A stretch of DNA of 64,000 bases from a virus, in the IMG/VR virus record IMGVR_UViG_3300043427_001127, positions 32,001 to 96,000 of that record; one strand, given 5' to 3'. How positions within the stretch are numbered: the stretch's first letter is position 1; the number at the start of each line of letters is the position of its first letter. A program made the position numbers and the translations under genes. Under the pieces are notes generated by a model. That model did not search any database, was not told the DNA's origin, and saw nothing but the letters and a program-made list of their open reading frames with translations. Below, one piece after another: positions 1 through 64,000 of the stretch.

Positions 1-1
1 A

Positions 2-142
2 GTTGACGAAAAAATTGAAACTCTTCAATCTGATTTAGAAAAACTCAAAGAGTATAAACTCAAACTGCAAGGCGGATTGGAAACCTTAGAGATTATTATT
101 AAAGAAACCACAAATACAGAGGAAACAACCTCAGAGGATTAA
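2..142 (+). CDS. 3' end of a small coiled-coil hypothetical protein (partial)
   Basis: Open frame VDEKIETLQSDLEKLKEYKLKLQGGLETLE...SED* ending at a TAA that overlaps the next ATG (TAATG, 140-144). Confidence 0.7.
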   Translation, partial: VDEKIETLQSDLEKLKEYKLKLQGGLETLEIIIKETTNTEETTSED

Positions 143-477
143 TGTCTGCATATTCTATTAATCTACCCGTAGAAAAAAACGCAAACTTCGACACCACATT
201 AACTATTGCCGATGAAGACAATGGATTGCCTTTAAATCTTACTGGATTTACTGCGGAGGCAAAGATGAAACGTTCTTTTGCGTCCACCACATCTCATGCC
301 ATGAGTGTAGAGTTTGTTGATAGATTATCTGGTGTTATTAGATTATCTTTGACCCCGCAACAGTCATCAGTCCTGACCGCAAAAAGATATGTTTATGATG
401 TTGTAATAACTTCTCCTTCTGGAGTTAAAACTAGAGTTGTTGAAGGCATTGTAGAAGTTTCTCCAGGAGTAACCTAA
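142..477 (+). CDS. Small virion structural protein (beta-sandwich, BppU-N-like)
   Basis: 111 aa; NLTGFTAEAKMKRS...GVIRLSLT...RYVYDV...TRVVEG.VEVSPGVT pattern typical of cyanomyovirus structural clusters; TAATG coupling at both ends. Confidence 0.75.
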   Translation: MSAYSINLPVEKNANFDTTLTIADEDNGLPLNLTGFTAEAKMKRSFASTTSHAMSVEFVDRLSGVIRLSLTPQQSSVLTAKRYVYDVVITSPSGVKTRVVEGIVEVSPGVT

Positions 478-1169
478 TGGCAGACTATAGAGTTACGGTA
501 GGGGGAAGAAAACAATATAAGGTAGGAATCAGTTATCAGATTCCTTCTAAATCATTACAATATCTAAATGAGATACTAGACGATTTTAGTGGAGAGTTTG
601 ATGATAACAATACCTCCTTCTTATTAAAGTTAGAAGGCGAACCCTACTACCCTATAAATGAACAACAAATTTTAGTATCATTGAATAATATTATTTTAGA
701 ACCAAAAGTTGATTATCAAATCACTGGAAATACTATTGTCTTTACTACACCACCACCACAAGGTTCCGAGTTTTTCTGTGTTGCTATGGCAACTACAGCA
801 GATTTAACCAGAACTATTAACTTTATTATCGAAGCTGGTTCTGGTGATATGACTCCTGGAATAAAAGGTCAAGTTACATTAGATATTACTGGTACTATAG
901 ATTCTTGGACAGTCATTGCCGACCAACCTGGATATGCTTTATTGGACATAAAAAAATGTTCATATCAAAACTATCCGTTAATGACATCCATAACAGGTAC
1001 AGAAAAACCATACATAGGAAGTCCTAATAATCCAACAGAAACAAAGAGAAAAGACGAAGATTTATCTACCTGGGACCGCTTATTAAATGCTGGAGATATT
1101 TTACAATATGAGATTGTTGCTGCTTCAAATGTTAAACGATTATTAGTTGCATTAAAGGTTCATTTGTGA
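477..1169 (+). CDS. Virion structural protein (baseplate/fibre-associated, two domains)
   Basis: 230 aa; ILVSLNNIILEPKVDYQITGNTIVFTTPP module common in cyanophage baseplate/fibre proteins. Confidence 0.7.
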   Translation: MADYRVTVGGRKQYKVGISYQIPSKSLQYLNEILDDFSGEFDDNNTSFLLKLEGEPYYPINEQQILVSLNNIILEPKVDYQITGNTIVFTTPPPQGSEFFCVAMATTADLTRTINFIIEAGSGDMTPGIKGQVTLDITGTIDSWTVIADQPGYALLDIKKCSYQNYPLMTSITGTEKPYIGSPNNPTETKRKDEDLSTWDRLLNAGDILQYEIVAASNVKRLLVALKVHL

Positions 1170-1198
1170 TAAATACATGTATGCAACTTTGCTATTCT

Positions 1199-1206
1199 TA
1201 TAAATA
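1199..1206 (+). promoter_or_regulatory. T4-type late promoter TATAAATA (second copy GATAAATA at 1168-1175)
   Basis: Exact gp55 consensus upstream of a GGAGG RBS and the ATG at 1240. Confidence 0.8.
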
Positions 1207-1239
1207 AAAGAAAAAGAGAAATCCCTGGAGGAAATTTAA

Positions 1240-2319
1240 ATGGCACTTCTAGTTCCAAATATTGGTGAATTAGACTCACTACGTTATCTCATCAACCAAA
1301 GCAATCACGTTGCTGATAGAGAAGATACCGCACCTAGAGATCTTGTTTTAAAACTATTTTCATCGGACACAACTCCTGCTGAGAATGATGTACCTTCTCA
1401 GTCTGCCTATTACGAGCCTTATCAGAATGATGGCAGCTTTGGTTACGGTTCAGCTATTGAGACTGGTTACCCAACTTGCGTCAACAACCGCACAGAAGCT
1501 CGTTACGATTACGATTCGCAGTATGGTATTCTTCTAAACGGTTCACGTTGGGGAATCACCCAATCAGGCGGAACTACAACTGCTACCTATCCCGAGCAAA
1601 CCTTTACTTTCACTGGTGCTGCTGGTAACGTTTATGGTTACTACATCACCCGCGCCAACAACATGCCACTAGCACTTCAAGGTGTTCTTGATGCTGCTAC
1701 TGCTTCAGCTGGCACTACAATCACTAAGGGTGAAGCAGGTGCTGCTGGCACTAAGGATTGTATCGGTCTGATCAACACCAACTTCATCACCGTTCCTACC
1801 ACTGCTAACAGTGCTTCATTCGGTGGTGTAGATGACCTAACTATCGGCATGATTGCTGGTGGTAACGCTGCTATCCCAGCAAACACTAAGGTTATCGGTA
1901 TTGAGAGAACCACTACAACTGATTCTCCTTACAACGGTCACAGAGTATACCTAAGCGCAAACCTAACCGCTAACATTCAGGACGCTACCGATCCTACTGT
2001 TGAGTTTTCATTCGGTAAGGTTGTAACTGATGTTGCACACCAACTACAGCCTGGTGACGTAATCTATATTGCTGGTGGTACTTCAACTACTGGCGGTACT
2101 GTTGCTGCTAACACATATACTGTTTACAAAGTAAACTCAACAACTGAGTTCACAACTACACCAGCACTTCTAACCTCGGGTGGCACTGCTTTCACTGGCA
2201 ACAGTGACGTAACTCTCTACAGCGCAATCATGTACGCTGAGAGATTCACAAACGGTCCTTACGAGATTCAGAACAACGGTGACCAGATTAAGATCACCCT
2301 CAACATCAGCCTCGACTGA
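1240..2319 (+). CDS. Probably abundant virion structural protein; putative fibre 'bead' subunit with two inserted modules
   Basis: 359 aa; core MALLVPNIGE...LVLKLF...ATYPEQTFTF...VYGYY /insert/ AERFTNGPY...GDQIKITL; own late promoter, strong RBS, own terminator; gp23-like codon usage. Confidence 0.7.
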   Translation: MALLVPNIGELDSLRYLINQSNHVADREDTAPRDLVLKLFSSDTTPAENDVPSQSAYYEPYQNDGSFGYGSAIETGYPTCVNNRTEARYDYDSQYGILLNGSRWGITQSGGTTTATYPEQTFTFTGAAGNVYGYYITRANNMPLALQGVLDAATASAGTTITKGEAGAAGTKDCIGLINTNFITVPTTANSASFGGVDDLTIGMIAGGNAAIPANTKVIGIERTTTTDSPYNGHRVYLSANLTANIQDATDPTVEFSFGKVVTDVAHQLQPGDVIYIAGGTSTTGGTVAANTYTVYKVNSTTEFTTTPALLTSGGTAFTGNSDVTLYSAIMYAERFTNGPYEIQNNGDQIKITLNISLD

Positions 2320-2354
2320 TATCTCCTAGAAAAGAATACTTTTCTATATTATTT

Positions 2355-2385
2355 GGGGATTGCTGCCTTGGCAATCCCCTTTTTT
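2355..2385 (+). terminator. Rho-independent terminator
   Basis: GGGGATTGCT-gcctt-GGCAATCCCC followed by a T-run. Confidence 0.85.
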
Positions 2386-2408
2386 ACTAAAAGAGGGCTT
2401 GGTAATAC

Positions 2409-5400
2409 ATGGCGTCATACGTTTACGATAGTAACGACAGTTATCCTTTTTCCTCAGTAGATAATGGGTTTGTCTACGTCAGACCCGCGACATCTACTGA
2501 GGATTTTGGTGCTATTAACGTATCTGCCACTTCACAAGAATCATATGCAGAAATAACAGTAAAGCAAAACAACGATACTGCGTTTGGTTTTGCTACTGTA
2601 AATGGTACTGCAAAGTACTATAAACCTAAAAAATATTCTTACTCATCATCTTCTGATAATCTCTTCGCTGAAGAAGATAATGGGTTAATAACTAATGCAA
2701 AGACTTCAACGGATGATTACGGTACTCTAACAGCTGAAGATGGCATAAGCGTTAGAGAAGACAGGTATCGTATTGATGTAAGTCAAACCATCTTGGCAAT
2801 GGAGCCAGGATACACATATTCATCAGCATCTGCTCTAGTAGCGTTTGTAGAAAAAACAGATGCTTCTACTTTGTTATTATCAATCTATGGCGGTTCTTCG
2901 TTAACTGGAGTTACTGCTGCTATTTCTAAAGTTGCTATTGCTTGGGTTGGTAATGGAACTCCATTTGAGATTGGTGGGTCTGCTAATGAGATTGTAAAAG
3001 CATTCTCAACAGTCGGAACTTCTGGTCCGCTCCGATTGGATGTCGCCTCAACAGAGGCGCATATCAGAAGCTATGACTTTGAAAATGTACTGCCATTCAA
3101 CATAGTTGATTATGGTTCTCTTGGTTTAGTATCAAACCCTGATATTGATTTTGGGTTTGTGTCTCAACCAAATGCTGGGGGGGAAAAGGATTACGGGCTG
3201 ATCGTAAATGATTCTGAAGAAACGCCATTTGGTCTCTACGAAACAAATGGTATAGGTTTAGAATCTTTCAGCAAGCAAACACCAGCAGAAACAGTACCAT
3301 TTACATTAAGTGGCGAAGTTGTTCTACCTCTTGCTGTAAGCATCAAAGGTGTTGGATCTGTAAACCTCAGTGGTGCAGCAGTTGAGAAGAATACCGAAGA
3401 TTATGTAGGAACAGGTAACCTATTCAATACCTCTGGTGCTGCCGAAGTATTTGGCGCAAACCCACCAGAAGACTTCTCGCTATTTGATATTACTGGTAGT
3501 GCAGCAGAAAAGAATACTGAAAGATATATTGGAAATAGTATCGTTTCTATTACATTATCGACTTCTTCTAATAAAATAAACACTAATAGTTTTATTGGTG
3601 TATCTATATCAGGTTCTGGTACTGGTGTAGGCGCTAACGGTGGATTTAATATTGGCAGTCACTTTAAATTTGATGGAGTTGGTGCGAGAAGATTAGATTT
3701 ACAACCTTTGAATGTTGGATCATATAACACTATCCAGTTCACTGCCATTCGTGGAAATGACAATAACGGGGGAGAAGATCCCGATACATCCACAGAAAGT
3801 TTAGTTCTTCAGTATAGTATTAATAATGGTAATACATTTACAAATGTTGGAAATATTGTTACATATAACGATGCGTCATTCAACAACTTAAAAAGTGTAT
3901 CTTTAGTAATACCAAATGATGCCAAAACATCTTCAACAATTTTTAGGATTTCTCAGTCTTCTTCTAGTGGTACTGGATTTGATAACTACGGCATAACCGA
4001 AATATCATTATTATCATCTCCACCAACAAGTATAGTATTCTCCAATGGATATACTAACCTGAAGTTCACCAGTGGTGCTGGAGAAACCACGCAACTCTTC
4101 GCTCTAAGCGGTTCTGGGGTGGAGAAGAACACCGAAGACTATGTAGGTACTGGAAGCACCTCAATCAGCGTTGTGAGCGTTGAGAAGAACACTGAGACGT
4201 ATGTAGCAGAACTAGCAGGAAATGTCACAGATCTATTCGCTTCCTACGGCGATCTGACGGCAGTAACAGAGTCTGAAGATTATGGTCTCATCACGCAGTC
4301 TGCAACTAATGTAGATTATCGCTATCTCTCTAGTGATTACTATGATATTAACGGTGCTGCCGTTGAGAAGTTTATTGCACAAACACCAGAAAATACCCAG
4401 CTCTTTACATTCTCTGGTGCTGGCGTAGAGAAGTTCACAAGTCAAGGTGGAGAGACAACTCAACTATTCCAGTTCACTGGAGCAGCGATAGAGAAGAATA
4501 CTGAAGACTATGTTGCTTCTGGTACATTCTCTACATTCTCTGGTGCTGCAGAGTCTGTAACTTACCGCTACAGCTTTGATTCGTTCATCCCATTCACCGA
4601 GTTTGACTACGGCAGTGTTACTCAATCACCAACAAACGACATTGATCTTGGTAGTGTCAGTGCTCCTAATACAGGTGGCGAAAAAGATTATGGTTCAATC
4701 ACATTTATTAATGAAGTAGTCCCTTATGGATTGTGGACTACATCTGGATTTGCTATTGAACTGTTTAGCAAGAATATTGTTGACAATGGCGGTACAATCA
4801 CCCTCAGTGGCGAAGTTGTTCTACCTCTCGCAGTAAGTATTATCGGTGTTGGATCTGTAAATCTCACTGGATCTGCTGTAGAGAAGAATACAGAATCTTA
4901 TGTAGGTATTGGTAATCTCTTTAACACTTCTGGTGCAGCTGAAGCATTTGGTGCTAATCCGTCCGAAGACTTCTCGCTATATGACATTAGCGGAACAGCA
5001 ACAGAGAAGTTCAGAGCAAATCCACCAGAAGACTTTGCTCAGTTTACTCTTTCTGGTGCGTACAGCAACCTCAAGTTCACCACTCAAGGTGGGGAAACAA
5101 CTCAACTCTTTAGTATTTCTGGTGCAGCTGTAGAGAAGAACAGAGAGTCTTATGTTGGTACTGGTAGCACTTCTATTGATGTTACTAAGGTTGAGAAGAA
5201 CACTGAGTCTTACACAGTTGCTCAAGCATCTATTCATGTTCTCTCTGATTATGGTGATCTCAGAGAGTCTGCTGGATCTACAGAAGACTTTGGATTAATC
5301 ACATCTGCTGCTACTGAGTTTGAGACTGCTGGTAGCGTAGTAAGAGATTACCTCAAGCTATTTGGTTATGCGGTAGAAAAACTTGTTGCTCAGACACCAG

Positions 5401-8400
5401 AGAATACACAACTATTTGATACTAATGGTACTGCGGTTGAGAAGTTTGTTGCTCAAACACCAGAACAAACAGTAACCTTTACATATACTGGCAGCAGTGT
5501 AGAGAAGAATACTGAGTCTTATGTTGGTACTGGTCAGGCAACATTAGATGTATTCTCAGAACTCAGAAAACTCATACCAGCATATGTTGGATTTGGTTTC
5601 GCTTTCACAACCAATGGTTCTGCAGAAGCGTTTGGTGCAAACCCACCAGAGAATACACAACTATTCCAAGTATCTGGTGCTGCTATAGTCAAGGTCAATC
5701 CAAAATGGAATGGTTCGGGTACTATCAATATTGATATTACATCGGTTGAGAAGCACACCGAATCCTATGTTGGCACAGGTACTCTATTTGAGTTCATTGA
5801 TTCGGATGAAAGCAGAACCTATGTCTATGATCTAAACGACGTAGTACCGTTCCTAGATGTTGATTATGGTTCTATCAGTGCTGCCGCATTTATAGAGATT
5901 GATTATGGTACTGTTGCTGGTGCATTCTCTGGTGGCGAAGTAGATTATGGCACAGTAATCTTCACCGAATCTGTACTACCATTCGGTTCAATCAACCTAA
6001 GTGGTGCTGCGATTGAAGCATTCTCTCCAAATACCCCAGAGAATACTCAGATCTTTGTTATCTCGGGCGCAGCTGTTGAGAAGAATACGGAATCTTACGT
6101 TGGTGTTGGAACTGAATCTATTACTGGTAGTGCAGTTGAGAAGAACACCGAAGATTATATTGGTGTTGGCAATCTCTTCAATGCTTCTGGTGCAGCAGAA
6201 TCTACTGGTGCCAACCCACCAGAAAATATCCAACTCTTCGCTACTAGTGGCAATGCAGTTGAGAAGTTCAGAGCGAACCCACCAGAAGATTTTGCACAGT
6301 TTATATTCTCTGGTGTTGCGGTAGAGAAGTTTACTACTCAAGGTGGCGAAGATACTCAGCTCTTTACTCTCAGTGGATCTGCAGTTGAAAGGAATACTGA
6401 ATCTTATGTTGGTACTGGAACTCTATTTGAGATTGTTGATAAGATTGAAAGTAGAACGTATGACTACACTGTATCTCAATCCAATCTACTAAGTGTAGAT
6501 GATTATGGATTGATTACTGATGCCATTACTTCTTCCGAAGATTATGGCACTGTTGACATAGCATTCACACAAACTGAATCATATGGTGCAGTAGACTTTG
6601 ATTTCTTATTCCTAAGAGGAACTGCCTCAGAATCTTTTGGAGAAGGATTATATACTGCTTCTGGTACTATTACTATCAGTGGTTTTGGCAAGGTACGCGA
6701 GATTCCACGTTGGGTCAGCAAGGATGGCACAATCACTATCAGTGGCACTGGTACAGTACCTGTATCCGTTGCTGAAATCGGATCTGGTAATCTATTTACA
6801 TCATCTGGTGCTGCTGAAGTATTTGGTGCGAACCCACCAGAAAATATTCAGCTATTCCAAACAAGCGGAACAGCAACAGAGAAGTTCAGAGCAAACCCAC
6901 CAGAAGACTTTGCTCAGTTTACATTCTCTGGTGTTGCTATCGAGTCTGCTGGATTCAATCCACCAGAGAATACACAAAATATTTCCGTAACTGGTGTTGC
7001 TGTTGATGTAACTTCTGTATCTGAGATTGGCACTGGATCTCTATTCACTGCATTTGGTGCTGCTGAAGTATTTGGTGCAAATCCACCAGAATCCACACAA
7101 CTCTTTGTCTACTCAGGTGTTGCTACCGAGAAGAACACAGAGTCTTATATTGGCGCAGGAACAACTGAGATTGACGTTACACACACAATGCGTTTCGTTC
7201 CAAACTGGATCGGTAATGGAACAATCAATATTGATGTCGAATCTACTGAAAAGAATACCGAATCTTATGTTGGTTCTGGTAACGCATTCACATTTATTGA
7301 TTCTGAAGAGAGAAGAACTTACGATTACACAGTTGAAACTGTCGAAGTTGTCAATGAGTATAGAAATCTTATTAAGGATGCTACAACATCCACAGAAGAT
7401 TATGGTCTGATTTCTTCTATTGCCAGTGAGTTTATTGATAACGGCACTACAGTAAGAAACTACATTGAGATTATTCCAACTTCTATTGTTCGCTCAACTC
7501 CCAGAGAGATTGCTTCTGGTTCTCTATTTGCAACATCTGGTGCTGCAGAAGTCTTTGGAGTCAACCCACCAGAGAATACACAGCTATTCACATACACTGG
7601 TGCTGCTTCTGACATCAAGCACACTGAGTCCTGGGTCGGTACTGGATCTCAAACTCTCACAGGTGAAGGTGACGAAGATCTCGTCAAGTCCTTCGTTGGA
7701 TCTGGTGTTCTCGTTAGCATCAGTGGATCAATCTTCTTCATTGGTTACTTCCCATATACTGATTATATTACATTCTTCACATCTGGTGCTGCTTCTTATA
7801 AGGAAGTCAACGCCTTCAATGGAACTGGCACAACAACCACATCTGGTTCTGCTGTAGTTACAAACACAGAATCTTATGTCGGTACTGGATCTCTATTCGG
7901 ATTTAGTGGTGCTGCTGAGTCTGTAACTTATGTTTACAATATTGATGTTGTTATCGGATTTAATGAAGTTGATTATGAGTTTGTTACTGAGATTCCATCT
8001 ATTGACATTGATTATGGATCTGTCGCTCTACCACCAACTAGCGGCATATTTGATTATGGATATATTCGTTACGAAGAAACTATTATTGGTGCGACAGGTC
8101 AGTTTACTTTCGGTGGTTCTGCAGTTGAAAGCAACACAGAAAGATACATTGGTACTGGCAGCACTTCTATTGATGTATTCTCAACCGAAAGAAACACAGA
8201 AAGCTTCAACGGTTCTGGTAACCTATTCACCGCATCTGGATCTGCTGAAGTATTCGGCGCTAATCCCCCAGAAAACACTCAACTCTTCTCTGTATCTGGC
8301 GTTGGCAATACTAGAGAGATTGCAGTCTACACAGCATCTGCATCTGGCACAACCACTCTCAGTGGAGCAGCGGTTGAGAGAAATACCGAAGATTATGTTG

Positions 8401-11400
8401 GTGATAATCCAATCTTTACGATTGATGTATTCTCCACAGAGAAGAACACTGAAGCATTTGCTGGCACAGGAACAGAGACACTCAGCGGTGTTGGCGCAGA
8501 GAAGAACACCGAGTCCTACGTTGGAACTGGCACCTTCTCTGTTCTGTCTGGCGCAGTGGAAGCATTTGGTGCTAATCCACCAGAGAACACTCAACTATTC
8601 ACTTACACTGGAGCTGCTACAGAGAAGAACACTGAGTCTTATGTTGGTGTTGGAACTGAATCTATTACTGGAACAGCAGTTGAAAAGAACACCGAAGCAT
8701 TCGTTGGTTCTGGCACAGAGACTTTAAGTGGTGCTGGTATTTACAATACCACCGAAGTTTACATCGGTACTGGTGTTGTTTCTACAATCTCTGGTGCTGC
8801 TGAAGCATTTGGTGCCAACCCACCAGAAGATATTACACTATTCACCTACACTGGAGCTGCGGTAGAGAAGAACACCGAGTCCTACGTTGGCACAGGATCC
8901 ACAACTGCAAGCGGTGTCTGTGTAGAGAAGAATACGGAAGCGTTTGTTGGATCTGGTTCCTTATCCACTGTTTCTGGTGCGGCAGAATCTTTCACTGTCA
9001 ATCCACCAGAAAATACACACCTCTTCGTCTCTTCTGGTGTCGCAGAAACTAGAGTTATCTATCTCTACAGATTTGAAACAGACGGTCAAGGAACATACAC
9101 AATCTCCGTATCTCATGTTGAGAGAAATACAGAAGCATATGTTGGTACTGGTTCTACCACTGCTTCTGGTGTTGCCATTGAGAAGAACACAGAGACATTC
9201 ACTGGATCTGGCGAACTCTTCACATTCAATGGTGCTGCAGAAAGCAGAACAATCAACCCAGAAGAAGACGTTGTTCTCTACACCTTTGTTGGTACAGCAA
9301 CCGAGAAGAACACAGAATCTTGGGTTGGTACTGGAACAGAGACACTATCTGGTACTGCAAAAGAAAAGAATACAGAAGTATATGTTGGCACTGGAACTAC
9401 CACTGCTTCTGGTATTGCTGCGGAGAAGAACACCGAAGTTTACATCGGTACTGGTTCTGTTTCTACTCTATCTGGGGCTGCAGAAGCATTCGGTGTCAAT
9501 CCACCAGAGAATACACATCTATTCGTTTACTCTGGTGCTGCCACAGAAAGAAATACAGAGGCATATGTCGGTACGGGCACAGAGACACTCAGCGGCACAG
9601 CAGTAGAGAAGAATACAGAGTCCTATGTTGGCACTGGATTTATCACTGCTCTATCTGGTGCAGCGGAAGCATTCTCCGCTCAGACACCAGAGAATACGAT
9701 TCTCTTCACATTCTCTAGCTCTGCTGCTGAAGCATTCGTTGCTCAACCACCAGAAGACTTTGCTCAACTTACATTCTCTGGTTTCATCACAGAGAGAAAT
9801 ACAGAAGCACACTTTGGTACTGGCACTGCAACTCTCAGCGGCACGGCAGTTGAGAAGAACACTGAAGCATACAACGGCACAGGAACTCTCACTGCTTCTG
9901 GTGTTGGACTCGAAGCATTTGCGTGGGCAAACTACAACGGAACTGGCTCTCTATTTGCTATCAGTGGTGCTGCAGAGGCATTTGGTGCAAACCCACCAGA
10001 AGATACCTCACTCTTCACCTTCACTGGATTCTCTGTTGTTCTCAATACATACAGCGAAGTTGGCACTGGCACAGAGTTTGTTACTGGCACTGCGATTGAG
10101 AAGAATACAGAATCCTACGTTGGCACTGGTCAACTCTTCAACTACGATGGTTCCGCAGAAAGCAGAACAATCAACCCAGAAGAAAATACTATACTGTACA
10201 CATTTGTCGGATCAGCAGAAGAATCCTTCACCACTCAAGTCGATGAAACGACGCAAATCTTTACTATTAGTGGATCAGCTGTCGAAAGAAACACAGAAAC
10301 ATATTATGGATATGAACAGTATATTACTGGCGGATCTGCTGTTGTTATAGCATACAGATCATATATTGCATCTGGTTCTCTATTTGCAACATCTGGTGCC
10401 GCAGAAGTATTTGGTGTAAATCCACCAGAAAACACACAGATCTTTACTTACAGTGGTGTTGGATTTGAAAGCACAACTAATGTTTACTATCCAGAAGGAT
10501 ACATTTATATCGATATTGATTCTGTTGTCACGGAGACAAAAACATATACTGGTTCTGGTTCTATCTCCAACTTCAGTGGTGCTGCCGAATCTACTGGAGC
10601 AAATCCACCAGAAAATATCCAGCTATTTGTTTACTCTGGTTCTGCTACCGAGAAGAACACCGAATCTTATGTCGGTCTATGTGACATCTCTGTTGATGTA
10701 TTCTCTGTTGAGAGAAATACCGAAACATACGATGCGACTGGAACAGCAACCCTCACTGGCACTGCAGACCAGAGCAATACAGAATCTTATGTAGCATCTG
10801 GCTCGCTATTTGCTATCAGTGGTGCTGCCGAGGCATTCGGTGTCAACCCACCAGAAGATACAGTTCTTTACACATTCACTGGTGCTGCAACAGAGAAGAA
10901 TACAGAATCCTACGAGGGTTCTGGTTCACTTTACAATGTAGGAAGTGGTGCTATCACCAGAGCAGTTGCTATCAACAACACCATTTACGTTACTATCACT
11001 GGTGATTCTGGTGATGCGAGAGCAAGAGTATTTGTTGCTTCTGGCACAGCAACTCTATCTGGCACTGGTGCAGAAAGTTACACTCGTGCTACTTACATTG
11101 CTACTGGCACAGAAACTATTTCTGGAGCAGCAACAGAAAGAAACACAGAATCTTATGTTGGTTCTGGTTCTCTATTTGGTTTCAGTGGTGCTGCAGAATC
11201 CACGGCAGTCGTTCCAACCAGCAATATCTTTGCAACATTCTCTGGTTCTGCTGGTATTGTCAGAACAAATATTGTCATTGGAGATGGCACACTATTCGCG
11301 TTTGATGGTGCTGCTGAGTCTGTTGGAAGAAGACCAGAAAATGATACTGTTCTATTTACAACTAGTGGAGAATCTCAGATTCTATGGAATCCTTTCCGCC

Positions 11401-11429
11401 CACCAAGAAGTTACGTCACCATTATCTAA
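2409..11429 (+). CDS. Giant (3006 aa) repetitive virion protein, putative fibre thread
   Basis: Uninterrupted ORF built from ~19-20-aa units (SGAAVEKNTESYVGTG.., SGAAEAFGANPPENTQLF..) with interspersed DYG clusters; located in the structural region. Confidence 0.85.
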   Translation: MASYVYDSNDSYPFSSVDNGFVYVRPATSTEDFGAINVSATSQESYAEITVKQNNDTAFGFATVNGTAKYYKPKKYSYSSSSDNLFAEEDNGLITNAKTSTDDYGTLTAEDGISVREDRYRIDVSQTILAMEPGYTYSSASALVAFVEKTDASTLLLSIYGGSSLTGVTAAISKVAIAWVGNGTPFEIGGSANEIVKAFSTVGTSGPLRLDVASTEAHIRSYDFENVLPFNIVDYGSLGLVSNPDIDFGFVSQPNAGGEKDYGLIVNDSEETPFGLYETNGIGLESFSKQTPAETVPFTLSGEVVLPLAVSIKGVGSVNLSGAAVEKNTEDYVGTGNLFNTSGAAEVFGANPPEDFSLFDITGSAAEKNTERYIGNSIVSITLSTSSNKINTNSFIGVSISGSGTGVGANGGFNIGSHFKFDGVGARRLDLQPLNVGSYNTIQFTAIRGNDNNGGEDPDTSTESLVLQYSINNGNTFTNVGNIVTYNDASFNNLKSVSLVIPNDAKTSSTIFRISQSSSSGTGFDNYGITEISLLSSPPTSIVFSNGYTNLKFTSGAGETTQLFALSGSGVEKNTEDYVGTGSTSISVVSVEKNTETYVAELAGNVTDLFASYGDLTAVTESEDYGLITQSATNVDYRYLSSDYYDINGAAVEKFIAQTPENTQLFTFSGAGVEKFTSQGGETTQLFQFTGAAIEKNTEDYVASGTFSTFSGAAESVTYRYSFDSFIPFTEFDYGSVTQSPTNDIDLGSVSAPNTGGEKDYGSITFINEVVPYGLWTTSGFAIELFSKNIVDNGGTITLSGEVVLPLAVSIIGVGSVNLTGSAVEKNTESYVGIGNLFNTSGAAEAFGANPSEDFSLYDISGTATEKFRANPPEDFAQFTLSGAYSNLKFTTQGGETTQLFSISGAAVEKNRESYVGTGSTSIDVTKVEKNTESYTVAQASIHVLSDYGDLRESAGSTEDFGLITSAATEFETAGSVVRDYLKLFGYAVEKLVAQTPENTQLFDTNGTAVEKFVAQTPEQTVTFTYTGSSVEKNTESYVGTGQATLDVFSELRKLIPAYVGFGFAFTTNGSAEAFGANPPENTQLFQVSGAAIVKVNPKWNGSGTINIDITSVEKHTESYVGTGTLFEFIDSDESRTYVYDLNDVVPFLDVDYGSISAAAFIEIDYGTVAGAFSGGEVDYGTVIFTESVLPFGSINLSGAAIEAFSPNTPENTQIFVISGAAVEKNTESYVGVGTESITGSAVEKNTEDYIGVGNLFNASGAAESTGANPPENIQLFATSGNAVEKFRANPPEDFAQFIFSGVAVEKFTTQGGEDTQLFTLSGSAVERNTESYVGTGTLFEIVDKIESRTYDYTVSQSNLLSVDDYGLITDAITSSEDYGTVDIAFTQTESYGAVDFDFLFLRGTASESFGEGLYTASGTITISGFGKVREIPRWVSKDGTITISGTGTVPVSVAEIGSGNLFTSSGAAEVFGANPPENIQLFQTSGTATEKFRANPPEDFAQFTFSGVAIESAGFNPPENTQNISVTGVAVDVTSVSEIGTGSLFTAFGAAEVFGANPPESTQLFVYSGVATEKNTESYIGAGTTEIDVTHTMRFVPNWIGNGTINIDVESTEKNTESYVGSGNAFTFIDSEERRTYDYTVETVEVVNEYRNLIKDATTSTEDYGLISSIASEFIDNGTTVRNYIEIIPTSIVRSTPREIASGSLFATSGAAEVFGVNPPENTQLFTYTGAASDIKHTESWVGTGSQTLTGEGDEDLVKSFVGSGVLVSISGSIFFIGYFPYTDYITFFTSGAASYKEVNAFNGTGTTTTSGSAVVTNTESYVGTGSLFGFSGAAESVTYVYNIDVVIGFNEVDYEFVTEIPSIDIDYGSVALPPTSGIFDYGYIRYEETIIGATGQFTFGGSAVESNTERYIGTGSTSIDVFSTERNTESFNGSGNLFTASGSAEVFGANPPENTQLFSVSGVGNTREIAVYTASASGTTTLSGAAVERNTEDYVGDNPIFTIDVFSTEKNTEAFAGTGTETLSGVGAEKNTESYVGTGTFSVLSGAVEAFGANPPENTQLFTYTGAATEKNTESYVGVGTESITGTAVEKNTEAFVGSGTETLSGAGIYNTTEVYIGTGVVSTISGAAEAFGANPPEDITLFTYTGAAVEKNTESYVGTGSTTASGVCVEKNTEAFVGSGSLSTVSGAAESFTVNPPENTHLFVSSGVAETRVIYLYRFETDGQGTYTISVSHVERNTEAYVGTGSTTASGVAIEKNTETFTGSGELFTFNGAAESRTINPEEDVVLYTFVGTATEKNTESWVGTGTETLSGTAKEKNTEVYVGTGTTTASGIAAEKNTEVYIGTGSVSTLSGAAEAFGVNPPENTHLFVYSGAATERNTEAYVGTGTETLSGTAVEKNTESYVGTGFITALSGAAEAFSAQTPENTILFTFSSSAAEAFVAQPPEDFAQLTFSGFITERNTEAHFGTGTATLSGTAVEKNTEAYNGTGTLTASGVGLEAFAWANYNGTGSLFAISGAAEAFGANPPEDTSLFTFTGFSVVLNTYSEVGTGTEFVTGTAIEKNTESYVGTGQLFNYDGSAESRTINPEENTILYTFVGSAEESFTTQVDETTQIFTISGSAVERNTETYYGYEQYITGGSAVVIAYRSYIASGSLFATSGAAEVFGVNPPENTQIFTYSGVGFESTTNVYYPEGYIYIDIDSVVTETKTYTGSGSISNFSGAAESTGANPPENIQLFVYSGSATEKNTESYVGLCDISVDVFSVERNTETYDATGTATLTGTADQSNTESYVASGSLFAISGAAEAFGVNPPEDTVLYTFTGAATEKNTESYEGSGSLYNVGSGAITRAVAINNTIYVTITGDSGDARARVFVASGTATLSGTGAESYTRATYIATGTETISGAATERNTESYVGSGSLFGFSGAAESTAVVPTSNIFATFSGSAGIVRTNIVIGDGTLFAFDGAAESVGRRPENDTVLFTTSGESQILWNPFRPPRSYVTII
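4989..5047 (+). repeat. 59-bp near-identical intragenic direct repeat (partner 6864-6922)
   Basis: agcggaacagcaacagagaagttcagagcaaa(t/c)ccaccagaagactttgctcagtttac occurs at both positions with one mismatch. Confidence 0.85.
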
Positions 11430-11432
11430 TCT

Positions 11433-11440
11433 TATAAATA
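11433..11440 (+). promoter_or_regulatory. Late promoter TATAAATA
   Basis: Exact consensus in the intergenic gap before 11471. Confidence 0.8.
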
Positions 11441-11470
11441 AGAAAAGAAAGCACTAGGATAGGTATCTCC

Positions 11471-11659
11471 ATGACTACTAGAGTCAAACTAAGAAGAGGA
11501 ACTACCGCTGAGCACGCTGCTTTTACTGGAGCGGAAGCGGAAATCACATTTGATACGGATAAAAGTACTGTAATCATGCACGATGGAGTAACTCAAGGAG
11601 GATTTGAAGTAGCAAAGCAGAGTACCTCACTTGCCCTGTCAATCGCCCTAGGTGGTTAA
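11471..11659 (+). CDS. Stand-alone Mtd_N-like (fibre attachment) domain protein
   Basis: 62 aa; VKLRRGTTAEHAAFTGAEAEITFDTDK...HDGVTQGG signature; ends SLALSIALGG. Confidence 0.8.
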   Translation: MTTRVKLRRGTTAEHAAFTGAEAEITFDTDKSTVIMHDGVTQGGFEVAKQSTSLALSIALGG

Positions 11660-11688
11660 TCAGTAAAAAATATTCAGAGATATAAAAA

Positions 11689-14600
11689 ATGGCAAAACGT
11701 TTAGTATTTAAATCTACATTTTCCCCTTCAACCAATGAAGTAACTATTGAGGGAAATATTCGTAGAAGAAGACTTCTTCTCATCACTAATGTAAGTAAAA
11801 ATATTATTATCTACAACTTTGCTGAACCAACCCTAGGTGCAACAACATTTAGTTTTGATCCAGTAGAAGAAGAGACAACAATCACTCTGGTGAAAGATTG
11901 TTCTGCTATGGATGAAGATGACACTCTTCAGATCTTCTACGAAGAAGATGCCGTAGCATTTGAACCAGACGAAGCATATACTGACCCTGTATCAAAGTTC
12001 AGAATCTCTGAAGCTCAGACTCTGATTGACACGGACTTTGAATATGGTCTTCAGTCAACCAAGTGGGAAACGATTGAAATGTTAAACAACATTCCATCGT
12101 TCTTTAGTAGAAGTGGCGACACTCCATTGGTTGTGACAGAAGTTGCTGTAACTAACGATAACGATACGATTATCGTAACAGCTCCTTCACATGGTCTTTC
12201 TGTAGGTACTCCACTTGACGTTCGTGGTCTTAGTGTAACTACACTAGAAGGTAGCTACATTATCAAAAACGTACTAGACACAGATAGATTCACATTTGTT
12301 GCCAGAGAGAAAGCAACATTTACTGGATCTGTTTTTGGTTCATATACAACTATTACTCCTGGACAGTTTTATCAAGGTTCTCAAGTTCCTTATAAATCTA
12401 TTTTTACTGATGCGGTAAACCCATCAACCATTACGATTGAAACTCCATATCCATCTGGGTTTGTTAATGGAGCTGCATTCTATCTAACTAACACCATTGC
12501 TCTCAGTAACATTTCATTTGATGCTACTCTGGTCGATATCACTGATACCTTGACAACAACTGCAACTGTTAACCCAACAGGAACACAGTCTATTGGAACA
12601 TTAGATTCTTATAATGTAACTATTTGGGATAAGCAAGGATTATCTGGTGTTTCAAATACCAAAGCATTTACTAGTGACGCTGTTGATGCAACAACAAATA
12701 ATATTACACTAACTGCACACGGATTCTCTGATAACCAAGCAGTAGTTATTTTTCCTGCGTCTGGTGCTACAATGCCTGGCGGTGTAACAGGTGGTCGTGC
12801 ATATGTTCTCAGAACTATTGACGCCAATACTTTCTATCTAACAAGATACTGGAGTTCAACAACTAAAGTAGATATTACTTCTCAAGGTAGTGGACAGTTT
12901 GCTATTGTTAGAGCGCATGGTGTAAGAAGCATCAACTATAGCAACGATCAAATCAAGTTCTTTGATAATCCTGGATGGGCTAGTTCACAGAGATTTGTTT
13001 ACTACAGAGGTGATCAAAGCCCTGCTCTCATTCAGCAATCATCTGCTGGTACTACTGGTCCTGCTGATGCTGTTGGCACTATCGCAGACTGGTATACTGC
13101 GGATTCAGCAAACTTAACCAGTACATATTTTGTTACTGGTGGTGCTTCTGCAGATTGGACCATCAACTCAACTTCAACTGGTGCATATAATGTTACTGAA
13201 GGTCCACTTCTAGCAATCAACTCACTCAGAAAAGAGTTTGGTTCATTTAGTGGAACTGGAAGTATTAGCGGAACAACACTAACTATTTCTTCTGTTACTG
13301 ATGGTCGCTTAGCTATTGGAAGCGTTCTATTTGGCGGTACTCCTGCGATTACAGCTAGCACCAGAATCACTGCTTTCGGAACTGGAACTGGTGGGATTGG
13401 AACATACACCGTCAACAACAGTCAAACTACTTCTGGCACGATTACTGGCAACTTACAGTATGAACCAGATTCTCTTGGCGTTACTATTTTAAATGCAACT
13501 TCTCGCAAGGGAACTCAACATGGTGGATCAAACAGTGGCATTGCCCTTGTAACACCAAACATGATTTCTGGTAACTTTATTAACTTTGGCTCTGGTACTT
13601 CTGTATTTACCGATGGTACTGGTGTCGCAGTTATTCCTCTTCCAGGAACAACTCTACCTACTGGTCTAGTTGCTGGCAGAGCATATGCCATCAGAACCAC
13701 TGGAGTTGCTAGTGCTACACCAGCAGCTCCTGCTCTTACATTAGTACAAAACGGAACAACTGCACAAACACTATCTGGTTTCAGTGGACCTGGATTCCTA
13801 CTCGTTGCTGGTATGGTTATTAACTCAGTTGCATCTGGTAGTGCTACCATTACCATGCAAGGTACTGATGTTAACAACAACAACGCTGGTAGAGGATTCT
13901 TAATTAACGGAAACCTTGACCAAAAGTTTGTTTACTATAGAGGTCCATCACTAAACGTTCTATCTTCAACTGGTAACGTATTCCAAGGTGCGGAAGCAAA
14001 CACTGCTCAATGGTATAATAGTGCTGTAAGTAGTACATTTATTGGATCTGTAAGTACAACAAACGCAAGTGCTACAATCACAGTTAGTGGATCACCAACT
14101 GCAATCACAGGAACTTTAGAAATCGGTTCTGCTATTTCTGGTCCTGGTATTCCTAATGGAGCATTTATTCTTGCCTTCGGAACTGGTACTGGTGGTGCTG
14201 GAACATATACAATGAGTGCAGCAGCTACTTCTACAACCAGTGGTGTAATCACTGCAGTAAATACTACCTTAGGAACTACTTATTTCTCCAGGTCTTATCC
14301 AGCTGCTACTACAATGACTCTTGCGACGACAAGAGGTGGTACAGCATTTACATTCAGTGCTGCTTACACATTTGCAGCTGGTGGTCAGATTCACCTACTT
14401 GTTCCTTATCGTTCACTTGAAACTGCTTCCACTATTTTCCACGCAAATCATGGATACAGTGATAACGATGTTGTAAGATACGATGCCAATGGAAACACTG
14501 CTATTCCTGGTCTCACAACAAATACTGATTACTTCGTAAGACGCTATGATGCCAACAGATATGGTCTATCACTAGCATCTAATGGTGTTAGAATAAACCT

Positions 14601-17600
14601 GACCGATTTTGGAGCACAAAACGTTAATACTCACAGCTTCTCACAAACAAGTGGTATTCATGCGTTTGTTCCATACGCAGAATATGCAGCAAGAAACCTC
14701 ATCAACTTCTCGTCAGCACATGGATTTGTTGACAATGATATTGTCACATATTCAAATGGTGGCGGAACATCTATTCAAGGTCTAACTCAGTTCTCTGGCA
14801 TTAACATCAGCGCGATCTCATCTACATCATCTAACTTTACTGTAACCACAAGTGCTTCAACTTGGGCAGTTGGTGAAGGTATTGTAATCTCTGGTGTAAC
14901 TCCATCCGCATATAACGGAAGCTGGACGATTGCCTCAACTAACGGGACTACATCATTTACAGTTACATCAACAGCAAACCCTGGAACTGGTTCGGCATTT
15001 GGAACTGCAACTAAGGGTTACTATGTTGACTTGAGTTCCCCAACTAAGTTTGGTCTCAAAACAACTTCTATTGGCAACCGTTTAGACCTTGAAAGTTTTG
15101 GTACTGGTTCTGCTCATGTCTTCACTAAGACTATTACCAACCCAACTGCCGATACTATCTTCAAGGCAAACCACGGTCTAGTACCTGGCACAGAACTTGT
15201 TTATGATGACGGTGGCAATACCACAATCGGCGGTTTAACTGACCTTCAAACGTATTATGTAAAGGAAGTTATTGGATTAGATAGATTTACTCTATCAGCA
15301 TCTTCAGGTGGAACTAGAATCAACTTATCTTCCACTGGTACTGGAACACAATCATTAAATATTCAGACTGCTGGATCTTTTGACGGCGCTTACACTGTAT
15401 CTAACGTTGTTTCACCAACTCAATATACATTTGGTGTTTCTGCTCAGATTCCAAAGATTCAAAGATCTTTAAATCCAACAACTCAGTTGAACACAACCAC
15501 TGATGTATTTACTATTACCAACCACCGTTTTGCAACTGGTACTGCTATTGAGTATAGCAATAATGGAAATACATCCATCGGAAACTTAACAAATAATGAT
15601 ACTTATTATATCATTAGACTTGATAAAGATACATTCAAGTTAGCAGATACTTACGAGAATGCTCTTGCTGGTTCAGCAAGAGACATTACTGGTGTTGGTA
15701 CTGGAACTTCACATGTCTTCACCTCATTTAGTGTTGTAGGTGAAGTTGCTGGTGCTGGTACTGTAGATATTAGTAGTGGTCTGGCAACTGTTACTGGAAC
15801 AAATACCACATTCCTATCAACATTCCGTGTTGGTGATACTATCATCATCAATCTAGGAACAGGTTCTGTACTTGCTTCTGAGATTATTGCTATCAAGTCC
15901 AACACATCTCTAACGATTGCAGATGCTGCTGCTTCTACTTTAACTGGATTAACATATCTGATTCCTTCTGGTCTCTATGTGCGTCCTGGTTGCTTCAGCC
16001 TACACAGACCATTTGACGGTGGTGTTGAAATCAACGCTGGATACGGTGCTGACTCACAAATCATTCGTCAGACACGTAGATACTTCCGTTACCAGTCAGG
16101 TAAAGGTTTAGCATGTCAGTTCGCTATTAACTTCAACCCATCTATTGAGATTCAGTCAATCACAGCAAGTGGTAGCGTTGCTACGGTAACTACACTTCTT
16201 CCACACGGTCTGATTGCCAACAAGGCATTCACTGTTGCCGAAGCAGAAGTTAGCTCGGGTGTAAACTACTACAACGGAACTTTCCCAGTTCAGAGTGTTC
16301 CTTCTTTGACCACATTTACTTACGTTATGGATGGAGAACCATCTGACACTTCGGCAAACGGATTCCCCAAACTACAAGTTAGAAACTGGAATGGTTCTGC
16401 TATTCGTTGTGGTATGTTTGACACCCAGAATGGTATGTTCTGGGAGTATGATGGCACAACTCTATATGCAGTAAGAAGAAATAGCACTCAGCAGATTGCT
16501 GGTACTATCAATGCCACCAAAAACAGTCCAGTTATTTCAGGTCAAGGTACTCGTTTCCTTGAGCAGTTATCTCCTGGTGACTACGTTGTAATCAGAGGTC
16601 AATCATATAAGATTACCAATATTGCTTCAAACAGTACAATGTATGTTTCCCCTTCTTATAAGGGAGTTACAACAACTCGTGCGATTATCACAAAAACTAT
16701 TGACGTTAAAGTTCCTCAGAATCAGTTTAGCATTGATCCTTGCGATGGCACTGGTCCAACAGGATATCTTTTAGACATCGGTAGGATTCAGATGGCCTAC
16801 ATTGACTACTCATGGTATGGTGCAGGTAAGATTCGTTTCGGATTCAAGGATCAGAACGGTCATGTTAAGTACATGCACGAGTTCAAGCACAACAACAAAG
16901 AGTATGAAGCGTACCTACGTTCAGGTAACATGCCAGCTCGTTATGAGGTTATTAACACTGGTGTTCCCGCTTTCGCTCCTTCTCTAGCACACTGGGGTAC
17001 TACCATTCAAATGGATGGTAAGTATGACGATGATGGTTCATACCTCTTTACTGGTTCTTCATCACTACTATCGTTCTCTGGTAGTTCAACAACTACAACT
17101 GGTACTGCTGGAAACTATACTTATGTAAACACTGATGGTTCTACTACATCCATCCCAACAACTTCAACTAGCACATCTACCATCCCCACAACCAGTGTTG
17201 ACCTTGTTAACAACAGGATCACTTTAGCAAATGCTTCGTCATTATTCTCCAACGGTTCTATTATTCAATACCAAAACGGTGGTGGTGCAAATATTGGCGG
17301 ATTAACTTCTGGTTCTTATTATTTTGTAAGGAACGTAACGTCAACCAACTTCCAGCTCTCATTAACATCAACTGGTTCTATTATTGACTTGAATACAACA
17401 CAAGGAAACAACGCTCAGTTCTTCCGCTACAACTTCCGTTATAACGTAACTCTGACATCTGTTCCTGGTTATGGAAGCAGAATCATTCACCGATTCAGAA
17501 CTGATGCTTCTGGTTTCGCTGCGATTGGTTCGGTTTCATTCGGTACTCAAATCAGTTCAACCGCTATTGCGGCAGTAACTGCTTTAGCTGGCGGGCAAGC

Positions 17601-18273
17601 AAGGATTTTCCGTGTTCTCAACACTGGTGGTGGTAGTGCTGATATTGACTTCTTCTTCACTGCTACAGCAGCTGCACAGAATACCAACCCACCAGGAACA
17701 ACTGGTTTCATCGCTGCTTCTACATCATCGGCACTAGCGCATACAGTTGGTACGGATACTCCGATTCCTTCATTGATTCCGATGATTTCTGTTCGTCTTG
17801 CTCCTTCTGTTGATAGTGGTCTCATTGGTAACGTTGGTGTGAGAGATATCATCAACCGAATGCAACTTGCTCTACAAACAGTTGGTACACTCACAACCCA
17901 CGATATTGAGATTCGCCTCATTCTAAATGGCGCATTGAGTCAATACAACTGGCAGAATGTAGGAAGACCTTCATTGTGTCAATATATTTCACACCAAAAC
18001 GATGATACTGTGGTTGGTGGTACGACCGTGTTTACCTTCCGTGCTTCTGGTGGTTCTACTGAGGCAAGTGGTAAGAAACTATCTAACGTGTTTAACCAAG
18101 ATATTGATAACCTACTATCGCTAGGTAACTCAGTCCTCGGCGGTGATGGTGTATTCCCTGACGGACCAGACGTTCTAACGGTTGCCGTTGCTCCTCTGAA
18201 CGTCTCTGGTATTACGGTTAACTCACCACTATCCCTATCGTCAAGAATCACTTGGTCTGAATCACAGGCATAA
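11689..18273 (+). CDS. Large mosaic virion structural/fibre protein
   Basis: 2194 aa, Gly/Ser/Thr-rich; repeated HG(L/F)..G/ND.V.Y...I.GL....YYV....FxL modules; C-terminal core homologous to 29991-31385. Confidence 0.85.
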
Positions 18274-18305
18274 TCATAAATATCTAATAAAGGTAACACA
18301 GAAAA

Positions 18306-19928
18306 ATGACGAAAGAAGTTCAGTTTAGAAGGGGGACTACAACTCAGCATAGCACCTTTACGGGTGCTCTTGCTGAGGTAACTGTTGATACTGATAAAAA
18401 GGTTGTCGTAGTACACGATGGCGTGACTGCTGGTGGGCAGGAAATGGTTGGTAGAACCGCTACACAAACCCTAACAAATAAAACACTCACCTCACCCGCC
18501 ATCAATGGTGGAACAATCAATAATGCTTCTGTTGGAGCTACCACCAGAAGCAGCGGTGCTTTCACCACCCTAGATGCAAATGGCAACGTTATCCTCGGAA
18601 GCGATTCTTCGGATACTGTTACTATTAACGGCATTGTAAATAGTAACCTCGTTCTCGGAACTGGAGTTCAGATTCAGGGACCAGGAACACTTGTTATTGA
18701 TCCAGCTACAGTTGGAGATGACACTGGTACAGTTCAAATCAAAGGTAACCTAGAAGTTCTCGGAACTACTACTACCATTGACTCAACTACAGTAACATTC
18801 AATGATCCTTTGATTGTTTTGGGTGATGGTCAGACAACTTCCGCTACTGTTGATACTGGCGGTTTTACTTTAGGAACTACTGGTATTAGTATTCAATATA
18901 ATCATGCTAACAGTAGATTTAACTGTACCGAAGATTTTCATCTTGCTAATGGAAAGGCTTATGAAATCAATGGCACTGTAGTTCTTTCTTCATCTGCAGT
19001 TTTAGGCAAAACAATCGGCGGTACGAACACAGGTGATATTGTTTCTATTGATGGCACTCAAACACTGTCTGGCAAAACCTTAACTGCACCTAGATTTGTT
19101 GATACTGGATTCATTGCAGATAGTAATGGCAATGAACTTTTAGAGTTTGGTGTAACTGCCAATGCTGTTAATGAAGTTAAGATTACCAACGCTGCAACTG
19201 GAACTACTGGTCCACTGATTCAATCTTTTGGAGAAACTAACGTTGATTTGAGATTGTCTGGTAATGGAACAGGTGATATTGTTATCGTCAATGATAGTGC
19301 TTTAAAACCACTGGCAGGTACAACATCTAAAGCTCCAATCCAGTTTACTGTAGGTTCTTTGTTGACAACCGCAACAGCGGGTGCGTTTGAGTATGACGGC
19401 ACACAGTTTTATTTGACGAATGCAGATACTGCTAACGGCAAAAAGTATGTAGAGACATTAAATAGATATCAAGTAACAGCAAACAATACTGCTATTACTG
19501 GTACTGCTATTATTGATGCATTCCCTGCAACAAGTAGTTTTCCTTTCCTTGCTGGTGCATACTATGAGATTGAATATCACATGTATTGGATTCGCACCAC
19601 TACTGCTGGTACACATACATACACATTAGTCAGCACACAAAACTGGCAATATGCTGCATTAAGTTCTCAAGGTTTACAAAACGCTGGTGTGGTTGGTCAA
19701 CATGTCAGTTCTTCCAACGCAGCTTCATTAGCACTTCCAGCATCTGCTTCAATGGCGATTGGTAACCATTACCATGTTGTGAAGTCTTATTTCTTAGCAA
19801 ACGCAACTACTGCTGGAAATATTCGCTTGCGTGTCACTTCTTCTGCTAACGGTATTACACTGCAGAGAGGCAGTTTCTACACTGTAAGAAGATTGCCTGC
19901 TGGAAGTATTGGAACTTTTGTTGCGTGA
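18306..19928 (+). CDS. Tail fibre protein with N-terminal Mtd_N-like domain
   Basis: 540 aa; VQFRRGTT.QH..FTGA.AEVTVDTDK; TQTLTNKTLT and GNLEVLGTTTTIDSTT fibre motifs. Confidence 0.85.
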   Translation: MTKEVQFRRGTTTQHSTFTGALAEVTVDTDKKVVVVHDGVTAGGQEMVGRTATQTLTNKTLTSPAINGGTINNASVGATTRSSGAFTTLDANGNVILGSDSSDTVTINGIVNSNLVLGTGVQIQGPGTLVIDPATVGDDTGTVQIKGNLEVLGTTTTIDSTTVTFNDPLIVLGDGQTTSATVDTGGFTLGTTGISIQYNHANSRFNCTEDFHLANGKAYEINGTVVLSSSAVLGKTIGGTNTGDIVSIDGTQTLSGKTLTAPRFVDTGFIADSNGNELLEFGVTANAVNEVKITNAATGTTGPLIQSFGETNVDLRLSGNGTGDIVIVNDSALKPLAGTTSKAPIQFTVGSLLTTATAGAFEYDGTQFYLTNADTANGKKYVETLNRYQVTANNTAITGTAIIDAFPATSSFPFLAGAYYEIEYHMYWIRTTTAGTHTYTLVSTQNWQYAALSSQGLQNAGVVGQHVSSSNAASLALPASASMAIGNHYHVVKSYFLANATTAGNIRLRVTSSANGITLQRGSFYTVRRLPAGSIGTFVA

Positions 19929-19947
19929 TATTTTTCACATATTTTTC

Positions 19948-19975
19948 AATCCCTCCTCGCGGAGGGATTTTTTTT
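19948..19975 (+). terminator. Rho-independent terminator abutting a late promoter (TATAAATA 19975-19982)
   Basis: AATCCCTCC-tcgc-GGAGGGATT followed by a T-run. Confidence 0.85.
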
Positions 19976-20019
19976 ATAAATATCTATGAAACCTTATGTG
20001 GGGGGGAAAGTGAACCTTC

Positions 20020-20709
20020 ATGACGCTAGAAAATAAAAATTTTTCGGTTAAAAATGGTTTATCCATTATCAATACTGAGGTTATCAGTATTGACCGAAAG
20101 CTAAGAAATCTCACATTTGATAGCGCAGATTCTAATACGTTAAAGTTAAGTGGCAATCAACTTGTCGCTACTGCTGGTTCTGCAACCATTACCATACCAA
20201 ACTCTACTGATACTTTAGTAGCAAGAAATACCACGGATACTCTAAAGAATAAAACTTTAGACGATTTTTATGCCATTGGCACAATGATCGTAAACGGTTC
20301 TGGTGGTAACGAGGGACAAATCCTGAAAGCTACTGGCGATGGGATGACGTGGGCAGACACATTTAATGGTCTTCCTAGATATGTTCCATATGATTCTGAT
20401 TTTAATGCAGAATCACAAGGATTATATTTGGTAGATACATCAGATAATACTATAGAAATAACTTTACCAGATACTAGTGCAATTGATCCTTCTACAGGAT
20501 TGCCTGTGGTAGAAGATGGAGAAGGTATTGAGTTTATTGATGCTAAAGGAACTTGGGGTATAAATTTTGTAAGATTGATTCCCGCAAATAGTTCTGCTTC
20601 TTTTATTAACTTAGCAAACATTGAAGATAATGAATATGTTTTTGATTTATCTAACGCTATTGTTAGAGTAGTTTGGGATGGTCAATATTGGAGAGTATTC
20701 CCAAGATAG
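20020..20709 (+). CDS. Short fibre/baseplate protein with a T4 gp9/gp10-like C-terminal domain
   Basis: 229 aa; KNFSVKNGL start, TDTLKNKTL motif, YLVDTS...ITLP...G..IEFIDAKGTW. Confidence 0.7.
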   Translation: MTLENKNFSVKNGLSIINTEVISIDRKLRNLTFDSADSNTLKLSGNQLVATAGSATITIPNSTDTLVARNTTDTLKNKTLDDFYAIGTMIVNGSGGNEGQILKATGDGMTWADTFNGLPRYVPYDSDFNAESQGLYLVDTSDNTIEITLPDTSAIDPSTGLPVVEDGEGIEFIDAKGTWGINFVRLIPANSSASFINLANIEDNEYVFDLSNAIVRVVWDGQYWRVFPR

Positions 20710-20720
20710 GAGAAAAATAA

Positions 20721-21380
20721 ATGGCACTATATTTAAGTAGTGATTTATCTGGTTCTGGTAGTAGCAGCGGCGGTGGTGGAAGTGGAGATATTAGTAGTGT
20801 AATAAGAACCACTACTAGTTGGTATTTTCATGCACTTAGAAGAGATTCTGAAGGTATGTTGTATTACAATACACTAAGACCCACAGATGAAGGAACCATT
20901 GATGTTTTCAACGAAGAAAACACACAGTTGTCTGATTTACTTGATGGAGTAGATAATGTTGACGCAAAAGCACCTGTTCTTAGACTGAAACTTATTACAG
21001 GAGGAACTAAGTTAGCGTCAGAAGCAAATGAAACATATGTAGTTAATGGATTAGTATCCAATAAAAAAGGAAAAAATTTATCAGTTTCTATAACAAGAGA
21101 TTCTGATGGGGTTATTAGTGACATTAATGTAACTAATGGTGGCGAAGATTTTGGCGTGGGTGATGAGATTATTGTTTCTTCCACTTTTATAAAAGAAGAA
21201 TCATCTCAATCAGATTTACATTTATATGTTGATGAGTTGGTAAAAACATATTCAAACTCCCCATCTGATAAATATCAACAGTATAGATTTGATGCGAGAA
21301 AAATCTCTTACTATATCGATGATCAAGGTTATTTGGTTGCCAAGTTCGGAAACCATGATTATTCACAATCACCACGTTAA
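20721..21380 (+). CDS. Conserved cyanomyovirus virion protein
   Basis: 219 aa; FHALRRD.EGMLYY...KYQQYRFD...YYIDD.GYLVA. Confidence 0.7.
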   Translation: MALYLSSDLSGSGSSSGGGGSGDISSVIRTTTSWYFHALRRDSEGMLYYNTLRPTDEGTIDVFNEENTQLSDLLDGVDNVDAKAPVLRLKLITGGTKLASEANETYVVNGLVSNKKGKNLSVSITRDSDGVISDINVTNGGEDFGVGDEIIVSSTFIKEESSQSDLHLYVDELVKTYSNSPSDKYQQYRFDARKISYYIDDQGYLVAKFGNHDYSQSPR

Positions 21381-21397
21381 TCTCAGGAAGTATAAAA

Positions 21398-24300
21398 ATG
21401 GCTGAATTTAGATTAGGTAGACTAAAGTTCAACTGGACTGGCGAATGGCAACCAAACCGCGCCTATGTTCTGGACGATATTATCTCATTCAGAGGTAATA
21501 CTTACGTTTGTGTGGTTAACCACACTTCTACTGGTTCAGTAGAGCAATGGGAAGATGTTGATCTCAACGCAAGTACACCAAGATGGGAACTATATGTTCC
21601 TGGTATTAGAAATGCTGGTTCTTGGCAACCAAATACTTTCTACGCTAAAAATGATCTTGTGCGTTATGGTGGCAATATTTACATTTGTAAAGACAACCAC
21701 ACTTCACCATCCGACCAAAATCTTTTTTACCTAACAAACTTTGCTGGTAACTGGGATCTTTTTTATAACGGCACAGAAAACAAAGGAACTTGGCAGCAAA
21801 ACACTTGGTATAAAGTCAATGATCTTGTTAAGTATGGAAACAATATTTACCTATGCAATCTAGGTCATACTTCAACGACAGCATTTGATATTACTAAGTT
21901 TACTCTTTACTTAGAATCAGTAAAGTTTGAAGATAGTTGGGATTCGAGTACGGAATATCAACCTGGGGACATCGTTCTTTTTGGTGGTTATTCATATACC
22001 GCAAAAACTATTAATACTGACAAACAACCAAACAACTATGTTAGCACCGATTGGGAAGTAATCAGTATTGGTTTTGATTCAAAAGGTGTTTATAATCCAG
22101 CAACCATTTACGTTCCTGGGGATGTAGTTCGTTTTGGTGGAAACACATTCGTTAAAATGCTTACGAGTGTAGCGGGGATTGCTCCAAATGAATCAGGAGA
22201 TGGTGCGTTAAAATGGAGTTTAATCTCGGAAGGTTTATCTTATAAAGGTGATTGGGATGACCAAACAACATATCAAAAGAACGATGTAATCACCCTAGCT
22301 TCTAGTACTTATGTAAGCATTGCTTACAATAACTTAGGAAGAGATCCTGGAACCAATGATGCAGATGGATTCTGGTCTGTAGTTGCGAGGGGCGATGAAG
22401 AAAGTACAATCACAACAAAAGGTGATCTTCTCTACAGAGCGAATGCTACCAACGCAAGATTGCCCATAGGAGATCCTGGTCAGATTCTCTATGCTACAGA
22501 AAATGGTATTCCTGGGTGGGGTAATGCAAAAACCAGAAAAGTTTATTTTGTAAACTTAGATGGCGTTGATGATTTTTCTGATGGTTATGGCGGTTCTATT
22601 GGAAGAGCTTTTAGAACAGTTAAGTACGCCACTCAGATTGCTGCACAAGAAGGTTGTGACGAACAGAACCCAGCAACGATTTATGTAAAAGCTGGTGTAT
22701 ACGACGAAGAGTGTCCTATTACGGTTCCACCATATTGTTCTGTTGTTGGTGACGACAGTAGAGGAACTATTATCGAGCCAGGTCCAGGTTTAAGTAAGAT
22801 TCAAAGATTAATCATTGATTCAACATGTTTATTAAAGCCAGGAGATACACTGACTGTTGATACATTAGCAGGGGCAACCAGAACTGCAAGAGTTCTTCAC
22901 TTTGCTGATACTGACGCTACCCCCGTGGGCAGCGGAGAATCAAATCGCAAAAAAATGGTTTATGTTGAAACCATTGCTGGTGGTCCTATTATCGATACAG
23001 ATACTTTCTTAAACGGTACTGATTTAGGAACAGCACCTGAAGTAAATATCATTTCTGTTGAAAATCTAAATAACACCAAAGCAACTCTATTCTTCCTTTC
23101 GGAAGGTGTGATGCTCAAGGATCTTGTATTCAACAACCCAGACCCCGATGCTGGTTTTGTTATGCCAGATACAACTGGATTGACAATCGAGGAAGAAATA
23201 ACAAACAAACTTGCTGATATCACACAATGTCAGGTTGGGTTCGTTTTCTGGAGAATCAATCCATTCCTGGTATCACAGAATATTATTAAGAGTCCTTATA
23301 TTTACAGTTGTGCGGCATACTCATTTAAAGGTGTTGGCGCTATTGTAGATGGTTCTGTCAATGAAGGAAAAGATCACCCATCTCACTTTGCTTCTGGTCA
23401 CCAAAGCTTACTATTTGGCAACGTAACACAGTTCCCAGAAATGGGTGTTGCGATTTGGTGTAAGGACAATGGAAACTCAGAAATTGTTTCTTGCTTTACT
23501 TACTACGCTCATATTGGTTATGCTTGCTCTGGTGGTGCTCGTATGCGCTCTCTCGGTGGAAACAACTCTTGGGGTAACTATGGTTGTTCTGCAAGAGGAT
23601 TTGACCCAACCGAGATTCCACTTGAAGCAACTATTCGTGGCACAGAATTAAACTTCTATAATGATGCCACAACAGCAGTTGCGACAGCGACTGTTAATGG
23701 TAACTTAGTACTAGGAACTATTGCTCAATCTGGAAAGATTAATGGAGATTTCCAAGTAGGTTCTATTATTTCTAACGAAGGATCGGCAAATAATACTAGT
23801 ATTACTGGTGTTGTAGGAAATGGAACAACTGCCACTGTTTCATTTGCCACTAAACCATTTAATCCTTATGTAGTTGGTAAGCAAATTACAATCAGTGGTG
23901 TATCCAATAGTGCTTTTAATGGCACATTTACTGTTACTGGTATTGTTGGCACAGATGGTGTTATTACTGGTGTGCAGTTTGCATCCACTACTACTGCTAC
24001 TTTAGGTGCTGGTGGTACTGTTAGACCTGCATTGGGTAAGGCAAGAGTTCTTTATGTTCTCGCTGGAAATGATTATACTAAAGTTCTTATCGAACCAATC
24101 ACAGGATTTATCGGTGACGGTCAAAGATGTGCTCAGATTACAGGATCAGATCCAAACAATCCACCTCCAGTAAATATTCCAGAAGCATCTACTGTTATTG
24201 AAAATAGCGAGTTCCCATCCACATCTCCAAGTGAAAGTGCTGCAAACAGAGCAACAAGAGGTGCTAAGTTTGCTGTTATTAATCTACCAGAAAAACCAAA

Positions 24301-26713
24301 GATTACTAGTGCAGTAACATTTTCTGATAGTGTTGATGGTATTAACTATGTTATTCAAGAAATTGAAAACTACAGTGATGGTCCATCAGCTACATTTAAA
24401 GTTCTTGACGTAACAAGAACAGCAAGTTTAGAAAATACTGTAGTAACTATTCCTATTGCCAAAACTGGAACATTTCCAACTGGTGTTAATAGACCCGCTG
24501 AAACACATGTAGGTGGAACTGATATTACACTGTATAGTTTATTGACAGGAACAAATAATCAAGTTCTTATTGATAATCCTGGTCAGTTATTAACTTCAAC
24601 TTCAGCAACTAACATTAATATTTTAAATCCAGAAAGAGTAACAGCAGCTCTTGCTACATACAATACTGCATCAACAACTCTTTATCTACTAGTAGGTAAT
24701 GAGTTAATGCTACCAACAGCAGTTGTAGATGATCAGTTTAATAGCTATGTAACTGTTGTAAGAGCACAAGAGGGAACTATTGCCCAAGAGCACGCCGACC
24801 AAGACTCACCAAACTTTCCACAAAACGCTGTAGTTAGATTTGTAGTTAAATACACTCCAGTAACTACATTAAGACAAGACTCAACAAATCTTTCTAACGT
24901 TCTTTCATACAGTTCTTTAACTGGAAATGGTGGTCTTCCTGTATTCTCATTCACAGACCAAGAAGGAGTAGCAACGAAAACAATTAATGAAAATGATTTT
25001 ATTAAGATCGACAATGAGTTTTTCAGAGTAGATCTGAAGACTTCAACTAATCCTGGAACCGCAATCTTAACATTCTTCCCCGTTAAGTCTGTGTCGGAAG
25101 GAAGTGGCAATCGTCTTCAGATTCGTTATCGTTACAGTCAGATTCGTCTAACTGGTCACGACATGCTTGAGATTGGCACTGGTGGTATTGCTACAACCAA
25201 CTTCCCAGATGAACCTACTATCAGACCAGATGAAACCAAAGAAACCAACTTCATCGCTCCAGCTAGAATTTATTATGTAACTACCAACCAAGATGGTAAC
25301 TTCAAGGTAGGACAGTTCTTCAAGATTGACCAGGCAACTGGTAGATCTACAATCGATGCATCCGCTTTTGACTTGACTGGACTATCAAACCTACAGTTTG
25401 CTTTAGCCGATGGAACTAAGGTTGGCGTTGAAGTCACCAAGTTTGATGCTGATGCCACTTTAGGTGGTTCTGAAAGTAGCGATTCTTTCGTTCCCACGCA
25501 AAAAGCAGTTAAAACATATGTTGACAGTAACTTTATTAGTTCAAACCAAGATATTACAGTTGGTTCTGAAGCCGTAAATAAAAACTTAACAGTAAATGGA
25601 AACAGTACTGTTAGTGGTGATATGATTATTGGTGGAAGTTTACAAGTTAGCGGAACGACAACCAGTATCAACACCACTGAACTAATCGTGGAAGATGTAA
25701 ACGTCATTCTTGCTGGTGGAAACGTCACTGGTGATTCTGCTATTCAGGGTGCTGGTTTGACTATCAAAGGAACCACAGATAAAACTATATCATATGATGG
25801 TTCTTCAACTACTGGTAGATTTAATATTAGTGAAAACCTTTTACTTGCTCCTGGAAAATATATTGCTTCGAAACCAGCAGCTACCGATGGAACAGGTGCT
25901 CTAGCAACTGAAGAAATCATGATCGATACTAATGTCAGTGGTTCCACTGGTATTGGTTTAGTATTCCCAACCATTTCCCAGTTGGATATCGGCAACGCAT
26001 CAACTGCTTTAACTATCGGTGCTACAACAGGAACGACTACAGTAAGAAATAGTTTGATTGTCCCTGCTGGTACTACCACATTAGCTCCTCTTAGATTCAC
26101 ACCAACAGCAGCAGCACTATTAACACTTCCACTTCAAGGTGGTTTTGAATATAACCAGATTGCTTTCTATGCTTCTGCGACTACTGAAGGTGGAAGAGGT
26201 ATTATCCTCGCGCCACAAATCTTAAGAGCTGCTGCTGACTTCGCTCAGACTGGAACCACAAACACAGTCAGAAACGTATTCTCAGGAACAACTCAGGATG
26301 CCGCTCCATTAAGAGCAAATACATTATACAGATTTAGAGGTTGTTATTATTTTGCTAAATCAACTACCACAAGTGGTACTTGGAACCTGCTGTTTACATT
26401 CTCAAATGCTCCAACCAACTTTAGATATAACTCAATAGGAGCAAATGGACCTTCTACAACTGCATTGTTCTTCCAAAATACAACTGCAACTGGATCAACT
26501 GCTGTTACTCAAGCAGTAACTGTCACAACTGATTGTGCGATAAGATTTGAAGGTTACTTCGTATCAAACGCAACAACTGGCGGAACATTAACTCCTCAGT
26601 TTAACAAGAGTGATACTGCTAACGCAACTGTAAATACTCGCACCAACTCATACTTTGAGATTCAAGCTATGGGTCCAGCTAACCCATCGATTATTGCTGG
26701 TACTTGGAGTTGA
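21398..26713 (+). CDS. Tail fibre/spike with six CBM5/12-like repeats, a beta-helix region and a C-terminal head
   Basis: 1771 aa; six W/Y....Y...D.V...G..Y.C-type repeats; AFRTVKYA...IYVKAGVY.E...VVGD pectin-lyase-like opener. Confidence 0.8.
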   Translation: MAEFRLGRLKFNWTGEWQPNRAYVLDDIISFRGNTYVCVVNHTSTGSVEQWEDVDLNASTPRWELYVPGIRNAGSWQPNTFYAKNDLVRYGGNIYICKDNHTSPSDQNLFYLTNFAGNWDLFYNGTENKGTWQQNTWYKVNDLVKYGNNIYLCNLGHTSTTAFDITKFTLYLESVKFEDSWDSSTEYQPGDIVLFGGYSYTAKTINTDKQPNNYVSTDWEVISIGFDSKGVYNPATIYVPGDVVRFGGNTFVKMLTSVAGIAPNESGDGALKWSLISEGLSYKGDWDDQTTYQKNDVITLASSTYVSIAYNNLGRDPGTNDADGFWSVVARGDEESTITTKGDLLYRANATNARLPIGDPGQILYATENGIPGWGNAKTRKVYFVNLDGVDDFSDGYGGSIGRAFRTVKYATQIAAQEGCDEQNPATIYVKAGVYDEECPITVPPYCSVVGDDSRGTIIEPGPGLSKIQRLIIDSTCLLKPGDTLTVDTLAGATRTARVLHFADTDATPVGSGESNRKKMVYVETIAGGPIIDTDTFLNGTDLGTAPEVNIISVENLNNTKATLFFLSEGVMLKDLVFNNPDPDAGFVMPDTTGLTIEEEITNKLADITQCQVGFVFWRINPFLVSQNIIKSPYIYSCAAYSFKGVGAIVDGSVNEGKDHPSHFASGHQSLLFGNVTQFPEMGVAIWCKDNGNSEIVSCFTYYAHIGYACSGGARMRSLGGNNSWGNYGCSARGFDPTEIPLEATIRGTELNFYNDATTAVATATVNGNLVLGTIAQSGKINGDFQVGSIISNEGSANNTSITGVVGNGTTATVSFATKPFNPYVVGKQITISGVSNSAFNGTFTVTGIVGTDGVITGVQFASTTTATLGAGGTVRPALGKARVLYVLAGNDYTKVLIEPITGFIGDGQRCAQITGSDPNNPPPVNIPEASTVIENSEFPSTSPSESAANRATRGAKFAVINLPEKPKITSAVTFSDSVDGINYVIQEIENYSDGPSATFKVLDVTRTASLENTVVTIPIAKTGTFPTGVNRPAETHVGGTDITLYSLLTGTNNQVLIDNPGQLLTSTSATNINILNPERVTAALATYNTASTTLYLLVGNELMLPTAVVDDQFNSYVTVVRAQEGTIAQEHADQDSPNFPQNAVVRFVVKYTPVTTLRQDSTNLSNVLSYSSLTGNGGLPVFSFTDQEGVATKTINENDFIKIDNEFFRVDLKTSTNPGTAILTFFPVKSVSEGSGNRLQIRYRYSQIRLTGHDMLEIGTGGIATTNFPDEPTIRPDETKETNFIAPARIYYVTTNQDGNFKVGQFFKIDQATGRSTIDASAFDLTGLSNLQFALADGTKVGVEVTKFDADATLGGSESSDSFVPTQKAVKTYVDSNFISSNQDITVGSEAVNKNLTVNGNSTVSGDMIIGGSLQVSGTTTSINTTELIVEDVNVILAGGNVTGDSAIQGAGLTIKGTTDKTISYDGSSTTGRFNISENLLLAPGKYIASKPAATDGTGALATEEIMIDTNVSGSTGIGLVFPTISQLDIGNASTALTIGATTGTTTVRNSLIVPAGTTTLAPLRFTPTAAALLTLPLQGGFEYNQIAFYASATTEGGRGIILAPQILRAAADFAQTGTTNTVRNVFSGTTQDAAPLRANTLYRFRGCYYFAKSTTTSGTWNLLFTFSNAPTNFRYNSIGANGPSTTALFFQNTTATGSTAVTQAVTVTTDCAIRFEGYFVSNATTGGTLTPQFNKSDTANATVNTRTNSYFEIQAMGPANPSIIAGTWS

Positions 26714-26731
26714 TAAATAAATAACATGATT

Positions 26732-26766
26732 TATAAATACCTCTAGGAAACTAGAGGTATTTTTTT
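26732..26766 (+). promoter_or_regulatory. Late promoter overlapping a terminator/RBS hairpin before gp13
   Basis: TATAAATA 26732-26739; AAATACCTCTAG-gaaa-CTAGAGGTATTT plus T-run. Confidence 0.75.
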
Positions 26767-27591
26767 ATGGCTAAACCAGCCACAAGAGAAGAGTTAAAAG
26801 AGTATTGCCTCAGAAAACTTGGTGCTCCTATATTAGAAATCAACGTAGATGATGATCAACTAGAAGATCTAATCGATGATGCTTTGCAGTATTTTAATGA
26901 ACGTCATTTTGACGGCATGGAAAAACTTTATCTAAAACATAAGTTTACTGCAGAAGAACTGGAAAGATTTAGAGAAGGCAATACTATTCACACATCAGAA
27001 GATGGCAGTGAGTGGGAAGAGAGAAATAACTATATTGAACTTCCAGATCATATCATTGGAATCGAGAGAGTATTTTCTTTATCAATGACAGCTCTTCGTT
27101 CTGACTTTTTTGGTTTTGGAAACCAATATTTTCTAATGGACATGTTTTCTTTGAACTCTGGATATTCTCTGGGTAATGTTGACCTAGTTAACTATTACAT
27201 GTTTAAACAATATTTTGAAACTTTGGACATGGTTTTAAACAGTGGGGCGATTATTCAATGTCGTTTCACAAAAAGAAACGGAAAACTTTTTATTGATTAC
27301 AATCCAAAAGTTTTACAAGAAGATAACTATTTCATTGTTGAATGTCATCGTCTTTTAAATCCAACTGATTCTCCAAAGATATGGAATGATTGGTTTTTGA
27401 AAAGATATGTCACTGCACTATTCAAGAAACAGTGGGGGCAAAATCTAATCAAGTTTAACAATGTTCAACTTCCTGGTGGCGTTCAAATCAACGGTCGTCA
27501 AATTTTTGAAGATGCTATCAGAGAAATAGATGAAATCGAATCTAAGATGATTAGCGACTACGAACTTCCACCTCTCGATGCAATAGGATAA
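26767..27591 (+). CDS. gp13: Neck protein gp13
   Basis: ELKEYCLRKLGAPILEINV...QWGQNLIKF..VQLPGGV.ING; synteny. Confidence 0.95.
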   Translation: MAKPATREELKEYCLRKLGAPILEINVDDDQLEDLIDDALQYFNERHFDGMEKLYLKHKFTAEELERFREGNTIHTSEDGSEWEERNNYIELPDHIIGIERVFSLSMTALRSDFFGFGNQYFLMDMFSLNSGYSLGNVDLVNYYMFKQYFETLDMVLNSGAIIQCRFTKRNGKLFIDYNPKVLQEDNYFIVECHRLLNPTDSPKIWNDWFLKRYVTALFKKQWGQNLIKFNNVQLPGGVQINGRQIFEDAIREIDEIESKMISDYELPPLDAIG

Positions 27592-27592
27592 T

Positions 27593-28492
27593 ATGTCTAA
27601 GAGCGTATATTTTCCACAATACGGTGGTGTAAATACCGAACAGAATCTGGTACAAGATTTGGTAGACGAACAAATACACCTGTTTGGTATGGATATTTTT
27701 TATGTTCCAAAAGAAATGTTGATTGATAGATCACTTAATGATGTTATTTTAAATGAGTTTAAAGAAGCTCATCTGATAGAAATGATGCTAATCAATGTAG
27801 AAGGTTTTGGTGGATCTGGTGCTGTTGCCATGAGCAAGTTTGGATTGAAACTTTCGGATGAAGTTACATTTGCTGTATCAAAAAGAAAGTGGTCTCTTAA
27901 ACCAGATTTAATGAGTTCCACCAGTGTTCCTGGTAGACCTAATGAAGGTGATTTATTGTATGTTCCAATGACTAAAAACATCTATGAAATCAAGTTTGTA
28001 GAAAGAGAAGTTCCTTTTTATCAGTTAGGTAAAAACTATATCTTTGCCCTAACTTGTGAGTTGTTAGAAAATGCCGACAACATGTTTGATACTGGCAACC
28101 CAGAAATAGATGATCCAAAAAAAGAAAACTATGTATTTCCAGTTTATTTAAAAACTGGTGGTGTTGGCAACTACACGATTGGCGAAGAAGTTGAACAAAC
28201 ATACATAGTAGATGGTACTGCTGTTATGGTAAAAGCAACAGTTGCTGCATGGAATGCGCCATCTAGAAAACTAGATTTAACTTATGTTAATGGTGTGTTC
28301 AGACAAAATGAAGAACTCATAGGAGTAGATAGTGGTGCATCTTGGGAAGTAGATACATTCTCTACGATTGATTTTGAGATTGATGATTTTGATAATGCAC
28401 AGAATAAATATTACGAAGACAAAGCCGATGAGATTCTTGACTTTAGTGAAGGAAATCCATTTGGTGAATTTGGAGATATGGGAGTATTCTAA
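27593..28492 (+). CDS. gp14: Neck protein gp14
   Basis: EQNLVQDLVDEQI..FG...SKFGL...RPNEGDLLY.P...PFYQLGK...FSEGNPFG. Confidence 0.95.
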   Translation: MSKSVYFPQYGGVNTEQNLVQDLVDEQIHLFGMDIFYVPKEMLIDRSLNDVILNEFKEAHLIEMMLINVEGFGGSGAVAMSKFGLKLSDEVTFAVSKRKWSLKPDLMSSTSVPGRPNEGDLLYVPMTKNIYEIKFVEREVPFYQLGKNYIFALTCELLENADNMFDTGNPEIDDPKKENYVFPVYLKTGGVGNYTIGEEVEQTYIVDGTAVMVKATVAAWNAPSRKLDLTYVNGVFRQNEELIGVDSGASWEVDTFSTIDFEIDDFDNAQNKYYEDKADEILDFSEGNPFGEFGDMGVF

Positions 28493-29289
28493 TGTTAGGT
28501 CAGTATTATTATCACGAGATTATAAAGAAAAACGTCAAAGCATTTGGCACACTTTTTAATAATATTCAAATTGTTAAACGTGATCCAGATACAGGAGAAG
28601 TTATACGTCAAGAAAAAGTTCCTCTCGCGTATGGTCCTAAGAGTAAGTTTCTAGCTCGTTTAGAACAGGATCCAAACACAGAAAGAAAAGTCAGCGTTAC
28701 TATGCCTCGCATCTCATTTGAGATGACTGACATTACATATGACGCCCAAAGAAAAACTTCACCTATTCAAAAATATAAAGTAAATGATGATGGAGAGAAT
28801 GTAAAAGTTCAGTTTATGCCTGTTCCATATAATCTTCGTTTTGAACTAGGTATTCTATCAAAAACTCAGGATGATGCTCTACAGATTCTAGAGCAGATTC
28901 TACCATTTTTTCAACCATCATTCAACGTTACTGTTATGATGATTCCAGAAATGGAAGAGAAAAAAGATTTACCAGTTATTTTAAATGGCATTTCATATGA
29001 AGATGACTATGAAGATGATATGATGAGAAGAAGAAGTATAACATATACTTTAGATTTCACATTAAAAACTTACATGTACGGTCCAGTTACTGATGCCGCT
29101 ATCATCAGAAAAGCAACGGTATTTGAAAGTCTCGGTGATTACCAAGAGCATAGAAGGATTCTTCGTTATGACGTGGAAGCGTCAGCACTAGAAGATAAAA
29201 ATAATGATGGTGTTGTTGATAACTTAGATGATCAACTATTAATGCCAGACGATGACTTTGGATTTAATGAAGGTATTGAACTACTATGA
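28492..29289 (+). CDS. gp15: Tail sheath stabiliser/completion protein gp15
   Basis: FGTLFNNI...VPLAYGPK.KFLARL...PRISFE...QILEQILPFFQP. Confidence 0.95.
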   Translation: MLGQYYYHEIIKKNVKAFGTLFNNIQIVKRDPDTGEVIRQEKVPLAYGPKSKFLARLEQDPNTERKVSVTMPRISFEMTDITYDAQRKTSPIQKYKVNDDGENVKVQFMPVPYNLRFELGILSKTQDDALQILEQILPFFQPSFNVTVMMIPEMEEKKDLPVILNGISYEDDYEDDMMRRRSITYTLDFTLKTYMYGPVTDAAIIRKATVFESLGDYQEHRRILRYDVEASALEDKNNDGVVDNLDDQLLMPDDDFGFNEGIELL

Positions 29290-29693
29290 GCAAGTTTGAA
29301 GATAACATGGAAGAGATTTTTGATATAGCACCGATTGAACAAACAACTGAAATGATTACACAAGCAAACAGTGAAGTCAGTGTTGATGCCAACAAGGATT
29401 ATGAATACACCAGGGGTGAGCTGTATAGACTCATATCACAGGGTCAGGAGGCGGTGCAAGGTGCCTTAGAGGTCGCGCAGGAGTCGGGGCACCCTAGAGC
29501 GTATGAGGTCGCTGTGAACGCTATGAAGCAGGTCTCAGACATGACTGATAAGTTGATCGACCTCCAACACAAGATGAAAAATCTAGGTAAAGAAGATAAA
29601 AAATCAACACCAACCACAGTCAATAACACAATGTTTATTGGCACCACGGCAGATCTTCAAAAGATGATTAAAGATGCTGCCAAGAATAAATAG
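29286..29693 (+). CDS. gp16: Terminase small subunit gp16
   Basis: DYEYTRG.LY.LI..GQEA...A.ES.HPRAYEV...NNTMFIGTTADLQKM. Confidence 0.95.
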   Translation: MSKFEDNMEEIFDIAPIEQTTEMITQANSEVSVDANKDYEYTRGELYRLISQGQEAVQGALEVAQESGHPRAYEVAVNAMKQVSDMTDKLIDLQHKMKNLGKEDKKSTPTTVNNTMFIGTTADLQKMIKDAAKNK

Positions 29694-29712
29694 AAAATAA
29701 ACGGTAAATAAG

Positions 29713-29991
29713 ATGAGGATTAAGATTCTTGCTGAAGCGGAAACGCTTACAACAACTCCAAGTGATATTAGTAAAGCAACCGATGTGTATCTTTACAACA
29801 CACATTCAGATTTAACCGCAGAAGCTTCAACCAGAACAGTTTCTCTATATGAATCAGATGGCACTACGGTGGTTGGTAGTTTTGCTTTAACTGTTGGCAT
29901 TCCTGTTATTATTAATAAAGATGCTGCTCAAAAGATTAAAGTTGACAGCACTGATAATGTCTCAGCTACTAAAGTTGCGTACCTAGGATAA
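29713..29991 (+). CDS. Hypothetical protein
   Basis: 92-aa ORF preceded by the late-promoter-like AATAAATA (29685-29692); coupled to the next gene. Confidence 0.7.
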   Translation: MRIKILAEAETLTTTPSDISKATDVYLYNTHSDLTAEASTRTVSLYESDGTTVVGSFALTVGIPVIINKDAAQKIKVDSTDNVSATKVAYLG

Positions 29992-31385
29992 TGGCACAGT
30001 ATAGTAAGCATTACGAAGATTTTCTACCACAGGAAAAAACAAATTTTGAAGTAGTTATGCTTGCCGATAACTTCGGCAATCTTACTGCTGGTACTGGTTC
30101 TACAGCTTCCGATGCTTTCGGTAGATCGAGGACTTCTAGTTTATTTACTCTCGGTGATTACAAGCACATCTATGCTGTTGATCCAAACTTCTTAGATAAG
30201 TTGGAGAATGGTGGCACTATTACGTTCCCAACAAATCAAGCAATGGGAACATTGGCAACATCTTCAAACCCTGCTTCTCGTGCTGTTCATCAATCAAAAT
30301 TTTACCACCATTATCAGCCAGGTAAATCTCAACTGATTTTTAGTTCCATTACTTTCGGTTACGCTCAGCAGAATGTAACTAAAAGAACTGGATACTTTGA
30401 TGACAGAGATGGTATCTACTTTGAGCAAGTTGGTGGTCCTACTTCTAACGGCACAGATAATGGCACACTAAACTTCGTGATTCGTTCTTATGTTAGTGGT
30501 AGTGTTAGTGAAGCGAATGTAGGGGATTACAAGAGAAGAGTTCCACAATCAGAATGGAACATTGATCCTTGTGATGGAACTGGTCCTTCCAAGTTTAATA
30601 TCAATACTTCAAAAACTCAACTCATTTATATTGACTTTCAGTGGCTTGGAGTTGGTAGGGTTCGTTGTGGATTTGTTCATAATGGACAAATTGTTTTGGC
30701 ACACGAATATTACCACTCAAACGTACTTGACGAAGTTTATATTTCAAGTCCCAATCTACCTGTAAGATGTGAGATTAAAAATACTGGATCTACATCAGGT
30801 GGTTCAATGAAGCAAGTTTGTGCCACTGTAATGTCTGAAGGTGGATATATTGAAAGTGGTATTGACTGGTCAACAAACTCTGGTTCTGCTAGAACTACAT
30901 CTACTACTGCTGGAACAAGATTACCTCTTTTGGCAATCCGTTTAAAAAATACTTTCCAAGGTTATCCAAATAGAATCACAGTAAGACCAAACAATATTAG
31001 CATGTATGTGTCTACTAGTGATGTTTATTATGAGTTAATTAAAGTACCTAATGTTTCTGCGTTGGCAACAACAGATGTTGGTGGTCTTGTATGGACTCCT
31101 GTTGATGATAGTAGCGGTGTTGAGTATTGTAGAAATGCCACGTCATTTGCTGTTGGAGCTAACTTAGATGTCTTTGCTTCTGGTATTGTTGTAGCAGGAA
31201 ACTCACAAAACTCATTATCCCCAGTTAATTCTGGTGAACTTACATCAGCAAAGAAAAATACTATTGTTCAAAATTTTGATTCAACTGATTCAGAGATATT
31301 CATTGTATCTATACGAACAATTGTTTCTACTGGCAATAACACTGCTAGTGCTGCTGCTACTCTACAATGGAGGGAGATTTACTAA
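29991..31385 (+). CDS. Putative virion structural protein, paralogue of the 2194-aa protein core
   Basis: 464 aa; DAFGRSR...YQPGKSQ...[16 protein letters not shown]...IDFQWLGVGRVRCGF. Confidence 0.8.
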   Translation: MAQYSKHYEDFLPQEKTNFEVVMLADNFGNLTAGTGSTASDAFGRSRTSSLFTLGDYKHIYAVDPNFLDKLENGGTITFPTNQAMGTLATSSNPASRAVHQSKFYHHYQPGKSQLIFSSITFGYAQQNVTKRTGYFDDRDGIYFEQVGGPTSNGTDNGTLNFVIRSYVSGSVSEANVGDYKRRVPQSEWNIDPCDGTGPSKFNINTSKTQLIYIDFQWLGVGRVRCGFVHNGQIVLAHEYYHSNVLDEVYISSPNLPVRCEIKNTGSTSGGSMKQVCATVMSEGGYIESGIDWSTNSGSARTTSTTAGTRLPLLAIRLKNTFQGYPNRITVRPNNISMYVSTSDVYYELIKVPNVSALATTDVGGLVWTPVDDSSGVEYCRNATSFAVGANLDVFASGIVVAGNSQNSLSPVNSGELTSAKKNTIVQNFDSTDSEIFIVSIRTIVSTGNNTASAAATLQWREIY

Positions 31386-32116
31386 TGAAAAAGAAAGTTC
31401 CTACAGAAAAAAAAATCGCTAAGAAGCATGGCGTGTCTGTTGAAACTATTATCAAACAGGCAGAAGTTGGTTCAACTGTAGAACGCGAGCATGTGACTAC
31501 CCACGAGGAAGCATATGGTATTGCACTTCAGCATTTAGATGAGTTCCCAGATTACTATACTCACTTACTTAAGATGGAAAAAGAACTAAAGGCACAACAC
31601 AAAAAGAAAAGAACCGTTAAGGAGATGCGAGAGATTTGCGAAAATCATATCGCTATCGCTATGGGTAAAGAGATGGATGATGAAGGTAACATGATTCTAT
31701 CTCAACTAGATCAACTTGAGATGCATTGCAAGAGACTTAGAGAAGTTATCAAGTCTCCAACCATGCAAGTCCCAGCATGGGTTCAATCTAAGGTGACTCT
31801 TGCTACAGACTACATGGATGCAGCTGCAAACTATATGTCCAGCAAGAATGAGGAAACTGAAAAAAAGTCTCTAGGCGAGTCGGCATGGACTCGCAAGGAA
31901 GGTCAAAATAAAAACGGTGGACTCAACGAGAAAGGACGTAAATCCTATGAACGTGAGAATCCTGGAAGCGACCTTAAAGCACCTTCAAAGAAGGTTGGAA
32001 ATCCCCGCAGGGCGTCATTCTGTGCAAGAATGAAAGGAATGCGTAAGAGACAGAAAGATAAAAATAACACTGGAGAAGATCGTCTATCTAAATCATTAAG
32101 AGCTTGGAACTGCTGA
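31385..32116 (+). CDS. Multi-module basic protein (DUF5661-like N-terminus, DUF6321-like C-terminus), possible internal head protein
   Basis: Start chosen at the TAATG overlap; VEREH...IALQHLDEFPDYY; PAWVQSKVTLA.DY; AWTRKEGQN..GGLN.KGR...RRASFCARM...AWNC. Confidence 0.75.
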   Translation: MKKKVPTEKKIAKKHGVSVETIIKQAEVGSTVEREHVTTHEEAYGIALQHLDEFPDYYTHLLKMEKELKAQHKKKRTVKEMREICENHIAIAMGKEMDDEGNMILSQLDQLEMHCKRLREVIKSPTMQVPAWVQSKVTLATDYMDAAANYMSSKNEETEKKSLGESAWTRKEGQNKNGGLNEKGRKSYERENPGSDLKAPSKKVGNPRRASFCARMKGMRKRQKDKNNTGEDRLSKSLRAWNC

Positions 32117-32137
32117 CAAAAGTATATCATTTGTTAC

Positions 32138-32165
32138 TTGACAAACACTTCGTATCCTATATAAT
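32138..32165 (+). promoter_or_regulatory. Sigma70-type (early) promoter
   Basis: TTGACA-16 nt-TATAAT. Confidence 0.75.
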
Positions 32166-32191
32166 AACATTACCGTCTCAAGGTAAGACAC

Positions 32192-32425
32192 ATGGATACC
32201 AAAACCTGCCCTAAATGTGGGGCTTGCTGGATTGGAGGGCAACACTTCTGGGCTGGCACAAATAAGAGGGGAAATGAAACTGAACTCGCTTCTTTAGTTT
32301 GTGATAAGTTTGGAGATGATACTTGTATCAATCCAGCACAAGGAACCACCAAAGGCGATGGGTGGGAAAAGAGATTAAATAGTATGCAAGAAATCGAAAA
32401 GGATATTAGTAGAGCAAATGAGTGA
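32192..32425 (+). CDS. Small Cys-rich hypothetical protein
   Basis: 77 aa; CPKCGACW..GQHFW...LVC...CINP; AAGG RBS. Confidence 0.75.
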   Translation: MDTKTCPKCGACWIGGQHFWAGTNKRGNETELASLVCDKFGDDTCINPAQGTTKGDGWEKRLNSMQEIEKDISRANE

Positions 32426-34082
32426 TGCAGTATATCTTGGTAATCCTAATCTAAAGAAAGCTAATACCGCTATTAGTTTTACAAAGGATCAAGTCGAAGA
32501 GTTTATTAAATGCAAAGATGATCCTGTTTACTTTGCAAAGAACTATGTAAAGATCATCTCACTTGATGAAGGTCTTGTTCCTTTTGAGATGTATGATTTC
32601 CAAGAGAAACTGATTGAAAACTTTCATAATAACAGATTTAATATTGCCAAACTTCCAAGACAGACAGGAAAATCGACAACGGTTATTTCCTACCTGTTGC
32701 ACTACGCAGTATTCAACGACAACATCAAGATTGCTATTCTAGCAAACAAAGCAGAAACGTCAAGAGAACTTCTGTCTCGTTTGCAGTTAGCATATGAGAA
32801 TCTACCGAAGTGGATGCAGCAAGGTATTGTAGCATGGAACAAAGGATCTATGGAACTGGATAATGGTTCCAAGATTATAGCAGCATCCACCTCATCATCT
32901 GCTGTGCGAGGAAACTCTTTCAACATCATCTTCCTTGACGAGTTTGCGTTCGTTCCTAACCACATGGCGGAACAGTTCTTCTCGTCCGTATATCCTACCA
33001 TCTCGTCTGGTAAGACCACAAAGGTTATTATCATTTCCACCCCACAGGGTATGAACATGTTCTATAAGCTGTGGCATGACGCAGAGCGCGGCAGGAACGG
33101 CTACGTGCCCCTTGAAGTTCATTGGAGTGCAGTTCCTGGCAGAGATGAGAAGTGGAAGGAAGAGACGATCAGGAACACCTCCGAGAGGCAGTTCACGCAG
33201 GAGTTTGAGTGTGAGTTCCTAGGATCAGTTGATACGCTTATCTCGGCTGCTAAGTTGCGTTCAATGGTCTTTGAAGACCCTATACAAGATAATAGCAAAG
33301 GATTAAAGGTATACGAGGAAGCAAAGAAAGATCACGACTACATCATGACAGTCGATGTATCCCGTGGAACCAACAATGATTACTCCGCTTTTGTCGTATT
33401 CGATATTACCACACTACCCTGGAAGATAGTTGCTAAGTATCGAAACAACGAAATCAAACCAATCCTATTCCCCAACATTATTGAACAGGTTGGCAAAAAC
33501 TATAACAAAGCATATATTCTAGCAGAAGTCAATGACATCGGTGAGCAGGTAACTAATATTCTTCATTACGATTTAGAGTATCCAAACATTCTAATGTGTG
33601 CCATGCGTGGTAGAGCTGGTCAGATTGTTGGTCAAGGATTCTCTGGCACCAAATCTCAACTTGGTCTGAAGATGTCGAAGGTGACTAAGAAAGTTGGGTG
33701 CTCAAACTTAAAGACATTGATTGAAGACGATAAACTATTAATCTCAGACTATGAGATTATCAGTGAACTCACTACATTTATTCAAAAGAATCAATCGTTT
33801 GAAGCTGACGATGGATATAACGATGACCTTGTGATGTGTCTAGTTCTATTCTCGTGGTTGGCGGTTCAACCTTACTTCAGGGAGATGACTGATAACGATG
33901 TTCGCAAGCGTATCTACGAAGAACAGAAGAATCAGATTGAACAAGATATGGCACCTTTCGGATTTATATCAGATGGAATCATTGACGAAGAAGAAAAATT
34001 TGTTGATGAAGACGGAAACGTTTGGTATACAGATGGATACGGCAATCCGTTTGCAGATGTAGAATATATGTTGGGTTACTGA
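32418..34082 (+). CDS. gp17: Terminase large subunit gp17
   Basis: YLGNPNLK, Walker A PRQTGKST, Walker B IIFLDEFAF, nuclease DDLVM. Confidence 0.98.
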   Translation: MSDAVYLGNPNLKKANTAISFTKDQVEEFIKCKDDPVYFAKNYVKIISLDEGLVPFEMYDFQEKLIENFHNNRFNIAKLPRQTGKSTTVISYLLHYAVFNDNIKIAILANKAETSRELLSRLQLAYENLPKWMQQGIVAWNKGSMELDNGSKIIAASTSSSAVRGNSFNIIFLDEFAFVPNHMAEQFFSSVYPTISSGKTTKVIIISTPQGMNMFYKLWHDAERGRNGYVPLEVHWSAVPGRDEKWKEETIRNTSERQFTQEFECEFLGSVDTLISAAKLRSMVFEDPIQDNSKGLKVYEEAKKDHDYIMTVDVSRGTNNDYSAFVVFDITTLPWKIVAKYRNNEIKPILFPNIIEQVGKNYNKAYILAEVNDIGEQVTNILHYDLEYPNILMCAMRGRAGQIVGQGFSGTKSQLGLKMSKVTKKVGCSNLKTLIEDDKLLISDYEIISELTTFIQKNQSFEADDGYNDDLVMCLVLFSWLAVQPYFREMTDNDVRKRIYEEQKNQIEQDMAPFGFISDGIIDEEEKFVDEDGNVWYTDGYGNPFADVEYMLGY

Positions 34083-34303
34083 TGGACATCGAAGATCAGT
34101 TTTCACTGGAACATTTATTGTTTAAAGAAAGAACATGTAGATGTTGTGGAGAGATCAAAGATCTTTTAGATGACTATTATATTATAAGAAAATCAAAGAG
34201 ACATTTACCTTCGTCATACTCTTATGAGTGTAAAGATTGCACTATCAAGAGATTGATGGCAAATAAAAAATCCCCAAATACATGGGAATATCCTGACTGG
34301 TAA
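34082..34303 (+). CDS. Small Zn-finger-like hypothetical protein
   Basis: Start at the TGATG overlap; CRCC...SYSYECKDC...WEYPDW. Confidence 0.7.
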   Translation: MDIEDQFSLEHLLFKERTCRCCGEIKDLLDDYYIIRKSKRHLPSSYSYECKDCTIKRLMANKKSPNTWEYPDW

Positions 34304-34403
34304 CTAGTTCATGCACTGTTCATGCATATTTTTTGGATTTGAAATAACCATTTTCATAAATACTTTTAGATTAAAATGAACTACTTTTCACGAGGAGAAA
34401 AAC

Positions 34404-36035
34404 ATGGCAGGTCAAGTATCACCTGGAATTGTTCTTAGAGAGCGTGATCTAACAGCACAAACTATTGTCAATACTCAAGCAAATACTGCAGCACTTGTAG
34501 GATTGTTTGAAAAAGGACCAGTTGGTGTTATTACTAATATTGCATCAGAGAGAGAACTTCTAGATACGTTTGGTGGTCCAAACAATAATAACTATCAAGA
34601 TTGGTTCACTGCCGCTACATTTTTAGCTTACGGCGGTCAACTACTAATCGTTCGTATTGCAGCAACAGATTCAATCAATGCTACCGATGATGGCACTGGA
34701 GTATTGATTAAATCCAGAGAACAATACGATTCACAATACACGACATATAACTGGTTGTTTGCAGCAAAAACTGCTGGTGCCTGGGCAAATGGATTAAAGA
34801 TTGCTATCATCGGAAAATCTGTTGCAAACTACGAAACAGCAGTTATCTACGAAGATGCTCAAGGCAATGATGTTTTATGGTCAGCATTTGCTTCAGATTT
34901 TGAGTATGCCGATAACGGTGCTTGTCACATCGCTGTTCTAGATTCAGATAATAACTTACTAGAACTATTTAAATATGTGTCTACAAATACAAGTGCTACT
35001 GACACAGAAGGAGCATCGATTTATTACGTTAATGTTTTAGCAAATAAATCAAGATATGTATATGCTGGAGACACATTTACACTAACTGCAGGAGTTGCCA
35101 CAGAAACATTAAGTGGTGGAGAAGATGATTACGGTGCTGCTGTATCAGATTACACTGATGGTTATGATGTTTTTGCAGACACAGAATCAATCGATATCAA
35201 TTTTATTATATCTGGCGGCAGTTTAGGAAATCAAAACGATACTGTAACTAAGGCTCAGGCAGCTATCTCAATCGCAACTTCAAGAAAAGATTGCGTTGCT
35301 TTTGTTTCTCCATACAATAACTTTGTTGGATTAACCTCTTCTCAAGATCAAAGAGATGCAATCATTTCTTTCTTCGATCAACTAGGAACTAGCAACTCTT
35401 ACACCATTTTTGATAGTGGTTATAAGTATATTTACGACAGATATAATGATGTGTATCGCTATGTTCCTTGCTGTGGAGATGTAGCAGGTTTATGTGTACA
35501 AACTTCAGAGATTCTAGAAGATTGGTACTCACCCGCTGGAACCCAAAGAGGTAACTTAAGAAACGTTGTTAAACTAGCATATACACCTGGAAAGACAGAT
35601 AGAGACAAACTCTATCAAAAGAGAATCAATCCTATCACATCGTTCCCAGGTCAAGGTGTAGTTCTCTTCGGAGATAAGACTGCTCTAGCAACCCCAAGTG
35701 CTTTTGATCGCATCAATGTTCGTCGTTTATTCTTGGCTATTGAAAGAAGAGTTGGCAATCTTGCAAAGAATGTTCTATTTGAACTTAACGACGAAGCAAC
35801 TAGAGCAACATTTGCAAATGCAGTTAGCTCTTATCTAACTGAAGTTAAATCTAAGAGAGGAGTTATTGACTTCTTAGTAGTTTGCGATGAAAGCAATAAT
35901 ACCCCTGATGTTATTGATAGAAATGAGTTTGTTGCTGATATTTACATCAAACCAACAAGGTCGATTAACTTCATCACACTAACTTTTGTTGCTACCAGAA
36001 CTGGCGTTTCATTTGCTGAAGTTGTCGGTAGATAA
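34404..36035 (+). CDS. gp18: Tail sheath protein gp18
   Basis: SPGI..RERDLT...WYSPAG..RG...FGDKT...AFDRINVRRLF...FE.ND; late promoter CATAAATA 34355-34362. Confidence 0.97.
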   Translation: MAGQVSPGIVLRERDLTAQTIVNTQANTAALVGLFEKGPVGVITNIASERELLDTFGGPNNNNYQDWFTAATFLAYGGQLLIVRIAATDSINATDDGTGVLIKSREQYDSQYTTYNWLFAAKTAGAWANGLKIAIIGKSVANYETAVIYEDAQGNDVLWSAFASDFEYADNGACHIAVLDSDNNLLELFKYVSTNTSATDTEGASIYYVNVLANKSRYVYAGDTFTLTAGVATETLSGGEDDYGAAVSDYTDGYDVFADTESIDINFIISGGSLGNQNDTVTKAQAAISIATSRKDCVAFVSPYNNFVGLTSSQDQRDAIISFFDQLGTSNSYTIFDSGYKYIYDRYNDVYRYVPCCGDVAGLCVQTSEILEDWYSPAGTQRGNLRNVVKLAYTPGKTDRDKLYQKRINPITSFPGQGVVLFGDKTALATPSAFDRINVRRLFLAIERRVGNLAKNVLFELNDEATRATFANAVSSYLTEVKSKRGVIDFLVVCDESNNTPDVIDRNEFVADIYIKPTRSINFITLTFVATRTGVSFAEVVGR

Positions 36036-36070
36036 TAAACAATAACAACTTTTAAAAGAGGTAACTAAAA

Positions 36071-36661
36071 ATGGCAGTAACAAGTAGCATTAACACTTTT
36101 CTATCAAACGTACAGAATGGTGTAAGACCCAATCTATATGAAGTTGATTTCAACTTCCCAAATGATACAAATATTGCATCAGACGCAACTAACGAACTAA
36201 GTGGATTGATGTGTAAAGCAGCTGCTCTACCAGCATCAAACTTAGGCGTTATTGAAGTTCCTTTCAGAGGAAGAACAGTAAAGATTGCAGGTGATAGAAC
36301 TTTCGATACATGGACAGCAACTTTCATCAACGACAGAAACTTCGCTATTCGCGGAGCTATGGAGAAGTGGATGGAAGCAATCAACGCACACGAGAAGAAC
36401 AGCGCAAGCCTCGTTCTTCCATCTACTTCTGGTGGTTATCTAGCAGATCTGCTAGTCAAGCAACTAGAAAGAGATAACAGTGCAGGTGGTGAAGTTAAAA
36501 CTGTATACAAACTATGGGGTTGTTTCCCAACCAATATTTCTCAGATTGACCTCGCATATGATAGTAATGATCAGATTGAAGATTTCACAGTTGAGTTCCA
36601 ACTTCAGTACTGGACTCGCGGAGATTCTGATCCTTACACAAATGTCATTGCTGGTGCTTGA
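36071..36661 (+). CDS. gp19: Tail tube protein gp19
   Basis: RPNLYEV...CKAA.LPAS..G.IEVPFRGR.VKIAGDRTFD.W. Confidence 0.97.
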   Translation: MAVTSSINTFLSNVQNGVRPNLYEVDFNFPNDTNIASDATNELSGLMCKAAALPASNLGVIEVPFRGRTVKIAGDRTFDTWTATFINDRNFAIRGAMEKWMEAINAHEKNSASLVLPSTSGGYLADLLVKQLERDNSAGGEVKTVYKLWGCFPTNISQIDLAYDSNDQIEDFTVEFQLQYWTRGDSDPYTNVIAGA

Positions 36662-36691
36662 TAAATAGTTGTATCATGAAACCATTTAACA

Positions 36692-38308
36692 ATGAGTCAA
36701 CTATTTGGATTTTCTATTAAGCAGGAGGGGGGATTAAAAGGTCAATCCCCTATCCCACCAAATGCAGACGATGGAGTAACCGCTGTAGCAGGCGGTTACT
36801 TTGGTTCGTATGTAGACATTGAAGGTGTCGCTCGCAATGAGTTTGAACTCATTCGCAGATACAGAGACATGGCACTACATCCAGAAGTCGATTCTGCTAT
36901 TGATGAAATCGTTAATGAAACTATCGCATCCGATTTGGATGACAGCCCAGTTCAAATAGAACTATCTAACTTACAAGTTAGTGAAAGTATTAAAAATAAA
37001 ATCAGAGAAGAGTTTAACTACATCAAACGTTTATTGAGTTTTGATTCTCGCTCACACGAGATTTTCAGAAACTGGTATATTGACGGTAGACTATATTACC
37101 ACAAAGTAATCGATTTAAACAATCCTAAAGCTGGTATTCTTGAACTGAGATATATTGACCCGATGAAAATTAAGAAGGTCAAAGTTCAAAATAAAGACCA
37201 GAAAGAAGTAATGAGTCAGGAGACTCGCGGCACAGCACTTCAATATAACTTCGGTGAGTTTATTGAGTACTTCCTTTACAATCCAAAAGGATATATTACA
37301 AGCGCAAACTTCGATGGTAATGCCATGGCAAATGGCATGAAGATTGCTGCTGATGCTATTACATATGTTCCTTCTGGCATTCAAGATCTCAACAAAAAAA
37401 TGACGTTGAGTTTCTTACACAAAGCAATCAAGGCACTCAACCAGCTTCGCATGATTGAAGATGCGCTGGTTATCTACAGACTTTCACGCGCACCAGAACG
37501 TCGTATTTTCTACATCGACGTAGGCAATCTCCCAAAGGTAAAAGCAGAGCAATACCTTAGAGAGGTAATGGCACGTTACCGCAACAAACTTGTATACGAT
37601 GCCGCCACTGGAGAAATCCGCGACGACAAAAAGCATATGAGTATGCTTGAGGACTTTTGGCTCCCTCGTCGTGAAGGTGGCAGAGGAACTGAAATCACAA
37701 CTCTGCCTGGTGGTCAAAATCTGGGAGAACTTAAGGATGTTGAATATTTCAAAAAGAAACTGTACAACTCACTTAACCTTCCACCATCACGTCTAGATGA
37801 TGCTAACCAAGGATTCTCACTTGGTCGTTCATCTGAGATTCTAAGAGATGAACTTAAGTTTTCCAAGTGGATCGGAAGACTTCGCAAAAGATTTAGCACT
37901 ATATTCCACGACACTTTAAGAACACAACTTATTCTGAAAGGAATCATTGCCCCAGAAGATTGGGAGCAAATGCAAGAGCACATTCAGTATGACTATCAGT
38001 TTGATAATCATTTTGAAGAACTTAAGCAAGCAGAACTAATGGGCAATCGCTTACAAGTTGCAACTGCTTTGGATCCTTTCTTAGGAAAGTATTACTCCAT
38101 TGAACATGTTCGTCGTCAAGTATTAATGCAAACTGATGCTGAGTATGACGAGATTACTAAGCAAATGGAGAATGAGATTGCGGAAGGCAAGATTCCAGAT
38201 CCAATCCACACAAACCTAATGAATGCAGCAACTTTGGAAGTGGGGGCATTGCCTCCTCCACCTCCTGCTCCAGTAGCTGCACCCAAACCTAAAACATCAG
38301 AAAAATAA
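36692..38308 (+). CDS. gp20: Portal protein gp20
   Basis: YRLSRAPERRIFYIDVGNLPK.KAEQYL...EDFWLPRREGGRGTEITTLPGGQNLG; late promoter GATAAATA 36660-36667. Confidence 0.98.
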   Translation: MSQLFGFSIKQEGGLKGQSPIPPNADDGVTAVAGGYFGSYVDIEGVARNEFELIRRYRDMALHPEVDSAIDEIVNETIASDLDDSPVQIELSNLQVSESIKNKIREEFNYIKRLLSFDSRSHEIFRNWYIDGRLYYHKVIDLNNPKAGILELRYIDPMKIKKVKVQNKDQKEVMSQETRGTALQYNFGEFIEYFLYNPKGYITSANFDGNAMANGMKIAADAITYVPSGIQDLNKKMTLSFLHKAIKALNQLRMIEDALVIYRLSRAPERRIFYIDVGNLPKVKAEQYLREVMARYRNKLVYDAATGEIRDDKKHMSMLEDFWLPRREGGRGTEITTLPGGQNLGELKDVEYFKKKLYNSLNLPPSRLDDANQGFSLGRSSEILRDELKFSKWIGRLRKRFSTIFHDTLRTQLILKGIIAPEDWEQMQEHIQYDYQFDNHFEELKQAELMGNRLQVATALDPFLGKYYSIEHVRRQVLMQTDAEYDEITKQMENEIAEGKIPDPIHTNLMNAATLEVGALPPPPPAPVAAPKPKTSEK

Positions 38309-38331
38309 ATAATTTATTATAGGTAAATCAA

Positions 38332-38532
38332 ATGGATACTATTGAAGTCGTAAACGCCGTCCGTGACGGTAATAGAGTTCAAGCACTCGATAAAATTGCT
38401 GACATCCTCTATGGAAAAGCAGCAGAAGCAATGAAAGATTACAAACAAGTTGTTGCTCATTCTTTTTTCGATCAACCAGAATCTCCTGAAGAGGAGGTAG
38501 AAGAAACACCATCAGAGGAAACAGACCAATGA
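38332..38532 (+). CDS. Small acidic prohead core protein (gp67-like position)
   Basis: 66 aa with an acidic tail, between portal and protease. Confidence 0.65.
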   Translation: MDTIEVVNAVRDGNRVQALDKIADILYGKAAEAMKDYKQVVAHSFFDQPESPEEEVEETPSEETDQ

Positions 38533-39173
38533 AACTAATCACCGAAGCAATCGAAGATATTCAAATCCTCGAAGAAGAAGCAAACGGAAAAAAACTACTA
38601 TACATCGAAGGTGTATTCCTTCAGGCAGATTTGAAAAACCGAAATGGTCGTGTTTATCCATTCGGTGTTCTTGAGCGTGAAGTTGGTAGATATAATGAAC
38701 AGTATGTTTCTGCTGGTCGTGCTCTCGGTGAACTAGGTCATCCCGATGGTCCTACTGTAAATCTAGATCGCGTATCTCATAAGATTGTTTCTCTCAAAGC
38801 AGAGGGTTCAAACTTTATTGGAAAAGCACAAATCCTAGACACACCAATGGGAAACATTGCCAAATCTCTTCTAAGTTCGGGAGTTAAACTTGGCGTTTCT
38901 TCTAGAGGCATGGGTTCTATCGAAGAGAAGAACGGTGCCAACTATGTCCGTGATGATTTCATGCTCGCAACTGCTGCTGATATTGTAGCAGACCCTTCCG
39001 CGCCCGACGCATTTGTGAACGGAATCATGGAAGGTAAAGAGTGGGTTTGGGAAAATGGCATTATTAAGGAAGTTAATATTGCTAAATATCACAGATATAT
39101 TTCTGAATCTACCAGAAAAAATCTTGAGGAGAGATCGTTGAAAGCATTCAATCATTTCTTACAAAATTTATAA
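38529..39173 (+). CDS. gp21: Prohead protease gp21
   Basis: MKLITE...NRNGRVYP...ALGELGHP...GVSSRG.GS...DIVADPSAPDA. Confidence 0.97.
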   Translation: MKLITEAIEDIQILEEEANGKKLLYIEGVFLQADLKNRNGRVYPFGVLEREVGRYNEQYVSAGRALGELGHPDGPTVNLDRVSHKIVSLKAEGSNFIGKAQILDTPMGNIAKSLLSSGVKLGVSSRGMGSIEEKNGANYVRDDFMLATAADIVADPSAPDAFVNGIMEGKEWVWENGIIKEVNIAKYHRYISESTRKNLEERSLKAFNHFLQNL

Positions 39174-39226
39174 TATCATAAATAATCATAGAATAAACAT
39201 ATAGTAAGTATTACGAGGAATCTCAA

Positions 39227-40357
39227 ATGTCAGATAACTTAAACGAAAAGTTTGAGGAGCTTGTAACTGAGTCAGATGTAATGACGAGTGCTCTCTCCCC
39301 AGCTATTGTTCCTGGTCAATCATCTGGTATCGGTCAATACATGCAACCCGTTACTGGTCAAGTAAGCGACGCGCAAACACGCGGCGGTCACAAAGACTCA
39401 GGATTTGAACTACCAACTTCTCTTGCTCCTGGGCAATCAGAAGAAGATAACGGTGGTTCTGATTTTGAAGATCCAGAGGGTGAGGACAATCCTGGAGCAA
39501 AAGCTGCTAAGCACAACAAAAAAGTTGCTGATGCACAAACACGCGGCAAGCACCAAGATTCGGGCTTCTCGGTTAAGTCATCTGGTTATGGCGTTGAGAA
39601 TGGTCCCAACAATACAAAAGTATTTGGTATGGAAGCAATCAACTATTCCGCTGCGGAAGATGTTGCTGCCCTTACTGAAGGCGAAGAGTTCTCAGAAGAG
39701 TTTAAAGCAAAAGCAACCACAATCTTTGAAGCTGCTGTTAAGACACGCATCGAAGAGCAAGTAACTGCTATTGCTTCAACTCTAGAGGAGCAGTTCTCCG
39801 CCAAACTACAAGAGGAGATTGCATCCTTAGCAGAGAAAGTTGATGAAACACTCAACTATGCAATCACCACTTGGGTAGAAGAGAACCAAGTTGCACTCGA
39901 TGCAGGTCTCAAGCTTGAGATCGCTGAAGAGTTCATGGGTGGTCTCAAAAAAGTTTTTGAAGAAAACTACCTCAATCTCCCAGAAGAGAAAGTCGATGTT
40001 GTTGAAACAATGACTGAGGAGCTTTGTGAAATGGAAGGTCGCTTAAACGAACAGATTGAGCGTAATATTGATCTTAATAATAAACTCGCTGGTTATCAAA
40101 AGCAAGTTATCCTTTCTCAAATGAGCGAGGGTCTTGTTGATACTCAAAGAGAAAAACTTGCTTCTCTTGCTGAAGGGGTGGAGTTTGTTTCTGAAGAAGA
40201 CTTCAAGAACAAAGTCGCAACTCTCATTGGCAGCTACTTCCCTAAGCATGTAGTGAATGAGCAAGTACTACCTGAAGTCTCAGGTGAGCAAGGAACCGAA
40301 GAAGTATCACCAGTAATGGCTGCATACCTCCAGGCTCTTTCTCGCTGGAGCAACTGA
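39227..40357 (+). CDS. gp22: Prohead scaffolding protein gp22
   Basis: Acidic coiled coil; SEEFKAKATTIFEAAV...W..EN; synteny. Confidence 0.93.
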   Translation: MSDNLNEKFEELVTESDVMTSALSPAIVPGQSSGIGQYMQPVTGQVSDAQTRGGHKDSGFELPTSLAPGQSEEDNGGSDFEDPEGEDNPGAKAAKHNKKVADAQTRGKHQDSGFSVKSSGYGVENGPNNTKVFGMEAINYSAAEDVAALTEGEEFSEEFKAKATTIFEAAVKTRIEEQVTAIASTLEEQFSAKLQEEIASLAEKVDETLNYAITTWVEENQVALDAGLKLEIAEEFMGGLKKVFEENYLNLPEEKVDVVETMTEELCEMEGRLNEQIERNIDLNNKLAGYQKQVILSQMSEGLVDTQREKLASLAEGVEFVSEEDFKNKVATLIGSYFPKHVVNEQVLPEVSGEQGTEEVSPVMAAYLQALSRWSN

Positions 40358-40405
40358 TTATAATAAATAATTTTAACCCCAATAACTCAACGGAGTAAAA
40401 GCAAA

Positions 40406-41827
40406 ATGTCTGACACAAGAATTTTGCAGGAAAAGTGGGCACCTGTTCTAAATCACGGTGGTCTTCCTGAAATCAAGGATGCATATCGTAAACAGGTTGT
40501 TGCTACCCTGCTAGAAAACCAAGAGCGTGCTATCCGCGAAGAGCACGGTATGCTTCATGAAGTTACCTCACAGGTAAACTCATTAGGTTCCGCAACTATC
40601 GCACCTGCTGGTTCAGCTCTATCATCCAGCAACACTGCTGGTCTCGCTGGTTTCGATCCTATCCTAATCAGCCTAATCCGCCGTTCAATGCCTAACCTTG
40701 TCGCTTATGACATCGCTGGCGTTCAACCAATGAGCGGTCCTACTGGTCTTATCTTCGCAATGCGTGCTCGTTACGAGAACCAAGGCGGCGCTGAGGCTCT
40801 CTACTACGAACCAGACGAGGCATTCTCAGCTGGTTACGATGCAACCAAGGGCGCTTATAACGTTCGTGGTGCTGACGGAACTGGTGGAGATGCTGAGGGC
40901 AACAACCCTGCAGTTCTTAACGATGCAGTACCTTCTGCATACGAAGTTGCTCGTGGCATGAGCCGTGAGACTTCTGAAGTTCTAGGTGAAGCAAATACTC
41001 TATTCCGCGAGATGGCGTTCAGCATCGAGAAGACCTCGGTGACTGCTAAGACACGCGCTCTCAAGGCTGAGTACACCCTAGAGCTAGCACAAGACCTCAA
41101 GGCAATCCATGGTCTTGATGCTGAGCAAGAGCTCGCCAACCTACTCTCAAGCGAGATCCTCGCTGAGATCAACCGTGAAATCATCCGTACCGTTTACACT
41201 GTTGCACTTCCTGGTGCTCAGCAAGACGTTGCTACTCAGGGTACTTTCGACCTTGATATCGATTCAAACGGTCGTTGGATGGCAGAGAAGTTCAAGGGTC
41301 TCCTATTCCAAATCCAGCGTGATGCAAACGCAATCGGTCAACTCACCCGTAGAGGTAAGGGCAACTTCATGATCTGCTCAGCAGACGTTGCTTCCGCTAT
41401 GAGCATGGCTGGTATGCTTGATTACGCTCCTGCTCTCAACACTTCACTCAACGTTGATGACACTGGTAACGTATTTGCTGGTGTTCTTCAGGGTGGTATC
41501 CGTGTTTACATCGATCCATTCGGTGCTCCTGTTTACTCACAAGGTCAGGCTGCTAAGCACTACTACGTCATGGGTTATAAGGGCACATCACCTTATGATG
41601 CTGGTCTCTTCTATTGCCCATACGTTCCCCTCCAAATGGTTCGTTCGATCAATCCTGACACCTTCCAGCCTAAGATTGGATTCAAGACTCGTTACGGTAT
41701 GGTCAGCAACCCATTCGTTTCAACCACAAACGTTAATGGTATCGCTGGTGGTACTCCAGATGGCGGCATCCTTACTCCTAATACTAACCAGTATTACAGA
41801 AGAGTTAAGGTTACCAACCTCACCTGA
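40406..41827 (+). CDS. gp23: Major capsid protein gp23
   Basis: EKWAPVL...LIRRSMPNL.AYDIAGVQPMSGPTGLIFAMR...TFQPKIGFKTRYG. Confidence 0.99.
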   Translation: MSDTRILQEKWAPVLNHGGLPEIKDAYRKQVVATLLENQERAIREEHGMLHEVTSQVNSLGSATIAPAGSALSSSNTAGLAGFDPILISLIRRSMPNLVAYDIAGVQPMSGPTGLIFAMRARYENQGGAEALYYEPDEAFSAGYDATKGAYNVRGADGTGGDAEGNNPAVLNDAVPSAYEVARGMSRETSEVLGEANTLFREMAFSIEKTSVTAKTRALKAEYTLELAQDLKAIHGLDAEQELANLLSSEILAEINREIIRTVYTVALPGAQQDVATQGTFDLDIDSNGRWMAEKFKGLLFQIQRDANAIGQLTRRGKGNFMICSADVASAMSMAGMLDYAPALNTSLNVDDTGNVFAGVLQGGIRVYIDPFGAPVYSQGQAAKHYYVMGYKGTSPYDAGLFYCPYVPLQMVRSINPDTFQPKIGFKTRYGMVSNPFVSTTNVNGIAGGTPDGGILTPNTNQYYRRVKVTNLT

Positions 41828-41844
41828 TTTATCAGGTTCTTCTC

Positions 41845-41872
41845 AGACCTCCCGCAAGGGGGGTCTTTTTTT
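41845..41872 (+). terminator. Rho-independent terminator after gp23
   Basis: AGACCTCCC-gcaa-GGGGGGTCT followed by a T-run. Confidence 0.9.
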
Positions 41873-41904
41873 ATGGAAATAAATAGTAAAAAAAGGATAA
41901 GATC

Positions 41905-42417
41905 ATGCCAGCAAAATGGTTTGAAGAACAACCAGCAAATAGAAACTTTCTTGCTCCAGCGGGTTTTAAACTAGAGTTAGAACTTTTTCCAGGTGTAGAT
42001 TTTTTCTGTCAAAGAGCTGGAGTTCCTGATATTTCAGTTCCTACTACAGAAGTTCCAACTCCATTTAGAAGTTTGTCTATACCTTCTGCAGGTGGTGTAA
42101 CTTATGGAGATTTCAGATTACAGTTTATTATTGATGAAGATTTAAAAAACTATCTCTCTATTTTTGATTGGATTCAAAAAAATAATCTAGCAGAAACTTA
42201 CGATGATAGTGGTATAGAGTTTTGTAATGCTGAACTTCATATACTGAATAGTAACTTTAAAACAAATAGAATAGTATTTTTTGAAAGATTATTTCCAATA
42301 GATTTGTCTGGAGTTGAGTTTGATGTTGGTGATCAAGATGTAGAATACATTACTGCTAATGTAACCTTTAAGTTTTTTAGATATTATTTTACAAATAAAA
42401 ATAACGAGGAGTTGTGA
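41905..42417 (+). CDS. gp3: Tail tube terminator / tail completion protein gp3
   Basis: NRNFLAP.GF...VDFFCQ...FIIDEDLKNY...FP.DLS...A.VTFK. Confidence 0.9.
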   Translation: MPAKWFEEQPANRNFLAPAGFKLELELFPGVDFFCQRAGVPDISVPTTEVPTPFRSLSIPSAGGVTYGDFRLQFIIDEDLKNYLSIFDWIQKNNLAETYDDSGIEFCNAELHILNSNFKTNRIVFFERLFPIDLSGVEFDVGDQDVEYITANVTFKFFRYYFTNKNNEEL

Positions 42418-42420
42418 TTT

Positions 42421-42897
42421 ATGAAGTTTGATGATTTGAGAACCCTTTTTAATCATGTTAAATCAGAATGGCAAGAAGATTCACATATCGACTTCCAGTT
42501 TAAAAACAAACAATACTCAGCAGACCTAGCACAAATCTCGCTAGACATTCCTTACCAACACAATAAATATTTAAACTTCTACAACGATTTTTCTACAGAG
42601 AAGACTGCACTGGAGTTCCAGTATCGTATGAAGTTAAAAGAAAAAAGAGAATATTATCAAGGCGAAGCCGATCCTGAAGTTTACAAAGAAAAACCTTTTG
42701 GGCAATCCATAAAAACATCCGAGAAGATGAAAGTATATCTAGAAGCGGATGAGGATTTGATTAACATTGAGATGAAAATAGAGTTTATTAATAAGGCACT
42801 TTTCTTTTTGGATAATGTTCTTAAAATGATTTCCAACAGAAGTTTCCAAATTAAAAACGCTATCGAGTGGGAGAAGTTTATTAACGGTAGCACCTAA
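42421..42897 (+). CDS. uvsY: Recombination mediator UvsY
   Basis: W..DS.ID...IP..H.KYL...YY.G.A...YL.AD...R.FQIKNAIEW.KF..G. Confidence 0.93.
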   Translation: MKFDDLRTLFNHVKSEWQEDSHIDFQFKNKQYSADLAQISLDIPYQHNKYLNFYNDFSTEKTALEFQYRMKLKEKREYYQGEADPEVYKEKPFGQSIKTSEKMKVYLEADEDLINIEMKIEFINKALFFLDNVLKMISNRSFQIKNAIEWEKFINGST

Positions 42898-44375
42898 TGA
42901 CAAATCTGGCAGTTGCAAAAAAGAACAACATTTATCTGACCATCAAAGCAGAACCTCACGTTCATTACGAGTTAGCAGATTATTTTACGTTCGATATTCC
43001 TAATGCCAAGTTTATGCCACAATACAAAAGTGGTGTATGGGATGGCAAGATTAGATTGTATTCACCAGGAACAGGTGAACTATATTGTGGTCTTATTTCT
43101 CACTTAAAAGAATGGTGTGGTATTAAAAACTATTCTATTTCTTATGAGTCTAATAAGTTCTATGGCGATGTAGAAGAAAAAAATGAACAGATTACCTTAG
43201 AGGGTGTCAAAGGTTTCATGGGAGCTGTATGCCCCAATCACGAACCACGCGACTATCAAGTTCAAGCAGTGTATGAAGCACTGCTAAACAATCGTAGACT
43301 TCTACTCTCTCCAACTGCTTCAGGTAAATCTTTGATGATTTATTCTCTAGTACGTTACTACTATGCAGCAGAGTATAAAAAGTCAGGAAAGAAAACACTT
43401 ATCATTGTTCCTACTACTTCACTAGTGGAACAGATGTATAATGACTTTGCTGATTATGGATGGGATGTTGATGAACACTGTCACAGAATCTATGGCGGCA
43501 AAGATAAAAACGTAGAGAAAGCAGTTATCATTTCTACTTGGCAATCTATCTACAAGTTTCCTAAGCGTTGGTTTGATGACTTCTCCTGTGTCATCGGTGA
43601 CGAGGCACACCTATTCAAATCTAAATCTCTTACTGGCATCATGACTAAGTTGCATGAAGCTAAGTATCGTTTTGGTTTCACTGGCACACTTGATGGATCT
43701 GCTACTCATAAGTGGGTGCTTGAAGGATTGTTTGGTGAATGTAAGCATGTTACCAAGACAGAAAAACTTATCAAAGAAGGTCACCTATCTGATTTCAGAA
43801 TCAAAGTTCTTTTGCTGAAGCATGAGAGAATGGAGTTCTTTGATTATCAAGGAGAGATTGATGCGATTGTAGATAATCCAAAACGCAATAGGTTGATTAA
43901 AAATCTTGTGCGTGACTTAGAAGGAAACTCTCTGGTTCTCTTCAACTATGTGGAGCGTCACGGGATGCCACTTTACGAGGCGATAAATAGTGTTGTTGAA
44001 GAAGGTCGTAAAGTTTTTCTGGTCTATGGTGGTGTAGACACTGAAGAACGCGAAGAGATTAGACGCATCACTGAAACTGAAAACAACGCAGTGATTGTTG
44101 CTTCATACGGAACATTTAGCACTGGCATCAACATTCGTAACCTACACAATGTTGTATTTGCTTCACCTTCAAAATCAAGAGTAAGAAACTTACAGTCTAT
44201 CGGTCGTGTATTGCGTAAGGGCAATAACAAAACTTACGCTACTCTTTATGACATTGCCGATGAGTATTGCAGAACACCACAAAAAAACTATACGCTGAAA
44301 CATTTAGATGAACGTTTGAAAATCTATGAAGAAGAAAAGTTCAATGTAGAAATCATTAAACTGGATTTAAAGTAA
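42897..44375 (+). CDS. uvsW: SF2 DNA helicase UvsW
   Basis: PRDYQ, SPTASGKS, GDEAH, GFTGT, QSIGRVLR. Confidence 0.97.
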   Translation: MTNLAVAKKNNIYLTIKAEPHVHYELADYFTFDIPNAKFMPQYKSGVWDGKIRLYSPGTGELYCGLISHLKEWCGIKNYSISYESNKFYGDVEEKNEQITLEGVKGFMGAVCPNHEPRDYQVQAVYEALLNNRRLLLSPTASGKSLMIYSLVRYYYAAEYKKSGKKTLIIVPTTSLVEQMYNDFADYGWDVDEHCHRIYGGKDKNVEKAVIISTWQSIYKFPKRWFDDFSCVIGDEAHLFKSKSLTGIMTKLHEAKYRFGFTGTLDGSATHKWVLEGLFGECKHVTKTEKLIKEGHLSDFRIKVLLLKHERMEFFDYQGEIDAIVDNPKRNRLIKNLVRDLEGNSLVLFNYVERHGMPLYEAINSVVEEGRKVFLVYGGVDTEEREEIRRITETENNAVIVASYGTFSTGINIRNLHNVVFASPSKSRVRNLQSIGRVLRKGNNKTYATLYDIADEYCRTPQKNYTLKHLDERLKIYEEEKFNVEIIKLDLK

Positions 44376-44376
44376 C

Positions 44377-44796
44377 ATGGAAGAAGATTTTTATGCATCA
44401 ATGAAACTTACATCTGGAGAAGAGATCGTAGCTAAAGTTAGTTATGATCCAGATGATGATGTTGTTATTGTGTTTAATCCTCGCATAGTTGAAAAAATAG
44501 AAATTAAAAAAACTAATATGATTGTAGAAGGAATCGTCTTTGATGATTGGATCAACGCCACTCACGAAGATATGTTTATTATTCCCAGAAGTCATATTAT
44601 AACTATGATTGAACTAGATAATAAAATCTGTGGATTTTACGAAGATCATTTAAATGATAAAAGTAAATATAGAAAATCCAGATCGAAGGAACAAAAATCA
44701 AATACAAAAAAACAAGACCCCAAAGATCATGAAGGATATCTAGGATCTATTAAAGAAGCTAAGAAGTTATTAGAAGAGATATATAATAAATCTTGA
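44377..44796 (+). CDS. Conserved hypothetical protein, possible Sm-like fold
   Basis: FYASMKLTSGEEIVAKV...NPR...W...MFIIPRSHIITM. Confidence 0.7.
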   Translation: MEEDFYASMKLTSGEEIVAKVSYDPDDDVVIVFNPRIVEKIEIKKTNMIVEGIVFDDWINATHEDMFIIPRSHIITMIELDNKICGFYEDHLNDKSKYRKSRSKEQKSNTKKQDPKDHEGYLGSIKEAKKLLEEIYNKS

Positions 44797-44811
44797 AAGC
44801 GCGACATTGCT

Positions 44812-44840
44812 ATTATACACAGAATATAAGGTCTTGTCAA
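44812..44840 (-). promoter_or_regulatory. Perfect sigma70 promoter on the minus strand (antisense)
   Basis: Reverse complement reads TTGACA-agaccttatattctgtg(17 nt)-TATAAT. Confidence 0.7.
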
Positions 44841-44845
44841 GCCCC

Positions 44846-44874
44846 TTTACAAACGTTGCTCGGTGTGTTACAAT
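44846..44874 (+). promoter_or_regulatory. Sigma70-type promoter for gp55
   Basis: TTTACA-17 nt-TACAAT. Confidence 0.7.
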
Positions 44875-44897
44875 ACACACAGAGTAAATAAAAGCAA

Positions 44898-45413
44898 ATG
44901 TTAGTAGCAAACAAACCCATGGCTAGAAGGGCAACCAAAGAAAACTATGTAAACAACAGGGAATTTTTGGATGCCCTTATGGTTTATCGGCAACAAGTTG
45001 CTGCTGCCAAAGAAAAGGGAATACCAAAACCAAAAGTACCAAACTACATTGGAGAGTGTTTTCTAAAGATTGCCACACACCTATCATATAAACCTAACTT
45101 TGTCAACTACATGTTTAGGGAAGATATGATCTGTGACGGTATTGAAAACTGTCTTCAGTATATTGACAACTTTAATCCAGAAAAATCTACTAACCCATTT
45201 GCTTATTTTACTCAAATCATCTATTATGCTTTTCTTCGTCGTATTCAGCGAGAGAAAAAGCAACTAGAAATCAAAGCTAAGATTCTTGAAAGGTCTGGGT
45301 TTGATGAAGTTTTGCATATGGACAGTCACGGTGGTGACATGTATGGTTATAGTAGCAGCAGTGCTGACATGAACAGCATTAAAGAAAACCTTGAGATCAG
45401 ATCTAAACGATGA
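44898..45413 (+). CDS. gp55: Late-transcription sigma factor gp55 (start may be 44919)
   Basis: YVNN.EF...YIGECFLKIA.HLSYKPNF.NY...DGIENCLQY..NF.PEKS.NPFAYFTQI. Confidence 0.96.
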   Translation: MLVANKPMARRATKENYVNNREFLDALMVYRQQVAAAKEKGIPKPKVPNYIGECFLKIATHLSYKPNFVNYMFREDMICDGIENCLQYIDNFNPEKSTNPFAYFTQIIYYAFLRRIQREKKQLEIKAKILERSGFDEVLHMDSHGGDMYGYSSSSADMNSIKENLEIRSKR

Positions 45414-46459
45414 CAGTTGCACTTATCACAGACCAGCATCTTGATGGAAGGAAAGGCAGTATTGCTTTTTGGGAATACTTCAAAAAGTTTTATGATGATG
45501 TATTCTTTCCTACGTTGGAAAAGCAGAATATCAAAACAGTCATTGACCTAGGCGATACCTTTGACAATCGCAAAGGCATTGACTTTAATGTTTGGAACCG
45601 TGTGCGTAGCTATTATTTTCAACGTCTTGAAGATATGGGTATCTTCGTTCACATGATCCTTGGCAATCACTGCACCTACTACAAGAATACGAACGAGATT
45701 AACTCACCCGAACTTCTGCTCAAGGACTTCAGCAACATTGAAATCTACGCTCACCCAGAGACGGTAATGATTGATGGTGCTAAGATTCTGATGTTGCCTT
45801 GGATCAACTCAAGCAACTATGAGGATACCATGAGGCATCTTGAGGGCACCAGTGCTGAGATTGCTATGGGTCATCTTGAACTATCTGGTTTTGAAGTGAC
45901 GCCTGGCAACAAACAAGAACATGGTATGGATCCTTCCATCTTCAAAAAGTTCAAACAAGTATTTTCTGGGCACTATCATCACAAATCATCCAGAGGTAAC
46001 ATTACTTATCTTGGTAACCCCTATCAGATGTTTTGGAATGATTACAAAGACGAGCGAGGATTTCATCTATATGAACCAACAACAAATAAACTCAAGCGGG
46101 TCAAGAACCCTTATGAGATTTTCCAGAAAATCTATTATAATGATTCTACTGGTTCTCATCTCAGCTTCGATACCAGTGAGTGTGCAAATTCTTTTGTCAA
46201 GATTATCGTAGAAGATAAAAAAGATTATACTGAGTTTGAAAAGTTTGTAGACTCTGTGTTTGCAGTTGCTCCTCACGATGTCAAAATTATCGAAACGCTT
46301 GTCAATGATTCTTTTGTAGAAGAAGACGAGAACGTAGAAATCAAAGATACACTCACCCTTCTTAATGAATATATTGATGAGGTAGAGATTGCTGTAGACA
46401 AAGCAAAGTTAAAGAGTATAATGAAATCACTATATATTGAAAGCTGTGAGGTAGTATAA
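45410..46459 (+). CDS. gp47: Recombination endonuclease gp47 (Mre11/SbcD-like)
   Basis: TDQH, LGDTFD, GNH, GHLE, SGHYH metallophosphoesterase motifs. Confidence 0.96.
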   Translation: MTVALITDQHLDGRKGSIAFWEYFKKFYDDVFFPTLEKQNIKTVIDLGDTFDNRKGIDFNVWNRVRSYYFQRLEDMGIFVHMILGNHCTYYKNTNEINSPELLLKDFSNIEIYAHPETVMIDGAKILMLPWINSSNYEDTMRHLEGTSAEIAMGHLELSGFEVTPGNKQEHGMDPSIFKKFKQVFSGHYHHKSSRGNITYLGNPYQMFWNDYKDERGFHLYEPTTNKLKRVKNPYEIFQKIYYNDSTGSHLSFDTSECANSFVKIIVEDKKDYTEFEKFVDSVFAVAPHDVKIIETLVNDSFVEEDENVEIKDTLTLLNEYIDEVEIAVDKAKLKSIMKSLYIESCEVV

Positions 46460-46747
46460 ATGTTTTTGATCACTCTTGCTGAACATCCAGACGGAGTATA
46501 CTCGGTTCTTGACGAAGAGGGTGATCATGTGGTATACTTTTTTCGGGAGGAAGATGATGCGGAGCGTTATCTTGGATTGCTTGTAGCAAATCAAGATGAT
46601 GACAGTCTTCCTCCACTCATGACTTATGAAGTTGATACTAAAGCAGGTGTTGGTATGTGTGAGTTGCGAGGTATGAAATACCTCATTGTTGAACCTGACG
46701 ACATTATTGTTCCCCCTAGATCTTATGATAATTTTCAAGACGATTAA
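46460..46747 (+). CDS. Conserved hypothetical protein
   Basis: 95 aa; G.Y.V.DE.G...FREEDDAERY...DDIIVPP; GAGG RBS. Confidence 0.75.
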   Translation: MFLITLAEHPDGVYSVLDEEGDHVVYFFREEDDAERYLGLLVANQDDDSLPPLMTYEVDTKAGVGMCELRGMKYLIVEPDDIIVPPRSYDNFQDD

Positions 46748-48449
46748 ATGGAAAAACTTTCTTTCTACTGGTGCTCAGTTCACAGAGATTTCTCTGACTG
46801 ATAGAAAGAGTAGTTTGATTGTAGGAACCAATGGTGCTGGCAAGTCAACCATTTTAGATGCCCTTACTTTTTCTTTGTTTGGTAAACCTTTTCGCAAGAT
46901 TAATAAACCACAACTTCTCAACTCTATCAATCAATCTGATTGTGTTGTAGAAGTTAACTTTGATATTGGCAATAATAAATACAAAGTGATTCGTGGTATT
47001 AAACCAGCGAAGTTTGAAATCTATCAGAATGGTGCGCTACTCAACCAAGATTCATCTGCCGTAGATCAGCAGAAACATTTTGAGCAAACGATTCTGAAGA
47101 TGAACTACAAATCGTTTACTCAGATTGTTGTGCTGGGGTCATCGACCTTTGTGCCATTCATGCGTCTTCCACTGGCAGCTCGTAGAGAAATCATCGAAGA
47201 CATTCTTGACATTCAAATCTTCTCGACTATGAATGTCAATCTGAAAGAAAAAATCAAAGTAATCAACGACGAACTTAAAGACCACGAATATAAACTCTCA
47301 CTTGTCAAAGAGAAGATTGACATGCAGAAGCAGTTTATGCTTGACATTGAAAAGAAGAATAAAGAAGACATTCAACAAAAAGAGAATCGCAAAGAAACTC
47401 TTCTACAAGAGGCTCTAGATTATGAGACACAAATCCTCGATAATGACAAGGAAATCGACGCTAAGACCTCTGCCGTTTCAGACACGCAGACGCTTAAAGC
47501 AACGATCACTAAGGTTAATACGCTCAGCAACAAAATATCATCCAAACAAAAAACATATCATAAGGAAAAAATATTCTTTGAGCAGAATGATTCGTGCCCG
47601 ACATGCGGACAGAGTATTGAGGAGCATTTTAAACAAGAGAAGATCCAAGTTCTCTCGGATAAACTTGTTGAGGTGGAAAAAGCTATGTCTGATTTGGGAC
47701 AACAACTTTCCGATCTCCAAAGTAAAGAGAATACCTTTATTCTTTTGATTGATGAAATAAACGAACTCAATCTAAAGAATCGACAACTCAATAATGAAAT
47801 TAAGTCACTTCATAAACGAATTGAAGAACTGGACGACGACATCAGAAAACTGCGGGATTCAGATATCAGTCAACGGGAACAGTTTTCAATACTTAAATCC
47901 CTCAGCGAAGACGGGAAGCAAATCCAAGAAACTATTTCTGAAACAAAAGAAGAAAAAGATTGCCTCCTCACGGCGGCACAACTTCTCAAAGACTCGGGGA
48001 TCAAAACGAGGATCATCAAAAAATACCTCCCAACGATGAACAAACTTATCAATGATTACCTTGATAAGATGGAGTTTCCAGCATCGTTCATGTTAAATGA
48101 AAGTTTTGAAGAGGTAATCAAATCACGATATAGGGACGAGTTTAGTTATGAATCTTTTTCTGAAGGAGAAAAAGCTAGAATCGATATTGCTCTGCTGCTT
48201 ACTTGGCGTAGCGTTGCTAAACTTAAGAATAGCGTGGATACTAATCTTCTGATTCTTGATGAAATCTTTGACGGGTCACTTGACCAATCTGGTAACAGCG
48301 ACCTTGGATGGATTCTAAAAACATTTGATGACAAAACTAATGTGTTTGTTATTTCACACCGCGACAATATGGCAGACAAGTTTGACCGCTGCCTCAGATT
48401 TGAGAAGCATAAGAACTTCTCATACGTCACAGACGAGACATCAGAATAG
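46725..48449 (+). CDS. gp46: Recombination ATPase gp46 (Rad50/SbcC-like)
   Basis: Start MIIFKTIKWKNFLSTG; G.NGAGKST, zinc hook CPTC, FSEGEK, LILDE, ISH. Confidence 0.96.
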   Translation: MIIFKTIKWKNFLSTGAQFTEISLTDRKSSLIVGTNGAGKSTILDALTFSLFGKPFRKINKPQLLNSINQSDCVVEVNFDIGNNKYKVIRGIKPAKFEIYQNGALLNQDSSAVDQQKHFEQTILKMNYKSFTQIVVLGSSTFVPFMRLPLAARREIIEDILDIQIFSTMNVNLKEKIKVINDELKDHEYKLSLVKEKIDMQKQFMLDIEKKNKEDIQQKENRKETLLQEALDYETQILDNDKEIDAKTSAVSDTQTLKATITKVNTLSNKISSKQKTYHKEKIFFEQNDSCPTCGQSIEEHFKQEKIQVLSDKLVEVEKAMSDLGQQLSDLQSKENTFILLIDEINELNLKNRQLNNEIKSLHKRIEELDDDIRKLRDSDISQREQFSILKSLSEDGKQIQETISETKEEKDCLLTAAQLLKDSGIKTRIIKKYLPTMNKLINDYLDKMEFPASFMLNESFEEVIKSRYRDEFSYESFSEGEKARIDIALLLTWRSVAKLKNSVDTNLLILDEIFDGSLDQSGNSDLGWILKTFDDKTNVFVISHRDNMADKFDRCLRFEKHKNFSYVTDETSE

Positions 48450-48455
48450 CTTAAC

Positions 48456-48489
48456 AGGGGTTGCTGCGGCGACCCCTTTGCTGTATAGT
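48456..48489 (+). promoter_or_regulatory. Hairpin overlapping a sigma70-like promoter before the cobT-like gene
   Basis: AGGGGTTGC-tgcg-GCGACCCCT; TTGCTG-17 nt-TATAGT. Confidence 0.6.
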
Positions 48490-48512
48490 TGATTCATCAA
48501 CGAAAGAGACCG

Positions 48513-50660
48513 ATGTTCAACGCCGAAGTCAAGGGCAATCTCGCTCGCCTTCTCGCCACCGAGAACCTTATCATTGAGCACCGCCCTGTAGAGACGGCGA
48601 TGTTCAACGTGAAAGACCGTATCCTCACCCTGCCGATGTGGGAGCGGGCATCCGCCAACGTCTACGATATGCTGGTGGGGCATGAAGTCGGTCACGCTCT
48701 CTACACCCCTGACCGTTGGGGTGATGACTATGGCATTCCTCAGTCGTATCTCAACGTGTGCGAGGATGCTCGTATTGAGAAACTGATGAAGCGTAAGTTT
48801 CCTGGTCTCGCCCGTAACTTCTACGCTGGTTATAAAGAACTGCAGGATGATGATTTCTTCTGTATCGGTGAGCGTGAGCTGGATAGTTATGCTTTGATTG
48901 ACCGTGTGAATCTTTACTTTAAGATTGGCATTCACGCTGGTGAAGTCTTCTCTTGGAATGAGCAAGAAAAAGCAATCGTAGATGAGCTTGCTAATGCCGA
49001 AACTTTTGAGCAAGTTGTGGATGTTGCTCGCAAGATTCTTGCATACACTGAGCAACAGGAACAACAGCAGGTTGTTGAGGCGCAAGGCGACCTTCAGCAA
49101 TCTACTCAAGGTGGGGGTGATTCCACTCAAGGTGGGGGTGACTCTACTGATGGTGAGGGTGAGCAACCTCAGCAAACTTCTGGTGACGGTAACCAAACTG
49201 AAGGTAACGCTGATTCCGATCAACCCGATGATCAGGGTGAAGGTGCTACCAATGGTGGTGGTCAAACGAATACGCTTGAGTCTGAAACTGACAAGGCATT
49301 TACTGAGAATCAGAAACAACTGATTAGTCAGTATCCTCGTTCGCAGCACCTCAACTACATTGAGCTGCCTGACCTCAAAGTAGATAACATTGTTGTCTCT
49401 AACAAGCAAGTGCAGGAAGACTGCAACACTTGCTTCAATGAGCAAACCTCTCGTGTGTTTGCTGAGGTTGACAAACAGTATCTGACTTTCCGTAGCGAAG
49501 CTCAGCGTGAGGTTAACTATCTTGTAAAAGAGTTTGAGATGCGTAAGTCGGCGGACCAGTATGCCCGTGCATCTACTGCCAAGACTGGTATCCTTGATAC
49601 TGCGCTGCTTCATACCTACAAGTGGAATGAGGATGTGTTTAAGAAAATCAATGTTGTGCCTGATGGTAAGAATCATGGTCTGATTTTTATCCTTGACTGG
49701 TCTGGTTCTATGGGTGGTATCCTGCAAGATACTGCTAAGCAACTGTTGAACCTTGCATGGTTCTGTAAGAAAGTGCAGATTCCTTTTGACATCTATGCTT
49801 TTACCAATGACTACTGGTATCACCGAAGCTACGATTATCACACTCAAACTCGCAACAAATCTCCTCGCATTCAAACTCCTAAGGCGGGTCAAGTCAAACT
49901 GTGTGACCACTTCAACATGCTGAATCTTGTCAGCAGCAACGGTCGCAACGGCAAAGACCTTGAAGCACAACTTAAAAACTTCTGGCGTCTTGTTGTTGGC
50001 AATGGTAGCTACTCTGGTTACTCTATTCCTGCTGGTTATGGTCTGTCTGGCACTCCTCTCCATGAGGCAGCAATCTCTCTGACTGCACTTATCCCTGCCT
50101 TTCAGAAGCGTAACAAGGTTCAAAAGACCAACGTTATTATTCTGACTGACGGTGAATCTGCCAGCATCAACTACTACACTGACCAGAAGTATGGTAGCCG
50201 TATGGGCACGAATCATGTAACCAATGATTGTGTTCTGCGTGATCGTAAAACTGGTCGTGTGTATCCTCGCTTTGATGATGGTGGTTACTATGGTAACTCT
50301 GATAAAATCACCAAAGTGTTTCTTCAGAATGTGCGTGATCGTTTCCCTGATGTAAACCTTATCGGTATTCGTCTGGTGAATGGTCGTGGTCTTAACACCA
50401 CCTACAATGCTGAAGATTGTAAAACTTCTTGGGATGAAGTTCAAAAGCAGTGGAAGAAAAACAAGTCCGCTGAACTGATTGAGCATCTTGGTTATCAAGC
50501 ACTTTACATGATGGGCACTGATTCGCTATCTGCGAATAGCGAATTTGATGTTGAAGATGATGCTACCGAGAAAGAAATCGGCAAGGCATTTACTAAAGCA
50601 CTCGCCAAGAAAGGCGTCAATAAGAAGATGCTGACCTCCTTCGCCACACTCATCAGTTGA
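48513..50660 (+). CDS. CobT-like protein: N-terminal HExxH metallopeptidase-like domain, acidic linker, vWA domain
   Basis: GHEVGHALYT, N..EDARIE, MIDAS LDWSGSM, LSGTPL, ILTDGE. Confidence 0.9.
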   Translation: MFNAEVKGNLARLLATENLIIEHRPVETAMFNVKDRILTLPMWERASANVYDMLVGHEVGHALYTPDRWGDDYGIPQSYLNVCEDARIEKLMKRKFPGLARNFYAGYKELQDDDFFCIGERELDSYALIDRVNLYFKIGIHAGEVFSWNEQEKAIVDELANAETFEQVVDVARKILAYTEQQEQQQVVEAQGDLQQSTQGGGDSTQGGGDSTDGEGEQPQQTSGDGNQTEGNADSDQPDDQGEGATNGGGQTNTLESETDKAFTENQKQLISQYPRSQHLNYIELPDLKVDNIVVSNKQVQEDCNTCFNEQTSRVFAEVDKQYLTFRSEAQREVNYLVKEFEMRKSADQYARASTAKTGILDTALLHTYKWNEDVFKKINVVPDGKNHGLIFILDWSGSMGGILQDTAKQLLNLAWFCKKVQIPFDIYAFTNDYWYHRSYDYHTQTRNKSPRIQTPKAGQVKLCDHFNMLNLVSSNGRNGKDLEAQLKNFWRLVVGNGSYSGYSIPAGYGLSGTPLHEAAISLTALIPAFQKRNKVQKTNVIILTDGESASINYYTDQKYGSRMGTNHVTNDCVLRDRKTGRVYPRFDDGGYYGNSDKITKVFLQNVRDRFPDVNLIGIRLVNGRGLNTTYNAEDCKTSWDEVQKQWKKNKSAELIEHLGYQALYMMGTDSLSANSEFDVEDDATEKEIGKAFTKALAKKGVNKKMLTSFATLIS
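49105..49143 (+). repeat. 21-bp tandem repeat (QGGGDST x2) in the linker
   Basis: ctcaaggtgggggtga(t/c)tc occurs twice, 21 nt apart. Confidence 0.8.
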
Positions 50661-50668
50661 TCTGATCA

Positions 50669-50705
50669 ATGGGGGCTTGCGCCCCCATCCCCTTTGCCCT
50701 ATAAT
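50669..50705 (+). promoter_or_regulatory. Hairpin overlapping a sigma70-like promoter before cobS
   Basis: ATGGGGGC-ttgc-GCCCCCAT; TTGCGC-17 nt-TATAAT. Confidence 0.65.
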
Positions 50706-50731
50706 ACTTACATACGAAACGACCCCACACC

Positions 50732-51835
50732 ATGAAAAACTTTGAAGTCGCCCCCATGATTGACCGCTTCGGTCCTGTTGTGACTGCTGCTGACGTTCGT
50801 GCCTATGCCGACGAGATTGGCATGGGTTACCAAACGCTCACTAAGAAACTGGAACAGTTCAAGGTGCAGCGTGGTCTGTGGCATCTGACTGCTGCTGAGC
50901 AACTTGAGCAAACCTATAATCAACCCGCTGTTGAACCTGTGGCAGAAAACCCTGAAAACTTTATTCCTGCGAAAGATGCTTCCTTCGTCAGCTTTGGTAA
51001 CTTTAGTGATATTAAGAAGATTGTTTCTTCTCGCCAGTATTATCCTATCTTCATCACTGGTCTCTCTGGTAACGGTAAAACTTTCAGTGTGGAGCAAGCT
51101 TGTGCTCAACTGAAGCGTGAGTTGATTCGTGTCAACATCACCATTGAGACCGACGAGGATGATCTGATCGGCGGTTTCCGTCTCGTTAACGGTGAGACCG
51201 TGTGGCACGATGGTCCTGTGGTGCAGGCACTCAACCGTGGCGCTATTCTCCTGCTGGATGAGATTGACCTTGCCTCTAACAAAATCCTCTGCCTGCAATC
51301 TGTGCTTGAGGGTAAGGGTGTCTTCCTTAAGAAGATCGGCAAGTATGTCAAACCCGCTGCTGGTTTCAACGTTGTTGCTACTGCCAACACCAAAGGTAAG
51401 GGTAGCGATGACGGTCGCTTCATCGGCACTAACGTTCTCAACGAAGCATTCCTTGAGCGTTTTCCTGTGACCTTTGAGCAGGCATATCCCACTCCTAAGG
51501 TTGAAACTGCTATCCTTAAGAAAGCTGCTGATTCGCTGAACTGCTACGATGAAGAGTTTGTGAGTCGTCTGGTTGCATGGGCAGAGATTATTCGTAAGAC
51601 CTTCTACGATGGTGGTGTTGACGAAATCATTTCCACTCGTCGTCTGGTTCACGTTATCCGCGCCTTCAGTATCTTTGGCAAGCGTAAAAAAGCGATTGAG
51701 GTTTGCATCGCTCGTTTTGATGATGAGACTAAGCAATCCTTCATGGAACTCTATTCCAAGATTGACGCTTCCATTGATGCTCAACCTACTGAAACCACTC
51801 AACCCGAACTGACTGTTGAATCTGATCCCTTCTGA
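50732..51835 (+). CDS. cobS: CobS-like MoxR-family AAA+ ATPase
   Basis: GLSGNGKT, LLLDEID, ATANTKG.G, NEAFLERF, ISTRRL. Confidence 0.93.
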   Translation: MKNFEVAPMIDRFGPVVTAADVRAYADEIGMGYQTLTKKLEQFKVQRGLWHLTAAEQLEQTYNQPAVEPVAENPENFIPAKDASFVSFGNFSDIKKIVSSRQYYPIFITGLSGNGKTFSVEQACAQLKRELIRVNITIETDEDDLIGGFRLVNGETVWHDGPVVQALNRGAILLLDEIDLASNKILCLQSVLEGKGVFLKKIGKYVKPAAGFNVVATANTKGKGSDDGRFIGTNVLNEAFLERFPVTFEQAYPTPKVETAILKKAADSLNCYDEEFVSRLVAWAEIIRKTFYDGGVDEIISTRRLVHVIRAFSIFGKRKKAIEVCIARFDDETKQSFMELYSKIDASIDAQPTETTQPELTVESDPF

Positions 51836-52032
51836 TGTTTGATAACCTCTCTCGCCACACCCTCATTCGCCTGACGGATGGGGGTGTTTTTTTAATCAAA
51901 TGTAAAGTCATGGAGCTTCACAATGGATTGGAGATTCCCTGTTACCTTGGATTACGTTACGTCACCGAGGTTGACTACATGACCACAAGATGCTATACTG
52001 AACAAATAGATTCTATTATCAAGGAAATCTAA
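51835..52032 (+). CDS. Hypothetical protein (uncertain)
   Basis: 65-aa ORF coupled to the cobS stop (TGATG), but it overlaps a terminator and a promoter. Confidence 0.4.
   Translation: MFDNLSRHTLIRLTDGGVFLIKCKVMELHNGLEIPCYLGLRYVTEVDYMTTRCYTEQIDSIIKEI
51857..51893 (+). terminator. Rho-independent terminator after cobS
   Basis: 13-bp stem ACACCCTCATTCG-cctga-CGGATGGGGGTGT (two G.U pairs) followed by a T-run. Confidence 0.75.
51971..51999 (+). promoter_or_regulatory. Sigma70 promoter with extended -10 for the clamp operon
   Basis: TTGACT-17 nt-TATACT with TGn. Confidence 0.7.
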
Positions 52033-52034
52033 CT

Positions 52035-52322
52035 ATGCAATGGAAATACAATGAAGAGCAACTGCTCAATGAACTGCGAGATTACATCACCAATACATAT
52101 CGCCAACACTATTCGTCTGGCGTAGATGGTGTTCAGACCCTAGATCTGATCGCTGCCTGTGGTGATGGTGAACCATTCTGTCGTAGTAATATTCTCAAGT
52201 ATGCTTCGCGGTATGATAAGAAAGGAAGCGCCCGACATGATATTATGAAAGTGCTGCACTACGCACTTCTGCTTCTACACTTCAATGACCAAAACGCACA
52301 GCGAGAAGATTACAACCGATGA
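52035..52322 (+). CDS. DUF3310-like conserved phage protein
   Basis: TY..HY...QTLDLI...FCRSNILKYASRY.KKG....D..K..HY. Confidence 0.8.
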   Translation: MQWKYNEEQLLNELRDYITNTYRQHYSSGVDGVQTLDLIAACGDGEPFCRSNILKYASRYDKKGSARHDIMKVLHYALLLLHFNDQNAQREDYNR

Positions 52323-52981
52323 GCACAGTTGCACTTTCCCAAACTACTCTGAATATTCTAAAGAACTTCGCCACGATTAACAATGGCATCATCATCAAAA
52401 AAGGCAACACGCTACGAACCATTTCCAACGCTGAGAACATCCTGGCTGCGGCAAACGTGGAAGAGTCTTTTCCTCAGACCTTTGCTATCTATGACCTCAA
52501 TCAGTTTATTGCTGGTCTCAGTTTGTTTGACAATCCCTCTTTGGATTTTGATAATACCGACTATGTTACTATCAAAGATGGGAGAAGTCGTGTCAAATAT
52601 TATTTCAGTGATCCTGAGATTACGCTCAAAACTGCGCCTGATAAATCAGTAAAGTATCCTGGTTCCGATATTCAGTTCACTCTGTCTGCTGCTAACATCG
52701 CTGCCATTCAGAAAGCAACTGGTATCTACAAACTACCTGACCTGAACATCAGCTCTGATGAAGAGATTATTCTGTCAGTCCGCGACAATGAAGTGTCAAC
52801 GTCTAACACGTATGATATCATTGTACCAGGCACATTTGAAGGAACGCATTCGCTTGACCTGAAGGTTGAGAACATTCGTCTTCTTCAAGGTGATTATCAG
52901 GTTGGTGTTTCTAAGCATCACATTTCTGAGTGGAAGCATCTCAACCTTGACGTTACATATTACATCGCACTTGAACCTTGA
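52319..52981 (+). CDS. gp45: Sliding clamp gp45
   Basis: LS..TL.ILKNFATIN...FAIYDLNQF...Y.YYIALE. Confidence 0.96.
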   Translation: MSTVALSQTTLNILKNFATINNGIIIKKGNTLRTISNAENILAAANVEESFPQTFAIYDLNQFIAGLSLFDNPSLDFDNTDYVTIKDGRSRVKYYFSDPEITLKTAPDKSVKYPGSDIQFTLSAANIAAIQKATGIYKLPDLNISSDEEIILSVRDNEVSTSNTYDIIVPGTFEGTHSLDLKVENIRLLQGDYQVGVSKHHISEWKHLNLDVTYYIALEP

Positions 52982-53922
52982 TGAAAAACTTTTTGTGGGT
53001 GGAGGAGTATCGTCCTCGTAAGATTGAAGACTGTATCCTCCCTGATTCGTTAAAGAAAGTATTCACTGGATTTGTAGAGCAGGGGGAGATTGCTAATCTT
53101 CTTCTGTCTGGTCCTCCTGGCGTTGGTAAGACTACAGTTGCCAAAGCCTTGTGTGAAGAGATTGGTGCTTCATACATTGTTATCAACGGTTCGGATGAAG
53201 GTCGCTTCCTTGACACCATTCGTACCCGTGTCAAACAGTTCGCCAGTTCTGTCAGTTTAACTGGCGGTGGCAAACACAAAGTCGTCATCATTGACGAGGC
53301 GGATAACACCACTCATGACGTTCAGCTATCTCTTCGCGCCTTTGTTGAGGAGTTCCATAGTAACTGTCGTTTCATCTTTACCTGCAACTTCATTAACAAA
53401 ATCGTTGACCCCCTGCACTCCCGCTGCACGGTCGTTGATTTCCGCATCAAACCAGAGGAGCAGAAGAAGTTACAGGCGGCGTTCTTCGGGCGCTTACAGG
53501 GCATCCTAGACGCCTCTGGCGTGGCGTATGAGGACAAGGTGCTGGTCAAACTGATTCAGCGTTACTACCCCGACTGGCGACGCCTGCTGAACGAAGCACA
53601 GCGCCACTCTGCTAGCGGGTCACTGGACTCTGCTGTGCTCTGTGACATCGCTGATGTAAACCTAGACCAGCTCATGCGAGCAATGAAGTCTAAGGAATAC
53701 AAGGTTGTTCGTCAGTGGGTTGTGGATAATATGGATAGTGACCCTAACACTATCATTCGTAAAATCTACAATGCATTGAATGAAGTGCTGGAAGGTTCTT
53801 CTATTCCCCCAGCTGTTCTGGTGCTTGCTAAGTATCAATATCAGATTGCCTTTGTGGCAGACCAAGAGATTAATCTCTTAGCTTGTTTAACTGAGATTAT
53901 GGTGGAGTGTAAGTTTAAATGA
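52978..53922 (+). CDS. gp44: Clamp loader large subunit gp44
   Basis: LWVEEYRP, GPPGVGKTT, IIDEAD, PLHSRC. Confidence 0.97.
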   Translation: MMKNFLWVEEYRPRKIEDCILPDSLKKVFTGFVEQGEIANLLLSGPPGVGKTTVAKALCEEIGASYIVINGSDEGRFLDTIRTRVKQFASSVSLTGGGKHKVVIIDEADNTTHDVQLSLRAFVEEFHSNCRFIFTCNFINKIVDPLHSRCTVVDFRIKPEEQKKLQAAFFGRLQGILDASGVAYEDKVLVKLIQRYYPDWRRLLNEAQRHSASGSLDSAVLCDIADVNLDQLMRAMKSKEYKVVRQWVVDNMDSDPNTIIRKIYNALNEVLEGSSIPPAVLVLAKYQYQIAFVADQEINLLACLTEIMVECKFK

Positions 53923-54809
53923 AATCATTGAAGACGCCGTTAAGATATCCTGGTGGTAAATCTCGTGCAGTAAAATATCTTATTCCTAAGATTCCAAAAG
54001 ATATTACCGAATACCGAGAACCTTTTCTGGGTGGTGGTAGTGTGGCAATCGCATTTACAAAAGAATATCCAGACATTCCTGTGTGGGTGAATGACCTGTA
54101 TGAACCGCTGGTAAACTTCTGGCAGATGTTACAAACGAGACCTGATGGATTGTTTGTTTTGTTGGAAGCATATAAAAAAGAATATTCTACACCAGATACT
54201 GCTAGAGAGTTATTCAACTATTGTAAAGTAGATGTAAATGACAAAGAGAAACCAGAACTTTGTAGAGCTGCTGCTTTCTATGTTGTCAACAAGTGTAGTT
54301 TCTCTGGTCTCACCGAGTCATCTTCTTTCTCAGCACAAGCAAGTGACCACAACTTCACCATGCGTGGTATTACAAACCTTCCCAAATACTCAGAACTGAT
54401 TGAGAACTGGAAGATTACTTGTGGTCCTTACTGGGATATGATGATGACATCTGCTCCTGTAGGAACGTTCTGGTTCTTTGATCCTCCTTATGATATCAAA
54501 GATAATCTCTACGGTAAGAAAGGGGAGCTGCATAAAGGATTTAACCATGAAGAGTTTCATGCTTGGATTACCCAGGGGAATGTAAAAGACCGTTGGATGA
54601 TTACTTACAATACCAACCCAACTCTTATGGAGTGGTATGATGGTTACTACCAAACCAAATGGGATTTGACTTATACTATGCGTTCAGTAGGTGACTACAT
54701 GAATGAGCAAAAAGACCGCGCTGAACTATTGATTACTAACTATGACGAAACCATCTCTGGCGGAATATTTGAACTCAATAAATCAAAACAAGAAGTCGGT
54801 AGTTATTGA
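53919..54809 (+). CDS. dam: DNA adenine methyltransferase (D12/Dam class)
   Basis: PLRYPGGKS, EPFLGGGS, ND, DPPY, ELLITNY. Confidence 0.92.
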   Translation: MKSLKTPLRYPGGKSRAVKYLIPKIPKDITEYREPFLGGGSVAIAFTKEYPDIPVWVNDLYEPLVNFWQMLQTRPDGLFVLLEAYKKEYSTPDTARELFNYCKVDVNDKEKPELCRAAAFYVVNKCSFSGLTESSSFSAQASDHNFTMRGITNLPKYSELIENWKITCGPYWDMMMTSAPVGTFWFFDPPYDIKDNLYGKKGELHKGFNHEEFHAWITQGNVKDRWMITYNTNPTLMEWYDGYYQTKWDLTYTMRSVGDYMNEQKDRAELLITNYDETISGGIFELNKSKQEVGSY

Positions 54810-55128
54810 CGAAGAATCAGAAAAAGCGTATCCACCTTTCATTGTAAACAAGTGTCTTGCTGCTTTCCATGATACAGTTCTCTTTGCTAATGAGATGAAC
54901 ATGTATCCACATCTAGACAAGAAGTTGCAGTATGACTTTTTTATAAATAGTATCAATCCGCGCAAGCGGTTTTCGCCATGGGCGAAAAAAACTCAAGTAG
55001 AATACCTTGATGCGATTAAGGAGTATTATGGTTATAACGACGATAAGGCTCTACAGGCATTGAGAATTTTATCTAAAGATCAACTTGAACACATTAAAAA
55101 ACTTGTAGACAAAGGTGGAAAACGATGA
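54742..55128 (+). CDS. gp62: Clamp loader small subunit gp62
   Basis: YLNSIN..K...YPPFIVN..L...ANEMN...LQYDF...RKRFSPW.K...YYGY. Confidence 0.95.
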   Translation: MTKPSLAEYLNSINQNKKSVVIDEESEKAYPPFIVNKCLAAFHDTVLFANEMNMYPHLDKKLQYDFFINSINPRKRFSPWAKKTQVEYLDAIKEYYGYNDDKALQALRILSKDQLEHIKKLVDKGGKR

Positions 55129-55553
55129 CTCCTGATATCGAAGTAGAATGGAAGCAAGCTGATATGGTTGAGGTGACTCTCAATGAACCTGATGATTTCC
55201 TCAAAGTTCGTGAGACCCTAACTCGTATCGGTGTCGCATCCCGTAAAGAAAAAAAGATTTACCAATCTTGCCATATTCTTCACAAGCAAGGCAAGTATTA
55301 CATCGTTCATTTCAAGGAGCTGTTTGCCCTTGATGGAAAGAATACAAATCTTTCAGTGAATGATGTGCAACGTAGAAACAGAATCATTCAACTGTTATCC
55401 GATTGGGGATTGATTTCTGTTGTTAAAGCAGAAGCGATTGCTGATGTTGCTCCGTTGAATCAAATCAAAGTTCTTGCTTTTAAAGAAAAAGACGAATGGA
55501 CGCTTGAAAGTAAATATAACATTGGTCGTAAGAAGACCGAAGTAACCGAATAA
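55125..55553 (+). CDS. regA: Translational repressor RegA
   Basis: PDDFLKVRETLTRIGVAS...QSCHILHKQG.YYIVHFKELF.LDG. Confidence 0.98.
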   Translation: MTPDIEVEWKQADMVEVTLNEPDDFLKVRETLTRIGVASRKEKKIYQSCHILHKQGKYYIVHFKELFALDGKNTNLSVNDVQRRNRIIQLLSDWGLISVVKAEAIADVAPLNQIKVLAFKEKDEWTLESKYNIGRKKTEVTE

Positions 55554-55559
55554 TTTTGT

Positions 55560-55583
55560 AGGGAGTTCCACACTCCCTTTTTT
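55560..55583 (+). terminator. Rho-independent terminator after regA
   Basis: AGGGAGT-tccac-ACTCCCT followed by a T-run. Confidence 0.8.
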
Positions 55584-55609
55584 ATTGCTATCTGATATAT
55601 AATATTGAA

Positions 55610-55665
55610 GAGATGCCTACGGGGTCTCGATAAAAACTCTCGCTTATTAAAGGAGAACAATCATG
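55610..55665 (+). promoter_or_regulatory. Structured hsp20 5' leader, candidate ROSE-like RNA thermometer
   Basis: UNCG hairpin, then UCUCGCUU pairing with the AAGGAGA RBS with a bulged G. Confidence 0.6.
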
Positions 55666-56109
55666 TCACAATACACCTGGGATATTTACGCCCCATTTGG
55701 CGTTGGATTAGATAGCATTTTTAATAGACTGGATGCAATGTCTGGTCACAACACAAGCTATCCACCATACAATATCGTCAAAAACGATGAATCTAACTAC
55801 GAAATTGAAATCGCTCTGGCTGGATTTAAAGCAGATGAGATTGAAGTCTCTACAGAACAGAACATTCTCAGAGTTACCTCGAAAGTTGCAAAACGAGATA
55901 CTGAAAGAACATACCTGCACAAAGGTTTATCCAAACGTTCCTTTAATAACTCATGGCAACTCGCAGATGATGTCAGAGTATCCTCTGTAGATTTTGCTGA
56001 TGGTCTATTAACAATCTCATTGGAGAAGATCATCCCAGAACATCAGAAGAAGATCACCTACAACATCGGCAGACACTTAGATCCTCAGTTTTTGACTGAG
56101 GATAAATAG
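55663..56109 (+). CDS. hsp20: Small heat-shock protein Hsp20
   Basis: YPPYNI...IEIALAGF...YLHKGLS.R.F...DGLL.I.L...PE. Confidence 0.96.
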   Translation: MSQYTWDIYAPFGVGLDSIFNRLDAMSGHNTSYPPYNIVKNDESNYEIEIALAGFKADEIEVSTEQNILRVTSKVAKRDTERTYLHKGLSKRSFNNSWQLADDVRVSSVDFADGLLTISLEKIIPEHQKKITYNIGRHLDPQFLTEDK

Positions 56110-56217
56110 GCGCGGGGCAACCCAAATATCGTCGGCGCAAGGGCGGGGCTGGCAACTATCAGCCCTTGCCCTATTTTCTTTTTTGTGCTATACTATTATT
56201 AAACAGGAGATTATTTT

Positions 56218-56577
56218 ATGATTCCGAAGATTATTCTTACTAAAAATGGAGAAAAACTCATTGCTGCAGTTGGTGAGTTTACTGATCCAGAAACAGACAA
56301 AGGATTGGGATTTGTTTTTAGGTGTCCATATGTCCTTTCTATGACTCCTAATGGAGATGGTCAGTTCTCTGTAAACTTCACTAAATGGATTCCATATGCT
56401 ACCGATAGTCAATATAAAGTTCCTTATGATGTAGTTGCTGCTATTGGAGATCCAGAACCAGATATTGCTAATATTTACATTGAAAAATTTGGAGATAGAT
56501 TAAATGACGACGCCGCAACAACCAGTGATTCAAGTGATAGTGTTGAAGAATCAGGAGTATCTGATATCGGGGATTGA
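56218..56577 (+). CDS. Conserved hypothetical protein, possible Sm-like fold
   Basis: IILTKNGEKLIA...PY...WIPY...V....DP; AGGAG RBS; extended -10 TGcTATACT at 56185-56193. Confidence 0.75.
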   Translation: MIPKIILTKNGEKLIAAVGEFTDPETDKGLGFVFRCPYVLSMTPNGDGQFSVNFTKWIPYATDSQYKVPYDVVAAIGDPEPDIANIYIEKFGDRLNDDAATTSDSSDSVEESGVSDIGD

Positions 56578-56890
56578 AGAAAGAGAAGAAAGTCCCGAGT
56601 GTCTTCTGACAAATCCATATAGAATAACTGACCTAACTTATTGGGATCATTCTAACGTTGATTATAAAAACGTTCATAATCCCGAAGCTCTTTTTGTTGA
56701 AGAGTCTATCGAAAAAGAACTAGACAAAGATGGTAATGAGGTAACAGTTACTCAAACGGATTATATTCTTCTTCAAAAGTTTCCGAAGTACACTAATCAA
56801 ACTCAAATCTACATGCGAGCAGATGACATCCTGACCATTTGCGATCCGTCGTATTCTGTGCTAGAATACTACCAGAAGACCGTGGGTTGA
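56504..56890 (+). CDS. Conserved hypothetical protein, possible Sm-like fold
   Basis: VIVLKNQEYLIS...LTNPY...FPKYT.Q.......DILTI.DP; GGAG RBS. Confidence 0.75.
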   Translation: MTTPQQPVIQVIVLKNQEYLISGIEEREESPECLLTNPYRITDLTYWDHSNVDYKNVHNPEALFVEESIEKELDKDGNEVTVTQTDYILLQKFPKYTNQTQIYMRADDILTICDPSYSVLEYYQKTVG

Positions 56891-56894
56891 CCGC

Positions 56895-59387
56895 ATGAAG
56901 TTTTATACGAACATTGAACAGGCGGGGAATCGCATCCTCGTTCGTGGTTATGAGAAAGGTGAGCGAGTTCAGTATCGTGTAAACTACAATCCTAAACTGT
57001 ATGTGCTTAGTAATAAGCAGACAGACCACAAGAGTCTGGATGGGCGTTTCCTTAAGGAAATCTCTCCAGGCTCTATTAATGATTGTAGGCAGTTTATTAA
57101 TCAGTATGAGGGTGTGGAAGGATTTGAAATCCATGGAAATACTAGATACTTGTATCAGTATATCAACGAAGCATATTCCGATGATGAGATTCGTTTCGAT
57201 TCTTCCCTCATTCGCACATTTACTCTGGATATTGAAACTGGAGCAGAAAACGGTTTCCCTGATATTGAATCAGCAGACCAAGAGATTCTTCTTATTTCTC
57301 TCCGTGATTCTTTTACAAACAGGATCACTGTCTGGGGATCAAAGAGTTTCCAGAATGAAGACCGACAGGTTGATTACATCCATTGTAACGATGAGACGAA
57401 ACTCCTTTCGTGCTTCCTCAAATGGTGGCAGGAGAATACCCCCGACGTAATCACTGGTTGGAACGTTCAGCTATTCGATATGCCATACATCTGCCGACGT
57501 ATGGATAGGATTCTTGGTGAGGATCATACTAAACTTCTATCGCCATGGAAACTAATCTCATCGCGTGAGATTTTTATCAAGGGTCGCAAACAGATTGCAT
57601 ATGATATTCCTGGCATTGCCACGTTGGATTACCTTGAACTCTACAAGAAGTTCACATACACCAACCAAGAATCATATCGCCTTGATCATATCGCATCTGT
57701 AGAACTTGATGCCAAGAAACTTGACCACTCTGAGTTTGATACTTTCAAAGAGTTCTACACTAAGGACTGGGACAAGTTTGTTAAGTACAACATCCATGAC
57801 GTTCGCCTTGTTGATCAACTTGATGACAAGATGAAGTTATTGGAACTCGCTTTTACTATGGCATATGATGCCAAAGTAAACTACGAAGATGTTTATTCTC
57901 AGGTGCGTATGTGGGACAACATCATTTTCATCTATCTGGCGAAGATGGGTATTGTCATTCCCCCCAAGAAAGATAGCACAAAGGATGCCAAGTATGCTGG
58001 TGCATATGTGAAAGAACCTGTGCCTGGCATGTACGATTGGATCGTAAACTTTGACTTGAACTCCCTGTACCCACACCTGATCATGCAGTACAACCTGTCC
58101 CCTGAGACCCTCCTACCGCGCCGTAGCAGCGTCAACGTGGACATGCTGCTGGACAAGGCATTCGATACCAGCGACCTCGTAGGGGAGACTCTGTGCGCCA
58201 ATGGGACACACTACACCACCAAGCAGCAGGGGTTTCTCCCCAAGCTCATGGAGAAGATCTATGAGGATCGCACCATCTATAAGAAGAAGATGATTGCTGC
58301 CAAGCAGCAGTATGAGAAGACTCCAACGATTGAGTTGAAGAAAGAGATTGCCCGCTGTAATAACATTCAGATGGCACGAAAGATTCAACTCAACTCTGCT
58401 TATGGTGCTATCGGTAACGAGCACTTCCGCTATTACAAACTTGAAATCGCTGAGGCAATCACTCTTTCTGGTCAGCTATCTATTCGCTGGATTGAGAAGA
58501 AGATGAATGCCTATCTCAATAAAGTTCTAAAGACAAAGGATGTTGATTATGTTATTGCTTCAGATACTGATTCCATGTATCTTAATCTCGGTCCTCTGGT
58601 TGAGACTGTATACAAGGGAAGAGAGAAAACTGCTGAGAGCATTGTTACGTTCCTTGATAAGGTCGCTTCTATGGAACTTGAGAAGTTTATTGAAAGTTCT
58701 TACCAAGAACTGGCCGACTATCTCAAGGCATACGACCAGAAAATGAAGATGAAGCGTGAGAACATTGCTGAGCGTGGTTTTTGGACTGCCAAGAAACGCT
58801 ATGTTCTTAACGTCTGGGATAGCGAAGGTGTGCGTTATGCCAAACCTAAGATGAAAATCTGTGGTATGGAAACTGCACGTTCTTCCACCCCAGCTTACTA
58901 CCGTGACAAACTGGAACAGGCATATCGTATCATTGTTACTAAAACAAATGAGGATGTGCTGGACTTCATTAATGAAATCAAGGAAGACACCAAGAAGCAG
59001 AACTATCTCAACATTGCTTTCCCTCGTGGTTGTAATGGTCTGAAGAAGTATCGCAGTGCTGCTGACATCTATGCTAAGGGCACTCCTATTCAAGTACGCG
59101 GTGCGTTGCTCTACAACTATTACATTCGTAAAAACAACCTAGAGCATAAGTATCCAATCATCCAAGAAGGTGAGAAGATTAAGTTCATCTATCTGAAGAC
59201 ACCAAACCCTATCCGCGAGAATGTCATTTCGTTCTTTCAACAACTGCCGAAGGAACTGAACCTTGACAAATACATTGATTACACGCTACAATTTGAGAAG
59301 AGTTTCTTTGAACCGCTGAAGAACGTGCTAGAATGCATCGGTTGGCAAGCGGAACGTAAAGGCAGTTTAAGTAGTTTTTTCTTTTGA
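56895..59387 (+). CDS. gp43: Family B DNA polymerase gp43
   Basis: Exonuclease DIET; DLNSLYPH, KIQLNSAYG, ASDTDS, KKRY; no intein or intron. Confidence 0.98.
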   Translation: MKFYTNIEQAGNRILVRGYEKGERVQYRVNYNPKLYVLSNKQTDHKSLDGRFLKEISPGSINDCRQFINQYEGVEGFEIHGNTRYLYQYINEAYSDDEIRFDSSLIRTFTLDIETGAENGFPDIESADQEILLISLRDSFTNRITVWGSKSFQNEDRQVDYIHCNDETKLLSCFLKWWQENTPDVITGWNVQLFDMPYICRRMDRILGEDHTKLLSPWKLISSREIFIKGRKQIAYDIPGIATLDYLELYKKFTYTNQESYRLDHIASVELDAKKLDHSEFDTFKEFYTKDWDKFVKYNIHDVRLVDQLDDKMKLLELAFTMAYDAKVNYEDVYSQVRMWDNIIFIYLAKMGIVIPPKKDSTKDAKYAGAYVKEPVPGMYDWIVNFDLNSLYPHLIMQYNLSPETLLPRRSSVNVDMLLDKAFDTSDLVGETLCANGTHYTTKQQGFLPKLMEKIYEDRTIYKKKMIAAKQQYEKTPTIELKKEIARCNNIQMARKIQLNSAYGAIGNEHFRYYKLEIAEAITLSGQLSIRWIEKKMNAYLNKVLKTKDVDYVIASDTDSMYLNLGPLVETVYKGREKTAESIVTFLDKVASMELEKFIESSYQELADYLKAYDQKMKMKRENIAERGFWTAKKRYVLNVWDSEGVRYAKPKMKICGMETARSSTPAYYRDKLEQAYRIIVTKTNEDVLDFINEIKEDTKKQNYLNIAFPRGCNGLKKYRSAADIYAKGTPIQVRGALLYNYYIRKNNLEHKYPIIQEGEKIKFIYLKTPNPIRENVISFFQQLPKELNLDKYIDYTLQFEKSFFEPLKNVLECIGWQAERKGSLSSFFF

Positions 59388-59393
59388 GGTATT

Positions 59394-60416
59394 ATGAGTT
59401 TCTTACAATCTGTTATTAAGGAGTTAGATAATGAGTTCGCAAGCGTGGTTGAAGATGGAGTCGCTGCTGGTGACTGTGAATCGTTCGTTGATACTGGTAG
59501 CTTCATTCTCAATGCTCTTATTTCTGGGAGCATTTATGGTGGACTGCCTGCAAACAAAATCACAGCCCTCGCGGGGGAATCCTCAACTGGTAAAACTTTT
59601 TTTGCGCTCTCAATCGTAAAACACTTTCTGAATAATAACCCTGATGCTCAGGTGATTTACTTTGAAACTGAATCAGCTGTCTCTAAAGACATGATGGTTT
59701 CTCGTGGCATTGATGTTAAGCGTGTGGGTCTTGTGCCTGTGTCCACCGTACAAGAGTTTCGTACCCAGTCTATCAAGGTGGTAGACGAGTACATGAAACT
59801 GAAGAAAGAGGATAGACCTCCGCTGCTTTTTGTGCTAGACTCCTTAGGGATGCTTTCTACCACGAAGGAGATTGACGATGCCACTGCTGGCAAGGAGACA
59901 CGCGACATGACTCGCGCTCAGGTGATTAAATCTATCTTTAGGATTCTATCACTCAAGCTAGGTCAAGCGGGTATTCCTCTTATCGTTACCAACCATACAT
60001 ATGAAGTGGTGGGTGCTTATGTGCCAACTAAAGAAATGGGCGGTGGTACTGGTCTCAAATATTCTGCCTCAACTATTCTCTTCCTGTCTAAGAAGAAAGA
60101 GAAGGATGGCACTGAAGTTGTAGGTAACATTATCAAAGTGAAGGCACAGAAGTCGCGCTTCACCAAAGAAAACTCAGACATCGAGACGAGGTTATTCTAT
60201 GACGCACGGGGACTGGACAAGTATTATGGACTACTGGAGTTGGGTGAGAAGTACGGAGTATTCCAACGTAAGGGGAATCGCGTGGTTGTTGGGGAATCTT
60301 CCGTTTATCCTTCTGTTATCCTTGCCGATCCTCAGAAGTATTTCACGCCCGAAGTGATGCAAGCCCTAGATGAGTGTGCCCGTAAAGAGTTTCTATATGG
60401 AGTAGCGGATGAGTGA
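59394..60416 (+). CDS. uvsX: RecA-like recombinase UvsX
   Basis: [25 protein letters not shown]. Confidence 0.97.
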
Positions 60417-61794
60417 GAGAATCGAAACAACTATACTACGCAACCTTCTGTGCAACGAACAGTTCTACAGGAAGGTTGTTCCTTTTGTAAAACCAGATTA
60501 CTTTAATGAGATTCACGAACGTGTAATCTATGAAGAGGTCTGGAACTTCGCAAGCACCTATGAGCTGGTGCCTACGAAGGAAGTATTAACTATCAACCTT
60601 GAAGCAAGAAAAGATTTAAATGAGGAAGTATATCAAAACGCGGTTAAAACGATTGCTGAACTTAGTGACTCACCAATCGAATACAACTGGTTGCTCGACA
60701 CCACAGAGAAGTGGTGTAAGGACAGAGCAATCTATCTTGCTCTCCTCGACTCAATCAAGATCGCGGATGGAGGTAATACAAAAATATCAAAAGATGCGAT
60801 CCCAGCAATCCTTCAAGAGGCCCTGGCAGTATCGTTCGACGAACATGTAGGTCACGATTATCTAGAGAATAGTGTTGAGCGATATGAGTTCTACCATCGT
60901 GAGGAAGATAAGATTCCTTTCCACCTTGAATACTTCAATAAGATTACCAAAGGTGGTCTGCCAAACAAGACTCTTAACGTAGCTCTTGCTGGTACTGGTG
61001 TAGGTAAGTCACTCTTCATGTGTGACCTTGCCGCTCATTGTTTGTCGATGGGTCGCAACGTTCTCTATATCACTATGGAAATGGCAGAAGAAAAGATTGC
61101 CGAACGTATTGATGCTAACCTGTTTAACGTCAATATCAAAGACCTGATTGATTTGCCTGAGACAATCTTTCAAAGTCGCATCAATGAACTGAAGCGTAAA
61201 ACTGCTGGTCGTCTTATCATCAAGGAATATCCAACAGCATCGGCACACGTTGGGCATTTCAAATCTCTTTTGAATGAACTGCAACTGAAGAAAACATTTA
61301 AACCTGATATTATCTTTATCGACTACCTTAACATCTGTGCTTCCGCTCGATATAAGGGAGCTATTGTAAACTCTTACACATATGTCAAGGCAATCGCAGA
61401 GGAACTCAGAGGATTGGCAGTGGAACACAACGTACCACTTGTCTCTGCTACACAAACTACAAGGTCTGGGTTTGGTAATAGTGATGTCGATCTCACTGAT
61501 ACCAGTGAGTCCTTTGGTCTCCCTGCTACTGCTGACTTCATGTTTGCTCTCATCGCTACAGAGGATTTGGAGAAAGATGGGAAGATAATGGTGAAGCAGT
61601 TGAAGAACAGATACAATGACCCTACCATGTATAAGCGTTTCCTTGTTGGGGTTGACAGAGCACGTATGAAGCTCTATAATGTTGATAACGCCGTTGACTT
61701 ATCCTCTGATAAAGAAGAGGAGTATGACTTTGAAGAAATGGCGGCGGAACAAAGTCGAAACACACAAAACAAGTTTACCAGTTTTATTTTATGA
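60409..61794 (+). CDS. gp41: Replicative helicase gp41
   Basis: [40 protein letters not shown]. Confidence 0.97.
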
Positions 61795-62195
61795 CGATTG
61801 ATTTTAATAAGTATATTGAGTTTGTTGGTGCCGTCACCAGCCCTGCATCCCGAGATACCAGTGAGTTTGTTGCTCGCGTCAATGAACTAAAATCTCAAGG
61901 TGTAGACATTCAACGTCTGATGACTGCTGCTTGTGGTATTACTGCTGAAGGTGGTGAGTTCACTGAGATTGTGAAGAAGATTGCCTTCCAAGGCAAACCT
62001 TATAATGAAGATAATATCTTTCATATGAAACGCGAACTGGGTGATATTCTTTGGTATATTGCTCAAGCATGTATCGCTCTCGATATTTCTTTTGAGGAGA
62101 TTGCTCAAATGAACTTTGAGAAACTAACTGCTCGATACCCTGAAGGAACCTTTAGTATTGAGCGAAGTGAAAACCGAGTTGCCAACGACCTTTGA
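61791..62195 (+). CDS. mazG: MazG-family nucleotide pyrophosphohydrolase
   Basis: EGGEF.EIVKK..FQGKP...ELGDILWY...N.EKL..RYP. Confidence 0.93.
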   Translation: MTIDFNKYIEFVGAVTSPASRDTSEFVARVNELKSQGVDIQRLMTAACGITAEGGEFTEIVKKIAFQGKPYNEDNIFHMKRELGDILWYIAQACIALDISFEEIAQMNFEKLTARYPEGTFSIERSENRVANDL

Positions 62196-62200
62196 TATAT

Positions 62201-62231
62201 GCCTCTCCTAAATAACTAGGGGAGGTTTTTT
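62201..62231 (+). promoter_or_regulatory. Terminator/RBS-sequestering hairpin with a late promoter across its 5' arm and loop
   Basis: GCCTCTCCTA-aataac-TAGGGGAGGT plus T-run; CTAAATA 62208-62214; GGAGG 62221-62225. Confidence 0.7.
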
Positions 62232-62234
62232 CTT

Positions 62235-63524
62235 ATGGCAAATCTAACTTGGGGTCAGTTCGCTAAAAGAAATCGTTTTGAAAATAATATAACGGTTCTT
62301 TACAATCGAGCTAAAAATAACGAACCAATGCACTTTGTCGATAAGCACGGCAACATCAATGGAGATGGTATGAAGTTGTATGCAAAATATTTGCATATGG
62401 CGATACCTAATATTAAGAATGGTAGATTAGTTGCAAACAAAAAATCTATAGATAGATCTTTTAATCTTGGTAAAGGTAATAACTCTTTCCGCAGTGCTAC
62501 TGCATTATTACAAGCAATATATAGAGAAGGTGTTCCTAGACGAGTAGTTATGTCTGGGGCATTTAATCAGTTTCCAGTAGAGATATCTTTAAGTGAAACT
62601 AAAACAGGAACTCGTTATGCTCTTAGTCATTTTCTTAAAGACTTTGATTTTGGTGGGCAACTAGCTCCAGGTCAATCTATACAAGTTAACTGGGGGTTAC
62701 TTGGATATTGGGTAAATGAACATGGCATGAGATATAAACTGAATGTTCCTTCCATTAAAGAAAGGGGAGAGTTAGATTTACTTACTACTCTCAACAAAGC
62801 AATCATGTCTATTGTTGAACACAGAGGCATGTCTTTTGCTGATGGTATTACTATAAGTGTTGGCGAAAATAATCCAAAAACATATACTAATATTGTTGGA
62901 TTTAATAAGCAAGAGGGACAAGTTAAAGCTGATATTGTCATGGTTCAGAAAGACGGAAATACACTAAAGGACGTTGCTTGGTTTTCTCATAAGGAAGGTT
63001 CCAGGGCAAATCATTTTCAGCAATGGGGTGGAGTTTCTCACTTTTTGAATGATAAGGATGAAACTTTAGATGTGTTTCCCGAGATTAGAAAGTTTGGTGA
63101 TTATATGAAACAGATTTGTGGGCGAGGAGGTCTGTATGATTTTACTACTCCAGCGGGAAAAGGATTTACTGCGATGATGGATATCGAAGACAATGCATTA
63201 AAAATGCAATCTGTTTATGGTAAAGATTTTAGTCCTGGCGCAAACTTCGGCAAGTCAAACTGCACTGGTGTCCTCCAGGGTGATGCATCTATTGTGAGGA
63301 ATGGAAATGATAAGTATAAGTTGCAGATGAGTGCTCATGCCCACATAAATCCTTATGTGATGACTGGTGGATATGATCCAGTTCTTATGATAATATACAA
63401 GGGTGATCGAAATGATCTTGGGATCCCAGGTGCTAGGGTGGTTGTGCAACCGAGGGAAAGTCGCACCGCCAAATTTATTGTAACCAAAGACCGTAACGGA
63501 AACTACCAAATGAATCCAGCATGA
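62235..63524 (+). CDS. Hypothetical protein with a PD-(D/E)XK-like nuclease C-terminal domain
   Basis: 429 aa; E..E...KADIV...WFSHKEG...FQQWGG. Confidence 0.6.
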   Translation: MANLTWGQFAKRNRFENNITVLYNRAKNNEPMHFVDKHGNINGDGMKLYAKYLHMAIPNIKNGRLVANKKSIDRSFNLGKGNNSFRSATALLQAIYREGVPRRVVMSGAFNQFPVEISLSETKTGTRYALSHFLKDFDFGGQLAPGQSIQVNWGLLGYWVNEHGMRYKLNVPSIKERGELDLLTTLNKAIMSIVEHRGMSFADGITISVGENNPKTYTNIVGFNKQEGQVKADIVMVQKDGNTLKDVAWFSHKEGSRANHFQQWGGVSHFLNDKDETLDVFPEIRKFGDYMKQICGRGGLYDFTTPAGKGFTAMMDIEDNALKMQSVYGKDFSPGANFGKSNCTGVLQGDASIVRNGNDKYKLQMSAHAHINPYVMTGGYDPVLMIIYKGDRNDLGIPGARVVVQPRESRTAKFIVTKDRNGNYQMNPA

Positions 63525-64000
63525 GCAAGAATACTCACCTAGAGCATTTAGAAGACAGCATTCTCTTTGATGGTCAAGAGGGTGCTAAAGATGCATTTGC
63601 ATTTCTTGATGCTCTCACCAAAACTTTTAGTGGAACTCAAACAAGTAACTTTAAAATTACTACTAAGTGGGACGGTGCTCCTGCTGTGATCTGTGGTGAA
63701 GATCCTGAAAACCGAGATTTCTTTGTTGGAACTAAATCTGTTTTTAATAAAACAGAACCAAAGATTAACTATACTGATTATCATATTGAAGCAAACCACG
63801 GCAACTCTTCTGGTCTGGTGGATAAACTCAAAGTAGCATTAGAACATTTTCCTAAACTCGGCATCAAAGGAATCATTCAGGGAGATTTGTTATTTACTGA
63901 TGATGCCAAAGAGGAGAAGATTGATGGTGTAGATTATCTTACCTTCACTCCAAACACTATCACCTACGCTATTCCCAAAGGAACGGAAGCATACAAGAAA
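63521..64000 (+). CDS. DUF6267-like protein with a KxDG ligase/nucleotidyltransferase-like motif (partial, runs off the window)
   Basis: Hand translation: MSKNTHLEHLED...ITTKWDGAPA...FFVGTKSVFNK...IIQGDLLF...TPNTITY; ATGA overlap with the previous stop. Confidence 0.8.
   Translation, partial: MSKNTHLEHLEDSILFDGQEGAKDAFAFLDALTKTFSGTQTSNFKITTKWDGAPAVICGEDPENRDFFVGTKSVFNKTEPKINYTDYHIEANHGNSSGLVDKLKVALEHFPKLGIKGIIQGDLLFTDDAKEEKIDGVDYLTFTPNTITYAIPKGTEAYKK

Follow-up and report, generated by a model that had tools for sequence, protein, structure and literature searches.

A bead gene and a giant repeat-protein gene that look like a hugely enlarged "beads on a rope" fibre in a marine T4-like cyanophage

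Gene organization and expression signals

The window, a stretch of 64,000 nucleotides from IMG/VR record IMGVR_UViG_3300043427_001127 (positions 32,001 to 96,000), carries two neighbouring genes on the plus strand. The first (1240..2319; phrog_10467) encodes a protein of 359 aa, referred to here as the bead, and the second (2409..11429; phrog_11522) a protein of 3006 aa, referred to as the rope. The locus comes from a marine T4-like cyanophage (cyanomyovirus).

Two smaller genes precede the pair, also on the plus strand. The one directly upstream of the bead gene (477..1169) encodes a virion structural protein of 230 aa (phrog_10330, E 1e-83), the N-terminal part of which is similar to the N-termini of other cyanophage fibres. 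From the Atlas came no more than a pointer towards the N domain of the T7 tail fibre (score 0.85), and the product is possibly an anchor or a short fibre. Before it lies the gene for a 111-aa protein of T4-like gene cluster 211 (142..477; phrog_1084, phrog_3304, weak BppU_N match), which is found at the same position upstream of the pair in S-SSM7, S-SCSM2R and S-CAM1. A small adaptor or assembly protein is a possible function for this product.

An exact copy of the T4-type late promoter consensus, TATAAATA, was located by motif search at 1199..1206 (plus strand), and the motif precedes the 359-aa homologue in every IMG/VR locus whose upstream DNA is long enough to tell; by number alone it is not over-represented in the window (5 copies against an expected 3.2). 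The first-pass annotation had assigned two late-promoter motifs to the bead gene. Only one of them is exact; the other, GATAAATA (1168..1175, plus strand), as read from the sequence, overlaps the stop codon of the upstream gene and agrees with the consensus at 7/8 positions. The GGAGG ribosome-binding site listed in the same annotation is present at 1228..1232 (plus strand), 7 nt before the bead ATG, and the capsid-like codon usage was borne out: RSCU values correlate with those of the major capsid gene at 0.81, the top value among 42 genes (runner-up 0.63).

The gap between the two genes contains the strong intrinsic terminator that had been recognized earlier (2355..2385, plus strand), which consists of an 11-bp stem (2355-2379) followed by TTTTTT. 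The hairpin and T-run recur in 39/48 distinct relatives, with compensatory changes in the stem (covariation). As previously reported, the rope gene is without a late promoter of its own: TATAAATA was not found in 2320-2408, the next copy being at 11433, and the motif is missing from the bead-rope gap in all IMG/VR loci except 2. The late promoter, the strong ribosome-binding site and the capsid-like codon usage would together give plentiful bead protein, and the conserved terminator would admit only part of the transcripts to the rope gene, rope transcripts presumably arising by read-through. Since the terminator would pass a fraction of transcripts, beads should far exceed ropes in number, an estimate drawn solely from promoter, terminator and codon usage.

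The bead protein and its core

Comparison with its relatives indicates that the 359-aa protein is a core of ~135 aa (residues 1-138 and 330-359) carrying an insert of ~190 aa (residues 139-329; 1654..2226, plus strand). Core-only relatives, from which the insert is missing, are present in many other phages. A search with the bead profile returned many proteins of 119-145 aa that matched in three stretches (E 1e-21 to 1e-8), BLASTP with a 132-aa core-only member aligned bead residues 1-138 and 330-359, and hhalign of the bead family against the insert-free family of ~135 aa gave a probability of 99.95% (E 1e-37). The insert comprises a pair of small beta-barrel domains, of which one seems to be nested in the other. 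VIA matched it to endosialidase, FCCH and riboflavin-synthase-type barrels (Z 5-7.6), and End_beta_barrel matched weakly in 6/42 members of the bead family; a plausible role would be sugar binding.

The best whole-core structural match was gp80 of phage GP4 (8jou_a, from an entry with 10 chains), for which VIA-align gave Z 7.5 and an rmsd of 4.1 over 120/136 residues, values within the typical best-chance range. In the ESM Atlas the core shared 194 features (feature score 0.95) with a cluster that is 100% PF23140 Gp80, and structure comparison with this cluster gave a TM of 0.72. Foldseek against the PDB found nothing. At the sequence level PF23140 was absent from the 359-aa protein and 42 relatives, even at E 10; among the core-only proteins it was seen in 3/62, all under the cut-off (best 22.6 bits versus 27, E 1.5e-4). 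When the bead or core family was set against GP4 gp80, or against six relatives of gp80, hhalign gave probabilities <3%; the insert-free core family scored 0.3% against the gp80 relatives. The top PDB match of the core-family profile was the A1002 fibre protein gp41 (26la/44nx), which was not significant (E 0.15). The link between the core and gp80 is thus a weak one, of predicted fold without sequence-level homology. Assignment of the bead to PF23140 (Gp80) by sequence was not borne out, there being no Pfam match and an hhalign probability below 3%.

The rope protein and its linkage to the bead

The 3006-aa protein had been described as consisting mostly of 100+ units of ~19-20 aa. Its short repeats are clear, and the figures are revised: an iterated unit HMM found 85-91 units, covering ~55% of the protein. 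Together with autocorrelation this places an array of ~85-91 units of 20-21 aa at 3354..11348 (plus strand), interrupted by ~7 acidic DYG modules. The units are of two main flavours, ..SGAAVEKNTESYVGTG.. and ..SGAAEAFGANPPENTQLF.., and the autocorrelation has its maximum at a period of 20 (z 15.6 over residues 1900-2660). Among the 53 six-frame ORFs of at least 150 aa in the window, the rope is the sole periodic one; in the same scan the other large fibre proteins of the window were not periodic.

The non-repeat remainder comprises, besides the acidic 'DYG' modules and the tail at the C-terminus, an N-terminal part of 315 aa and a Reelin-subrepeat-B-like domain. The former (residues 1-315; 2409..3353, plus strand) also has 'DYG' modules and is a candidate attachment part; in some relatives its initial ~124 aa are encoded as an ORF of their own. 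The latter (residues 416-533; 3654..4007, plus strand) was identified by Pfam PF21471 (E 2.5e-15) and by matches to reelin chains in the PDB (E 2e-5). Rope homologues that are complete measure 1020 to 3172 aa. The proteome of purified S-SCSM2R virions contains a rope homologue, ORF111 (PMC12801897). An AF2 monomer of rope residues 1897-2660, based on a 43-row alignment, had a mean pLDDT of 28.1 and just scattered hairpins. A solo fold of the repeat region is therefore not predicted, and an obligate homotrimeric shaft would also score a low pLDDT.

The bead and rope genes are strictly linked. Across the phage collection both families are confined to one shared set of 16 records (16/16), and in IMG/VR, where the count took in loci offering 1.5 kb or more of downstream DNA, a rope homologue is the next large ORF in 48/53 bead loci, the remaining 5/53 being cut off at the 3' end. 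The co-occurrence check proposed at the outset thus found the two genes side by side wherever a relative allowed a judgement.

The same association extends to the core-only relatives. An unbiased periodicity scan over 890 ORFs placed a protein with a period of 20 to 22 within 4 kb downstream of the core gene in 17/28 loci, and upstream of it in 0/32. The foreign units and those of the rope look alike (e.g. KAYVGSGLIQTSGQAAVSKT versus EAYVGTGTETLSGTAVEKNT), and a matrix of 79 foreign units found 10 in-register windows in the rope, against 1.4 on average and 5 at most in shuffles. The ~20-residue period is also shared by the neighbours of true gp80 relatives, namely GP4 gp79 (z 4.6-4.8), BcepIL02 gp56 (z 7.8), BigCheese gp24 (z 5.6) and, in a myovirus, an ORF with z 9.3. 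GP4 gp79, for which a sequence search finds no PDB entry, would on this basis be the GP4 rope.

Interpretation and comparison with known systems

Complex prediction with two beads and five repeat units gave a score of 0.35 (runs 0.40, 0.32 and 0.35), compared with 0.01 for the best of 3 controls; contact agreement among the runs was at least 72% and the pLDDT of the partner at least 33. In the calibration of this score the mark was passed by 58/80 solved complexes and 2/110 mismatched pairs, and just 7 of those 80 solved complexes, together with both passing mismatches, fell at 0.60 or below. By this calibration a bead-unit complex predicted at 0.35 is more often false than true if there is no good prior, and it lends weak support to binding. 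The multimer check suggested in the first-pass annotation accordingly separated bead plus repeat peptides from the control (0.35 versus 0.01), at a weak score and with no interface reported.

We place at roughly 0.55 the probability that the locus encodes a two-component 'beads-on-a-rope' virion fibre of the GP4/A1002 kind, here in a much larger form and in a T4-like marine cyanomyovirus. An abundant bead on a far scarcer repeat 'thread' was the best-supported reading once tested, because the genes are strictly adjacent with a conserved promoter and terminator, because insert-free core relatives elsewhere also lie upstream of 20-residue-period proteins, and because no autonomous repeat fold is predicted and complex prediction adds weak support. 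The bead-on-thread interpretation offered originally gained from the adjacency, the promoter and terminator, the core relatives and the weak complex score, and lost its A-1(L) precedent. In such a fibre the 3006-aa rope would be an extended chain, each of its ~85-90 units of 20-21 aa offering a docking segment, probably a strand completing a beta-sheet of the bead. The ~135-aa bead core would grip the rope with the ~190-aa double-barrel insert pointing outward, and the number of units would set the number of beads and hence the length of the fibre. Physical binding of bead to rope is inferred, as are the bead's oligomeric state, the count of beads on each unit and the fibre's site of attachment to the virion.

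As a rule phage fibres are homotrimeric, and their shafts often contain short Gly-rich repeats. This favours an alternative, which we nevertheless consider unlikely, in which the 3006-aa protein is a self-sufficient homotrimeric beta shaft with each unit forming a turn or hairpin, and the 359-aa protein is a distinct product abundant in the virion, for instance a decoration, a whisker or an accessory of the fibre, that has no more in common with it than the operon. An AF2 monomer of such a shaft would be of low confidence too, one homologue is annotated at source as 'isoleucine patch superfamily', a beta-helix family, and the bead is weakly tied to gp80. A shaft of this kind, however, leaves unexplained the 20-residue-period proteins that follow insert-free core genes of unrelated phages in 17/28 loci and precede them in 0/32, the same period beside true gp80 genes and the strict two-way co-occurrence of bead and rope; moreover, the other large fibre proteins of the window lack periodicity, and the complex score of 0.35, though weak, is well over the 0.01 of the controls.

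It is more improbable still that beads form a polymer unaided, joined head to tail like the gp81 trimers of A-1(L) and via their invariant N- and C-terminal segments, with the repeat protein just an anchor, ruler or scaffold that is maybe not kept threaded: the first ~20 and last ~30 residues are nearly invariant in the bead family, the N-terminus, disordered in the monomer model, would fit an inter-subunit arm, and the A-1(L) fibre does assemble threadless (PMC10966104), but a rope homologue is present in mature virions (PMC12801897), a 20-residue period kept across many phages suits a repeated one-to-one contact, and no similarity to A-1(L) proteins turned up, gp80 and gp81 having no PDB model to compare with.

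Returning to the beads-on-a-rope fibre, the precedent first named for it, A-1(L) gp80/gp81 on a gp82 thread, was wrong. In the A-1(L) neck fibre gp82 is a 241-aa anchor, ~14 gp81 trimers are joined head to tail, a gp80 trimer forms the cap, and there is no repetitive thread (PMC10966104). The likeness lies in a long beaded appendage of a cyanobacterial myovirus, built of many copies of one small subunit from a small operon; the difference is that the A-1(L) fibre is threadless, whereas here a conserved repeat partner argues for another design. The rope also resembles a tape measure, in that the length of an extended protein would set that of a polymer and a high subunit-to-ruler ratio is required. 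Tape-measure proteins, however, are helical, lie inside the tail tube and are expelled, while the rope would stay in an external fibre, and there is no relation in sequence or fold.

Fibres of the "beads on a rope" type are a recent cryo-EM finding in a few small-tailed phages. PDB sequence searches with the 359-aa and 3006-aa proteins gave no phage-fibre match. In podophages GP4, VP1 and A1002 the chain-like fibre consists of dimers on a rope, the bead of GP4/A1002 being a ~140-aa protein that sits as dimers on an extended rope protein (PMC13730344), and by analogy the GP4/A1002 chain-like fibre is taken as the correct precedent for the present pair. In the chain-like fibre I of GP4 (a Ralstonia podophage; PDB 8JOU) the small bead and a separate elongated protein adjoin with the bead gene first, as here, this partnership with a separate gene being a feature of the GP4-type fibre; gp79 and its BcepIL02 orthologue gp56, downstream of gp80, have the 20-residue period of the rope. 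In contrast to the five dimers per fibre of the podophage GP4, the T4-like myovirus has ~85-90 units, and the bead, unlike GP4 gp80, has a ~190-aa double-barrel insert and no detectable sequence homology to gp80. The pair probably makes up a fibre of the GP4 type in giant form, with binding as inferred above.

In A1002, a Pseudomonas podophage, gp40/gp41 dimers are strung by beta-sheet augmentation on the fibre-dock domain belonging to gp39, the nozzle-rope protein (PMC13730344). In that phage the rope forms a domain of the nozzle protein, offers 11 sites and takes two types of bead, unlike the dedicated 3006-aa rope, single bead gene, hinge-like DYG modules and lectin-like insert found here. 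The bead of 359 aa is 2.5 times the size of gp80, and therefore one oligomer per 20-aa unit may clash sterically. The A1002 rope accommodates 11 dimers in ~268 aa over ~300 A, or ~24 aa and ~27 A per dimer (PMC13730344), a spacing near the 20-21-aa unit of the rope described here.

The bead and rope genes and their transcription signals

The virus, whose record has 171,625 bases, is a T4-like marine cyanomyovirus, and the window corresponds to its structural region. Two plus-strand genes, encoding a 359-aa protein (P0001, 1240-2319; here termed the bead) and a 3006-aa repeat protein (P0002, 2409-11429; the rope), belong to PHROGs of unknown function, phrog_10467 and phrog_11522, respectively. 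Genes for neck proteins gp13, gp14 and gp15, large terminase, sheath, tube, portal, scaffold and major capsid protein (40406-41827) lie 3' of this pair. With a probability of roughly 55%, bead and rope together form a fibre of the type described for podophage GP4.

Of the records in the phage collection, 17 contain the bead family and 16 the rope family; they come from the same phages (S-CAM1, S-CAM3, S-SSM7, S-SSM6a, S-SCSM2R, Sf-FS3), where the gene order is 111-aa protein, ~230-aa structural protein, bead, rope. In IMG/VR, 53 loci extend 1.5 kb or more past the bead gene; a rope homologue was the next large ORF in 48 of them, and the remaining five were truncated. The two genes, paired in the first-pass annotation, occur side by side across genomes. 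More than 900 bead and 350 rope homologues were recovered from metagenomes.

An exact T4-type late promoter (TATAAATA, 1199-1206, plus strand) is located upstream of the bead gene. It was one of two late-promoter motifs claimed there earlier; the second (1168-1175) matches the consensus at only 7/8 positions. The other expression signals attributed to the bead gene were all recovered: a GGAGG ribosome-binding site 7 nt before the start codon, codon usage closest to that of the capsid gene among 42 genes (r 0.81; runner-up 0.63), and a terminator between the bead and rope genes consisting of an 11-bp stem (2355-2379) followed by six T residues. As also claimed, the gap before the rope gene holds no late-promoter consensus, the next being at 11433, just past the rope gene. 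Five exact copies of TATAAATA occur in the window, all on the plus strand, where 3.2 are expected, a number that by itself does not exceed chance; the four compared with the ORF list (1199, 11433, 19975 and 26732) each lie just 5' of an ORF start. The copy directly past the rope stop codon is followed by a 62-aa ORF (11471-11659) and then a 2194-aa structural gene, so that the next transcription unit begins right past the rope gene.

Among the relatives, TATAAATA was present 5' of the bead homologue in every IMG/VR locus with enough DNA and missing from the bead-rope gap in all loci but two. Of 48 distinct gaps, 39 have a hairpin and T-run past the bead gene, their stems showing compensatory changes. 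The conserved promoter and terminator and the promoter-free gap indicate, at the level of sequence, that differential expression of bead and rope is a conserved design, with putative read-through into the rope gene.

Properties of the bead and rope proteins

When 1.84 billion representatives were searched with a profile, many proteins of 119-145 aa matched the bead in three stretches (E 1e-21 to 1e-8), which shows the bead to be modular, with a core of ~135 aa and an insert placed by BLASTP at residues 139-329. The bead family and the insert-free core family were aligned by hhalign with a probability of 99.95%. The AF2 model of the bead had a mean pLDDT of 76.7, its N-terminus being disordered though invariant, and Foldseek comparison of this model with the PDB returned nothing at E 0.001 or better. 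Using VIA-align, residues ~148-327 resembled small beta-barrels of the endosialidase, FCCH and riboflavin-synthase types (Z 5-7.6), and the whole core was matched to 8jou_a, one of ten chains of GP4 gp80, over 120 of 136 residues (rmsd 4.1) with a Z of 7.5, a value within the range typical for best chance matches. A second VIA comparison with the PDB listed only matches to the insert barrels, apart from a weak whole-length match to T4 gp8. By a separate route, the ESM Atlas, the bead was linked to clusters of PF23140 ('Podophage GP4 fiber I protein gp80') with a feature score of 0.95 and a structure TM of 0.72. The link between the core family and gp80 is weak at the sequence level: three of 62 core-only members matched PF23140, all below the cut-off, and the top PDB match of the core family profile was A1002 gp41 (E 0.15). 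No similarity was detected by hhalign between the bead or core family and gp80 or six gp80 relatives, nor did the bead family, searched by sequence against the PDB, yield a fibre match. Identity with T4 gp8, raised by that whole-length match (Z 5.7), was rejected, since in the relatives gp8 has a gene of its own upstream.

The rope contains 85-91 units of 20-21 aa, covering ~55% of its length, with a dominant period of 20 (z 15.6), and is the only periodic ORF among the 53 in the window. The first-pass annotation had described it as mostly 100 or more units of ~19-20 aa; the short repeats stand, with their number, length and coverage corrected. The rest comprises a 315-aa N-terminal part, a Reelin-subrepeat-B-like domain (3654-4007; Pfam E 2.5e-15, with a PDB reelin match), approximately seven acidic DYG modules interrupting the repeat array, and a conserved C-terminal tail. 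Baseplate-wedge or structural proteins from other cyanophages, ACG-2014b and S-SCSM1 among them, share the Reelin-like domain. Complete rope homologues span 1020-3172 aa. Some relatives (loci L020, L048, L050, L054, L069, L070 and L078) have an ORF of ~116-155 aa between the two genes which is similar to the DYG module at the rope N-terminus (phmmer E 1e-6 to 1e-10), so that the N-terminal part of the rope is in some cases split or has an ORF of its own.

In S-SCSM2R (20001-25240) the bead homologue already carries the pipeline label 'tail fiber rope protein' and the rope homologue is labelled 'TolB'; both GenBank labels appear misassigned. TolB is unsupported for the rope studied here, which matched neither TolB nor another propeller family. 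The S-SCSM2R rope homologue, ORF111, was detected in CsCl-purified virions, and is treated in that paper as a non-structural passenger (PMC12801897).

No autonomous solenoid was predicted by AF2 for rope residues 1897-2660 (42 homologues in the alignment; mean pLDDT 28.1), and a sequence search of the PDB with the whole rope gave no fibre match. The AF2 result agrees with the earlier suggestion that the repeats look too small to fold alone, but an obligate trimer would be expected to give the same low pLDDT. The main rival explanation, rather unlikely in our judgement, is that the rope is a self-sufficient trimeric shaft and the bead an unrelated abundant neighbour. Bearing on both readings is the predicted complex of two beads with five units, a form of modelling proposed in the first-pass annotation: it scored 0.35 (runs of 0.40, 0.32 and 0.35) against 0.01 for the best of three controls, for a verdict of 'weak support'. 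Of 80 solved complexes, 58 reached the calibration mark, as did 2 of 110 mismatched pairs; at 0.60 or below, only seven of the 80 reached it, together with both passing mismatches. The bead-rope runs agreed in 72% or more of contacts, with a partner pLDDT of 33 or higher.

A 20-residue period beside bead-core and gp80 genes

Loci of the insert-free core were fetched from viral contigs with one family member as the query, and all 890 six-frame ORFs of at least 150 aa were scanned for periodicity with no prior motif. The highest-scoring ORFs had a period of 20 and lay on the same strand, shortly 3' of the core gene; 17 of the 28 loci with sufficient DNA had a periodic protein downstream, and none of 32 had one upstream. 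Units of these foreign ropes are similar to the cyanophage ones, and a matrix built from 79 of them gave 10 in-register windows in the cyanophage rope (shuffle mean 1.4, maximum 5). Unit HMMs of the foreign ropes scored negatively against the rope, probably owing to the HMMER correction for repeat composition.

The same period was observed beside gp80 itself. GP4 gp79, encoded immediately 3' of gp80, had a top period of 20 (z 4.6-4.8), as compared with z 7.8 for its orthologue BcepIL02 gp56, annotated as virion-associated, z 5.6 for mycobacteriophage BigCheese gp24, beside a gp80 relative, and z 9.3 at period 21 for a myovirus ORF in the same position. In CharlieGBrown the periodic protein is upstream of the gp80 relative, and in Rollin the signal is weak. 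The rope unit HMM matched none of the GP4 ORFs, including gp79, and sequence searches of the PDB with gp79 and one foreign rope (L095) gave no fibre match. We infer that gp79, whose sequence is without a PDB entry, is the GP4 rope. Of the arguments for a GP4-like function of the cyanophage pair, this shared and unusual 20-residue context is the strongest. Relatives of GP4 gp80 are present in 492 phage records, of which 412 are from mycobacteriophages. At the loci considered (GP4, BcepIL02, L161, L162 and L164) they often adjoin 'minor tail proteins' periodic at 20-21 residues, and siphophages may commonly bear chain-like fibres.

A putative decorated fibre and its relation to known systems

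If bead and rope do form a GP4-type fibre, late transcription from 1199 would produce abundant bead mRNA and the terminator would let a minority of transcripts through into the rope gene. Bead oligomers would then dock on the 20-21-aa rope units, with the two barrels of each bead facing outward. At the A1002 spacing (~27 A per site), 85-90 sites would give a fibre of ~0.23 micrometre, or about half that length with two units per dimer.

More tentatively, the bead-on-rope fibre could be a widespread two-gene module of podo-, sipho- and myoviruses in which the unit count is the bead ruler, the cyanophage version being by far the longest. A gp80-like gene of ~135 aa beside a protein with a strict 20-residue period would then be no podophage curiosity and would extend to hundreds of mycobacteriophages and abundant marine cyanomyoviruses. 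The cyanophage fibre, with ~85-90 units, two barrels displayed per bead and a length of the order of 0.1-0.25 micrometre at A1002 spacing, would offer weak sugar-binding sites, roughly a hundred or more of them, with which to catch hosts that are sparse in seawater. Marine T4-like cyanophages belong to the most abundant of all viruses, and little is understood of how they locate hosts at low density; a decorated, multivalent fibre of such length would give them a new adsorption device. With the genomic signature, a 20-residue-period protein encoded after a bead-core gene, the rope could be located in phages such as VP1, and chain-like fibres could be predicted in numerous phages not yet characterised. 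The spread of 1020-3300 aa among rope relatives would be a natural test of the ruler mechanism.

The precedent named in the first-pass annotation, gp80/gp81 on a gp82 thread in A-1(L), did not hold: gp82 is a 241-aa trimeric anchor, and the fibre is a threadless stack of ~14 gp81 trimers, head to tail, capped by a gp80 trimer (PMC10966104). That the bead polymerises by itself in this manner, beside a conserved rope gene, is very unlikely. The better precedent is the rope design described for podophages GP4 and A1002 (PMC13730344). The A1002 fibre has 11 dimers of ~147-171-aa proteins, and each dimer completes a beta-sheet with the ~268-aa fibre-dock region of the rope, which is ~300 A long with ~24 aa per dimer. 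In GP4 a separately encoded rope joins five gp80 dimers (PMC13730344). The fibre type itself is thus already known (GP4 in 2023, A1002 in 2026). As far as we have seen, a probable chain-like fibre in T4-like cyanomyoviruses, its scale (a rope of 3006 aa), a bead that bears an insert, the conserved design of promoter and terminator, and the general 20-residue-period signature beside bead genes are new.
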